NCBI RefSeq assembly: GCF_006345805.1
Contig: NC_043000.1
Location: forward strand, 60,574,001 to 60,638,000
Origin: Octopus sinensis
Lineage: Eukaryota
Direction of reading: 5' to 3'
Length of the DNA stretch: 64,000 bases
Positions 1 to 64,000 of this stretch are shown piece after piece. The notes under the pieces were generated by a model. The model was not told the origin of the DNA. It made no database searches and worked only from the letters and a program-made list of their open reading frames with translations. Position numbers and translations under genes: made by a program. Position 1 is the first letter of the stretch. Every line of letters begins with the position of its first letter.

Positions 1-351
1 TGGAGATAAACATTGGCCCTTAATCCACATAGGACTGATTTATTGGTCCACGATTTTTGTGCAATAAATAAGACCTCTTAGTGTGTGCATGCATGCATGT
101 GTACATATATATATCTGGGCAAGGACAAGTACAGCTGCTAATATGTGCATAATTCTTAGCACACTGGACAAAATGCTTAGTGGCATTTCATCTGTCTTTG
201 CATTGAGTTCAAAATCTGCTGAGGTTGACTCTGCCTTTCATTGTTTCAGGGTCAATAAAATAAATACCAGTTGACCACTGGGGTTGATCTAATCGACTTC
301 ACCTCTCCCCAGAAATTGCTGGACTTGTGTCAAAATCGGAAACCAATATAT

Positions 352-738
352 ACTCTTTTATTTGTTTCAGTCATTAAATTGTGGCCATGCTGGAGCACCG
401 CCTTTAGTCAAACAAATCGAACTGAGGAGTTATTCTTTGGAAGCCTAGTACTTATTCTATCGGTCACTTATGCCGAACCGCTAAGTTATGGGGACGTAAT
501 CACACCAGCATCGGTTGTCAAGCGATGTTGGGGGGACAAACACAGACACACATATATATAGATATACATATATACAACGGGCTTCTTTTCAGTTTCCGCC
601 TACCAAATCCACTCACAAGGCTTTGGTCGGCCCGAGGCTATAGTAGAAGACACTTGCCCAAGGTGCCACGCAGTGGAACTGAACCTGGAACCATGTGGTT
701 GGTAAGCAAGCTACTTACCACACAGCCACTCCTGCGCC
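352..738 (-). mobile_element. tRNA-derived SINE family A, full-length copy
   Basis: Head GGCGCAGGAGTGGCTGTGTGGTAAG..GGTTCAGTTCCACTG, central microsatellite, tail GGCGGTGCTCCAGCATGGCCAC..TGACTGAAAC. Closely similar copies at 1178-1570(+), 19169-19587(+), 20782-21165(+), 40463-40845(-). Confidence 0.92.
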
Positions 739-787
739 TATGCATAATTTTGCAACACGAGTAAAAAAGATAATTGCACACTTTTAC

Positions 788-1085
788 CTTTTGTAAATAT
801 ATATCCTCTTTCTTTTCTTATTTCTTCAGTGGCAGTAATTCGGACAGTTTGCACTCGATCTGTATATTTCTGCAAGAAGTAGTCTACATCAGTTTGTCTA
901 CGAGCATCACTAATAATCCAGATAGGTTTCTTACACTCAGTTCCATATTCTTCAGATGTAGCTAACTTGCAGAAATAACCTGGGTCAATGTTTCTCTTTT
1001 CCTCTCCAAATTTTATCATCTCAATTCGGTACTTCTCTTTATATTCTGAAGAATCATTCAATTTTTCATACAGTAGTTTGTTTTC
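788..1085 (-). CDS. PMVK: phosphomevalonate kinase, coding exon 3
   Basis: Acceptor ttttacatcctgcag ending at 1086, donor GTAAAAG at 787; 298 nt; encodes YRIEMIKFGEEKR..DPGYFC..PIWIISDARRQTDVDYF..VRITATEEIRKERGYIFTKG. Confidence 0.95.
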
Positions 1086-1177
1086 CTGCAGGATGTAAAA
1101 AAGAGAAATCAGTAATAATTATAAGATTATATAAATCAAATTTAAAAAATAATCAACTACATCTTTTATTTACAATA

Positions 1178-1570
1178 GGCGCAGGAGTGGCTGTGTGGTA
1201 AGTAGCTTGCTTACCAAACACATGGTTCTGGGTTCAGTCCCACTGCGTGGCACCTTGGGCAAGTGTCTTCTACTATAGCCTCGGGCCAACCAAAGCCTTG
1301 TGAGTGGATTTGGTAGACGGAAACTGAAAGAAGCTCGTCGTATATATGTATGTGTGTGTGAGCGTGTTTATGTGTTTGTCCCCCCCAACATTGCTTGACA
1401 ACCGATGCTGGTGTGTTTACGTCCCCATAACTTAGCGGTTCGACAAAGAGACCGAAAGAATAAGTACTAGGCTTACAAAAAATCAGTCCTGGGGTTGATT
1501 TGCTTGACTAAAGGCAGTGCTCCAGCATGGCCGCAGTCAAATGACTGAAACAAGTATAAGAGTAAAAATA
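1178..1570 (+). mobile_element. SINE family A, full-length copy (PMVK intron)
   Basis: Same head, body and tail as 352-738. Confidence 0.92.
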
Positions 1571-2071
1571 GAGTAAATACTGGAAAAGGTGTTTTCAATG
1601 AGTCAACAAAGTAACCTCTATGCACTCGTTCAAACTACTAGAAATAGTAATCAGATTACTCTAGAAATGTAGCTCTACATACGCAAAAATATAGCACTGT
1701 TTGACAAGATGTCTGCTCGAAGTGGAGCTAACCAAATGTTATTCAACAGAGTTATGTTCCTTGTCAACTGCATTTTACCACCTGAACTAGCTTTTTCAAT
1801 ATCTGTGCAAATATTTTTAAAACCTTAAGAAATTCTGATGGTTTGTGCCAATCTGCTTTATGTATGATAGAACTAAATCTTTCCACCCCTTGATTGGGTG
1901 CTAGTTCAAGCAAGTAACTTGGAAAGTTTGCCACTTATTTTCAACAACTAAGTGAAAAAGAATTAAGTCTACAATGATGTCAAAATATTTACTAGGGATC
2001 TGAACACAAGTCCTGTGGAATTGTAGTGCAAAAACTTATACATTTAGCCACTCTGCTGTTAACATAACGTA

Positions 2072-2300
2072 GCGAGCTGGCAGAGTCGTTAGTCTGACAG
2101 GGAAAATGCTTAGCGGCATTTGGTCCGTCTTTATATTCTGAGTTCATATTCCACCAAGGTTGACTTTGCCTTTCATTCTTTCGGGGTCAATAAAAAAAGT
2201 ACCGGATGAACACCGGGTGGGGGTGGGGTGGGGGTCGACGTAATCGATTTACCCCCATCTCCATACATTATTGGCATTGTGCCAAAATTTGAAACCAATT
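2072..2300 (+). mobile_element. tRNA-derived SINE family B
   Basis: GAGCTGGCAGAGTCGTTAG..CTGAGTTCAtATTCC..CTTTGCCTTTCATTCTTTCGGGGTCAATAAA..GTACC. Other copies near 110-330, 4820-5035, 13965-14180, 27540-27745, 30585-30773, 52030-52200(-). Confidence 0.85.
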
Positions 2301-2335
2301 ATACATTACATACAAACCTAACTACTTTGACTTAC

Positions 2336-2399
2336 TTTAGCATATTGAAACTTTATAGGACTTGACAAACGCATAATCCCACATCTCACAGCAGTTAAT
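2336..2399 (-). CDS. PMVK: phosphomevalonate kinase, coding exon 2
   Basis: tgtcttttcag / A TTA ACT GCT...CAA TAT GCT AAA / gtaagtc; 64 nt; encodes (K)LTAVRCGIMRLSSPIKFQYAK, in phase with exons 1 and 3. Confidence 0.92.
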
Positions 2400-2699
2400 C
2401 TGAAAAGACAAAATGACTTTAACTTATCAACAATATCACTTATAAAGATGCTTAAACATTTTTTAAAACATAAGTATGGTTACTCAGAGGTTAAAGGAAC
2501 TAGAGTCTTGATTACTTATTTTTCAATTCAAATCTTATTACAAGCAGTATTAGAAATGTTTCTTTTCAATGGCTTCTTCAGAGAAAGAAGGGTTACAACC
2601 ATGATCTTTTACTGGGCCTCTGAAACTGATGTGAAGAAAATGCTTGTCATCACATTTTTAATTACTTTATTAGGTGCTGAGATCCTAAAACCAAGGTTC

Positions 2700-3005
2700 C
2701 ATGTGAAAAGCACTGGTACGGGTGCTGGGTGTTACATAAAAAGCACTGGTGCTGGTGCAAATAAAATGCATTGGTGATGGTGCCACATAAAAAGCACTGG
2801 TGCTATTGCCACATAAAAAGTACTGGTGATGGTGCCATGTAAAAAGCACCCAGAGCACTCTGTGGAGTGATTGCCATTAGGAAGGACATCCTACTGTAGA
2901 ATACAAGTCAAAACTGACCATGGAACCTGGTGCAGCTCCTGGCCTTGCCAGTTCCTGTCAAGCCATGCCAGTATGGAAAATGGATGCTAAATGTTGATGA
3001 TGATC
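2700..3005 (+). mobile_element. family C RTE-tail-like non-autonomous element with about 26-bp minisatellite
   Basis: Tandem TAAAAAGCACTGGTGaTGGTGCCACA units at about 2704-2850, then AGGAAGGACATCC..GCCATGCCAGTATGGAAA..(GAT)n tail. Confidence 0.75.
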
Positions 3006-3359
3006 TCATTGATATTGCACTTAATCTTGTTTTAAGCTTATTGACATTGCATTAAGCTCAATGACTGCCAAAATATACATGCTGTTACGTTAATTCCTAT
3101 GGTTCCATGTGGAGCATAGGGCACCAACAAGAGATCTCCATCTATTTTGATTATTGGCAATGGATTGCAGTTGTCCCTAAGTGTCGCTGTCTGCAAGTGC
3201 TTTAGTTTCTGTGGACCTTCTTAATATTGTTTCTGTCTTCCATGCTTTCATCTTCTTTGAACTGTCTATTGGAGAGTTTCCATAGGGTGTGTCCTAGCCA
3301 ACCCTCCTCATGACCTGAAATTCAATAAGTTGCTGGCTTGCCTTCTCCCTCAAGGCTTT

Positions 3360-4140
3360 GTTTGTCAGGCAGTCTTGCTATCGCTTAAAGTGAATAATAC
3401 CTGTGGAAGAAGGAGACCCAGGAAGACATGAGATGAAGTGAGGACTGATCTCAGAATGTTGGACCTAACAGAAGAGATGACAATGGACCACGATGTCTGG
3501 CAATATGAGGTTCTTGAGAAGACCCGCCCACTTCAATGAAACTGAGTTCTGGAATTACTGTGTTCTACCAACATGACTAAAATATTTTCTCACACACCTT
3601 ACCCCAATAAGCCAAACTACATCTCTTCCTCATAATTCCTCTTTTTCGTGCACTATGCTTATCCCTTCCTCCCCACTCCTGCAGCCCAATCCTGTCCTCA
3701 CTGCCCTGCTTACTAAATCACTGCTATCCTGTTGTGCCCTGCTCCTCACCAGTCACTGCATTTTCCCCCGACCACCTCTTTGCATTCATGTGAACTCCCT
3801 ATTCATGCACCCTTGGCAATATTCTACTATCCCATTCATATTCTCATCCTTGTCTCTTGAGAGTATGCCCTGGCACATTGCCACCATCCCTCTCTTGCAC
3901 TCTCACACTCTCCCATTCTTGATCACTCTCTCTTTCTCTCCCTCTGACTAACCATGTATCTCCTCTACAGCAAGACACCTATTTCTGTCACTGCTACACT
4001 GTAACATCTTATCTTCTGGTACAAAGCCCACTCCTCCAATTCCCCCGTCCTGCAAGTTACTCGGTAATCCCGCCAGTGTTAGTGCCATGTAAAAAGCATC
4101 CAGTCTACACTGTAAGGTGGTCAGCATTTAGAAGGGCATC
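3360..4140 (+). mobile_element. RTE LINE 3' end relic (ORF end plus 3' UTR)
   Basis: TCGRRRPRKT*DEV..DLRMLDLTEEMTMDHDVW resembles the RTE ORF C-terminus; a related UTR occurs inverted near 14990-15220. Confidence 0.6.
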
Positions 4141-4299
4141 CAGTTATAACAGTATTTAATTCCAGACCAGTTTTGTTAATTCTATCATACCTCATCAAAT
4201 TTGCCCTCCATCCATTCATGGATTGAATTATCAAATACCAAGCAGGTATACCAAGAATTTTGTGATTTAGTACCAATATTAAATATTATTCAGTTCTTT

Positions 4300-4810
4300 A
4301 TTTAAGAGATGAGGAATTATGTACACTATTTACAATTGACAGATATTTGTCCTCATCTTTCTTGTTGTTAACACAACGTTTTGGCTGATATACCTTCCAG
4401 CCTTCATCAAGTGTCTTGGGGAAATTTCGAAACTGGGTTCTCATTCCTAAGGTATTTTTCGATGTTGTGGTTGTTGTTGTTATTGTTATTATTATTATTA
4501 TTATTATTATTCATGTCACTGCCATGAATCGAAGTCGGAATCTTGGGGTGAGTAGCCGCGCTCTTAACCACTATGCCATATGCGAGTTCGATTCCAGGCA
4601 GTGGCCTGAATAATAATAATAACAACAACAACAACAACAACAATAATAATAATAATAACAATAACAACATCGAAAAATACCTTAGGAATGAGAACCCAGT
4701 TACGAAATTTCCCCAAGACACTTGATGAAGGCTGGAGGGTATATCAGCCGAAATGTTGTGTTGACAACAAGAAAGATGAGGATAAATATCCGTCAATTAT
4801 AAATAATGTA
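4300..4810. mobile_element. inverted pair of a tRNA-headed element carrying a Penelope-type hammerhead-like tail
   Basis: Minus copy 4584->4300 with A box TGGCATAGTGG (4578-4568), B box (4536-4526), (AAT/AAC)n and tail. Plus copy starts at B box 4584. Third partial copy near 50240-50380(-). Confidence 0.75.
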
Positions 4811-5637
4811 AATTAGATATTATCAAGCTGTCAGAAACATTAGCAAGCCAGGCAAAAATGTTTAGTGACATTTCGTCATCTTTAGGATCTGAGTTCAAAT
4901 TCCACCGAGATCTATTTAGCCTTTCATTCTTTCTTTGTCATAAAATAATGCAACAGTTAAGCACTGAGGACGATGTAATCAACTTAACCCATCCCCCAAA
5001 ATTGCAAGCCTTGTGCCAATGTTAGATATCAATACAAGTCTAAATTGCTTGATTGCTTTCAACTAGTATATAAACTCTCAGGGTAATTGATTCACTCCTT
5101 GAAGAAATAGCCACTCCCTCTTCATGAATCTGTGTCATATCACAGGCAATATGGTGACTAGGACACATCGAACTCAGTATTTTGTAGCAGACGGATTTGA
5201 GTAATAAAAATAGCTTTGTGAACGTCTGCTAGAGCTTCGCCTCCTCTAAAACAAAATCAAAACAAACATCTGTTTAGAATGATAAACGTCTAATGCAAGG
5301 GTTGGTTCTCAACTTGTAAGCTCAACATTTGACAAAATGAAAAAAAAAAAAAGAAACTAGCACAATTACGAAATTGCAATATTTTAGCTGATTTCTGTGT
5401 CTCTGGGGTGACACACTTCATTTTGTTTCTGTTACACATACTAAAACTTATGCCGTAACTCTCAGAAAGAAAAGCATACCAAGTAATGAACATCATAAAG
5501 AAAATATCTCATTCCTCCAAAATCATTTGAATTAAAGTCGCTGTTAGCATATCAAAACCCTATGTTGGCTGATTGATATATATTGCTCAACATATATTTT
5601 GCTATTAGATCAATAACATAATTTATTAAAGACTTAC

Positions 5638-5717
5638 TTCTGAACCATCAAGTTAGCGACATAGTCCTTTCCCGATTTTCTTTTCCCACTTAATATAAAT
5701 ATTATTTCGGGACACAT
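5638..5717 (-). CDS. PMVK: phosphomevalonate kinase, coding exon 1 (P-loop)
   Basis: ATG at 5717, MCPEIIFILSGKRKSGKDYVANLMVQ plus AA, then donor gtaagtc; P-loop SGKRKSGKD is typical of animal PMVK. Confidence 0.95.
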
Positions 5718-6860
5718 GCTCGAGCTTTGTAAAGCGGTGATAAACATTTTTACTACCTTAAAAATTATGAGCAATGTTTACTAATTAAAATTAATATAAT
5801 ATTTGTATTTATGGAAAATCTTGCAAAATTGGCCTTGAATATAAAATACACAGATTAATATCTGTTTATTACTTTGAGTATTTTCATCTAGTAATATTTA
5901 TAATTATAGAAAATGAATTTGATTCATGGAAAAATTACGCTAGAGAACTATTTTTGATGCGTGTCCGTCCCACACGTGTGTACGATGTAACAGTTTACGA
6001 AGTCTGCTGTGATTGATTTTAATAACTACAATGAATCATGTAAGAAAACTCGAAAATTTTCATGCTTACTCGAAAAACACCGTATTTATAATTATATAAC
6101 TGTATATAATTCTGTTTTAACTAAATGTAAAGTGGAGCTTCACTACACTTTTCATTATGCTGCTAAATCCTTTCCTCTATAAATTTTTCGTCATGTAGTT
6201 AATAATTTCTATGTAATTTGGCGAATGAATTACCCAAAACAGCTCGATTTAAAATATTTAATTAACTCAATGGTTCTCTCATAAAACTAACATAAATCCA
6301 GAAAGTTAGATTAGATTCCTGTTTTATATTTTTGTTTTTGTGTTTTACATGTAAGGTCTAGTGAAAGAAGTAGTGCCCATGGCTTTCACAGGTCATCTGA
6401 GACTGGTGAAATACCGTTAATGTTTAACGGCTGCAAGAAAGACATAAGGAGGAGAATTTCAGGAGGTCGTTATTCTCAAAAGGAACGATACTGGTTAGTG
6501 TGGTGTCTGAGGTGGAAGATGTTGATACAACATAGGTGATGAGAAGAGGGGAGATGAGGGAGTCGAAAGTGCTCTATAAGAGCTCCGATGAGTTGGGGCC
6601 TTAAAAAAGAAAAAAGGCAGAAAGTGGGGATAGCACATTTGTTGGTCATTTGACTGGAGCTTGTCTGTGAGTAACTTTAGGCCAATCAGTCGCATAACGT
6701 TTTACTAGTTGCGGGTCTCGGACGTCCCTATGCAGCGGCCGCACCGGCCTGAATCTACCACTTTCCTTTTACGATCTCGCGAACTTACCCACCGACTATG
6801 CAGTTCGTCTCATTTGAGCTTGGTAAAAGATTTATAGTTGTTGGGAGTTCAGGTATTTCC
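5718..6860. promoter_or_regulatory. divergent promoter region between PMVK and TRMT1; probable non-coding TRMT1 exon 1 near 6710-6852
   Basis: Lies between the two divergent starts. CpG-rich patches near 5950-6000 and 6700-6800, GGCCAATCAG CCAAT box near 6680-6689, TCTCGCGA at about 6775-6782, candidate donors at 6823 and 6853. TSS positions are inferred. Confidence 0.6.
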
Positions 6861-7846
6861 TAACTCTGAACAGAAGAAAAAAAACATCTTGAATTCATCC
6901 CGTGCAATGTTAAGATGCCCATTCGTCATGAGAGGGATCTCCAATGATAGTCAGACCTAAAGTTTGGAGCGATCACATAAGCTCGAGTTGCGTGTTACTC
7001 TTATTTAAAAGTGACGAGGTGTAAGGATGTTTTCTTGATATCTGTGGGTGTTGAATGGAAGCATGTTGAATACAACTTCTATGGGGAGAGAAATTGATTG
7101 ATAGTATAACTTGTTTCCGGATAGAAATTGAAAATATTCTATTTTTTATTCTTTTCTATTACTTGTTTCAGTCATTTGAATGCAGCCATGCTGGATGCAC
7201 CGCCTTGAAAGGTTTTAGTCAAACAAATCGACCCTAGGACTTATTCCTTAAGCCCTGTACTTGTTCTATCTGTCTCTTTTGCCGAACCGATGGCTCACTG
7301 GGACGTAAACACACCAGCACTGGTTGTCAAACGGTGATGTCTCCTCATTATGTGTTGTTTTGTTATATTTTATCTGATAAATGCTCCTGAAACATCTCTG
7401 CTCTTGACAGCTCGATTTAAAATATTTAATTAACTCAATGGTTCTCTCATAAAACTAACATAAATCCAGACTGTAAGCTTAACTACAATTGTTCTAATAT
7501 CATGTAATAAAGTACTATGCATAAAAGAGCCTCCATGTCGTTGCACAACCTGTTAGAAATAGCAGCCAAATTTCCCTCACACTATACTTTACCTTCTAAG
7601 AGGAAAAAAAGGGGATGCATTGAATTTAGATGCACTATATCAAAGAAAAAAAGGAATGGTTATAGCTGGAACACCTTTGATCATACATTTGCTCAGTCGG
7701 AGCTAACCTGGGGCTAGGCAACACCAGTAATGTACTGGGCATTCAGCATAACCTTGCTTTGTTTCTTCTTTATTTTTAACTTTCTATTTTGTTAAAAATA
7801 ATAATTAATATCAAAATTTTTTTTTTTCTCTTTTGCAGGTAGGTAA

Positions 7847-9291
7847 ATGCATTTCAGAAGAATATTACAGTGCTTAAACTATAAACAGTCTTCTTTTAGA
7901 AACTTCCTTCTTGTATGCCAAAAGCGCAAAATGTGTGATAGTACTGAAAATATACAAACTGCAGATGTTTCCAAACTTCCTTTGCAAGATGTTTCCACTA
8001 TTCGGGAAGGCAAAGCTGAAGTTTATTTACCCAAATCTGTGTTCTACAATCCGGTGCAAGAATTTAATCGAGATTTAACTGTTGTTATTATTTCGGAATT
8101 TACCAAAAATTTCATCAACGACCCTTCTCACTTGAAGCGGATTGTGGCATTGGAAGAGAACAGTGACAACAACAATTGTAACAAAAATGATACAGTTCAC
8201 GATAAAAGTATTCTAATTAATGAAAGCTTATCTACATCCACAAAACAGATAAAGTCACCTTCTGTTTGTTGTGACAATGATAAAGTTATTGATAAGGAAG
8301 AAACTCAAACAGTGGAGCAACCTCTTGAAGCTGGAAAAGTCTATGCTAATGGGGTGCGTATTTTAGAAGGACTTGCTGCTTCTGGACTGCGATCTGTTCG
8401 ATTTAGCCTTGAAGTTCCAGGTGTGAAGGAAATCATTGCAAATGATTTTGATGAGAATGCAGTTGACTTTATAAAAATGAACATTGAGAAGAATGGTGTT
8501 AGTAACCTCATGAGAGCCAATTGTGGAGATGCATCGATGTTTATGTATGAAAACCGTGAATATAAACAAGGCTTTGATGTTATTGATCTTGATCCATATG
8601 GTAGCCCTGCACGATTTTTAGATGGTGCAGTACAAGCTGTATCTGCAGGTGGCCTTTTATGTGTGACCTGTACTGATACAGCTGTTTTATGTGGGAATGC
8701 TGGTGAGACCTGTTTCTCAAAGTACCGAGCAATGTCTCTACGTAGTGAGTATTGCCATGAGATGGCTCTGCGGATTATACTTCAGGCTATTGAGACACAT
8801 GCTAATTGTTATTCTCGCTATATTGAACCACTTGTTTCTATTAGTGCCGATTTTTATGTACGTGTTTTTGTGCGAGTTTTTAAGGGCCAGGGAAAAGTGA
8901 AGCAGTCGGTAAGTAAATTGGCTATGGTTTACCACTGTGTTGGCTGTGGAACATTTAGTCTTCAGCGATTAGGTGAGAAAATACCCACGAAAGGTAACAA
9001 CTTCAAATACACTCCTGCACAAGGCCCACCTGTTGGGCAGACTTGTTTGCATTGTGGACATAAGCATAATGTTGGTGGTCCTATTTGGGCTGAGTCAATA
9101 CATAATAAAGACTTCCTAAAACAAGTTCTCTCTGCAGTTGAAGCAAACAACTATCATGTAAATACTAAAGAACGCATTATGGGAATGCTTTCAGTTGCAT
9201 GTGAAGAACTGTCCGATGTTCCACTATATTATGTTGGAGATGGTTTATGTGATAAATTACACTGTGTTGCTCCCAGTCTCATGCAGTTTAG
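7847..9291 (+). CDS. TRMT1: tRNA (guanine26-N2)-dimethyltransferase, coding exon 1 (methyltransferase domain)
   Basis: Trm1 motifs VFYNPVQEFNRDL, LEGLAASGLRSVRF, IANDFD, FDVIDLDPYGSP, GGLLCVTCTD, CHEMALRI, SADFYVRVFVRV, CxxC...CxxC, GGPIW. Acceptor ttttgcag at 7838, donor gtgagt at 9292. Confidence 0.97.
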
Positions 9292-9374
9292 GTGAGTTTT
9301 AAGTCTTTTTCATATATTTTTAATTACTTCAAAGTTAAAATCTAAATAATATAATTAAAGAGTAAGTTTTTTAA

Positions 9375-9583
9375 CCCTTTCTTTACCAACCTGCCTGAGA
9401 CTACCCCTGGTTCTAGGATACAAACATCCTGTTTTAAAATGATCTAAATTAAAATCTTCCATCAAAATTTCATTCTAATTTAAGATTCAAGCATCAACTT
9501 AATAATGACTAAATTCTTAATTATTTTAAAAATTAATTGAAACAAAGGGAGTATATTTTAGCAGAAATATGGTAATGAAAGGG
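9375..9583. mobile_element. piggyBac-type MITE (TRMT1 intron)
   Basis: TTAA|CCCTTTCTTTACC ... GGTAATGAAAGGG|TTAA; 13-bp TIR with 1 mismatch; TTAA TSD at 9371-9374 and 9584-9587. Confidence 0.85.
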
Positions 9584-9699
9584 TTAATTTGAAGTTTCGC
9601 TGAAAATTTCTTCCCAAGATTTACCATTGTAGGTGTTGAAACCATAAGCAATATATAACTACATTTTCAAATGAATATTAAGGAATCATTATTATTATT

Positions 9700-9928
9700 C
9701 AATCTAAATGGGGTTCATGTAGGATTTTGTTGGTAAAATTTATGTGCAATAATTGGTTATCACTTTATAATACACAAAACAATTTAACAATTTTTTAATG
9801 CAATTTCTTATAATATTTAATTCTACAAATATAATCGAATATTTTAAGCGTCAAATGAATATATGGGACCATCTGAGTAAAATAGGAACGAAAGGGGTCC
9901 ATAGGTAAAAGATGTTTGAGAAACACTG
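9700..9928. mobile_element. hAT-type MITE remnant
   Basis: Ends GGGGTCCATAGGTAAAAGATGTTTGAGAAACACTG, resembling the reverse of a CAGTGtTTCTCAA hAT terminus; left end decayed. Confidence 0.5.
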
Positions 9929-10362
9929 TTCTAGATAAATTCATGTATAAAAGATTAAAGGAATAGTCCTGACGTTTCCTTATATTTTCAGATTAGAAAT
10001 TCATTTAGATGTGTTGTTAGATTAAAGAAGTATATAAGGTTGCCATTGCTGATGTGATAGTTTATATAAGTTCAGATCAACACCTGTGTAGCTGTCAATG
10101 TCATTAACAAAGTGTATTGAAATTAGTGTATTCTTATTACCAATAGAAATCAGTAGTGCACTGTTTTAGAAGTTTATAAGTGTAGAGTATGTTATACACT
10201 TTCAGCTTAAATTTGTGTATTCCAACTCATTTGTTACTCAGACTACATTTTAACCTCTGCATCTGTTTATCTGGCTTAGATGGAATAAGTTACTACGGTG
10301 AAAGACGGAGAGGTCTGAAACATCAGACTTCTTTTTATGACCAACTGATATATTCCTTTTTA

Positions 10363-10700
10363 TCATCATCATCGTTTAACGTCCGTTTTCCATGCTAGCA
10401 TGGGTTGGATGGTTTGACTGGGGTCTGGGAGGCCTGGAGGCTGCACCAGGCTCCAGTCTGATCTGGCAGAGTTTCTACAGCTGGATGCCCTTTCTGACGC
10501 CAACCACTCCGTAAGTTTAGTGGGTGGTTTTTACGTGCCACTGGCACAGGGGCCAGGGGAGGCTGGCAAACAGCCATGATCAGTTGGTGCTTTTACGTGT
10601 CACCAACACGGAAGCCAGTCAGGCAGCGCTGGCATCTGCCACATTCGGATGGTGCTTTCTACGTGTCACCGGCACAGGTATCTTAACTACAATTTCCATT
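10363..10700 (-). mobile_element. family C element ((GAT)n tail, about 56-bp internal modules)
   Basis: (CAT)n-CGTTTAACGTCCG..CCATGCTAGCATGGGTTGGA..CTACAGCTGGATGCCC. Similar copies at 16128-16500, 17985-18400, 31998-32125, 32448-32870, 33370-33560, 38435-38620 (all -) and 46760-47040 (+). Confidence 0.85.
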
Positions 10701-11456
10701 TGATTTTTATTTTGATGTTACTGTTGGCATACTTGACTCAATAGGTCTCCTCAAGAACAGTGGGTCACTCTACAATCCAAGGTTAGCACAGCAGGCCGTC
10801 CTGTGAGCCATGAACTCACTTCATGTATTTTCATATTCATTACAAACAGATCATTACTAGTTTCCTAGGATTTTTCTACTTCACTTGGATGGAATGCTAT
10901 ACATGGCTGTTATCTGGAATATTGATCACATAATCAGTGACTTACCTTTAAGTAAGATATGCCAGTTCGCTTGCCGCAGTTTTTTTGTTTTAATTATTTG
11001 GTCTGAAGGAGAGGAGCAGGAGCACCCATAAACTTTTAGACTTGGGTGTAGGGCTATAACTATTATACATACTCATGTAAAATGCCAAAACTTTGATACA
11101 AAACATTAGGGCCATCATTTGGGAATAGTGTTATGTGTGAGTGTAATAAATAAGAGGATAAAATATGTTATTGATTTTTAGGTACAAAACCTGTGAGTTG
11201 TATTATATTTGAGGTCATACCGTACTGAGATAACTACAGTAGGTGTGAACAATGTTCAGTTTCATTTTGTTAACGGTGGAAGATTATGGGAGGAAAGAGA
11301 GTTCCAGAATCTAACTATCTGTCACCAGTGGCTGTTTCTTTGGTTTGTAGTAAAGAAGATAAGTAGCTGTAAAACCACAAGCTCCATTAATATATGTACA
11401 TTTGAAGTTTGCTTCTAACGAAACAGATTTTTAGTAAATTTTATTGTCAACCACAG

Positions 11457-11547
11457 ATCTGCTCTTCTGAATGCTGGTTATGAAGTATCTATGTCACATT
11501 GTGTCAAAAACTCCCATAAAACAAATGCTCCTGCTGAATTCATTTGG
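11457..11547 (+). CDS. TRMT1: TRMT1 coding exon 2
   Basis: ccacag / A TCT GCT CTT CTG AAT GCT GGT TAT...TTC ATT TGG / gtaagt = (R)SALLNAGYEVSMSHCVKNSHKTNAPAEFIW, the conserved Trm1 SALLxAGY..KTxAP motif. Confidence 0.95.
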
Positions 11548-12319
11548 GTAAGTATTATATTTTATTACTTAGAAGATGCTTAGACTTGTGTCTAGTTCAA
11601 CCTGCTACTGGTATTACACAACCCTGTACTGTACATCATCATAGTAGAGATGGTTGGTGACTATTCCATCTTGCACTCCCAGTTTATTGGGAAAGGAGGT
11701 GTGTGTGGTACAGCACAATTAAAAATACAACCTGTCAAAGGGTGGAAATGTCTCTCTCCTAGAGAAGCCAACAGTCAAACATACTGGGAGAGAATAATGG
11801 GTGCCACTAAGTTATCTGCTCATGAAATGTGATGGCATAGCTAATCTCAAATACCAGGGTTCAGGTCAGCTGGGAAAGATGGAAAGCATAAGTTGCAGCT
11901 CTTGCTCTGTACATACAGCTTTCTTAGATTACAGGTTTTGTAAGGAGATAATCACAGCATATTTGTACATAAAGTGATAGATATGGAACAAGCTGTATGG
12001 TAGTAAATGCATTGACTATGAATACAGAAGTGTCTGCAGCAGTTGGAAAGGTACAAGCCGTATGTACAGTCTTTGCTTATAAGAAAGTATTGAGCACAAT
12101 TAAGTTAAGAAAATGTTGGCAACTACATACTAGAATGGTGACTACATTGGTATGAATATGTAATACAAATGAATGATGTGAAAAAATATTGTATATTTAA
12201 TTGTCATTTTTCTTAAATTTCTCTTTTGTTATTTGCTTACTTTGTAGTTTTAACTGTGAAATCTAAAACATGCCATTATAGACTTTTAGAAATGATTTTT
12301 GCTTTGTTTTCGTTAATAG

Positions 12320-12598
12320 GACTTAATGCGAGAATGGATAAAAGAACATCCTGTCAGTGAAAAAAGGTTACAGCCAGGTTCTGTTGTTAAAGCTATTCTT
12401 GATAAGAAACCAACTCATGATGTATCATTTGAAATCCATCCTGATGCCAATCCACCATCACGTAAACAAGGCCTCTTGCGCTGGCAAATAAACCCTGAAC
12501 CAAACTGGGGTCCAAAACCTAAAGCAAAAATATTTAATGAAAATAATTTGGAGAGTAAACCAAAGACAATCAAAGTGAATAAGCGTAAACATGAAAAG
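12320..12598 (+). CDS. TRMT1: TRMT1 coding exon 3
   Basis: ttaatag / DLMREWIKEHPV...HPDANPPSRKQGLLRWQINPEPNWGPKPKAK...NKRKHEK / gtaaat; ANPPSR and NPEPNWGP are TRMT1 hallmarks. Confidence 0.95.
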
Positions 12599-12956
12599 GT
12601 AAATACTTCTAATCTAACAACTATACAGATTGCTTTGTGTTGTTTGTCATTCAGTGTTGAAAAAATAGGGCCCTGAAAAGGACCTGCTCCATCAAGCAGT
12701 TTAGCACCATCACCTGGTCTCGGGCCCCTTTAGTAGAGTCCATTCTGCTATAAGCATTTTTACCAGTACTCCAGTCTGAGAATAGATATGCTTTTCCTAC
12801 TTCAGCAGCTCCTCTGCTGCTGCTGGTACCAGTGACATGCTTGACCTGTTTCAGAAGCTATACAAATATGATGGTCACTGAGTTAATGTGGGTGTCTCTA
12901 TGCAGAGATTTATGGAGTACTTTATTAGCTTCCAGTGATAAGTTCAGTCCTCCAAG

Positions 12957-13232
12957 GTAGGGATCCTTCAGCCACCGGGCTGCAGACCAGTACTGAGCTA
13001 TGGATCATTTCGTACTGGGCCACACAAAAAAGAATACATTTTAGAATTTTATTTATTTTTTATTAACTGTTGCAGTCTGGTGATTGTCTTTGCATTATAT
13101 ACTCATATTTATAATAATTAAATTATGCATTATACACTTCATTGTGTTTTGATATGTGCATGATACCCTGGTCTTTGGAAAAATTGTTTTGCATAAAACC
13201 AGTCTGTGATGCAAAAAATGGTTCAGACCCGC
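12957..13232. mobile_element. degenerate hAT-Charlie (MER1-like) MITE
   Basis: ..CCGGGCTGCAGACCAGTAC..ACTGGGCCACACA.. and ..GGTCtTTGGAAAAATTGT..AAACCAGTC..AAAAATGGTT..GACCCGCT resemble MER1-type termini. Confidence 0.55.
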
Positions 13233-14472
13233 TACTCCAAGCTACATGGAGATGACAAAATTGTCTCACATTTAATTTGTTTTGGCTTAGTACGTTTACA
13301 GATTTTTTTGGACATGCTGTTGGCTAATTCTGCTTGTCTCTGTTTAAGAAGAGTTGGTTAAGCATGAAGTTGGCTACTAGAATCCTCTGATTATGACTAA
13401 TAGACTAATCATCTTATTGTGAAAATGATGGTCTTCATTTTGACTTAATCATAACAGTTTATTATTCATTAGTTGTAATTTTATTAAGTTGAGAAGGATG
13501 TAGAATTTCATTTGTTTTTGTAGAGTTTGAACTCAGAACTGAGAGGCAACTGAAAAGCTTGTTTGACTATCCAGACCAGCCTTGTATTTTATTAATTTTT
13601 CAAGTAATTGATCTCTGCTTTGAAAGCTTACATAAGTTCTTGTATTATAGTTAACTTTCTGTTGTTGTTATTTAGTTGCTGGAGCAGACCTATGATCGTA
13701 GGTACTCCAGTTGTAACCTTTCTATTTTCCTGTATATCAGGGACTACATTGTTCAGTATATCATGGGAGTGATTCAAGACAAATTTGACTACTATTCTAG
13801 CAGATTGTGTCACTGTATAGAGGCTTCTTTGGTGGCTGTTTACTGTACTGATGTTATATAGATCCTGATCAGTCTTGAACTATGAACATTCCTTATTTTT
13901 ACCAATGTACAAAGAACTCAACCACATTATCCTATGTACTTCTTTTTAAGATGGTATGGCAGAATTGTTAGCAGGCCGGGCGATATGCTTTGCGGCATTT
14001 CGTCTGCCACTACGTTCTGAGTTCAAATTCCGCCAAGGTCGACTTTGCCTTTCATCCTTTCGGGGTTGATAAATTAAGTACCAGTTACGCACTGGGGTCA
14101 GTGTAACCGACTTAATACTTATGTCTGTCCTTGTTTGTCCCCTCTATGTTTAGCCCTTTGTGGGTAATAAAGAAATAGGTATGGTCTGATTGGAGGGTGT
14201 TTTCGCTATTATTTCCTGCTAGGTTTACCCCTGCATAGTTGTTGCCTTGTTAACATATTCTTAAATCATTTTCCTAGGTGTTGGTCAGTGATGAAAACTG
14301 ATTTTGAATAAAAGAGCAAATTACTCTAAATAGGTGTTTTCAGAATGTTATACAGTTAATCATTGTTAGCAACAACAACAATAACATTATTCAGTCCCAT
14401 TTGCTCTTTGTTTCATTAAACCTTATTTTGAATATTGATGTCGGCTTCATTTTTTTTTTTTTTTTTTCACAG

Positions 14473-14595
14473 CCAGAACGTGACCTGAAAGCTTATCCTT
14501 GCAAGAATCTTAAAATTGGAAAGTGCGAGCTTGGTGATTCCTGTCGATATAATCATGGCATTGTAGAGGCTGATAAAGTCAAAGAGACAGAGTAA
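14473..14595 (+). CDS. TRMT1: TRMT1 terminal exon with C3H1 zinc finger
   Basis: Poly-T tract plus cacag / PERDLKAYPCKNLKIGKCELGDSCRYNHGIVEADKVKETE*; C-x7-C-x5-C-x3-H as in metazoan TRMT1. Confidence 0.93.
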   Translation, partial: PERDLKAYPCKNLKIGKCELGDSCRYNHGIVEADKVKETE

Positions 14596-16127
14596 ATAGT
14601 TGGAAGATTTTAAAGTATTTTTACTGTTTTGAATTTCAGCTCTATTCTGAGTTATTTTTATCATTGAAAAATAAATCTTTTAATGACAGTGATTGAGCTA
14701 ACAATTGAATTTTTATTTATTTTCATAAAAAAATATATACCATATAAAGAATTAAAAAAAGCTATGCACTATGTAACATTATCATGATCATAACGATCAT
14801 CATTCGCTTTAAAAGTCTGTTTGCCATGCTGGCATGGGTTGGGCAGTTTGACAGGTTGGTAGACTGCATTATGCTTCAATGTCAGCTTTAGCATAATTTC
14901 TACAGCTTAATGCCCTTTCTGACACTAATCACTTTGCATAGTGTCCTGGGCCCTTTGAGGTTGCCATGTAGCTTGCAAGACTAAGATCCCTTTGATTGAA
15001 TGGGGATACAGTAGAGATGATTGTAGCGTTATGCTAGAAAATAAGAGGTTTGAGTATGAGAGAAGATGCCAGAACAAGTTTCTTACTGTAGAGAAGATAC
15101 ATGGCTGCTCACGTTATACAAAAGTGGGTAGAAGTAATCCAAGTGAGGCTGTGATGAGAGATAAAGATGGTGGTGAAGAGATGCTGGATTGGGCCCCAGT
15201 GACAGAAGAACAAGAAGGGTAGGTGGGTAAAAGCTTAAATGACTATATTCTTACTCTGAAAAATTCTCTATTCAAAAATTATTACGGCTCAAATTTATTT
15301 TCTGTTTAAGTTCCACATGCACTACCATGTAGCTGAATATAGTTCTTGCTTATGAAGAATTCTTTGACAATAAAGATAGCAAAAGCACTACCTATTTGCT
15401 GTATAATAATACTATGGATTAGAAGTTGTGCTAATAATGGTAATATGATTTCAGCTGTTGTTTAACCTCAGGTCATTCATTTCTACAGCAATCATATATT
15501 TTCGTATGTCATGGCTTGTATTGTCTGTTGTGTCTTTCATTAAGACAATTGGTAGTGGAATGACAAATTGTTAGAGCATCAGACAAAATGTCTTGCTGTA
15601 TTAGTCCAAGTTCTTTATAGTTTGATTTCAAATCTGGCCAATGCCAATTTTGTCTTTCATTCTTCTGGAATCAATGAAATAATGAACCAGTCAAGTAGGG
15701 CTTATGAGAGGCCAAGTTTTGTAGGCTGGAGAACTGGATGTGCATAAGTCACTTGTCACTTGGCACAATAATTGTCACTAATAATGAAATATTAAAAACA
15801 AGCCAAGATATCACAGATTGTTAGCACACATTTTACGAAAAATTGCTTTCAGTACTTTGGCAGTTACGTGGGGGAGTCACATCATCTCATTATATCTTCA
15901 ACTGGTGTTTATTTTATCAACGTTGCAAGGATGAAAGGTGAAGTCAACATTGGCAGAATTTGAACTCAGAATGTAAAGATGGAAGAAATGCCACTAGGTA
16001 TTTTGCCCAGCTTGCTAATGATTCTGTCTACTTACTGCCTTACAACAGCTTAATAGTAGCAGATGTTTTTCTAAGTTCTTCAGTAATTTCAAAGTTATTT
16101 GAAACGAAGGCAGTGTATTTCAACAGA

Positions 16128-16500
16128 AATCATCATCATCATCATCATCGTTTAACGTCCGTTCTCCATGCTAGCATGGGTTGGACGGTTCGACTGGGGA
16201 TCTGGGAAGCCAGAAGGCTGCACCAGGCCCAGTCTGATCTGGCAGTGTTTCTACAGCTGGATGCCCTTCCTAACGCCAACCACTCCGTGAGTGTAGTGGG
16301 TGCTTTTTACGTGCCAGGCGAGGCTGGCAATGGCCACGGTCAGATTGGTGTATTTTACGTGCCACCGGCACAGAAGCCAGTCGAGGCGGCGCTGGCATCG
16401 GCCACGAGTCGGATAGTGCTTTTTACGTATCACCAGACCAGGGGTCCTGGCTGGTTCAATTCGATTTCGATTTCGCTTGCCCCAACATGTCTTCGCAAGC
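16128..16500 (-). mobile_element. family C element
   Basis: (CAT)n tail at 16128 and module array; source of spurious ORFs 15960-16517 and 16251-16541. Confidence 0.85.
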
Positions 16501-16599
16501 AAAGGGGAATATCGTAATAAAAGGGTTAAAGTAATTTTCAAGCTGAATCAGTGTGACAAGACTGGACATTGAATTATTGGTCCAGTCTATTCGACAGAC

Positions 16600-17790
16600 T
16601 TACATTTTTTGTCTCCTCATAATCAAGTTACTCTAGAATGACATGAAAACTTAAGTAAATCTCTGATTTCAAGAGATTTTTATAGAACAGCTTCTGGTAG
16701 AAATATCAGCAACTGTGTTACCATTAGCATGTATGTGGATGTCATAGTTGTAGAGCAATAATTTTAAGCATCAATCTAAGGATTGATCATTTTTCTTATT
16801 CCCATGTAACTAAATATGAATGTGATTGCTAGTTAATCAGTACGTAATGTAAAAATCACCCCCAAAGAAGAAAACATTCATCTTTCTTAACACTTTCTAT
16901 AATAGCTATAGTCTACTTCTCAATTGATGAGATTTTGTTCAGGTTAATAAAGAATTCTGGAGAACAAAGCAATAGGTTTATTACACTGTGAAAAAAGATA
17001 TTTTAGTTTCAAAAGAAACAGGGTAATGGAATTTAAGATTAGGTAGTTGAGGGAGAGAGAGGCATTGACTATAGAAGTTTTAAGCAGAGGTACCTAGGTA
17101 TTTTTTTGTTATGGAAAAATAGAATTTAGAAGGGGTTGAATTAATTCTGAGAAAAGAGACATATTTATAGTCATGTCTAGACAAACTCAATAGTGGTAGT
17201 TGTTTAGCATTGTTAGACATTGATTAATTGATGGGAAGTTTCAATCTTTCCCATTCAGGCTGAATGTAATGTACTTAGGTAACAAATGAATGCTTGGCAA
17301 AGAAGATATTTGCCATTGTTCAATGCAATATTAAGTTTCTGAGTAACTGAAGTAAATCATTTGAAGTTCCCATCATTTTTATCAACAGTTTTATCAACAA
17401 CAATGACGTTATCAAGATAGGTGCAACTTAGTTACATATCACTGTTGGTAATTACTCTATCCATCACTCTGAAAAGTGCTTACAACCTTGGCCACATCAA
17501 AGACTTGTAAACTGGAATAAACACTCATCAGATTGAAATCGCTTATTATCATTGGTATGTTGCTTTGAGATCCAGTTCACTGTTGAAATTATTGTGGGAA
17601 ATAGAATGCATAAGATTTTAAATCTTAGGAAAAGGGCAGACAACTAGAAAGCTGTGTAATGATTTAGCATTTGTGAATAGTTGATAACCAGGCATTGTTT
17701 GTCGTCGTTTTCTGCTTTTATCACTTGTGCTTGCCAAAGAGAGACTGAAGGCTCAATAATATTATCATCAAAAAACTGTTTAGTCCCTTC
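16600..17790 (-). mobile_element. decayed Gypsy pol fragment (RT plus RNase H)
   Basis: Interrupted minus-strand translation gives SLWQAQV..K.CLVINYSQ, F(D)VAKVVSTFQ, CTYLDNVIV, KPIALFSRIL, SSIEK; many stops and frameshifts. Confidence 0.7.
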
Positions 17791-17984
17791 TTTAATAAAG
17801 TTTCACATGGTGCAGGTATGGGTGTGTGGTAAGAAGGTTGCTTTCCAGACATATGGCTTCAGTTTCAGTCCCACACAGCATGGCATCTTGGGCAGGTATC
17901 TTTGGCTGACTAAAGAACTGGTGAGTGGATTTGGTAGATGGAAACTGAAAGAAACCTATCATACACACACATACACACATCTTT

Positions 17985-18400
17985 ATCATCATCGATTAAT
18001 GCCCACTTTCCATGCTGGCATGAGTTGGACAGTTTGACTGAGGTCTGGAGAGCCAGTGGCTGCACCAGGCTCCAATCTGGTCTGGCAGAGTTTCTACAGT
18101 TGGATGCCCTTTCTAATGCCAACCACTCCAAGAGTGTAGTGGGAGTTTTTTATGTGCCACCGGCACAGAAGCCAGTAAGGTGGGCCTGGCAACGATCATG
18201 CTCAGATGGTGCTTTTTAAATGCCACCGGTACAGGAGCCAGACAGGGTATTGGCATCGGTCATGATCGGTTGGTGCTTTTTATGTGCCTCTGGCACAGGA
18301 GCCAATCAGGCAGATCTGGCATCAATCATGTTTGGATGGTGCTTTTTATGTGCCACCGGCACAGGAGCCAGTCTTGGGGTACTGGCATCGGCCTCATATA
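17985..18400 (-). mobile_element. family C element with about 5 modules
   Basis: Same tail and body as 10363-10700. Confidence 0.85.
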
Positions 18401-18458
18401 TATGATAAATAGAGAAATACAATTGACAATCTAACAGTTTATTTACATTATGATATAA

Positions 18459-18660
18459 TCTCTATATATATAAGCGGCAAAATGTCTGTGTGCGTGTTCT
18501 TTATACAAATTCACAATTTTACAGTTAGAGGGCTCGCACTTTCTATGGTCATTCAAAACCGTCCAAGAGTGGTCATGCACATCTTTACATTTTCCCAATC
18601 ACCCCGCCATGTCAGAATTATAGAGGAACAAATTAAAAAAATATTTATATACCCCATTTC
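18459..18660 (+). mobile_element. non-autonomous Helitron 5' part
   Basis: a|TCTCTATATATATAAGCGGCAAAATGTCTGTGTG is a typical Helitron 5' terminus; no 3' CTAG end seen. Confidence 0.5.
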
Positions 18661-19168
18661 ATGTAAAAAAAAAAAAAATACATGCATGCCTGCACATTGC
18701 ATACACAGATGTTTGAAATATAGAAAGATAAAGAAATGGTCATCAGACTGAGTTGCCAGGTCAGTTTGAAGGCATTGCCAAAAGATTCTTGCAAACCTCT
18801 AATGCAGCTGTGGCATGTTTCGTTCTTTTGTGAATAAATAAAGTGATTATGATGGGAGAAAGTACAAAAATAGCATCTTCATCTACAGATTGATCTGTTT
18901 ATGATAACAACACCAGCAGTATGATCATTGCTTAAGAAGATGGACAAATTTTGCTACAATTCCAGATAACGGTATGAGATGAAGGGAAGATCACTAATAA
19001 ACTCTTACATTTCCCGAGTAGCTTTCAGAAAACAAGTTTGTTCTACATTCAGTGATGGTTTCTTGAGAAGTCCTTCCTAAATATGATCGGATGAAGTCCT
19101 AAAAATAATGAATTTCTAATACCTCTCTTGGTATGCATCAAAAGTTACAGCCTGAAATGTACAGTATA

Positions 19169-19587
19169 GGCGTAGGAGTGGCTGTGTAGTAAGTGCCTTG
19201 CTTACGAACCACATGGTTCCGGGTTCGGTCCCACTGCATGGCACCTTGGGCAAGTGTCTTCTACTATAGCCTCGGGCTGGCCTAAAGCCTTGTGAGTGGA
19301 TTTGGTAGACGAAGGCTGAGAGGGGCCCATCATTTATATTTATATATATATATGTGTATATATGTATGTCTGTGTGTGTATTTGGGTGTCTATGTTTGTC
19401 CCACCAACATTGCTTGACAACCAATGCTGGTGTGTTTACATCCCCGTAACTTAGCGGTTCGGTAAAAGAGACTGATAGAATAAGTACTAGGCTTACAAAG
19501 AATAAATCCTGGGTTTGATTTGCTCGACTAAAGGCGGTGCTCTCGCATGGCCACAGTCAAATGACTGAAACAAGCAAAAGAGTAAAG
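19169..19587 (+). mobile_element. SINE family A, full-length
   Basis: Head GGCGTAGGAGTGGCTGTGTAGTAAG through tail GACTGAAACAAG. Confidence 0.9.
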
Positions 19588-20781
19588 TATCAGACATAAT
19601 TTCATAGTATAGTCATCATAAGAGTCATTGATTTCATATTGCTGTTGTTTTTTGAGACTGCAATCGGAATCTACAAAAAAATGTATTGGTTGTTTAATGA
19701 AGATACAGTTGACGGTAACTATTGTAGTATTGTAGTCAATGTAGTCTGCAATGTGGCTGAAGACTGAAGGTAAGGTGAAGCTGGTAGACAGAATGAGTAT
19801 ATGTTGTTGAGTGCTAAAATCTGGGAATCCAGCAAGAGAATTTAAGAATGTATTTCTCTGGTGTCTATTCTGTATTTCTATATGATGAAGTGCTGTCATT
19901 GATGTGGATAGCCAAGTTGAATCCCCTCGTAATACATGTAATAACGTTATAGTTTCATCAAGTATTACAAACCTCACTGAATGCAGAAGGGTGTTTTCAT
20001 TGATATGTGTATTTAACAACTGACTGTTGTACATAGAAACAACTATACCTATCTTTTATCATACACAATTATGTTTTCTGTAATTCAGTATCTTTTGATG
20101 GTGAAGGACATCTGAGTAAATACCAGGCTAGCATTTTCTCTAATTGGTGCTGAATGCTGATTAGACTGCTATTGTTGTATTTCACTGTGGAAGGATGTGT
20201 CCAGAAGTAGTTACTGATTGAACTTATTATGTAAACAACTGGTTCTGAGTTATAGCAGAACAAATTCTTGCAGTTATCATTTAATCTTTGACTTGTTTCA
20301 TTCATTCATTGGACTGTGGCCGTGCTGGAGCACTGCCTTGAAGAAGTTTTAGTCCAACAAATTGACCCCAGTACTTGTTTTTTTTTTTTTTTTTCAAATC
20401 CTGGTACTTACTCAATCAAACTGTTGAGGTACACACACATCTACCAAATCTACTTATAAGGTTTTAGTTGGTCCGAGGCTATAGTAGAAGATGCTTGTCT
20501 GAGATGCCATGCAGTGAAACTGAACCCAGAACCATGTGGTTGGAAAGCAAGTTTCTTACCACACAGCCATGCCTTGAAATTAAAATCATTTTTCAGCTAA
20601 ATTATTCAATGCACAAATGTAAATATGTCTCTCAATTGCAATAGCTGGCTGCCAGCTTTTAACTAAAGTATACCATAATGCACTTAGACTAGAAATAGCA
20701 ATAATGATTTTGTAGTAGCCCTATGAGGTGTGTATTTCTTTTTCTTGCTGCATCTACAATTATTTTATTCATTATTCATTA

Positions 20782-21165
20782 GGCGCAGAAGTGGCTGTGT
20801 GGTAAGTAGCTTGCTTACCAACCACATAGTTCCGGGTTCAGTCCCACTGCGTAGCACCTTGGGGAAGTGTCTTCAACTATAGCCTCAGGCCGACCAAAGC
20901 CTTGTGAGTGGATGTGGTAGACGGAAACTGAAAGAAGCCCGTCATATATATATGTGTGTGTGTGTGTCAGTATGTATGTATGTTTGTGTAACAACCGATG
21001 TTGGTGTGTTCACATCCCCGTAACTTAGTGGTTCGGCAAAAGAGACTGATAGAATAAGTACTAGGCTTACAAAGAATAAGTACTGGGATCGATTTGTTTG
21101 ACTAAAGGTGATGCTCCAGCATGGCCGCAGTCAAATGACTGAAACAAATAAAAGAAAGAAAGAAA
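20782..21165 (+). mobile_element. SINE family A, full-length
   Basis: Head GGCGCAGAAGTGGCTGTGTGG through (AAGA)n tail. Confidence 0.9.
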
Positions 21166-21714
21166 GTATCTATATTGATGATTGCAATTTTGTTGAATTT
21201 TGAAAATCTTGATTCTGATTGTAGATGGAAGTGATTTCACTTTTTTTTTTCTTTTGAAATCCATGAAAGTGATTTTGTTTTATTTTTAAGATGATGGATA
21301 AATGGTTAGGGGTGATTGAGGAGATTGTTTGCCATGTATGGAGCAGAGAGTGAAGTCTGATGATAATTTGTAGTAACCTGATGAAGTATGTGATTGCATT
21401 GTTGTGTGTTATTTCGGTTGTGAAGGGAGTACATTTGCAAAGCTAATGTGTCATGCTTTGTATTATTTGTATTGTTTTTGTACCAGAACGTTTTTATATG
21501 TGCTGAAATCTTCCTTAGTTATGGTGTTTGCAAGAGTGTTACTTTGTTGTTTGGACTCCAAAGCGATGACAGACAAAGTTGATTTGGGTAGGATTTGAAC
21601 TCAGAATGTAAAGAGCCGGAACCACCAAGAAATGTTTGCAATATTTTTAATGATTCTGTCAATTTATCACTTTTTTACTGTTAGTAATTAACATAACACT
21701 GTATGACAATTATA

Positions 21715-22982
21715 TTGGGTTGTCCGGAAAGTTCATGCTGATTTATAGTAGCTTACCTTTCGATTTATTTTAGAACATGATTGAGTCCATAAAATAGGAT
21801 TTTACTACACCTCCATTTAGAGCACAGTTTAAGCTACCTTTTAGTGGAAGAAGGTTTATGTTCCTATAACCTATGTTAATTCTGTAACCCTTTAAAATGG
21901 AAGATAAAAAAAGTTCATTTTCGGCACTTGATTCTTTTCTTTTTCTGTAAAGGGAAAAATGCCTCACATGCAACCAAAGAAATATGTGCAGTTTACGGTG
22001 ATGTTTCTTTATCCAAAAAAACTGTACGGAAGTGGTTCGCAAGGTTCCAAGCTGGAGATTGTAGCCTTATTGATACAGAGCGATCAGGCTGGCCATCCAC
22101 TACAGATGATGACCAAATCAAGTCATTAATTGAGAATAATTCACATTGCACAACCCGAGAATTGGCAGAAAGCCTCAACCTATCAAAATCTGTTGTTCAT
22201 GAGCACCTGGTAAAGCTTGGGTACACAAATCGCTACAATGTTTGGGTACCACATGAGTTGAGTGAGAAGAACCTTTTGGATCACATTTCCATCTGTGATT
22301 CGTTTTATAAACAGAATGAAAACACGCCTTTTTAAAGCAAATTGTGATGAAAAATGGATTATCTGCTGAAATGTTCAGAGAAAGCGATCCTGGAGAAAGT
22401 GACATGAGCCACCCCAAAAGTGGGTCTTCACTCTAAAAAAGTCTTGCTTTGTGTCTGGTGGGATTAGAAAGGAATTCTGTACTATGAGCTTCTCCCAAGT
22501 AACCAGACAATTAATTCTGAGAAATACTGCACACAACTGGGCGAGTTGAAAGCAGCAATTCAAGAGAAACATCCAGAATTGGCCAACAGGAAGGGTGTTG
22601 TTTTCCAACATGATAATGCAAGACCATATGTTTCCTTGGGAACTAGACAAAAATTGCTGCAGCTCAACTGGGATGTGTTACCCCACCCTCCATATTCACC
22701 AGTTATTACTCTTTCGGATTTCTACTTATTCAGGTCTCTGAAGAATTGTCTTAATGGTAAAAATTTCAATTCCTTGGATGACATAAAAAAGATACCTTGA
22801 TGAATTCTTTGCCATGAAACCACCTCAATTCTGGGAAGAGGGTATCTTCAAGTTAAAGGAAAGATGGAGACGCATTGTGCAACAAAATGGTTCATATTTT
22901 GTTGATTAAAAATGTAATGGCAAGTATTTATTGACCTTTTTCTTTCCTCTAAAAATCGGCACAAACTTTCCGGACAACCCAG
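21715..22982 (+). mobile_element. full-length defective mariner (DD34D, mellifera-like)
   Basis: TIRs TTGGGTTGTCCGGAAAGTT at both ends, TA TSD (21713-21714, 22983-22984). Transposase from ATG 21897 (MEDKK/VHFRHLILFFF-CKGKNAS, ERSGWP, WVPHEL, FQHDNARP, HPPYSP..SDFYLF) with frameshifts and stops. Confidence 0.93.
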
Positions 22983-23853
22983 TAGAATATTCAATACTAC
23001 ATTCACTGCACAGTAAAGAAAACATTTAGAAGAAATGTTAAAATGTTAGTAATCTGAGAGTGAAACAAAAACTAATAATTAACAACATAAAATATAACAG
23101 AAAGAAGCAGTCATTTTTGGGAGTATATTATGATTGAAAACATTGAACAAAACACACATAAAATATACTGTCTGGTGATATTGTTAGATATGTTAAGATG
23201 TTTCCCAATCACATGGTTTCAGTCTCACTGTGCGGCACCTCTGGCAAGTGTCTCCTACTATTATCTTGAGCCAACTAAAGCTTTGTGAGTGGATTAGGTA
23301 GGAAACTGAAAGAAGCTCATTTTGTGTGTATATAAACACACACACACACAATATGTTTCGCTTGGGCATTGCCTGACTAGTAACCTGTGTAGAACTCAAT
23401 ATATGTAAGTTTCAGAACAAAAAGTTAGATGAGTATAGAGCAGTAATTGTGAAAAGAGATGACACAGAGAAAACAATGGCTATGTTGTGGACTGTATTAG
23501 CTTACAGCTGTTTCTGCTATAAAATGCAGTGGACTTGTAGTTGAGTGCCTGAATAACATCCTATAGATGCATTGGTGCCTCAAATATGAAGTGCAATTTA
23601 TTTTGGAAAATAGAATTATATTTGTGCATTATACAGGGAAAGCATTACCAGTGTGAAGGTCATTACTGATGCCTGCGTGTGTATATTTTATTCTTTTACT
23701 TGTTTCAGTCATTTGACTGTGGCCATTCTGGAGCACTGCCTATACATACATACATACATACATACATACATAAGGATAAGATCGTTATTTAAATATTGAA
23801 CTTATCAAGTGGCCAGTATGGGAATAAAATCCTTCAAAGGTAATAATTATTAT

Positions 23854-24035
23854 TAAAATTATAATTTAGGGTATCTAAGCGATACCACCACACTTGAAAT
23901 AGCAGCCAAAACTTGACTCTAAAACCACATTAGAAGTTCATACATGTATGAACTTCTAATGAGGTTTTAGAGTCAAGTTTTGGTTGCTATTTCATGCATG
24001 GTGGTATCACTTAGATACACTAAATTATAATTTTA
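23854..24035. repeat. 182-bp spacerless palindrome
   Basis: Centre TACA|TGTA at 23944/23945; arms colinear with scattered mismatches and no indels. Confidence 0.92.
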
Positions 24036-24097
24036 TATATATATATATATATATAACAATAATAAATCTCTGAGCGAGATATAAACAGTAACTGCTC

Positions 24098-24256
24098 TAT
24101 AACATAAGGGGGATCAGCCATCTGAATGTGGCTAGGGACAGGGCGGGGTAGTGGGGGTGTTACTGATGCCGCCTGGGGCTAAATGCATCAGTAACACCCC
24201 CACTACCCCGCCCTGTCCCTCGCCACATTCAGATGGCTGATCCCCCTTATGTTATA
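24098..24256. repeat. GC-rich hairpin: 72-bp arms, 1 mismatch, 15-nt loop
   Basis: 24098-24169 is the reverse complement of 24185-24256 except one base. Confidence 0.95.
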
Positions 24257-24268
24257 TATATATATATA

Positions 24269-25215
24269 TTAGCTTTCATCAACCTGGAGAAAGCTTCCAA
24301 CAGAGTCCTCCACTCTGTTATATGGTAGTCTCTAAGGAAGCTAGGAATAGAAGAGGAGTGGCTTGTTAGAGCCATACAAGCTATGTACAGAGGTGTTGTA
24401 AGTAAGGTGAGAATCAGCTATGAATACAGTGATGAATTTAGGGTACAGGTAGGGGTTCATCAGGGCTCAGTTTTTAATTCATTCCTATTGATCATAGTCC
24501 TCCAGGCCATAACAAAAGGAATTCAAAACTGGATGCCTGTAGGAACTACTATTCACTGATGACCGCGCTCTTGTTGCAGCATCTGTAGCTGAATTGTGGA
24601 AGAAATTCCAGGTATGGAAGCAAAACCTGGAATCAAAGGGCCTTAAAGTTAACTTAGCTAAAACCAAATTTGTTGTTAGCAAGAAAGCAGATAAGACATC
24701 CTTTCCATCGGGTAAATGGCCCTGCTCAATATGTAGGAAAGGAGTGGGAAGTAATTTCATTCACTGCACCCAGTGTAAGCCATGGACACATAAGAGATGC
24801 AGTGGAAAAGTTGCCTTTGTGTGCAGCAGACGTACAGGAACAATTAGCACAAAGAGCATGAAGGACTTAGACTCTCTCAAATGCCCAGGAGGCTCTCTTG
24901 GGGTAGTAGATAGTTTCTACTACTTAGGTGACCAAGTTAGTAATGGTGGTGGATGCTCTGAAAGTATTGTTTCTAGAATAAGGATAGAATGGAGGAAGTT
25001 CAAAGAGCTACTACCTTTGTTAGCAACAAAAGACTCTTTCTCAGAGTGAAAGGTAGATTGTATGATGCCTGTTTATGAATGGCTATACTCCATGGTAGTG
25101 AGACATGGGCTCTGAATGCAGAGGACATGCACAGAATAGAGAGGAATGAAGATAGTATGCCCCACTAGATGTGCAACATCAATGTACATGAATGACAAAG
25201 TGCAAATCTGTTGAG
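24269..25215 (+). mobile_element. RTE LINE reverse-transcriptase fragment with Cys/His-rich insert
   Basis: LAFINLEKA, VGVHQGSV, ELLFTDD, GLKVNLAKTK, CSIC..CTQC..HKRC, FYYLGDQV; stops and frameshifts. Confidence 0.88.
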
Positions 25216-25249
25216 AAAGCATAGACAGTGACACAGCCTCGAGCAAGTA

Positions 25250-26550
25250 ATCGTTGTAAATATTGTAAAGTTTATAAATAAATTAATGATCTCATCAAAA
25301 ATCTGGCCGGACTTGGTTGTATATAGGAAACAACACCAATCCTAATTCATCCTAACCAAATAATCAAAATATCCAGGATTCTCCCAACCAAGCTGCAGCC
25401 TATTTGCTGATATTGTACCAAAAGAGATGCAGTCTCTGCTACATTTGTACATGAAATAATAAATAGGCTAACTGGAGCATAAACAAATCATATGATTTTT
25501 TTTTAAAGGGATAAACATTGTTTGATTATATAATCATCCAAATAGGTCAACATTTCTTGTTCTTTTTTCGACCTATTAGGAATGCATATTGCAATTATAT
25601 TAGAATAATTTAGCCATATATTCTCAACATCTGTTTCTAAATTCATTGCTATCATTATTGCACTAGTAGTTGTATTTTTTCTCTGTTGATTGGTATATTC
25701 AAAGGTTTACCTTTTCCATCAATGTTATTTTGCATCTTGGATTCAGGGGTTCATTAAGTCTGTATCATGGTGCCCTGTAATGTTGAATTAGAATGTGGTG
25801 GTTTGAGAATATTTCAATCATTAATGCTTTTTTTAACTAATAGATCATTTCATATAGTCAAACTTTATTGTTATGATAAATCACTTGGTATCCAGAGTTG
25901 AATGATTTATACATTTAAATATTATAATTTCAGCTGGTTTCTTCTTTCATTATCAAGACAGCAATGTGATAATCATTAAAGCAAGTGGTAATTTCTCATT
26001 CCATTTTTCAATCATCTTATTTGTTTGCATTAGCTGTAACAGTAGTTTTCCATATTGCTCAATTGTATCAATCAATTTTGCTCATTTGAGGATGAATGAT
26101 AAGATATCTGTTCTAGTGATTCAAATACTTCATCGACTTAAACATTCTCCATGTCAGAGTTTTCAAATTGAGTTGCTACAGTTACTATGCATGAAGCTTG
26201 GATTCCAAAACAAAGTAAATAATGAAGAAAGGCATTGAATGATAGCTTGAAAGGTTGCTTGTCTGATGCAAATGTGAAAGTGTAAGTTGTAAACTGATTG
26301 AGTACTGTTAAGTTGTTAGAGCTGTCCATTTTAGTAATTGGTTTTGATTCTACAGTATCAATTGGCAATTGTTGGCAAGATTTTGTTGATTGTATAGGCT
26401 GTCAGTTGTAATTTTGAATGTTATTAAATTTCAGATCAGTATATGCAGTAGAAAATGTCAAGGAAATTTATATTAAATCTGACATGATTGAAATTCTGAT
26501 AAAGCAGAGATTCCTAAGATGGTAGAATCAGACATTCCACAGACAACAAA
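25250..26550 (-). mobile_element. very decayed LINE 5' part (AP-endonuclease-like)
   Basis: Minus-strand pieces LKL*YLNV and VENIWL..IAICIPNRSKKEQEMLTYL resemble APE motifs; heavily interrupted. Confidence 0.35.
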
Positions 26551-28174
26551 AACTATTGCTGTTAGATTGCAAAAGTTTTGTAGCAAGGTTTAGAATTGAA
26601 ATCACATTAGCTCAGTAATGAGAAATAGACTACAGCTCATGACTGTCTACCATGACTCTCCCCTACCCCCACAAAAGAGACCATCAAAACTTCTTTCGAT
26701 TTTGAGAGGACACCATTCATCCAGCAGACAACAGTCAGATTTGTGCCACTTTCCCCAATTTCTTTTGAAGATAATTTCTGAGCTCTTTTTCATCTATACT
26801 TTATCAACTTTGGTGTGTCCCAAAGTTCAGTTACGTCCTTCACTTGTATAATTTTTTTGGCACTTCTAATAACATTCACCCTTATGTAGTTGTGGGAAGT
26901 CAATGAGGATGAAGGATTCTTTGCTCCATAACTTTGAAACTTCACAATCTAATCTAGAACTTCACTAGATTATTTGATCAGTGGAAGCAAGGACTGTATA
27001 TATAAAGGAACAGAGCCTCACATTTTATGGGAAAACATGTAATCAATTTAATCAACCCCAGTGCTCAAGCAGTACTTATTTCATCATCTCCTGACAGGAG
27101 AAAGTCAACCTCAAATGGATTCAAACTCAGGATGAAATCTACTGATTTTATCCCTCACCACTGTAGTACAATGTTGCTTTCTTATCTTGACACAACATAA
27201 GGTGACGTTTTTTAATGGAAGTACACTGCCAATAAAATTTATCTCAGGAATTGATTGGCAGTTATTTTATTAACTTCTCCCTCCTGGAAGAATGAAAAAC
27301 TAAGTCAAACATAATAGTATTTGGACTTATAATGTTAAAGGATGTGACTAAATATTTTAAGTCTTTATGTTTAGTCCGAGGTTAACCTTCATCAAGCAGA
27401 CTTGTGATCAAACATATTCCAGCAGTAACAAAATATTTGCTCTTCTAAGAAATATGTTGGACTACATTATCTAATGTGTCCTGTCTTTTATAAGGTGATC
27501 AAATGGCTGGGTGGTTAGAGCATCAGATGAAATGCCTTACAATATTTGTTCTAGCTAAGGTGGTGAGCTGGGAAAAATGCTTAGTTGCATTTCACTTGTC
27601 TTTATGTTCTGAGTTCAAATTCCACCAAGGTCAACTTTGCCTTTCATTCAATAAAATAAGTACCGGTTGAGCACTGGGGGCAATGTAATCAATTTAATCC
27701 CTTCCCCTGAACTTGCTGGCCTTGTACCAAAATTCGAAACCAATATTTGTTCTGGTTCTTTACATACTGAATTTAAATCTCACCATGATCTACTCGAGTG
27801 GTAGATTTGATCGGTCCCTCAGATTAACACCATCACCTCGTCTTTGAGTGGAGGTTGTTTTATTGTAAGCATTCAGGCTAGGTCTCCGATCTGCTGATAC
27901 ATTCATCCCACCAGTCTCAGAGGCCCTATAAATAGTTGTGAATATTGTCATTCATTTCTTGAAAAAGTAATAGAAACATTAGAGAGTAATTTGTGGGAAA
28001 TTTGACTGTTTGGATTTTTACATAAAGGAACTGTTAAAGGCAACAAGGGGAGTATAGTTGATTAAATGAGATATAAGCATGAAGAAATGTAATAAAATAC
28101 CATAAGGTATTTTTTGTTTGGCACTCAACTGATGGTACACCTACTGCTTTTTGGAAATATAAATAACTAAATGT

Positions 28175-28435
28175 GAAGGCATGTGGTGTAATGGTTAGGC
28201 TGTTACACTCACAATCACTAGTTAATGGGTTTGATTTCCTGACAAGGCAGCGTTTTGTGTTCTTAAGCAAAACACTTCATTTCACATTGCTCCAGTCCCC
28301 CTTCAATCAGTGGGGATTGTTGACCTGCTTGCCTAGCCAGTGGGATGATGTCATTTTAAAGCTAAAACAATGCAAATGCACATTGACCAGTGATGTGTAA
28401 CAACATCTGATAGCTTGGTTGGTCACATGATCTTG
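28175..28435 (+). mobile_element. tRNA-derived SINE (another family)
   Basis: TGGTGTAATGGTTAG (A box), GGTTTGATTTCC (B box), then GTGTTCTTAAGCAAAACACTT core-like domain. Confidence 0.65.
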
Positions 28436-28492
28436 TGAAATAACTAAATAAATAAATCAGTCAATATATATAATTCATTACATGTCTTTGTG

Positions 28493-28534
<42 letters not shown>

Positions 28535-28535
<1 letters not shown>

Positions 28536-31133
28536 TTCTTTACTAGGCCAAGGAAAGGTTGTAATGTCGGTATATTCATTGGGGGAGGCATATTCTTGAT
28601 TGCATCTGCACTTGATGGGTCAGGATGTCTTCCATTCTTAGGTATGATTTGACCAAAGTATTTGATTTTAGGCAAAAAAAAATTCACACTTCTCTTCACT
28701 GAGTGTGAAACTATAATCCTTAATTTTTTAAAAAACACACTTCACGTGTTCAATATACTCATTCCCTGATTCGCTTTTGATTAACACATCATGAAGGTAA
28801 GGAATAGCAAATTGACAGTCTGCCAACATCGCAGAAGGTGCTACCTTCAGTCCAAAAGGTAGTCTGTTGTATTTGTATAGACTTCTGTGCATGTTGGCTG
28901 TTAACAGCTTTGAGCATTTTTTATCTACTTTGATTTGTAGATATGTGTCAGATGGATCGAGTTTTGAAAATATCTTTCCTTCATTTAGTTTTGTAAAAAT
29001 ATCTTCTGGGGTTAGTTGTGGATAATGGTTCATTTTTAAACAATAATTTAAACTGGTCAAAAAATCGGCGCACAACCTAATTTTGTTATTTTTCTTTTTT
29101 ATACACACAGTTAAAGATGCCCATTCACATAATCCACTTTTTCAATAATTCCATTTTTTTTCCCAATCCTTCCAACTCATCATCCACTTGCTTTATTGTC
29201 GCAAAAGGTACTTGCCTATTAGGCTTGAACACAGGTGTAACATTATCATCTAATTCAAAACGTGCTTCAGTTTTTGTGCATAAACCTAGTTTGTCTGAAA
29301 GTACTTGCAGAAACATTAAAAAAAATTTTCTCTTTAACTCTTCAGATGAATTATTTTAAAAAGGACAACTGTTTACATTTTTACAATAGAGATTTATGGG
29401 GAGGTCCCATAAATCAAATAATTCTGACCAACCAGATCGGCTGCATTCATGAAAACTTTTACCTTGCATGTTTTCCCTCAAAATGTGACATTAGTCCACA
29501 TTTCACCTATGAAATGTAATTTGCCATCCCTCACACTACGAGCAGGTTTCACTGTTTTTCTCCATATAGGTTTCCCTATTTTCTTCCATGTGTCCATATT
29601 TATTATTGAAATATCACTTCCAGTATACAATTGAAGTTTAATTTTTGTGTACAAATTTTCTTATTTAGGAGTCGATTTTGTTTCTGTTGAGAGCACTCTA
29701 GGATTTTTAATGTTTGACCATCATTATTTTGTTCTGCAGTGTGAACTCTTGTGAGCAATTCTTTTGCAACTGTAACATTTTTGATTTTTAAATGGACAGT
29801 CTTTTCTGAAATGTATGCCCCACATCCATAACATGGATTAGGATGTGGTACTCTTTTTTGGCTGTACTTTTCTGATCTGCATATCTGTATTTTTGGGGAA
29901 TCCTTTTCTGGAATTTTTCTAAATCATGTTTCGGGTTTCCATCATTTGGTATACTTCTGCCACAGACTGTAAGGTTAGATCTTGGTTCACTTGTTCCAAT
30001 ATAGAAAGAATTTTTGCCCGAATTTCTGTATCTTTGCTTACTGTAAGACACTTGAACATTTCAAGTATAAGTTCTTTGAGTTTAAAACTTTCACACATCC
30101 TATTGACTGTTCCTACATATGTGATAAAATCATCATTCTCTTTTTTCATTATATTCTAACACTCCATTCGAGTGTTAGATAGAGAAGTTTTATCACCGAG
30201 TATGTTAGACAATAATTCTATTGTTTCTTTAAACAAATTTCATTGGGTTTTTTGGGTAATATGAAAATTTACAGTAATGTTCATGCTCTAATGGAGTTAA
30301 TTTTTGCAGTAACAATCTCACTTTTTGTTTGTCCAAACATGATTTATAATCTTGCTTAAAAATCTTCTTGTACCTTGTGTAGGACGATGCAAAAGTAATA
30401 CCCTCTTCTGGGTTAAAACTAAATTATAACTTACGAACTTACCTCATTTTTGGACTTCTTTAATAATTGCTATTATTGTAATTGTTGCTGTAATAGCTGC
30501 TTCTGCAACTCCTATTGCTTATCTTGTTGCTTTTGCAACTGTGTTATGGAAGCTAATAGGTTTTCCATTATTTAACAAATTGTAAGGTGGCAAGTTGGCA
30601 GAAACATTAGCATGCTGTATGAAATGCTTAGCGCTTGTCTTTACGTTCTGAGTTCAAATTCCTCAAAGTTGACTTTGTCTTTCATCCTTTTGGGGGTCAA
30701 TAAATTAAGTACCAGTTGCATACTGGGGTTGCCTTCCCCCAAAATTTTGGCCCTACTGCCTAGAGTAGAAAAGATTATTTAACAAATTGTATCACAAACA
30801 AATTGTTAAGTAACCTACATGAGTTTTGAAACTCTTGTTGCCAAATATTGTAATGTTATTTGTTACGTACAATAAATAAGATAACCGAAAAACACTAAAA
30901 ACAATGTAACAAACTAACAAATTTCTTTACAAACCAACAATCAATATTCCTTGTGAACTAACCAACTGACACCTTCCGATTTCACTGCAAACTAATACAA
31001 GCTACACTCAACTTCCAACTCTGAACTCTTGAACTCATTCGGATCATTACTATTTATCCTTTACTCACACCAGTCTATCTCTTGCTGGGGGGGCGTCGTA
31101 ACTCTCATCATACCATCTTTGTAAATGATAACA
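28535..31133 (-). mobile_element. Gypsy (Mag-like) LTR retrotransposon, 5' part: LTR, PBS, gag, protease, RT
   Basis: LTR about 31133-30846 starting TGTTATC; PBS-like TGGCAACAAGAG (30843-30832); gag from ATG 30568 with knuckle CYSCKRIAHKSSHC; protease LYTGSDISII; FKPNRQVPFA; RT IRLCADF, YNRLPFGLKVAP, YLHDVLI, LQPFLGLV. Truncated at a (TA)n tract. Confidence 0.85.
30585..30773 (+). mobile_element. SINE family B nested in the Gypsy leader
   Basis: Flanked by an 18-bp TSD ATTATTTAACAAATTGTA at 30567-30584 and 30774-30791. Confidence 0.93.
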
Positions 31134-31443
31134 TATTCACACACACACAATAATTTGTATGCACATGCATTGATGTATTATAAATATACATACATATGAG
31201 TGTGTGTATATCGTATGTATGTGTGTATTTCTATCTGTATTTGTCTGCCACAACCACTTGACAACCTGTGTTGGTTTATTTATGTCCCCATGACTAAGTG
31301 GTTCAGCAAAAACAAACAACTAGAATAAGTGACAGACTGGAAAAATAATTACTGGGGTTGATTTGTTCGACTAAAAATTTAAGGCTGTTTCCCAGCATAG
31401 TCACAATCTGATGACTGATAACATATGTGTGCATATATATATA

Positions 31444-31841
31444 TCTTTATATATAAAAGTGAAGTTGTGTGTCTGTCTCCTACGATTTAGATTCCTAACT
31501 ACTCCCACATTTTGTGGTGCAGTTTAACCAAAACCGGGTATCTTATAGTCGTGATTCATATCGAGCCCTTCTGGGTATTAGTGCGTGTCTACGATGAGTC
31601 TACGATTAAAAAAAAATTTACCATCATTTTTTCCCATTTTAATGCATTTTTTTTTGCTATTATATAAGGGAAGTAACTCTCTAAAAATGTCTACGATGAG
31701 TCAACGATTTAAAATAAAAATTACCATCATTTTTTTCCATTTTTAATGCATTTTTTTGCTATTTTTTGGCTATAGCTCTCTAAAAATGTTTATATAGTTA
31801 TTTCCCTTACAAACCTGAGCAACGCCGGGCGATACTGCTAG
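31444..31841 (+). mobile_element. complete non-autonomous Helitron
   Basis: A|TCTTTATATATAAAAG 5' end, subterminal CCtGAGCAACGCCGGG hairpin, CTAG|T 3' end, A-T insertion site, about 100-bp internal tandem duplication. Confidence 0.88.
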
Positions 31842-31842
31842 T

Positions 31843-31911
<69 letters not shown>

Positions 31912-31933
31912 ATATATATATATATATTATATG

Positions 31934-31991
<58 letters not shown>

Positions 31992-32447
31992 ATATATATC
32001 ATCATCATCATCATTTAACGTCCGCTTTCTATGCTAGCATAGGTTGGACGATTTGACTGAGGACTGGTGAACCAGAAGGTTGTACCAGGCTCCAATCTGA
32101 TCTGGCAGAGTTTCTACAGCTGGATATTATATATATGTGTACATATATATATATACTAACATGTATATGTATACATGCACACACATATTTATATATACAT
32201 ATTTGTATATATATATATATATATATAATATATGTGTGTGTGTGTTTTACTGTCTCGTTGCTCTGACTTTGGGGAATAGCTATAAGTGGGTGTCACTGTC
32301 ATGCTAGAGGTGTTCTTTGTTTTCAATCTTCCATGTAATCATGTTTGGGCTTGGTGAAATATTACCTTACTTGGAAAACATATAAGGGCACCCAGCTGTA
32401 TGAAATCTGTCTGATCCATTTGAACATGCAAAGTGGATATATATATA

Positions 32448-32870
32448 TCATCATCATCATCATCATCATCGTTTAACGTCCGTTCTCGATGCTAGCATGG
32501 GTTGGACGGTTCGACCGGGGATCTGGGAAGCCAGAAGGCTGCACCAGGCTCCGGTCTTATCTGGCAATGTTTCTACAGCTGGATGCCCTTCCTAACGCCA
32601 ACCACTCCGTGAGTGTAGTGGGTGCTTTTTACGTGCCACCTGCACTGGTGCCAGGCGAGGCTGGCATCGGCCACGGTCGGATTGGTGCATTTTACGTGCC
32701 ACCTGCACGGAAGCCAGTCGAGGCGGCACTGGCTTCGGCCACGATTCGGATGGTGCTTTTTAGGTGCCACCGACACGGAAGCCATTCGAGGCGGCGCTGG
32801 CATCGGCCACGATTCGGATAGTGCTTTTTACGTATCTCCAGTCCAGGGGTCCTGGCATCTGCTGGGTGCC
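32448..32870 (-). mobile_element. family C element
   Basis: (CAT)n tail and about 5 modules; source of ORFs 32489-32909. Confidence 0.85.
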
Positions 32871-32886
32871 AGTCATATATCTTGTA

Positions 32887-33301
32887 CAGACAAGAAAGTA
32901 ATATTTTGAATGCAGGATAGCTGTGAAAACAGAAGAAAGATTGGGTATTTTACACTTATATGAAGAGAAAAGTTGGCAGCAGACAGCTATGGGACTTGAA
33001 CCTGCACCTCCCAGATACATACTGAGTACTCTACTGATTAAACTAAACAGCCCACTGACAACAATTCCCATTAGTTAAATGCTATAAACATAGCTATTTT
33101 TGAAATGCAACAGCATATCTAAACAAACATTATTTTTTTTGTTTTTGTTTTTCGAAGTGTACTCAGCTGGTATCTGGGAGGTGCAGGTTTGAGTCCCATG
33201 GCTTTCTGCTGACAACTTTTTTCATCATATAAAGGTAAAATATCCAATCTTTCTGCTGCTTTCATGGCTACACTGCATTCAAAATATTACTTTCTTGTCT
33301 G
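32887..33301. repeat. diverged inverted repeat (about 143-bp arms, about 130-bp spacer), probable old MITE
   Basis: 32887-33029 is reverse-complementary to 33159-33301 with many mismatches. Confidence 0.8.
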
Positions 33302-34090
33302 CGTGATGCAATAAACTTTCAACACTTCCTAAATCCAAAAAGAAATGTTTATTTATGTATGTTGTTGCATCATCGTCATCGTCATCATCATTTAGTGTCC
33401 GCTCTCCATGCTGGCATGGGTAAGACGGTTTGATTGGAGCTGACGAGCTGGGGAGTTGCACCAAGTTCCAGTCTAGTTTGGCATGGTTTCTACAACTGGA
33501 TGCCCTTCCTAACACCAACCACTCCAGGAGTGTAACGGGTGCTTCTACGTGCCACTACACGTGTTACAATAATATTTTCAACTGAGGCATTTCAAGTGTA
33601 TCTTTTCAAGTCCTTCAGTTCTGTGTACCTGATTGCTGGCATTTATCAACAATTTCTGCCATTGTTATGATCTACCATTTTTTATCATTAACAGAATTGT
33701 TGGCATTTTTTGATGATATAGTAAATAAACAGTCAAATAAATAGTCAAATCTTTACACTTCATTTCCATTTGAGACAATGGCGTCTAGGTTGTTTTACAA
33801 CATTCCCACTTGTTTTCATCTGAAAATATTTCATACTTTAAGGAGTGAAGAGAGAGAGAGAGAGAAGGGGTAGGGAAAGAGGACATGAAAAGGAAGAGAA
33901 TAGGCAAGAGTTCTCAACTGATTTGTAAACAATGTAGAAGAACTGTTATTTATTTTTTACTTCGTTTTTTTTTTTTTTTATCACTGTTCCTTGCAATTTG
34001 AATAATACAAGTCTTACCAGATTTCTTAGGCTGTCAACTTGTATGTTTAATAACAGGATTTGCAAACACTCTTGTCTAGCAGTCACTGAT

Positions 34091-34097
34091 TATAAAT
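34091..34097 (+). promoter_or_regulatory. TATA box candidate for the secreted-protein gene
   Basis: TATAAAT 130 nt upstream of the ATG at 34221, in non-repetitive sequence; would place a TSS near 34120. Confidence 0.5.
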
Positions 34098-34220
34098 TTG
34101 AACTTACACCTCTCATCTATCATATAACTACTCAAACATTTTTCATTGGAGTAGTTTGTAATTTGCTGAGGAGCTAAATTGGCATCGTACTACAGCTGCA
34201 CCACTCTTATTTTGGACAAC

Positions 34221-34229
34221 ATGTTGAAA
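34221..34229 (+). CDS. uncharacterised secreted precursor, coding exon 1 (MLK)
   Basis: ggacaac ATG TTG AAA / gtaagtaa: good start context, consensus donor, phase 0 matching the 39317 exon and completing a signal peptide. Confidence 0.7.
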
Positions 34230-34385
34230 GTAAGTAATATATTATTCACATTTAACGAACTCTACAGTATACACACACACACATGCACGCACACATGTAC
34301 ATATGTATATATGTATGTATATATACATGTATATATGCATATATAATATATATGTATTTATATATGTATATGTACTGTATATATA

Positions 34386-35440
34386 TGAGGGGTGTTCATT
34401 AAAAACTTCCCCTGATCTACTTCCCAAGGACTGAGATGAACAAAACTTGACATAATTATTTATCCTTCTCTATATAAATAACACACTTCTCCCATCGCTT
34501 TATGCAGCTGTGAAGAACTTGTCTGTAGAAGTCAGTAGGTTGCATGTACTTTACCATAAAAATAAGTTCATCATCGTCTGAAAAGAGCTTCTCTTTCAAA
34601 AAAGGCTTCATCGTTGGAAAGATGATGCGAGGTCAGGAGAGTAAGGGGGATGAGGAATGATTTCATGGCTGCAGGAGTGTGCTTTCATCTGGGCAACATG
34701 CATATTGTGAACTGGGGGAATTGTCTTGGAGGAGGCAGACTCTTTTGGTCAGCATGCCACGCCTCTCTGCTTTGATGGTGTCCTACAATTTCTGCAACAG
34801 AGAAGCATAATATGCCCTGTTAACTGCAGTGCCTTTTGCCAGAAAATCCATCATCCCTACTCCACGCTGGTTCCAAAATACTGCGAGCATCACCTTGCCT
34901 GCTGAGGGTTGGACACAAGCCTTCTTTGGAGGTAGTGAGTTATCATGCTTCCATTGCTTTGACTGGATTTTAGTCTCAAGATCATAGTGATGGACTCATG
35001 TTTCATCCTGTGTGATAAGTCTGCTGAAAAAGTCCTCCTCATTTTCTTGGCACATTGCCAAAAGAGTCTGGGAGCAGGTGACTCATTCCTACTTCTGAAA
35101 AGGTATGAGTATCCAGGGAATCCATCATGCAGACAACTTCCGCATGTGCAAATGGTCGCAAATGATTTTTTTTTCCATGGATTTTTCATTTATCTTCACT
35201 TCTTGGGCTAGTTGGCAAAGATTTTAAGGATGGTGTCTTCATCAATGGTGGAATGTGATCGTCAGGAATAGGAGCAGTTCCCACTGATGTCCATCCACAT
35301 TTGAATTGGCAATGCCAGTGCTTGACTACGTTGTATGATGATGCATTGTCACCATAAACTTCTTTCATCTCATCGAAAGTCTCTTTTGGTGTATTACCTT
35401 TCAAGTATAAGAAACTGATCTGCATTCAACTGCCTCTAGG
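34386..35440 (-). mobile_element. defective mariner (irritans-like), 5' end lost
   Basis: TA|TGAGGGGTGTTCATTAAAAAC terminus; transposase pieces ISFLYLKGNTPKETFDEMKEVYGD, DETxVHHYDPETK, frameshifted. Confidence 0.8.
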
Positions 35441-35449
35441 TTTTATATT

Positions 35450-36325
35450 TTGAAAGTTTCTCCATTTCTTTTAGAGAATCGTTGTCATCTGCTGGTATTG
35501 GTACATCAATTAGAAAGCATTTTCTTTTTTTTCATGATCTCTGACAGCTATATCTGGCCTATTTGCCTTAATTTTTCTATCTGTGTATATTGGCATATCC
35601 CAGAGTATGGTTGCTTTCTCGTTTTCTGTGACCTTTTCTGGTGTGTGCTTATACCATATTTTTTCTGCTGTTATTCTATAGTGTTGACATAGCTTCCAGT
35701 GTATGTAGGTTCCAACACTGTCGTGTCTGTGAATATATTAGCCAGGACTGGGCAGGCAGAGATAATATGATTTATCGTTTCTTGTCCATCTCCACATATT
35801 CTGCAGTTACTTGTTATGTTTCTTTTCATGATATGTTTTTGGTAATTTCTGGTGGGGAGGCTTTGGTCTTGTGCTGCAATTAAAAATCCTTCAGTCTCTG
35901 ATTTGAGTCCTGAGCTTCTCAACCTTTGCTCGAATTTTTCTCTGTCTATTTCTTTTGCATTTAGTTTAGCCCAGTATTTGCCATGAAGGGGCTTTTCTTG
36001 CTATCATTTTATCATGGTCCATTGCTGTTCTAGTTTTAGTTTGGATTTCATTTGTTTTATAGCTTTCGTTGTTTCTTCTTCTTCATATTTGTTAGGTCGT
36101 ATGATTTCTTGTCAGCTTCCTTAAATACTGAGAACAGTTTTTTGTTTTGCTCATGTTTTGTGGCTATTTGTATTAGTTTTCCTTGCTTCTGAAGTAGGTA
36201 TTTTTGCAGTCCTATAGTAGTTATTTTATTATAGTTTTCCAGCTGTATAAGGCCTCTACCACCTTCAATACGTTGTATATATAGCCCTTCTATGTCAGAT
36301 TTTGGGTGGTGCATCCTAGCAAAGA
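35450..36325 (-). mobile_element. R4/Dong-clade LINE fragment
   Basis: HPKSDIEGLYIQRIEGGRGL, LKSETEGFLIAAQDQSLPTRNY, CRICGDGQETINHIISACP (CCHC). Confidence 0.85.
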
Positions 36326-36499
36326 CAAACGTTTTTGCTAATAAAGACTATGCTGTCTGAAAAGTAGTCATGGTTACTTTGCAAAAGAGAGCAATCATTC
36401 AGTATACTTAATGTAAACTATGGATGCACAAGATATGCAGTGGGATCACAGGTAGGTCTACAGAAAAGGCCTTCAGATGTAAATGATAACATTTATCTT

Positions 36500-36780
36500 A
36501 GGTTTACTTTAAGACATCTTGATTCGAGGCTTTGAAAGTTTAGAATTTGTTCATTAATTCTTTGACCGATTCAGCTATGAGAGCTAGACCATAGGCATGC
36601 AGAAGTTCCTATGGATGGCCAGTCTTAAATTTCTCTTTTATGGCCTGCAGAATATATAGTAAATAGCATGGCACTGAGAATCAAGTTCCAGATGGACTCT
36701 TACTTATTCATTTTCTCACTGAAATAATTGCTGACAGCATTTCCTTACATACCTTACATAACTCTCACAATCCATTCAGT
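36500..36780 (-). mobile_element. RTE RT fragment (decayed)
   Basis: Minus strand ILQAIKEKFKTGHP*ELLHAYGLALIAES..CLKVNL, parallel to the 24.5-kb RTE. Confidence 0.6.
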
Positions 36781-37299
36781 TACACCAGATTTTCATTTGC
36801 AACCACCAGACTGGCAAAGTCTTAGGTGTAAGATTATTGGCTTTAGTAGCTTGTTCTTTCTACAAAAAACTTCTGCACTTGTCTCACTAGGAAGACAGCT
36901 TTGGTGGTAAAGTGTTTTGACATAAACCAAACCTGAACTACATCACTTTTAAGCTAATTTCTTCCTTATTAGTTGTACTATATCACTTTTGAGTTACTTT
37001 TATAACTAGGTTAATCACTTTGATGTCTCTAGTTTCTTCTATCTAGATCATCTTCTTTGCTTTCATAGCAGTTGATTCTGTTATGCCAGAAATTAGAATT
37101 GATATCTTCTTGTTGGCTATTTGGTTAACTATATGAATGACCATGTATAACCTACTTTGCTGGAAATTTTCTGTACTACAATGACTATGACTGGTGGTCT
37201 GACCGTTTTCTTGGTCAACATAACCTTAACCATCATTGCAACCATGTAGCAATCAAAAGCTAGTCATCTGTTGAATCTATTTGGGGTAGATCTATTTGG

Positions 37300-38000
37300 A
37301 GTAGTCCCTCTTTCATCCATGTGCATTTTCCTCAATCAGCAACCAATTTAATAAAATTTCCACATCTATTCTCTGCATTGGTGAGAGCAAGTCCACCTTT
37401 ATCAATATGTACACATTTTCCATCAATGATGTTATGATTCCTATACACTACTTTGCAATCTGAAACATATCATCCCTCTACAGTTTATTCTTAAAGAAAA
37501 ATTATACATATCTTGTTGTAACGTAATATCTTATCCCTTGATCTTTTGGCTTGATTTGACCATATTGAGCTGATTAACTCAATTATCCAAATTCTTGCCA
37601 TTAGCTCCTTAGAATTATTTCCACTGTTTTTTTTTTATTATGCAATCTACAGGATCGGAGGATCAGTTAGACTGCACTTTGTTGACAATGTTAAACAGAC
37701 CTAAACATATGTCCATAATTGTCCCATGTCTGCAAAGTTTGAAATGTCCTTTCCCTCAGCATGTAAACTGGGGTGCAAAGATGCAAGAGAAGGGTGTGTT
37801 GCTCCTAGGACAAGTGTGAAGAGGTGTAATGAGCCTGAAATTTCCATTGGCTCATCATGCCTGTCGGAGTTCCAAAAATGTCTTTGTCCATGGAGACTGA
37901 GAACTCTTGCTCCACCCCTGCTGGGGTGCACATGGTTGGGATGTCTTTGATCATAGATTATCTCGCTTTGGATTGACTTGGAGCTAAACAACAACTACAA
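37300..38000 (-). mobile_element. decayed LINE ORF1-like (SGNH esterase-like) fragment
   Basis: HNIIDGKCVHIDKGGLALTNAENRCGNFIKL resembles the DGLHL..G...NFI end of esterase ORF1; weak. Confidence 0.3.
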
Positions 38001-38376
38001 GAAATGATCATGAACATTAGTCAGAATCATGAGTAGTTCATGTTGGTGAGCAGATGCTAAGCTGTAAATCAGTGACTCTGGACCTTTTATCATTACTACC
38101 CAGTTTGCCAAATCAGTTCTAAAAACACAACTCATAAAAAAATATCTTCAATTTTTTATGTTTTACTAGTCTTAGTCATTGGACTTTAATCATAATGGGG
38201 CACCACTTTCAAGGGATTAGTCAAATAAATCAACCCAAGTACTTTTTTTAAGCTTGATACTTTCTCTATTAGTCTCTTTTTGCTGAACTGTTAAGTTCCA
38301 GGTATGTAAACAAACTGATACTGGTTGTCAAGTAATATTGAGGGACAAACACAAAGACACACATGTTGATACATAC

Positions 38377-38435
<59 letters not shown>

Positions 38436-38622
38436 CATCATCATCATCATCGTTTAACATCCGCTTTCCATGCTAGCATGGGTTGGACGATTTGACTGAG
38501 GTCTGGTGAACCAGATGGCTGCACCAGACTCCAATCTGATCTGGCAGAGTTTCTACAGCTAGATGCCCTTCCTAACGCCAACCACTCCGAGAGCTTAGTG
38601 GGTGCTTTTACGTGTCACCAGC

Positions 38623-38686
<64 letters not shown>

Positions 38687-39316
38687 TATGTATATATACA
38701 CACTTGATGGTCTTTCAATTTCCATCGACCAAATCCACTCACAAAGCTTTGGCTGGACCAGGGTTATTGGTAGAAGACACTTGTCCAAGGGGCCATGCAG
38801 TGGGACTGAACCTAGAGTCATGTGGCTAGGAAGCAAACTCCTTACCACACAGCCAGATTTAAATTTTTTTAAAATTTAAATTTAAAACAAGTTAATAAAT
38901 TCACATTTGATGCTTTCCTTGCAGAAATATTCCTCGGTTTTTGTTGGAAATAAATATTATTCTGCATTCCTTATGCCTATGGTTTATTATTTGACATATT
39001 CACAAATATTTTAGAACTCAAATATTTCAAATGTAAATGAATTATTTTGTCATGACCTTTTCAAAATTTAAACCATGTTCCAAGCTTAGGAACCACTGCT
39101 TAAAGTGAACTGAATCCACTAACAAATACTGATACCCCACTGAAGTATATTAAAATTTTAAGATATTTAAAAATATGATAAAGCAAATGGTTTTGAAAAA
39201 AGGCATAAAGCGTATTCAATCCTAATCATATTTTCCATATATTTATGTAACCTTTTTTAGAAAGAAGTAATTAATACCGAGTAATTCTTTGTTTCTTTTT
39301 GACATCTAATTTCTAG

Positions 39317-39570
39317 ATCAACATTTGCATTTTGGTGATAGTCTTCAGCATGCTAGTTAACCATATAACCATGACCACAGATATTTTTGTAAAGAAGGAA
39401 TATGAAGAAAAGAGGTCATTTATTATGGATAGATATCCAAATTTGTTCTACACAGAAAAGCAGTTAAGTGATATTTTTGAGAAGGAATGGATCCAGAATC
39501 AATATCATTATCCTGTTTTTAAAAGAGAACGAAGAAGTTTGCATTTAGATGAGGAATTTTGTTGCCCAAT
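39317..39570 (+). CDS. uncharacterised secreted precursor, coding exon 2 (signal peptide, pro-region, furin site, CCP)
   Basis: tttctag / INICILVIVFSMLVNHITMTTDIFVKKEYEEKRSF...YHYPVFKRERRSLHLDEEFCCP + AT / gtaagt; 254 nt open exon with consensus splice sites; non-repetitive. Confidence 0.8.
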
Positions 39571-40462
39571 GTAAGTATTCATTTATTACTAATGTTACAA
39601 AGAGGGCAGTGGACAGGCAGAAATAATAGAGCGCTAGATGAAATATATTGGGGATGCCAGTTACGAGAATTTCAATCCTTCATAATTGGACCCAGCATTC
39701 ATTTCAGTCTGGTTACTTCTTTTATCAATCTTTAGTTATGGAACCAGTAACTTATGGAACATAAAGAATAATGTATACACACAAACACACACACACCACA
39801 TACACCACACACACACACACATATACACACCACACACACACATACGCATACCACACACACACACACACACACACAGAGTTTCTGCATACCAAATTTCACT
39901 TAAAAGGTGTTAGTCAAATTGGAGGTTGCAAAAAAAATATTTGTTGAAGGTGGTGCGCAGTAAGATCAAACCTAGAACCATGTGATTAAGAAGCTAGTTT
40001 CTTTACCGCACAACAATGCTTAAGCCTGAATATGTATATATATATATTTCTTAACTACATGGTTTCGGGTTCAGTCCCACTGTGTGGCACTTTGGGTAGG
40101 TGTCTTCCGCTATAGCCCCGATTCGACCAAAGCTTTGTGATTGAATTCGGTAGGTGGAAGTTACTGCCGTGTGTGTATGTGTGCGTATAGCTGCTCAGTG
40201 CCTCTCCGAAAGAGAGAGAGGGAATATTATATATATAAAACCTGGATGCATACATATACAAGTACACACACGCATATATATATATATAGAGAGAGTATAA
40301 AAGGGATAAATCATCCTGATGGATACTGTATTATCTCACAAATTGGTATATGCCAGCTATCCACAATGGTCTAATAACATAGTACTCAAGCTTAAAAGAA
40401 ATACTGGTATTGGTATGCTTCACTCATTGGGTAGTTCTGTGTTCCTATTCAGAACTCTCTTA

Positions 40463-40845
40463 CTTGTTTCAGTCATTTGACTGTGGCCATGCAGGAGCAC
40501 CGCCTTTAGTCGAGCTAATCGACCCCACGACTTATTCTTTGTAAGTCTAGTACTTATTCTATTGGTCTCTTTTGCTGAATTGCTAAGTTATGGGGGACGT
40601 AAACACACCAGCATTGGTTGTCAAGCGATGTTGAGGGGGAAAACACAGACACACACACACACACAGATACATATATATAGATACACGACGAGCTTCTTTC
40701 AGTTTCTGTCTACTAAATCCACTCACAAGGCTTTGGTTGGCTCACAGCTATAGTAGAAGACACTTGCCCAAGGTGCCATGCAGTGGGACTGAATCTGGAA
40801 CCATGTGGTTTGTAAGCAAGCTACTTACCACACAGCCACTCCTAT
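40463..40845 (-). mobile_element. SINE family A, full-length
   Basis: Reverse complement of the family A consensus. Confidence 0.9.
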
Positions 40846-41249
40846 GCCTATACATTCTGTAGAGTATATAATTGATAATGAAGAGGAGAATGGAGATTTA
40901 TTCACATCCAAAACTTTTTTATTAATAAGTTTATGCAGTATATATAACAATGACCTACATGTTTCAACTGCAAATTGCTCCGTATGCAATTAAGCACCCT
41001 AGTTGCTGCAATTTCACAATATTTGCAAAATGAACTGATTCAAACAAGCATCCTGCATTGGTATTCAGTTGAAGGTGATAGCATTACTTTTTAAATCCAA
41101 TGGAATTTTTATCTTATAATCACCTCTACTAGTATTACAGTTGAAGTGTGATTTTAAAATGTTTATTCAGATTTCAGTTAATTGTAGTAGTTTTGTTTTC
41201 ATTTTGCTATATGCTCAATTATTATTATTATTATTGTTGTTGTTGTTGT

Positions 41250-41790
41250 TGTTGTTGTTAGTATTATTTGTATAAATATCATTAATTATTACAATCATTA
41301 TTGTAACTAGCATAGTTACTATAGATGGTAAGTTGTGTTTATTTAAATCATCTAAATGTTCCTGTCTAGTGTTTATATTAGTAAATTTAGAAGTGAAAAT
41401 TTGATACATTTCTTCCACACAAGGGTCATATCTAATATTATCTATTCTATAAAGTTTTGCCTTACTAATTATTTCTCAGGCAATCAAATATATTTTGTTA
41501 CTATCTTTTAGTGCTCAAATTAGTTTCCTAATTTGAGCACTAAAATTTTTTATCTATATTTAAATGAATTTAAATGACTGGCAATTCTTTGCTTCATGTT
41601 ACATGAGCTAGCTCTGATATAGAAGTATTTCCTATTCTTTGAGGTTATCTTACATCTATATACAATATTTTTATACCTACAATTAGAGTTAAGCAGACAG
41701 ATCCTGTCCCTTGTACAATTGCATTTTGATAGTTCTACAATTTCCATTAATATTTTCCACTTCAGCTTCTCTAGAGGTGATTTCTAAATT
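41250..41790 (-). mobile_element. Penelope-like element, GIY-YIG 3' fragment
   Basis: CNCTRDRICLLNSNCRYKNIVYRCKI..YFYIRASS..KQRIASHLNSF: Cys linker plus VY/YI(G) of the PLE endonuclease. Confidence 0.75.
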
Positions 41791-42999
41791 TTAATAAAAA
41801 AGTTTTGGAATTGAATAAATCTCCACTCTTTTCTTTGTTATCTATTATATAATGCATATATATACATACTCACATATATGTGTGTGTGTGTATATATATA
41901 CACACACACACACATATATATATGTATGTGTGTATGTTATATATACATACATATGCATGTATATATCTTTTATATGAATGTGAGTGGGGTTATGTATGTG
42001 TGTTTAGGCCCAAAAGGTTCTAAAACAGTGCATCCTCAAGAAAAATGAATTTGAATTTTGAAATCTGCATCTCAAAAACAATGTCAACCATAAATAATAG
42101 AAAAAATATAATTTACTCTGATAAATAGCTCAACTTTTAGATCGACAGCCCTCCTATTTTCTGTCTTATTATTGCTGTTATGCAAAAATCCTGTTTTCTG
42201 ATGAGGTAAAAATGATCAAACTTTATACCACTGTCACATTTTTAAAAAGTTTTCTTCAATAAATTAACAACAGACTTGGATTCAGTGCAAAAATGTACAT
42301 CAATATACCAAACTTGAAAATTTTCACTTGATTTTAAAATTTCAAAATCTGTGACAGAAACACATAAGATCACCCCACTCTCTTTCTATTTGTCTATCTC
42401 TTTTATTTTCTCCTGGTAAACTTTCTCACTCTCTATATAAGTATACTGCTCACACTGAGTAAGTGTGTGTGCTTGTCAGTATGTGTGTACGCAAATGTAA
42501 AAGAATTTCATTAGGGTGATAAATTGATTTTAAAAAAGGTATGTAAATAGCAACATATTTTAATAGCATAATTTTCTATTAGTAAATAATTTTTCTTACA
42601 CATACACACACACACACACACATACATGGATTCTGCTGATGCACGGTAAGGTTAAAGATTTAAATAACAACTTTTGTTGCCGTTGTTGCTTTCACTGTAT
42701 AAAATGTATATTGCTCACTGTGCGTGTATATGTGTTTGTCAGTGTGTGTCTATGCATAGGATTTAAAAAAGGTATGTAAAAGATAATTTATTTTGATAGC
42801 ATACATTTCTGTTGGTAGATATGTTTTTTCGTACACACACATACACACACGGACTCGCTTGATGTGGGATGGGGTTAAAAATTTAAATAGACTTTTTTTG
42901 TTGTTGCTTAAATCCCAGCACTTGCACAGTATCATCATTCCATAAAATGGGAAGAAAAATACTGAAAACCATCAATACATGTCAGAATGACAAACAAAC

Positions 43000-43720
43000 G
43001 AGGAAGGTTGCAGGTGGTCGTGGGATGCGCCAGAAACACCATCTGAATCTCCCTTAAATCACCTTTCCATTTGAAAATTGTTTTAAAATTATAAACAGAA
43101 ACAAATTCCAGATTCGGCCCGCCCAAATTTTAAAATTATGGTTAAAAAGTAATTTCGGAAAAAAAAAATGAAATTTTACGATTTATTTTTAATGAAAATT
43201 TTTTTAAAAACATTTCCCTATTGTTTTTAAATTTCGTTTCATTTTCTGTTTGAAAATAAAGGATGTAAGTTTTGTAATGGTGATTGCCGATTTCCAATTT
43301 GTTTTTAACCTTCAAGGTTTCTCCCTTCGTTTTAAGTGTGTAGTGCAAAAAAGAAAAGAAAAACATTGGCCAAAATTGGTACTGAGAAGGGGGAGTGGGG
43401 TTTGAACAAATTCATAAATTTTCAAAACTTTTTTTCTTTGTTTTTAAGTGCATAGTTGCAAAAGAAAAAAAAAATGACAAAATTGGTCCTAAATTGGGAG
43501 AGAGTGGTTTCAAAATTTTTCAGACATTTTTATAACAAAAAGCGTTTCCCCATCATTTACAAAGGTGTCGTGAAAAAAAGTTTGAAAATCCCCATCAAAA
43601 CGGAGAAAATCCAACTTACCTGGGTATGCTATTTCGAAAATCACCCAAGGGCTTTTGGAATAGCACACCCACAAAACAATATTGTAAAAATTACTCGGCA
43701 ACGACGGGATACTCAGCTAG
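43000..43720 (+). mobile_element. non-autonomous Helitron, 3' terminus
   Basis: Ends aCtCGGCAACGaCGGG..CAGCTAG|T, the same terminal pattern as 31841; left boundary uncertain. Confidence 0.65.
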
Positions 43721-46700
43721 TGTAAATGTGTGTGTGTGTGTGTGCACGCGCGTGTATATGTATATATGTGTGTCATATATATATAAATATATATCATGTC
43801 CCCTGATGCTCAGGACAACCTTGCCATTCTACTTTACGAGGTAGATAAAATAAACATCAGGCAAAAACACTGAGGCAGACGTAATTGATTAAAACTCCCT
43901 GAAAGAAGTGCTCCAACATGGTCGCTTTTCAGTGAGTGAAACCAGTTATAGAATATGGTATCTGAGGAAATCGACATCCTTCCCAACAAAATATCTGTAC
44001 GTAAGTCAATCAGTATAGTTATGCCTCATAAATGAAGAATATTTCATTGCAGTTTATTTTTAAAATGTTTTTAATTTGAGTTATTTTTCTTAGTTTTAGT
44101 TCTTTTAGTGTAAAGTAATTTCAAAATAAATTGTTTAATACGCGGTGAACAGGAAGAAACAAAACGATGTCTTGTATTTTCATAATAGATTCAGATTCAG
44201 ATGCAAATCGTTGTTGTTTCACCATCAGAGAATAACTTCTTTTAAGCGAATGTGTGTACATAACATATTCGATTCATTGACTTAAGGGGTCTCTGGGACA
44301 TCCTCTGTTTCGACATTGTGTCTTGTTGGTCAAAGGCACACCGGACTAATGAATCTAACTTCTGCAAACAAGTTATTTATTGGTGTATGCTGATATCTGC
44401 CACCCGATAGTAACTCGTTATTTCTATGGTGAACAAGAATAAAAAAACATCATTTAAAATTTCCGATTTACTGTTTTGTTTTAATGTTGGGTGTGGATTT
44501 AATGTGCGACTCTCTCTCCAACACTGAGTGAAAATGTTGGACGGAGAATGAAAGATTACTATATTTAATATTTTTAGTGCTACAATTATATTAAGATTAA
44601 TTAAGTTAATCAAAATGATTTTTATTTAAAATATTTATTCCTCTTAGATACTATCATTTCGCTATACTTTGTGTTATTGCATATACCATAATGGTATACT
44701 ACATTTTTGTTTGGATAAGACCGTGAGAAAAGAATACATTATCTTTGCAAGACCTGAAGTTATTGGCGTAAAGGGAGGGAAAAAGACATAGGTTGATGCA
44801 GTAGGAAGCAACTATTTAAGATATTGAAGTATCCTTAGAAAGGGAGATCCAATCTGAACACCAGTAACAGGGGATTTTGCCGAAAGCAGCCAAGGGTCAG
44901 ATGCTGATGTTAAACTGAAAGACGAACTAGGGCTACCACCCAAGAATAAATGCAGTCTAATGGCTTTCAGCCAGTTTCTATCTACCCAGTTTAATTTTCA
45001 TGGGTAGGGGTGAGGTTGAGAAAGAAGCTATTTGCCCAAGGTGCTGCGCAGTGAAATCGAACATGGAAATAAATGATTGTGAAGCGAACTTCATAACTTC
45101 AAAACCACGTAGGAATTACTAAAGGCACATGAACCACCAAACGTTTGACTGGGATGTCAAGAAGGGGCAGTACATTTGGCAGGGGTCTTAACAATTCCAT
45201 TTCAGTGCAGCTCCTTAGTCATTGGCTCCCATATGACACCCACTTCTCATCTGTTGCTCCACAAACTATCTGCATGTGACAGTGTGCCACCTGAGCAACA
45301 GTATTGACAGGCCAGCTAAACCGAGTAGTAGAGAGAGCTGACAAGTTTTTAAACTTACGTTGAATTTCTGTAAGATCTTGTCGCTCTAAACACAAAGAAT
45401 GAATTTCTGACGGACTGTGCAGAGGAACCCAGCTGTCAATTTTAACAAACAGAAAGATGATATCCAACAATATCGTTATGAGACATGTACCTCAGAGCAC
45501 GGAGAGTCATGTGGATTCACCTTCCTCACCCCACTGCGTCTCTGGTATACCTCGAGTGATTTGGCCCACTGATTTAGAAAGTGATTTAGGAGAGTGGGCA
45601 TCCAGTGCACCCTTCTCACAATATAATCAAAACTTAGAGCAAGTGAAGATTCGAACTTCTTCAACTCATTTACAGACGGCGAATCTTTGCAAACGTAGAA
45701 TTATCACATGTGACTACAACAATGAAATACCGACTCTTGGAAGGTACTGTAAAAGCAGGAGTGACGAGAAAGCTGCTTATTAATTTGTTGGAAGTTACTA
45801 ATTTTTACTAAAAGAAAGCATTTATTAATGATTCCATTGTCTAGAAAATTCCTAAAAAATCCAATTTCATTTTATCAAAAAAAAAAAAAAAATCATAATT
45901 CACTGCAAGCGTTTTGTAAATTCTTAAACAGTGAGACACCATTTATTAATGTCCTGCTGCTTTCCACCTTTTCTTTGTTTTTATATATCCGATAGTTAAT
46001 TCATTGCTGAAACCTCCAAAGTTTGTGCTATCGTGGTTCATCTGATGAACGGAAATAAAAAAAAAAATATCATTTCCCATCTCTATACACCTGTACTTGT
46101 GTATTTATATAAGTTATTAATATTAAATATATCAATATTAATATTAAATATATGTCAACGGAAAAGGGATAAGTTAAGCAATCATATGTGTTCGAATCAA
46201 CAATGTGTTTTTCAATGTAATATTTTTCCAGTACATTCTTTAATCTCTTTATCATGCCTCTAAAAGCACTTTGAACATTAGAGATTCTGTGTCTGAAGTA
46301 TTTTTGAATAAAACATTTTTGTTTTTAATAACAAACTGGTGATCGAAATATACTTTATACAAGACAAAATATATTAATACACATACGCTTTAAATGCAGT
46401 ATATTTTGATCCTTTCACCCGCACGATTTTCACTAAGAGAAGAAAAAAAAACTCCGATTTTTTGCGTGGAATCAAGTACCCTGACCTCCTATTATATTGC
46501 AAACCCCTTATTTTTGATTGGAAAAGGGATGGGGGGGGGACCGGACCCCCATATCCCAGAATCATTGGAATTTATTTTTTTTTGCTGAATGAATTGAGGT
46601 GACCTCCTAATATGCTACAAAACCCTTTTGGGGTCCGGGAAACGGGGTAGGGTGAAGTGGAAGCCTCGGAAATTTCACCCCCACCCCCATTGATCTTTTC

Positions 46701-46759
46701 ACCTGCACGATTTTCACCAAGAAAAAAAAACTCGGATTTTTTGCATGGAATCAAGTACC

Positions 46760-47040
46760 CTGACTTGGTATGGCCAATGCCAGTGCCGGAGGCACGTAAA
46801 AAGCACCATTCAAGCATGATCGATGCCAGTGCCATCTGACTGGTCCCCGTGCTGGTGACACTTGAAAAGCACCCACTACACTCTCAGAGTGGTTGGTGTC
46901 AGGAAGGGCATCCAGCTGTAGAAACCTTGCCAGAACAGACTGGAGCCTGACTGCTGCCTCCTGGCTTCCCAGTCCTCAGTCAAACCGTCCAACCCATGCC
47001 AGCATGGAAAGCAGACGTTAAACGATGATGATGATGATAT
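46760..47040 (+). mobile_element. family C element, tail-to-tail with the CR1/L2-group LINE
   Basis: ..AACCCATGCCAGCATGGAAAGCAGACGTTAAAC(GAT)n directly abuts the (TTGA)n tail of the LINE. Confidence 0.85.
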
Positions 47041-47051
47041 ATAATGATATA

Positions 47052-49318
47052 TGATTGATTGATTGATTCTAGTTTCAGCTCATGAGCTGTGGCCATGCTG
47101 GGGCACCGCCATTTGGTGTTGCTACTTGGTTTTACTTCACGAAAGCTTTTTAGCAACTGCCATTTGGTGCATGAGAGAGTTCGATGCAGCTGCCCTCATC
47201 TGCACCTCCTGCCGTGAAGTTGGTTCATCTGGGACACCTGACAGGAAGAGTTCCATTTTAAAGACATCTGCATCCACCCCATGCAGGTCTCTCAGGTTCT
47301 TCGGGAGGATATTGAAGAGCTGTGGGCCACGGAAGCCCAGGCTATCACAGTATCTTGTCCTACATCTTGATGGCAAATTTGGAGTCCTAGGCACCACGCA
47401 GTGGCGCCCAGTTCTGGCATTTGTGTAACTCTCGATGCCAAAGTTTGGGACACGTCCCTCCAGGATCTTCCAGATGTATATTATGGCATATCTTTCCCGC
47501 CTACGCTCCAAGGAATATAGTTTTAATCTCTTGAGTCTTTCCCAGTAGCTTACATTCTGCATAGAGGCTATCTTCTTCGTGTAGCTACGCTGGATCGCCT
47601 CGAGCTCTGTGATCAACTTGACACTGGATGGTGACCATAACTGAGAGCAATAGTCAAAGTGGCTTAGGACAAGTGTCCTCCAGAGGACCATCATGGTTTC
47701 TTGTTCTCTTGTTCTAAAGGTTCTGAGAATCCAGCCAGCCAGCCGTCTACATTTTATTGCCAGTTTAGCAACATGTACATGAAAGGTCGCGTCATCACTC
47801 ATGTGAATACCCAGGTCACGCACTGATTGTGCCTCTGGGATTGCAATCCCTCCGGGTCCAGTGTATTCATTGGGTGTTGCATTCAGTTTTGCATGCTGAT
47901 AGTATAAAGCTTGAAACTTTTCAGCATTGAACTGCATGCTATTCTTTTCAGCCCACTTGTATATTTCGTCCAGCTCACATTGCAGGTGCTTAGTGTCTTC
48001 AGGGTTCTGTATTGCCTGTGAAACTTTTGTATCATCTGCATAACTTGTGATCGTGGCTCTCTGCGTGGCTGAGGGCATGTCTGAGAGGGCCATTATGAAC
48101 AGTAGTGGTCCCAAAACAGTGCCCTGCGGAACACCGCTCACTATTTGTGTGTTAATGGAAGTGGCCCCATTGGCTGCTACCACCTGACTTCTATTCTTCA
48201 GAAAGTCATGAAGCCATTCTCCCAATTTTCCAACTATGCCAAGATCACGCAGTTTGTGACATATCATTCCATGATCGACTTTATCAAAGGCCTTTGCAAA
48301 GTCGAGATATATGACTTCCACATTTGAGTGGTTGAGCAGTTGTTTCAGCACCCAGTCATAGTGTTGTAGGAGCTGAGTTAAACAGCTTCTTCCTGGTCGG
48401 AAACCATGTTGGGTGTCAGGCAGCAAGTCATTTTCTTCAAGGAAGGTGATTAGTTTCCTTCTGACTATTCGTTCCATGACCTTGCTGATGTGTGAGGTGA
48501 GAGAGACAGGTCTGTAGTTCTTGGCCTCTGCTCTGCTACCACCTTTATGAATAGGGCATATTTTACCTTCCTTCAGTTTTTTTGGAAGTTTGCCAGCTGC
48601 AAGGAAGCTCTGAAAGAGGATCTGCAGTGGTCTTGCTAGGACTCTCTTACATACTTTTAGGAGGATTGCCGGGAATCCATCGGGGCCAATAGCTGATTCT
48701 GTTTTCATTTCATCTATGACCTTTATTACATCGTCTTCCTTTATATCGATGTAATTTATCGTCGCCGCCTCTGATTTTATATCTGCAGTGGTAAAGAAGT
48801 CAGTTGGATTGGTGATTTAGAAATGCCCGAGGGGTGGAGTGAAAACACTCTTGAATTGCTCATTCAGTATTTCACTTACCCTCATTGGTTTTCCTGTGAG
48901 TGTGCCATCCTTTTCAAGGAGTGGCCCTATCCTACAGTGTACCGTAGCTGTTTCTTTGGCATACCTGTAGAAAGCTCTGGGGTTAGATTTTATGTTGTCT
49001 ATAGCCCAGGCTTCTTTGTCTGCTCTTTCCTTTTCATGGGAGAGTTGCAGACATTTTTCAATTTCCAACAGTTTTATTTTCAGGCGGGACTTTTCACTGC
49101 TTTCAATCTGTTTGTTTAGGCGATTTGAAATTTTTGTACGCCGCCTCATTAAGATTTTCCTCTCTCTGGGGATTTTGTTCTTGTGTACAGTGGCCTTTCT
49201 CTCTGGGACACATTTGTAGCATATGGCTTGCGTTACAGACATGAATTGTTGAAGTTTCACGTCGATGTCTGGCGAGGAGAGACATTTAGGCCAGTTTTGT
49301 TTGAGGATCTCTTTCTCA
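47052..49318 (-). mobile_element. young 5'-truncated CR1/L2-group LINE (ORF2 RT intact apart from one stop)
   Basis: ORFs 48817-49389 and 47137-48708 are in frame, separated by a single TAA and 36 sense codons. GPDG, NYRPVSLTS, QHGFRPGRSCLTQL, LDFAKAFD, SGVPQGTVLGP, YADD, SLERRR. (AATC)n tail; 5' end at a (TA)n tract. Confidence 0.93.
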
Positions 49319-49616
49319 ATATATATATATATATATATATAATTATGATTTATTGTTACACCATTCAAAGTATAGGTAAACTTCGTCACCTACTCACACT
49401 CCCCCCTCTCTCTCTCTCCACACAAAAATGAAGCTCATTTCGGCGCCAAAACTTGCAAAGGAAAAATGCTTTAGTTTTTCAGATCTTTTCTGCAATCTGG
49501 GATTATTATATATATATTATATCCAGTGATTTTAAGAGGTAGGAAAAAGATATTTTACTTTAATATTATACTTTTACTTTGTTTCACACATACATGCAAA
49601 AACTTTAACGTGCTTT

Positions 49617-50038
49617 GGATCTTTTCGGTTTGAACGGCAGTTTTTAACATAATTTCTAGGTAACTAAAATATTCTAAACTTCGTATACTGGTAGAATATA
49701 CTTATAAAATATCTTTTTCTCTTGGCTTTATTGAGAAAATTATATAGTTTGTAAGATATTTGGTCTTTAATTTCTTGCATTTCGGCAATTTCAACCAATC
49801 AATGACCGTCTATTGAGGTGAAAATATTCTGTGCCGTATGAATATGTCCCTCGTTTAAGAAACAGATTGGGTTTATTTACATTTGTGACGAAAAAAAGAT
49901 ACCCTTCCCCCACCCCTAACACTAACCCTAACTCTAAAACAGATTGAAATGCAATAGATCGATACTAGGGTCATAATTATGGGTGACAATTTCATATGAC
50001 ACCGCTAGAAAAAACTGCCGTTCAAACCGAAAAGATCC
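49617..50038. mobile_element. MITE with GG termini and 8-bp TSD (Merlin-like)
   Basis: TIR GGATCTTTTCGGTTTGAACGGCAGTTTT / AAAACTGCCGTTCAAACCGAAAAGATCC; TSD CGTGCTTT at 49609-49616 and 50039-50046. Confidence 0.9.
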
Positions 50039-50239
50039 CGTGCTTTTTCTTAGATGAATTTATCGTTCGTTATCTCACCACACACTTCGTTACCACTAAC
50101 TTCTATAACCTCTACATTTTCACTTATTCATTTCAAACTTCTTTGAATTTTCAATCTAATGTAATCCACAGTCTCTGGAAAACGTATTTCTGCAAAATGT
50201 TATCTAAAATTATCGGTAAAGAAAGAAATAGTAAAAACA

Positions 50240-50380
50240 TTATTTACATTCGACGGATATTTGTACTCATCTTATTTGTTGTTAACACGTTTCGGCTGAT
50301 ATACCCTTCATCAGGTGTCTTGGGAAAATTTCGAACCTGGGTTCTCATTCCTAAGGTATTCTTCGTTGTTGTTGTCGGAG
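50240..50380 (-). mobile_element. partial copy of the Penelope-tailed element at 4300-4810
   Basis: Shares CCAGGTTCGAAATTTtCCCAAGACACCTGATGAAG..TATATCAGCCGAAAC..TTAACAACAAA.AAGATGAG. Confidence 0.8.
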
Positions 50381-50837
50381 CTAAACACACATACATAACC
50401 ACATACACTCCCATTTATATAGCGTGTATGTATATATCTATATACATCTGTGTATACACACACACAAATTTTTCCGGAATCACTGTATCCGAAAAGGTTG
50501 TCTTTTGGACAAAAAAAAATTTTTAAGCAATAATTTGCGAGAAAATGGCGGGTGGGGACGGGAGGAATCTTTCCTATTTTTTGAATGTTTAACTTTTACG
50601 AAACCTCCTTATTTTAACCGTTTAATGCACTAGCTTTCCCGATTGAAATATGAAAAAGAACCTAATGTGTGAAATGAGATGTAATAAAAGAAAATGTAAT
50701 TGTTTAAAGTCTCATCTTTCTTGGTTTTGACGAAAAGTCACTGATCTTGAAAAAGTGGAAATAATAAATCTCTGATCGAGGTATAAACAATAGCTGCACG
50801 ACATCGTGAAGTATACTTGCCACCTAAATGTGGCTAA

Positions 50838-51234
50838 CCCTTAAGGGTTGATGCTTCTGTAGCTTGTAGCCCCAGGAAGACATCTCCTCCAGCTGGCTAT
50901 TGACACACTTTCTGTGCCCTATCAGTATTTGCAAAGGGAAGTCATCGTTCCCATCTCCAGCCTGACATAATACACACGGACCCGAGTTTCCGAGTATTAA
51001 AAGGATATATATATTTGCTTTGAGAACTACTTCCCATCGCCAACCGGTGGTTGTCACACACTGATGACGGGTCAATACCCAGAAACTCGGGTCTGTGTGT
51101 ATCACGTCAAGCTGGAGATGGGAAGGATGACTTCCCTTTGCAAATACTGATAGGGCACAGAAAGTGTGTCAATAGCCAGCTGGAAGAGATGTCTTCCTGG
51201 GGCTACAAGCTACAGTAGCATCAACCTTTAAGGG
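50838..51234. mobile_element. fold-back MITE, about 160-bp arms, TTAA-bounded
   Basis: 50838-50999 is reverse-complementary to 51073-51234; CCC-TTAA-GGG.. / ..CCT-TTAA-GGG termini. Confidence 0.9.
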
Positions 51235-52539
51235 TCACACTTTAAAGAAATGGCAAAGCGAGAGAGAGAGAGAGGAGAACAGAGAGGAAGTAAGAGAGAA
51301 AGAGACAGTGAGTGGTGACGGCGTTCGTTTTATGTTTTTAAATGTTTATCACATCGCAAGAGAAGTAAACACATAGATACAAATACACATTGTTAAATCA
51401 AAAGCGGGAGAGAAGAGGGACACAAAAGAAGTGAAAGAGAAAGAGAAAGTGAGAGAAAGATAGAGCCAAAGAAAAGCTCATACTTAGATACATAGACACA
51501 GCAAATATTGGATGTCTATTTCACTTTTCATTACCAAAAGAGGATAAAATCAACTCAGAAATGGCTGGAGTTCTCCACAGACATGCATAACATTAATGTA
51601 GTTCTCAGGGCGATTCAGCCCCACACAAAATATGACAAAGCTGGCCCCTTTAAATTACAGCTAAAACTCTACACACACACGCGCGCGCGCGCGCGCGCAC
51701 ACACACACACACGCACACACGCACACACATAAATGTATTTGTGTGTGTGTGTGTGTAAAGTTTAGGTTAGTTAAAACATGTTTGCAATAACAAGTGTCGC
51801 GTGGTGGAAGCCACCGTCAAATGACTGAAACAAGTAAAAGAATAAAAGAATACCAGAAAAACGGTCCGAATCCACTTAAGCAAGAAGGTTCTTTGAATAT
51901 GTACGATGTATTTTAAGGTTAAATAGTAATTCCGTTTACGTTTGTGTAACTGAGATATTTTGGTTGGATTATATAGTCATTGGTGTTACATTACTTTCTA
52001 TATTCTGTAACTGTCACAATATACTTTTCTAGGCCTGAAATTTTTGTGGGGAGTGGGGGGTGGGCAGTTGATTAGAACGACCCCAGTACATAACTGGTAC
52101 TTAATTTATCGACCTCGAAAGGAAGAAAGGCAAAGTCGACCTCGGCAGAATTTGAACTCAGAACGTAAAGAACGTAAAGACAGACGGTCATTATATACGA
52201 ACATTTCTCATGGCACCAGTACACTGTTTATAGATGCTTACATTTTAAAAATTTTCCGTGAATTTTTCACGGGTCCTGCTAGTAGTAGTAGTAGTAGTAG
52301 TAGTGAATAAAGATTCAGATAGAATCGGGTGCTTGAAAAGATATGTACCAGATAGGGTTCGATAAACTTGTGGTCAGCACCTATGATTGATAAATATGAA
52401 ATATGATTTTCCGGTTCTGTACACAAAGAAAACCAATCTATGAGTATTTAGCGCCTAAGGGCTGGTTCAAAGCAACGTTAATTATTCGTTGTTGGTATAC
52501 TCCAGAGTGTCTGACGTGTCGTAGATCTCTATGGTGTAT

Positions 52540-52911
52540 TATAATCAAATGAATAATAATAGACGATGAATAATTGTCAGCTTATTACAGTTGTTTCTTA
52601 TGCATTTTTAAAAATAGATGAACGAGAACATTACTTCGTTGCCAAAAAACCGTAATCATCAGATGAAACATAATTTCAAAAACAAAAGAAGTCTGTCGAG
52701 GCTTACCATGGAAATGGTAAGCCTCGACAAACTTCAACGACGTCCCTGCTGCATTCTCGGGATATTCATTTGTTTTTGAAATTGTTTCATCTCATGGTTA
52801 CAGTTTTTTGCAATGAAGTAATGTTCCCGTTCTTCTATTTAAAAATGCGTAAGAAACAGCTGTAATGAACTGACAATTATTCATCGTCTGTTGTTATTCA
52901 TTTGATTTATA
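52540..52911. mobile_element. fold-back MITE-like element, about 145-bp arms, internal perfect hairpin
   Basis: 52540-52686 is reverse-complementary to 52769-52911; 16-bp perfect stem 52694-52709 / 52714-52729. Confidence 0.85.
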
Positions 52912-53528
52912 TATATATATATATATATGCACGAGCAAAACGCCCCCTGTTCAATGGACGGTGCTGAGTTGTTAAACATTTAAACCAAATTTTCTCAAAA
53001 TAACTTGTCCGACCGTCCCTTTGAGAAACACTGATTTAACCTAAATTTAAGATGCCAGCAAAAGAAGAAATAAAGATGGACTTTTTTTCTATTCCAAAGA
53101 AAAACGATTTTATTCACACAAATATGCAACCGAAGAGTTTAAAGTACCAGTAATGATAAGGCTGTTGACTGGGAGAACACAAACATGGTTTAAACAGTAA
53201 GCTTGGCAGGAAAGAAACGTGCCTTTAAACAGTACAAAAACAACAAAAGATGGAAGGTGCAGTTATGTACAGGTTGACGGAAGAAAAGCAGGACAAAAAG
53301 ATGCATGCAAATGGGTTAGCTGGAGGTAAATCTAGATGGAAATGCACGATGAATTTATGAGAATGTACCTGGGACAATAATAAGTTTATCCGATAAAACA
53401 TGTAGGAAATCAACTTGGGGCGATTTTTTAATGAAAAGCAACAACCTAGGGAACTAAGTAACTAATTTTAAGCTAACTTACTTTACGGGATGTTCAAGGG
53501 CATGGAAAGCTAGTGGAGCGTGTTGTTG

Positions 53529-53603
<75 letters not shown>

Positions 53604-54066
53604 ATATTTCGGAATGGTCATATTGCCAGTTTAGCCAATAAAAACACATGCACTATATATTTGGTGTTATTTTGCTTCAGTGTTATTTATTTTTTACATT
53701 AATCTTAATCTTATTTCGGCCAGAGTTCTTTCGTCACACTCCTGTGACCGCATCAGTGGTCCTTTGTTTTCTTCTTTCTTATTTGTGTCTCTCCTTACTA
53801 ACCGTCAGCCATTTTGTATTTCTATTGTATGTTTTAATTTGCGCATGCTTATATCTCTATGTGCGTCTATGTTTATTTAGTGTGTGTATATGCCTGTAAT
53901 ATTTGTATCTTCTGTTTATATATGTTCATGTAATTTGTATTTTGTTTTTGTTGTTTTTGTTTATTCTTATTTTGTTCAGGTGTTTACATCCACTTATTAT
54001 TATCATTACATATGCTTGTATGTATGTATAACAACAATACTAGTAATAATAATAATAAATCGAATC

Positions 54067-54390
<324 letters not shown>

Positions 54391-54448
54391 TTTATTTCAA
54401 TTAGTTTATTTATCTGTGTATTTATTATGTTTTCAGGATCCTCTATCG

Positions 54449-55990
54449 TCATATGTTGTGGTATGTGTTAGTGCTCCATTCTAGTTTTCTATTCAGGCTA
54501 GGTTTATTTTCTATTATGTGTGTAGCTTCTGTAATTTGTCTAATTGTTGCATATGTTCTATGTGTGGACAATATTTTAATTTCTATGTTATTGATTGATC
54601 CCCCGTGTTCCTGTTCGGCGTGTTGGTACAGAATCGATGAGCTTTTACCTTCCTTGAGTTGTCTCCAATGTCCATTTACCCGCTCTCCTATGCTTCTTGC
54701 CGTTTCCCCTACGTATGTCGTTGTCTTGTTACTGCATCGTCCCTCTATACATCTTATACTATAGACTACATTTCCGGCTTTACAGTTTGTTTGTGGGCTA
54801 AATCTACATACAGTACAGTACTTATCCGTACAGGGGGTTCTACTAAAAGGATAGGTTCTACCAATTATAGATTTGATAGGGTTGCCTGGATTTTCAACAA
54901 CCTTAATTCTTAGCTTAAGTTTGTTTAGGGTCCTTCTAAAGCGGTACACCAGTTCACCTCCAGGGGTGGTGTCAACGAACATGACACTCTGGTATTTATG
55001 GCTATCATACCAAGAGTTGGTCTTCCCTATTTTCTTTTTTGTCCTTTCTATAGTGTTCCATGACTTGTTCCTATAGAGTGTGCAAATCCCATTCCTATCA
55101 TTACATAATATATTATCAAATTTCTTCATGGCTCCTTTGTATACTCTGATCCTTTCTTTATGGCTGTAACCCGAGAACTGCATGCGGTGCATGAAATATT
55201 GTATGTGTCTCTTTAACTCGGTGGGCTCGCACATGCGTGACACATTTCTCATTATTCTGACGAGGTCTGCCATCAAAATATTGAATTTGGCATTGTCCGC
55301 AATGGCTGAGTTCCGGTGGATCAAGTATTTTGAGGCCATAGGTTTGGCATAGTACGAATGAAGGATTTGGGTTTTATTATTCACAATTTCTAGCCAGAGT
55401 TCAGTGTCTAGTACTGGTAGTCTATGGTTGGGGTGTTTAGTGGGGTAGTCTATTGTGACCTTAATACTCTGGTGGATGGAGTTAGCTATTTGCTGGATGT
55501 TCTCCATAGTATTAGTTTCTATTTCTATTTCAAGAGTACTCTCTTGTGGGGGTGCCTTTACCACTATGTTGATATCATCAACATAGCGAGAGTACATGTT
55601 TACGAGTATGGAGTTCTGTGTTAGGCGTTCTTTAAGCCTTCTGTCCCACCATACCATGAAAAGGTTGGCCACATCACCAGCGATACTAACGCCGATGGCT
55701 GCCCCCTCGTCCTGGGCATATATTTTATTATTAAACTTAAACGTGTGACCTTTTAGGGTAACTCTTATACTAGCTCCTAGTGTCTGTGCGATCATTTTCT
55801 TTATCTGATGGACATTTGCGGGGCTCCGTATGGCTCTGTCCATCCGCGCCATCTTTCTATATGTGTCTTCCTAGCCATAGAAGTAATTGTGGGCGGTCTA
55901 CCTCTTAAACATCTACTGGGGCAGAAACTACTAAGATTATGTTTATCTAAGTATTCATTATTACATGTCAGTCTAAGTAGGAGGCCCAGT
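54449..55990 (-). pseudogene. PLE reverse transcriptase plus GIY-YIG endonuclease (5'-truncated, one frameshift near 55850)
   Basis: ORF 54449-55852: QDEGAAIG, YSRYVDDI, LPVLDTEL, CTDKYCTVC linker, NVVYSIRC..TYVGETARS..R..H..H..H, E..I..KPSLN. Upstream frame TEELGLLLRL..RGRPPTIT continues to about 55990. Confidence 0.9.
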
Positions 55991-56160
55991 TCTTCTGTTC
56001 ATTTGAGTATTATTTTTTCTTTTCCTTTGCTGCATGCTTGTTTATATTATGGATTTTTTTTTGTTTTAATTTGTCATATTGTGTGCCATTTTGGTGATTT
56101 GGTATCCACCTTATATTCTGAAGCCACTACAAGGAATTTTGTTTCGTGCTTCCGCACTCG

Positions 56161-56775
56161 AGGGGGAGCCTTTGTAGTGACGTCATATTCCAGTGTGCGC
56201 ACACGCAACGTCATTCTTCAGTGTGCGTGTGCGGAACGTCACCTTTGTAGTGACGTCATGTTCCAGTGTGCGCACACGCAACGTCATTCTTCAGTGTGCG
56301 TGTGCAGAACGTCCTTCTTCAGTGTGCGTGTGCGGGGTTGGAACCTTCTAGAACCTTCTGGAAAGGCATAAGGAAGTTCCCTCCTGCACATGCGCTAGAG
56401 ACTGAAGAATAAATTCCATAGCGTTCCTTAATAGCGTTCGGGGACTTGAGACACGGCGATAGAAGAGAAAGGACGTATATTTTGAAACCTGTGATCAGCC
56501 TATTCTCCTGTCCCAGACGCTTATTATTTAACCTGTTCTACTGCTGCTGAATTGTTGTAAAGCTTACAAACGTTTGAATTCAGCCTTGCTGCGTTGAACT
56601 AGGTGGATACCAGCATACCATCGTGTTTCATTGTTGAACCAAGAAAATAAAGAATTATATATATTTTTAAACTTGCGTTTCGTTCCTGACTGGTAGTTTC
56701 TAGAAACAAAAAGAAAGGAAATTGTGTTGCACCCAAGTTGCACCCCAAAAGTGTAAAGAAGCAACCAGTTCCCTT

Positions 56776-56779
<4 letters not shown>
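56161..56779 (+). mobile_element. probable LTR (polypurine tract plus TG...CA) with 73-bp tandem repeat
   Basis: GAGGGGGAG before TGTAGTGAC (56173), AATAAA motifs, ends TTTACA (56779); units start at 56169 and 56242. No partner LTR in the window. Confidence 0.45.
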
Positions 56780-56829
<50 letters not shown>

Positions 56830-57159
56830 ATATGTATTTTTTTTCGACTCGATTTATTATTATTATTACTAGTATTGTTATTCATACATACATACATACA
56901 AGCATATGTAATGATAATAAGTGGATGTAAACACCTGAACAAAATAAGAATAAACAAAAACAACAAAAACAAAATACAAATTACATGAACATATATAAAC
57001 AGAAGATACAAATATTACAGGCACCCCCCCACATACACACACTAAATAAACATAGACGCACATAGAGATATAAGCATGCGCAAATGAAAACATACAATAG
57101 AAATACAAAATGGCTGACGGTTAGTAAGGAGAGACACAAGTAAGAAAGAAGAAAACAAA

Positions 57160-57204
57160 GGACCACTGATGCGGTCACAGGAGTGTGACGAAAGAACTCT
57201 GGCC
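57160..57204 (+). ncRNA. hammerhead-like motif variant (mirror copy 53718-53762 on minus)
   Basis: CCA-CUGAUG(CG)-GUCAC(AGGAGU)GUGAC-GAA-AG(AA)CU-C-UGG; non-canonical at core position 9. Confidence 0.45.
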
Positions 57205-57509
57205 GAAATAAGATTAAGATTAATGTAAAAAATAAATAACACTGAAGCAAAATAACACCAAATATATAGTGCGTGTGTTTTTATTGGCTAAACTGGCAAT
57301 ATGACCATTCCGAAATATAACAATATCTGTTTCAACACACGACTTCACATAAAAAAATCTTGCACAACAAATATTTAAACGTATATATATATATATATAA
57401 TGTATACTGTATTGAGTATGAAAGGAAATAGTGAGTACTTAGTATGAAAGATTAAGAAAGTGAGAGAGACTGGATATACGTATTAACAATACGAGACACT
57501 TTATTAGAC

Positions 57510-58897
57510 TGCTTATACAAGGTATCTCCCGGGGCAGGAGATTTACTGATTGTCTCTGTATCAAGGGAGATAATGGGCGACGTTAATTGTTCATATTTGT
57601 TGTGATGATTACATTAACAGAGCGCAGCCTTGTAAACCACATTCCTTGTTACTCCGTCTGCAGCGTAGTAGAAAAGGTTTGTCGAACAGCCAAACCTCGA
57701 ACAGCCCACATACAGTTATCCGTGCGAAAAGCAAGGAGTACTGAGGTCCAACCCTACGACTTTCAGTGACTGCCTCTGTGCTTTGTTGATCGGTCATCGC
57801 GAAGCTCAGGCGAATAGGGAATTGAACGCGTTTCATCGGGTAAAAACAGTCCGACGGAATCAATGGCATGCAGGAAATAAAAACATCCCCTGCTCCTTGA
57901 CCCGTGGTAACTTTTGCCTCGAGAACGTCATCCAAAAGTTGGGTGAGAACCAACCGAGAGCCATTGCAAAGTCGTGGGGGTTCCAAGTTTCGGAGGAGAA
58001 TAATGGGACTTTCAACCTTGAAGCAGAGTTTATGGTTGTGGTAAACCCGATGGTTCTTGTGAGCTAAGAAATTCGGTCGGGTACACCATGACTTACTCTG
58101 GATCAGTAATTGAATCAACGGATGTGTAGATTCGTTCCTGAGTCGGCAGTTGACGAAGGAGGCGAGTGTTAAGCGTATTGACGTTGGCATTGGTTAGCGC
58201 TAAAATGGCTCTATCACACAACCATAGATGGTCACCGAAATTAGAAGATAGGTCGGGGTAAACTGTCTGACAAAGTTTAGAAAATGCAAATATTGCACGA
58301 TTAAGAAGCAAGCAAATAGTCTTTTGTTTCTAAAATCGAAGTATTTTGACTACATTCACCTTGAAATAAAGCTCAAACAATCTTGATTGAATACAATAAT
58401 GGTTTTCTTTCACTAAAAACCACACTTTTTTGGTTTGTCCATTCATAATAAATGAAAACAATAAGTTCGACTGTAGAGTAACTTCTTCAAAGAGTATATC
58501 CATAAAGGGACACCGGAGTACATCCACGCAGAATGCGTCGTCTCAGACTGTAAAGGGAGGCAATTAAATTGAGTTTGGCTAATTTGTTTGGCACTCAACA
58601 ATAGTTGAAAAAGAAAAAGAAAGAAAAATGATCGACTATGTATGAAATATGCATGCTTGGTGTTAAGGGAAGCAACTCCTATCAGCACCATAGAGTCGAT
58701 TGTGCAACCAAAGAAAAACGATTTCCCACTGCTTTATCGATCACATTCTCACCTGGAATCGATTTTTGTAATTTTTTCAAGACTTATACACACCCTGATA
58801 CCGTCGGTATCTACATATCAAATTTGAGAGCAATCGGCTGGAGGATGCCCGAGATCCGAGAAGACACACACACACACTGAACGGATTTTATATAAGA
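57510..58897 (-). mobile_element. internally deleted Helitron retaining the Pif1 helicase C-terminus
   Basis: 5' TCTTATATAAAATCCG..CCGATTGCTCTCAAATTTG end at 58897; WLCDRAILALTNANV, PIILLRNLEPPRLCNGSRL, KRVQFPIRLSFAMT, FSHG.LYVG.SR at 58310-57640; ATCTCC..GGAGAT hairpin near 57525. Confidence 0.85.
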
Positions 58898-58899
58898 GT

Positions 58900-58990
<91 letters not shown>

Positions 58991-58994
58991 ATAT

Positions 58995-59024
<30 letters not shown>

Positions 59025-59028
<4 letters not shown>

Positions 59029-59352
59029 ATATAATTCGAGACAAAACCACTATTTTAAAACCAACAAGGAAAGACTTAATCAATACATAAAATTTTAATA
59101 TAAATTAAATAAACCGCCACTACAAATGTTTCATGTCTGCTACCGACAATCTTCAGGTGGATTTTCGATCTTCTAATCAGTATCAAAATTTGATACTGAT
59201 TAGAAGATCGAAAATCCACCTGAAGATTGTCGGTAGCAGACATGAAACATTTGTAGTGGCGGTTTATTTAATTTATATTAAAATTTTATGTATTGATTAA
59301 GTCTTTCCTTGTTTGGTTTTAAAATAGTGGTTTTGTCTCGAATTATATTATA
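59025..59352. repeat. 328-bp near-perfect palindrome of a PLE-type terminal repeat
   Basis: Centre at 59188; arms identical apart from a 1-nt indel; hammerhead-like motif in each arm. Confidence 0.93.
59216..59259 (+). ncRNA. type I hammerhead-ribozyme-like motif (mirror copy 59117-59160 on minus)
   Basis: CCAC-CUGAAGA-U-UGUC(ggUAGCA)GACA-U-GAA-ACA(UU)UGU-A-GUGG: core, helix II, short helix III, GUA triplet, helix I CCAC/GUGG. Confidence 0.6.
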
Positions 59353-59434
59353 TAATATTTTACTATAAAATTGGATTTAACCCTAAATCTGATTTTTCCC
59401 TGTAATTTTGGATTCATTCCCTAATATTTATTAT

Positions 59435-59475
<41 letters not shown>

Positions 59476-59513
59476 CGTACGTACATACATACATACATAC
59501 ATACATACATACA

Positions 59514-60075
59514 TGGTGGCTGCGCCCTCGTTATCGAGTATGGCCATTGCACGAAGCTTAATAAATGTTGTTATCGTGCAATGCCTGTGCAAGAATATTT
59601 TTTTGAAAGTGAGGAAAGGCTGTGCACTGAGTCAATCCCACTCACTAAGCAACAGCAGTGATAATCCGAAAAGAAGAACAAGTCAACATCATCGGTAACC
59701 ACTGAGCCGCAGGTTTTATGTCGGAATTATCCCAGTTACCTGAGTTACCTTCTCCTAGAAGGATACCCTAACAGAGGCTAGGAGTCCTTAACTCCCAATG
59801 GTTTAACCGCGCGATCGGGTATTCAGTTCGATTATTTCTATGTCCCCGCGCATGATACAGCCTTAAGACATTTATTGGATGGTCGTTGACTCTCAAGAGT
59901 TCCTCCGCCCTTTGACGGATTTTGTTTTTCATCCCGCAGGGTGTCCAATAAACACCCTCCTCACCAAGCAAGCTTGGTGGGGTTGCCGGTTTAGTCGCCG
60001 ACGTCCCAACCATGCAACAGGTTGTACTGGGTTACATGTTACCAGTAGCACTCGAAAGTGACCTGACAATAACAT
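59514..60075 (-). mobile_element. non-autonomous RTE-like element (5' UTR-like head, (ATGT)n tail)
   Basis: GGCGACTAAACCGGCAACCCC and GGAGAAGG..AAACCT motifs recall RTE 5' UTRs; 3' hairpin CATTGCACGA/TCGTGCAATG; no ORF. Confidence 0.5.
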
Positions 60076-60491
60076 ACATACATACATACATATGCATACA
60101 TACACACACATATACCCGCGCGCACACAGACGAGCATAACATTGCAAACACCTTTTTAATTGCTTTAAAGAGTAAAATAAACGTCTATTGCTGTATTGCT
60201 GATGTCATTACGGCTAAAACGTCTTGGAAAAACTTTTTCACAAGACAAGTGTTTATTTTATGCTCTTAAAAGCGAAGAATTTTAGCAATGACTCTAGAGC
60301 TAAAATAAACAATTTAAGGTAAATTTCATACTAAACTAATACAGATGCTAAGTAGTAAGTTAACTTTTAATAAGTAGAGACAAGGACGAAGAATGTTTGT
60401 TATGCTTACTTTGAGCAGTTGTCTTCCACTCGCTTTTTAGCTATACGATGACGCATTTTACTACTTTATGCACACAAACACACAGTTCACG

Positions 60492-60570
60492 CGCACGTGC
60501 ACGCACACGTGCACGCACACGTGCACGCACACGTGCACGCACACGTGCACGCACACGTGCACGCACACGC
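60492..60570. repeat. 12-bp tandem repeat (GCACACGTGCAC)n
   Basis: Six CACGTG at 60494, 60506, 60518, 60530, 60542, 60554. Confidence 0.95.
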
Positions 60571-60892
60571 AGCTATATAAAACAATAAGATTAATGTGAT
60601 GTTGCCATAAGATGAATGTTGAATATTAGATTAACGAGGACAGGAGTTTCGCTTTCAAACCATCATCTGTTTTATTGTTAAAGGTTCCAAAATGGAACAG
60701 GACGGTTTCAAGAAAGAAACGAGTTGCACAACACCGGAAAATGTTATGGCCTGATTCTGTGAGAGAATATTGTGCTCATTTTGGCGATTTAGTTGAAAAG
60801 CTTTTGTGGTTGTGTGTATAGGAGAAAGAGATCGATAGATAGATAAATAAATAGATAGATAGATAGATAGAGAGAGAGGGGGGAGAGGGAGG

Positions 60893-60949
<57 letters not shown>

Positions 60950-61177
60950 AGAATTGAGTGTCTCTTGCCACGGTTGATTTTTGAGTTCGTGGTAGTTTGG
61001 TCATTGGGTGTTGCAGACTGCTCATGTTGGTAAGTCTGGTTGTCGAATAACTGATAGTGGAGATAACGTATCTGCCCTGAGTCTCTTCATCGTCTGATTT
61101 GCTCGTTTCTGTGATTGTGTCACTGAGTGACCGTCTGTCTATCATCTGTTCCTCTTTTCATATAAACTCAGGCAAAT

Positions 61178-61551
61178 GGTTGGCACTCCGTCGGTTACGA
61201 CGACGAGGGGTTCAGTTGATCCGATCAACGGAACAGCCTACTTGTGAAATTAACGTGCAAGTGGCTGAGCACACCACATACACGTGTACCCTTAACGTAG
61301 TTCTCGGGGGAGATTCAGTGTGACAGGGCTGGCCCTTTGAAATTTCAGGTACAACAGAAACAGGAAGATAGAGTGAGAGCAAGTTGTGGTGAATGAGTAC
61401 AGCAGGGTTTGCCACCATCCCCTACCGGAGCCTCGTGGAGCTTTAGGTGTTTTCGCTTAATAAACACTCACAACATCCGGTATGAGAATCGAAACTGCGA
61501 TCCTACGACCGCTAGTCTGCTGCTCTAACCACTGGGCCATTGCATATCCAC
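61178..61551 (-). mobile_element. tRNA-derived SINE (further family), full-length with TSD
   Basis: Head TGGCCCAGTGGTTAGAGC..GtTTCGATTC; 14-bp TSD AAACTCAGGCAAAT at 61164-61177 and 61552-61565. Confidence 0.9.
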
Positions 61552-61569
61552 AAACTCAGGCAAATACCT

Positions 61570-61860
61570 GTATATTAAATACCTTGCATCAAAAATCCAT
61601 GAGCTATTAAAATTACCTTGAGAAATTGGGTTTCTCAAAACCAGAAAGGAGAAAGCTGATTCTAAGACTACAAATTCGAAGACTACAGATCATTGAAACT
61701 GTAAAAATCAGTAAAACATTCTAGAAGCTTATCATTTAAGTAAATATAAGCATGTCTAGACATGCAACTGTATGCATGAGAATACAATAATACAAAACAT
61801 ACAAATCTGCATACAAAAATACCTTGTTGTTGTTGTTGTTATCGAAATCCCAATGAAGGA
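61570..61860 (+). mobile_element. RLE-type LINE 3' end relic
   Basis: ..LEKLGFSKPERRKLILRLQI..VKI.KTF* followed by an A/C-rich UTR and (TTG)n. Confidence 0.4.
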
Positions 61861-61869
61861 GCTTTGGAT

Positions 61870-62600
61870 CTAGATTAAAAACGGCTCTTTCTCCAAGAAC
61901 TTCGCGGTTAGTGGCCCAGTCCCTCCGAACGTCTCAAACGCTACAGGTTGGAACAGATAGTTCACTGTCAGGTTCCGATAGTCCAGGGTTTTCTTCTGTT
62001 CTGCGACGGAAGCAGTGACCCTCCCATTAACTGCAGCATCCAGGATGTTAGAGAGAGCAAAGGAGTCGCAGACTGTGACGTTCCAAATGAGGTACCTGCC
62101 TCTAACACAGGGACAGAGAGTAAGACTATCTGGTCTCTTTCCATCACTTTTGGATAACCCCCGACGGCTCCAGAACTGAGGGGGATATCCGAGCCAAAGC
62201 CTGTTTAAGATAAAGACGAGCACTTGCGCAGACCTGGACCCCCAAACCGTTTGGGCAAAGCAGCTTGGTCGTGGAAATCTGAGGAGAGTTTGACATTGAC
62301 CAAGTATTCGAGTTTCCTGAAGATTAAGGTTCGTCAAATTATTGGAGAGACAACAAGAATCTGTAAGGAATAACTCGCAGAAAATACAATGCTTGAGGAA
62401 TTGGCAAATAATTCCTATGTATAAAAAACCTTGGTGGGGCTCAATTACTTCAAGGTTTTTTAAAAGTTGTTCCAGATTAGCCAGTTCAGATCTAAAGACG
62501 GACTCGAAAGCTAGGTCAGTAATTGGTGCTCCAAGGGAGCATCACGCTGATGAAGGAAGAATCGCAATTGAGGAGAGGGAGTCAACAAATAGTTTGAAAA
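61870..62600 (-). mobile_element. CRE-clade-like LINE fragment (RT thumb plus restriction-like endonuclease)
   Basis: SLGAPI..L..LE upstream; SDGKRPDSLTL.P..RGRYLIWNVTVCDS..AE.KK..Y..L..FQPVAFETFG matches the RPD..WD.T..K..KY RLE pattern. Confidence 0.7.
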
Positions 62601-62609
62601 GCTATAATC

Positions 62610-63125
62610 ACGATACATACATACATACATACATACATAATGTGTGTGCATGTATGTGTCCAAATGTTTGTGTATCTGTCACTATAAACGTTTACAGTGT
62701 GAAGCAGAATTTTTCACTGAATGTATGTATGAATATATGTATGCACGCACGCATGCATGCATGCATGTATGTATGTATGTATGTATGTATGTATGTATGT
62801 ATGCATGTATGCATGTATGCATGTATGTATGTATGTATGTATGTATGTATGTATGCATGTATGCATGTATGCATGTATGTATGTATGTATGTATGTATGT
62901 ATGTATGTATGTATGTATGTACGCATGTTAGCATGTATGGACAGAGACAGACATGCACATGTACACGCACGCATACTTATAAATAGATAGAATAGATAAA
63001 TAGATAGATAGGTGCATAGATAGACAGATAGATAGACAGACATACAGATGGACAGATATACAGACAGGCAGACAGGTAGACAGACAGGCAGACAGACAGA
63101 CAGACAGACAAAAAGACAGACAAAC

Positions 63126-63191
<66 letters not shown>

Positions 63192-63200
63192 GTAAATTGA
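62610..63200. repeat. compound tetranucleotide microsatellites (TATG/CATG, AGAC, AGAT)
   Basis: Directly visible. Other large SSR tracts: (TA)n near 31845-32000, 53530-53605, 54070-54168, 58900-59025; (AG)n 60890-60945; (ACC/AAC)n 63310-63480. Confidence 0.97.
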
Positions 63201-63428
63201 TAGATATGTCTTCGACGTCATATATCGTAAGCTTTTGCAGCGCCTCGATCATGGAACAGGTAGCACTGGTTTATATTGTACCTGTAGCATGTGTATACAC
63301 GTGAGTATAAACCACCACCACCACCACAGCCATCCTACCATCAACACTAACACAACACCACCAACACCACCACCGCTGCCGTCACCGTCACCATGACCGC
63401 CGCCAAAAACACCACCACCATCACCACC

Positions 63429-63460
<32 letters not shown>

Positions 63461-63536
63461 CGCCATCGCCACCAGCCCACCAACTCCTTCGCAGTCAGCA
63501 ACTGCATCTATAGTTCGAACAAGATAATCAATTTCA

Positions 63537-63730
63537 TCTAGTATATATAAATTACAGTATATGTGTGTATAATGATTAACGCATACATTTCCACAATTCT
63601 CAACCGATTTTCTCCAAACTTTACACACACATTACTAATATGTCTTAAGGTTGGTCATGCACTATAACATTTTGCCGAGAGCTCTCGCGTAAATGGATAT
63701 AGCTTTTTTGGCTGTAGAGTCTTCCATACT
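63537..63730 (+). mobile_element. Helitron-like 5' terminal fragment
   Basis: TCTAGTATATATAAA..CCGATTTTCTCCAAACTTTACACAC pattern. Confidence 0.45.
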
Positions 63731-63738
63731 TTTTAAAT

Positions 63739-63801
<63 letters not shown>

Positions 63802-64000
63802 TACATACATACATACATACATACATACATACATACATACATACATACATACATACACACAAATCCTGTGCATCTCTGTTCCCAATGCATTCTCAAACGG
63901 CTCAAACAAATCAAATCAAATTTTACATGGTAATACTATGAGACCCCGTGAGTGTCAACATGTAACTTTTGTGGATTAAAACAATGCAACATTGGCACTG

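What the first reader, a model, noticed from the sequence alone, without database searches (positions are those of the whole stretch)
34091..39570. Unannotated secreted proprotein gene: 9-nt first coding exon, signal peptide, furin site and CCP motif
Seen: TATAAAT (34091), ATG TTG AAA/gtaagt (34221-34229), a 5,087-nt intron and a 254-nt exon give MLKINICILVIVFSMLVNHITMTTDIFVKKEYEEKRSFIMDRYPNLFYTEKQLSDIFEKEWIQNQYHYPVFKRERR|SLHLDEEFCCP(I/M). The ORF track shows only a fragment. Known: signal peptide, pro-domain, RxRR and an early Cys is the layout of cystine-knot ligands (neurotrophin, Spaetzle, PTTH/Trunk, TGF-beta). Inference: a processed growth-factor, neurotrophin-like or Toll-ligand precursor, plausibly lineage-specific. 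The mature domain lies in exons I could not find, so the family is unproven.
Basis: partly seen in the sequence, partly recalled or inferred. Interest (0 to 1): 0.8.

Follow-up and report, generated by a model that had tools for sequence, protein, structure and literature searches.

The report
Octopus Spaetzle-like secreted proprotein gene start
The flagged stretch is the real 5' end (a 9-base first coding exon plus a 254-base second exon) of an already annotated but uncharacterised Octopus sinensis gene for a small secreted, furin-cleaved, seven-cysteine protein that most resembles Spaetzle, the insect Toll-receptor ligand. Its cysteine-rich part is encoded about 70 kb further on, outside the window.

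Summary
ATG TTG AAA|gtaagt lies at 34221-34229, a 5,087-nt intron follows, and the 254-nt exon 39317-39570 ends ...CCP-AT|gtaagt.

Window 33221-64000 is 100% identical to Octopus sinensis chromosome CM016862.1. The NCBI gene LOC115210415 (XP_029634877.1, 168 aa, "uncharacterized protein") starts its CDS exactly at window 34221. The gene is therefore not unannotated.

Orthologues in O. vulgaris and O. bimaculoides have the same MLK|INxCIL junction. The junction codon is ATA (Ile). Two further exons lie about 70 kb downstream, roughly 46 kb past the window end.

These give a 92-aa product after RERR76|S77 with 7 conserved cysteines and 2 N-glycosylation sequons.

The only Pfam hit is Spaetzle (PF16077), and it is sub-threshold: E 0.007-0.044, 15-17 bits against a cut-off of 27. 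Measured from the cleavage site, the register R|xxxxDExFxC and Cys10/Cys47 match Drosophila Spaetzle C106 exactly. Part of the prodomain aligns too.

Pairwise and profile statistics are weak (p about 0.01-0.05). AlphaFold models are poor. dN/dS is about 1.

The Toll-ligand or neurotrophin-like reading is probable but unproven. This is an ordinary new member of a known kind.

The parts
34091..34097 (+). TATA-like motif about 130 nt upstream of the start codon (candidate core promoter)
   Evidence: Present and conserved in O. vulgaris and O. bimaculoides within a roughly 290-nt block of about 94% identity. The motif itself occurs at chance frequency in the window, 33 found against 30 expected. 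Promoter function is inferred, not shown.
34221..34229 (+). Coding exon 1: ATG TTG AAA (Met-Leu-Lys), donor GTAAGT at 34230
   Evidence: unique 11-mer. The CDS start of O. sinensis LOC115210415 maps here. MLK is the N-terminus in P0001, P0002, P0004 and P0005. Codon 2 differs synonymously in O. bimaculoides.
34230..39316 (+). Intron 1 (5,087 nt, phase 0), filled with transposon debris
   Evidence: GT...AG boundaries. A mariner HTH_48 fragment lies at 35186-35425 on the minus strand. RT-like ORF fragments and SINE-like copies are also present. The region is collinear with O. vulgaris and O. bimaculoides.
39317..39570 (+). Coding exon 2 (254 nt), residues 4-87 plus two bases of codon 88. It encodes the rest of the signal peptide, the prodomain, the furin site and the first 10 residues of the mature part, including Cys85-Cys86.
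   Evidence: tblastn of P0004 matches residues 4-88 at 98.8%; the only mismatch is the junction codon read through as Met.
39317..39376 (+). Remainder of the predicted signal peptide (residues 4-23; with exon 1 this gives MLK-INICILVIVFSMLV-NHITMT)
   Evidence: Read from the sequence: one basic residue, a 14-residue uncharged hydrophobic core and a polar c-region. Orthologues have T-M-A|T, a typical -3/-1 pattern. No signal-peptide predictor was available, so this is inferred.
39524..39535 (+). Codons for R73-E74-R75-R76, a furin-type R-X-R-R site; predicted cleavage before S77 (39536)
   Evidence: It is conserved as R-G-R-R in O. bimaculoides. It sits 9 residues before the first aligned knot cysteine, the same distance as the SPE/Easter site in Drosophila Spaetzle.
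39560..39565 (+). Codons for Cys85-Cys86 (mature positions 9 and 10)
   Evidence: Invariant in all isoforms and species. Cys86 aligns with Cys10 of Spaetzle C106.
39571..64000 (+). First 24.4 kb of intron 2 (phase 2; about 70.5 kb in all). It runs off the window. The alternative 5' exon and coding exons 3 and 4 lie beyond 64000.
   Evidence: The GTAAGT donor is at 39571. No match to residues 89-168 exists in the window. In the same-species locus L003, exon 3 is at 76806-76919, the CDS ends at 78050, and the alternative 5' exon is at 62091-62369. Window-equivalent positions are obtained by adding 33220.

Best explanation
The region holds the promoter-proximal part and the first two coding exons of Octopus sinensis LOC115210415. 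This four-coding-exon gene spans about 77 kb and encodes a 168-aa secreted proprotein.

Proposed mechanism:
1. The signal peptide (residues 1 to about 23) directs the protein into the secretory pathway.
2. A short prodomain follows, about 53 aa long and containing a conserved YPxLF...L..IF.K motif.
3. A furin-type convertase cuts at R-E-R-R76|S77.
4. This releases a 92-aa, N-glycosylated, seven-cysteine domain. Six cysteines are proposed to form an NGF/Spaetzle-type cystine knot. The seventh (Cys85, next to knot Cys I) is proposed to make or stabilise a dimer.
5. The dimer acts as an extracellular ligand, most likely for a Toll-family receptor. It would be processed during secretion, like Drosophila Spz2 and Spz5 (the 'neurotrophin' Spaetzles), rather than by an extracellular clip-protease cascade.

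Shown:
- exon structure
- identity with the annotated gene
- conservation of frame, splice sites, RxRR site and all cysteines in three species

Inferred:
- signal-peptide cleavage
- furin cleavage
- knot fold
- dimerisation
- receptor
For: Gene identity:
- Window 33221-64000 is 100% identical to L003, and the CDS start is at window 34221.
- P0004 is identical to the window translation over residues 1-87.

Full-length models in three species share one architecture:
- GT-AG at every junction.
- A stop followed by AATAAA about 190 nt after the O. vulgaris CDS.
- All 7 Cys invariant, together with NRT and NxT sequons.

Spaetzle link:
- PF16077 is the only Pfam hit for the mature part, P0002, P0004 and P0006. 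P0005 also has a weaker BRCA-2_helical hit at E 0.093. PF16077 E-values are 0.007-0.044, and the match covers up to model positions 17-94 of 96.
- UniRef already names the O. bimaculoides isoform X1 'Spaetzle domain-containing protein'.
- MAFFT against Drosophila Spz C106 needs no gap from the cleavage site to Cys47. It aligns R|xxxxD5-E6-x-F8-x-C10, QxI..xC47, PxC, and F..P..CxC.
- The optimal local alignment is collinear from the prodomain YPxL motif to the last Cys.
- Shuffle tests give z = 3.1-3.2, p about 0.012.
- The Foldseek top list is dominated by coagulogen, NT-4, NGF, NT-3, BDNF/NT-3 and Aedes Spz1C.

Literature:
- Spz precursors are a prodomain plus a C-terminal cystine knot. Spz2 and Spz5 are cleaved by furin-like proteases during secretion (PMC9427763).
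- O. vulgaris haemocytes express TLR homologues, MyD88, IRAK and TRAF6 (PMC4199593).
Against: - The Spaetzle profile scores are below Pfam's gathering cut-off (15-17 bits against 27).
- hhalign against Drosophila Spz gives P = 0.05 and probability about 1%.
- phmmer against PDB sequences finds no cystine-knot protein.
- Both AlphaFold models are low confidence, with pLDDT 43.5 and 50.2.
- The second model had Spz in its alignment, so the non-significant Foldseek ranking (best E 0.6, TM below 0.4) is partly circular.
- The cysteine that forms the central intermolecular disulfide in Spz, the extra Cys of C-C-x-C, is absent. Octopus has Y-C-T-C.
- The loop between knot Cys III and Cys IV is only 2 residues (C-P-E-C), against 13 in Spz.
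- dN/dS is about 1.0-1.4 between O. vulgaris or O. sinensis and O. bimaculoides, from 7 synonymous and 30 non-synonymous differences. This gives no sign of purifying selection.
- No relatives outside the genus Octopus were found. The exhaustive search used only residues 1-88, and the three word-indexed searches are of limited sensitivity.
- No transcript, expression or peptide data could be examined.
Confidence: 0.6

Rival explanations
1. It is a cystine-knot ligand of the NGF/Spaetzle/coagulogen superfamily, but works as a neurotrophin-like or other growth factor through a non-Toll receptor (a Trk-, p75- or Kek-like receptor). It would not be a Toll ligand.
For: - Intracellular furin-type activation and a C-terminal CxC without the Spz CCxC are neurotrophin-like traits.
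- Foldseek ranks neurotrophins level with Spz and coagulogen.
- Furin-cleaved Drosophila Spz2 and Spz5 act as neurotrophins (PMC9427763).
Against: - No Pfam NGF hit appears even at E <= 10, whereas Spaetzle is hit in every orthologue and isoform.
- The exact register with Spz C106 from the cleavage site and the prodomain similarity point to Spz specifically.
Confidence: 0.15
2. It is a fast-evolving, Octopus-restricted secreted cysteine-rich protein. Its resemblance to Spaetzle is coincidental and comes from cysteine spacing and composition. The function would be something else, for example an antimicrobial, reproductive, salivary or pheromone-like peptide.
For: - All family statistics are sub-threshold.
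- dN/dS is about 1 or higher.
- No homologues were detected outside Octopus.
- The structure models are unconvincing.
Against: - The similarity is collinear over about 120-125 residues, including non-cysteine positions (DExF, QxI, F..P) and the cleavage-site register.
- Spaetzle is the sole hit among 24,736 Pfam families for the mature part, P0002, P0004 and P0006, and the best hit for P0005.
Confidence: 0.18
3. The gene product is the 88-aa protein of the old O. bimaculoides model (A0A0L8FP53, ending CCPM-stop). The intron-2 donor is not used, and furin releases a 12-residue peptide SLHLDEEFCCPM, a small neuropeptide- or toxin-like product.
For: - P0001 ends exactly at ATG TAA, which overlaps the GTAAGT donor. 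That stop is conserved in all three species.
- An unspliced or alternatively polyadenylated transcript cannot be excluded without reads.
Against: - Newer NCBI and O. vulgaris models in three species all splice on to exons 3 and 4.
- No AATAAA or ATTAAA is seen where a short transcript would need one, within about 1.3 kb after the stop. That stretch runs straight into a CA microsatellite and SINE-like repeats.
- The donor is a perfect GTAAGT.
- The alternative 5' exon ends at the same phase with the same ...CC-x-(2 nt)|GTAAGT design, which only makes sense if both exons join exon 3.
Confidence: 0.04
4. It is a decaying or non-functional gene, or an annotation artefact, with no functional product.
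For: - dN/dS is about 1.
- One intron is very long (about 70 kb).
- The product is annotated 'hypothetical' or 'uncharacterized'.
Against: - The reading frame, all eight splice signals, the start codon, the RxRR site, 7 of 7 cysteines and both glycosylation sequons are intact in three species.
- Exon nucleotide identity (about 92.5%) and promoter and 5'UTR identity (about 94%) are at or above neighbouring non-coding DNA at 84-91%.
- A 9-nt coding exon is unlikely to be predicted without transcript evidence. This last point is inference.
Confidence: 0.03

Closest known systems
Spaetzle family (Pfam PF16077), especially furin-processed Drosophila Spz2/DNT1 and Spz5/DNT2
   Same: - Layout: signal peptide, prodomain, a basic cleavage site 9 residues before knot Cys I, then a C-terminal domain of about 90-105 aa with 7 Cys.
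- The D-E-x-F-x-C start, Cys10 and Cys47 are in the same register as Spz C106.
- The ending is F..P..CxC.
- The prodomain YPxL...L..xF.K motif aligns with short Drosophila Spz isoforms.
- Furin-type processing matches Spz2 and Spz5 (PMC9427763).
- Prodomain-variant isoforms from one gene are also seen for Drosophila spz (names of P0007 and P0008).
   Different: - Profile score is below the Pfam cut-off.
- The prodomain is much shorter, about 53 aa.
- The loop between Cys III and Cys IV is 12 residues shorter.
- The seventh Cys sits next to Cys I (CC at the N-terminus) instead of in the C-terminal CCxC that makes the central inter-chain disulfide.
- It is a lophotrochozoan protein, so far seen in Octopus only.
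- The receptor is unknown.
Vertebrate-type neurotrophins (NGF, BDNF, NT-3, NT-4; Pfam NGF PF00243)
   Same: - A secreted proprotein cleaved at an RxRR furin site.
- Six knot cysteines with a C-terminal CxC.
- A small mature domain that forms a dimer.
- These structures are among the top, non-significant, Foldseek matches.
   Different: - No NGF profile hit at E <= 10.
- There is an odd, seventh cysteine.
- Loop lengths differ, and the prodomain is much shorter.
Horseshoe-crab coagulogen
   Same: It belongs to the same NGF/Spz-type cystine-knot superfamily and is activated by proteolysis. It is the top-ranked Foldseek match (1aoc_A), at E 0.6.
   Different: The match is not significant and the model is low confidence. 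Coagulogen has many more disulfides and a clotting function, and there is no sequence-profile hit.

Membership tests
Spaetzle (PF16077) Toll-ligand family | Significant match to the family profile (Pfam gathering score 27 bits) | tested here: inconclusive
   Scores are 14.8-17.4 bits and E 0.007-0.044, for the mature domain, P0002, P0004, P0005 and P0006. This is below the cut-off. It is the only family returned at E <= 10 for all of these except P0005, which also has a BRCA-2_helical hit at E 0.093. UniRef names P0006 'Spaetzle domain-containing protein'.
Spaetzle (PF16077) Toll-ligand family | Precursor layout: signal peptide, prodomain, and a proteolytic activation site immediately N-terminal of the cystine-knot domain | tested here: met
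   The sequence has a hydrophobic N-terminus, a prodomain of about 53 aa and R-E-R-R76|S77. The first aligned knot Cys is at mature position 10 in both octopus and Drosophila C106. Cleavage itself is inferred.
Spaetzle (PF16077) Toll-ligand family | Six knot cysteines in Spz/NGF order and spacing (Cys I ... II-x6/7-III ... IV ... V-x-VI) | tested here: met
   Mature Cys positions 10, 47, 53, 56, 87 and 89 correspond to Spz C106 positions 10, 47, 54, 68, 99 and 101, with one 12-residue deletion between III and IV. All are invariant in three species. Disulfide connectivity was not determined.
Spaetzle (PF16077) Toll-ligand family | A seventh cysteine in the C-terminal C-C-x-C that forms the central intermolecular disulfide of the dimer | tested here: not met
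   Octopus has Y-C-T-C. Its seventh Cys is at mature position 9, next to Cys I. PMC9427763 states that the central inter-chain disulfide is conserved between Aedes Spz1C and Drosophila Spz. Assigning it to the extra Cys of the C-C-x-C is my own recollection, not checked here. A covalent dimer through Cys9 is possible but untested.
Spaetzle (PF16077) Toll-ligand family | Cystine-knot fold with long beta-hairpins | tested here: inconclusive
   AlphaFold pLDDT is 43.5 with a 3-sequence alignment and 50.2 with 5 sequences including Spz. The second model is beta-rich in the mature part. Foldseek top hits are coagulogen, neurotrophins and Spz1C, but with E >= 0.6 and TM <= 0.40.
Spaetzle (PF16077) Toll-ligand family | Binds and activates a Toll-family receptor | not testable with these tools
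   There is only background support: TLR homologues, MyD88, IRAK and TRAF6 are expressed in O. vulgaris haemocytes (PMC4199593).
Neurotrophin (NGF, PF00243) | Match to the NGF family profile | tested here: not met
   No NGF hit at E <= 10 for any of the five sequences, and no neurotrophin in the phmmer search against PDB sequences.
TGF-beta superfamily | A long prodomain (about 200 aa or more) and a C-x-G-x-C ring motif in a mature domain of 7-9 Cys | tested here: not met
   The prodomain is about 53 aa. There is no CxGxC (the motif present is C-P-E-C) and no Pfam TGF_beta hit.
Short amidated or cyclic neuropeptide precursor (88-aa model A0A0L8FP53) | The transcript ends after exon 2, so the dibasic-flanked short peptide is the end product | tested here: not met
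   Current models in three species splice to exons 3 and 4. No poly(A) signal follows the in-frame stop. Read-level evidence was not available.

The most novel reading that the evidence does not exclude
One octopus gene makes two differently activated forms of a fast-evolving Spaetzle/neurotrophin-like ligand by choosing between two duplicated 5' exon cassettes about 56 kb apart. Each cassette supplies its own signal peptide, prodomain, activation region and the Cys-Cys pair.

The cassette in this window carries a conserved furin site, so its product would be secreted already mature, in 'neurotrophin mode'. The distal cassette lacks a conserved furin site (...EYEKKSCCQV in O. bimaculoides, ...PKGNNYCCQV in O. 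vulgaris and O. sinensis). Its product would be secreted latent, needing extracellular activation or none, in 'immune Spaetzle mode'.

dN/dS of 1 or more would then reflect adaptive evolution of an immune or neural cytokine in cephalopods.
Probability: 0.2. Interest if true: 0.55.

Novelty: new member of a known kind. Interest (0 to 1): 0.3.

Why it matters
Toll receptors are well documented in molluscs, but their endogenous ligands are poorly defined. The O. vulgaris haemocyte transcriptome paper that catalogues TLR, MyD88, IRAK and TRAF6 does not mention Spaetzle at all.

A credible octopus Spaetzle-like gene gives a concrete candidate to test. The question is whether cephalopod Tolls are cytokine-activated, as in insects, or bind microbial patterns directly, as in vertebrates. 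A second question is whether such ligands have neurotrophic roles in a large-brained invertebrate.

For the scan itself, this is a useful positive control. A 9-nt coding exon and a proprotein layout inferred from raw sequence proved exactly right.

The gene model already exists in public annotation, and the family link is only suggestive. The result is therefore incremental, not surprising.

Tried and rejected
1. Downstream exons in the window. A scan of every AG acceptor in the correct phase after 39570 for Cys-containing ORFs found nothing credible. tblastn with the full-length orthologue then showed that residues 89-168 are not encoded in the window.

2. Exact-sequence look-ups. P0001 and the in-exon Met-start ORF are not on record.

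3. The 88-aa product. P0001 at first suggested that the protein ends at CCPM, giving a 12-mer peptide. I rejected this as a truncated old model that reads through the donor, where ATG|TAA overlaps AT|GTAAGT.

4. P0003. This 598-aa tandem-repeat protein matched profile positions 19-46 in nine repeats at E 6e-5. I treated it as a repeat-inflated chance match and did not pursue it.

5. The insulin A-chain idea (KR...EECC). I rejected it because there are no B-chain cysteines upstream.

6. TGF-beta, IL-17 and NGF. No profile hits were found.

7. A text search for DEEFCCP found 0 papers. Literature searches for an octopus or cephalopod Spaetzle found no paper describing one.

8. A word-indexed search with a merged octopus plus Drosophila Spz alignment retrieved only the octopus proteins and Drosophila spz isoforms, with no intermediates.

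9. AlphaFold was run twice and Foldseek once. Confidence was too low to decide the fold.

10. The semi-global pairwise alignment was weaker than the local one, with z = 2.2.

Full report
**What is in the sequence.** The window is AT-rich (about 36% GC) and repeat-laden.
- TATAAAT at 34091-34097.
- ATG TTG AAA at 34221-34229, followed by GTAAGT.
- A 5,087-nt intron ending tttctAG at 39316.
- A 254-nt open exon at 39317-39570, ending TGT TGC CCA AT|GTAAGT.

The frame upstream of 39317 is closed by the TAG that overlaps the acceptor. The hydrophobic start INICILVIVFSMLV therefore needs an upstream ATG exon.

**Identity of the locus.** A protein search with the exon translation found one hit. It is the 88-aa O. 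bimaculoides model A0A0L8FP53, 85% identical, beginning MLK and ending CCPM.

An exhaustive HMMER search with a profile of these two sequences found a 168-aa protein, P0002. Its cluster holds two entries:
- O. vulgaris CAI9721673.1, "hypothetical predicted protein".
- O. sinensis XP_029634877.1, "uncharacterized protein LOC115210415" (P0004).

P0004 is identical to the window translation over residues 1-87. Fetching its locus (L003, GCA_006345805.1, CM016862.1:60,607,221-60,686,270) showed that window 33221-64000 is 100% identical to L003 1-30780. The annotated CDS starts at L003:1001, which is window 34221.

The window is therefore O. sinensis.

**Gene structure.** In O. sinensis (L003):

| Feature | L003 coordinates | Status |
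|---|---|---|
| Exon 1 (E1) | 1001-1009 | in window |
| Exon 2 (E2) | 6097-6350 | in window |
| Exon 3 (E3) | 76806-76919 | outside window |
| Exon 4 (E4) | ends at 78050 | outside window |

Intron 2 is about 70.5 kb, so E3 and E4 lie about 46 kb beyond the window end. tblastn finds no trace of residues 89-168 in the window.

O. vulgaris (L001) and O. bimaculoides (L002) have the same four exons with GT-AG boundaries. Spliced CDS translations reproduce P0002 and P0005 exactly.

The split codon is AT|A (Ile) in O. sinensis and O. vulgaris, and AT|G (Met) in O. bimaculoides. The old 88-aa model simply read through the donor, where ATG TAA overlaps AT|GTAAGT. There is no AATAAA or ATTAAA in the roughly 1.3 kb after that stop, only a CA microsatellite and SINE-like repeats. 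After the real stop in O. vulgaris, an AATAAA follows about 190 nt later.

**Support for the 9-nt exon.**
- ATGTTGAAAGT occurs once in 128 kb of two-strand sequence.
- Three species' models begin MLK.
- O. bimaculoides has the synonymous CTG at codon 2.
- The 290 nt from about -250 to +40 are about 94% identical between O. sinensis and O. bimaculoides, against 84-91% for nearby non-coding DNA.
- No ATG lies between the TATA-like motif and the start codon.
- The TATA motif alone is uninformative, at 33 found against 30 expected.

I could not inspect reads. The splice junctions rest on annotation pipelines and on conservation.

**The protein.** The 168 residues divide as follows:
- A signal-like N-terminus: K3, then a 14-residue hydrophobic core, then a polar NHITM(T/A) region.
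- A prodomain of about 53 aa.
- K72-R-E-R-R76|S77, which is R-G-R-R in O. bimaculoides.
- A 92-aa C-terminal part with Cys at 85, 86, 123, 129, 132, 163 and 165, and sequons N136-R-T and N146-(A/S)-T. All are invariant in the three species.

**Family.** Pfam returns Spaetzle (PF16077) as the best hit for every orthologue and isoform and for the isolated mature part. It is the only hit at E <= 10 except for P0005, which also has BRCA-2_helical at E 0.093. Scores are 14.8-17.4 bits (E 0.007-0.044) against a cut-off of 27. UniRef already calls the O. bimaculoides isoform X1 "Spaetzle domain-containing protein".

Aligned to Drosophila Spz C106, no gap is needed from the cleavage site to Cys47: S1-L-H-L-D5-E6-E-F8-C-C10 against V1-G-G-S-D5-E6-R-F8-L-C10. 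My recalled C106 sequence was confirmed by retrieving spz isoforms P0007 and P0008. Cys47 is equal in both.

After a 12-residue deletion, P-x-C, F..P and C-x-C also align. With full precursors the alignment extends into the prodomain: (D/R)YP(D/N)L...(K/Q)L..(N/I)F.K.

The statistics are modest:
- Local-alignment shuffles: z = 3.1-3.2, p about 0.012.
- Semi-global alignment: z = 2.2.
- hhalign: P = 0.05.
- phmmer against PDB: nothing relevant.

AlphaFold gave pLDDT 43.5 with 3 sequences and 50.2 with 5 sequences including Spz. The second model is beta-rich in the mature domain. Foldseek against PDB gave no significant match. Seven of the top eight hits were coagulogen, NT-4, NGF, NT-3, BDNF/NT-3 and Aedes Spz1C (E 0.6-1.9, TM <= 0.40). 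This is directionally consistent but partly circular.

**Differences from canonical Spaetzle.**
- The extra cysteine that makes the central inter-chain disulfide is absent. PMC9427763 states that this bond is conserved between Aedes and Drosophila Spz. Placing it at the C-terminal C-C-x-C of Spz is from my own memory and was not checked.
- Octopus instead has a vicinal Cys-Cys at the N-terminus.
- The III-IV loop is C-P-E-C.
- The prodomain is short.
- Activation is by a furin-type site. This is as reported for Spz2/NT1 and Spz5/NT2, not for Spz1, which is cut by SPE (PMC9427763).

**Evolution.** dN/dS between O. vulgaris and O. bimaculoides is about 1.07 overall:

| Region | dN/dS |
|---|---|
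| Signal peptide | 0.35 |
| Prodomain | 1.39 |
| Mature domain | 1.38 |

These values rest on 7 synonymous and 30 non-synonymous differences. The window's exons against O. bimaculoides give 1.01. Numbers are small. There is no evidence of purifying selection, yet frame, splice sites, cleavage site and every cysteine are kept. This fits a fast-evolving secreted ligand better than a pseudogene.

No homologue outside Octopus was found. However, the exhaustive search used only residues 1-88, and the other searches depend on shared 5-mers.

**Second 5' exon.** O. bimaculoides isoform X1 (P0006, 175 aa) replaces E1 and E2 with a single alternative exon. That exon encodes a different signal peptide and prodomain and ends ...KKSCCQ-GT|GTAAGT, in the same phase with the same Cys-Cys.

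The exon is intact in O. vulgaris (L001 64615-64893) and O. sinensis (L003 62091-62369), at 61% identity to O. bimaculoides. It lacks a conserved furin site. It lies outside the window.

**Conclusion.** The window holds only the promoter region, E1, intron 1, E2 and a third of intron 2 of an annotated, uncharacterised gene.

The best reading is a furin-processed Spaetzle-like cystine-knot ligand:
- Gene structure: confidence about 0.97.
- Spz/NGF-superfamily fold: about 0.6.
- Toll ligand: about 0.4.

O. vulgaris expresses TLR homologues and the MyD88/IRAK/TRAF6 chain (PMC4199593), so a receptor pathway exists. No paper found here describes a cephalopod Spaetzle.

This is a new member of a known kind, of modest interest.

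Noticed in passing
L003 62091-62369 (O. sinensis; window-equivalent about 95311-95589, outside the window); L001 64615-64893; L002 33696-33980: An alternative, paralogous 5' coding exon of the same gene. It encodes its own signal peptide and prodomain and ends ...CCQ-GT|GTAAGT in the same phase as exon 2. It is annotated as isoform X1 in O. bimaculoides only, but is an intact ORF in all three species. It has no conserved furin site.
   Followed up: partly
window 7847-9295 (+) and 12326-12676 (+): A 482-aa uninterrupted ORF matches N2,N2-dimethylguanosine tRNA methyltransferase (TRM, PF02005, E 1.7e-119). This is a TRMT1-like gene about 21 kb upstream of the Spaetzle-like gene on the same strand. 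The 116-aa ORF at 12326 may be its C-terminal exon, but has no Pfam hit.
   Followed up: partly
window 47137-48708 (-), 48817-49389 (-), 54449-55852 (-), 28728-29108 (-): Retroelement ORFs inside intron 2 and upstream. One is a 523-aa reverse transcriptase (RVT_1, E 1e-31), with an adjacent 190-aa ORF that has no Pfam hit. Another is a 467-aa ORF with a weak RT match and a Cys-rich C-terminus. A third is a short RT fragment.
   Followed up: partly
window 21928-22335 (+), 35186-35425 (-), 57609-58190 (-): DNA-transposon remnants. There are two Mos1/mariner HTH_48 fragments, one of them inside intron 1 of the gene. There is also a Pif1 2B-domain fragment, possibly Helitron-derived.
   Followed up: partly
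window 33279-33518, 38447-38581, 46893-47021, 32489-32821 and others: A recurrent SINE-like repeat whose translations read ...GRASSCRN...DWSLVQ... or ...FLQLDALPNANHSVS.... It is scattered on both strands and often flanked by (TA)n, (CA)n or (CATA)n microsatellites.
   Followed up: no
P0003 (598 aa): A tandem-repeat protein of unknown origin matched the prodomain part of the profile (positions 19-46) in nine repeats, at E 6e-5 (repeat...NENYLSRKEFFMNRYQMFEFL...). This is probably a repeat-inflated chance match.
   Followed up: no
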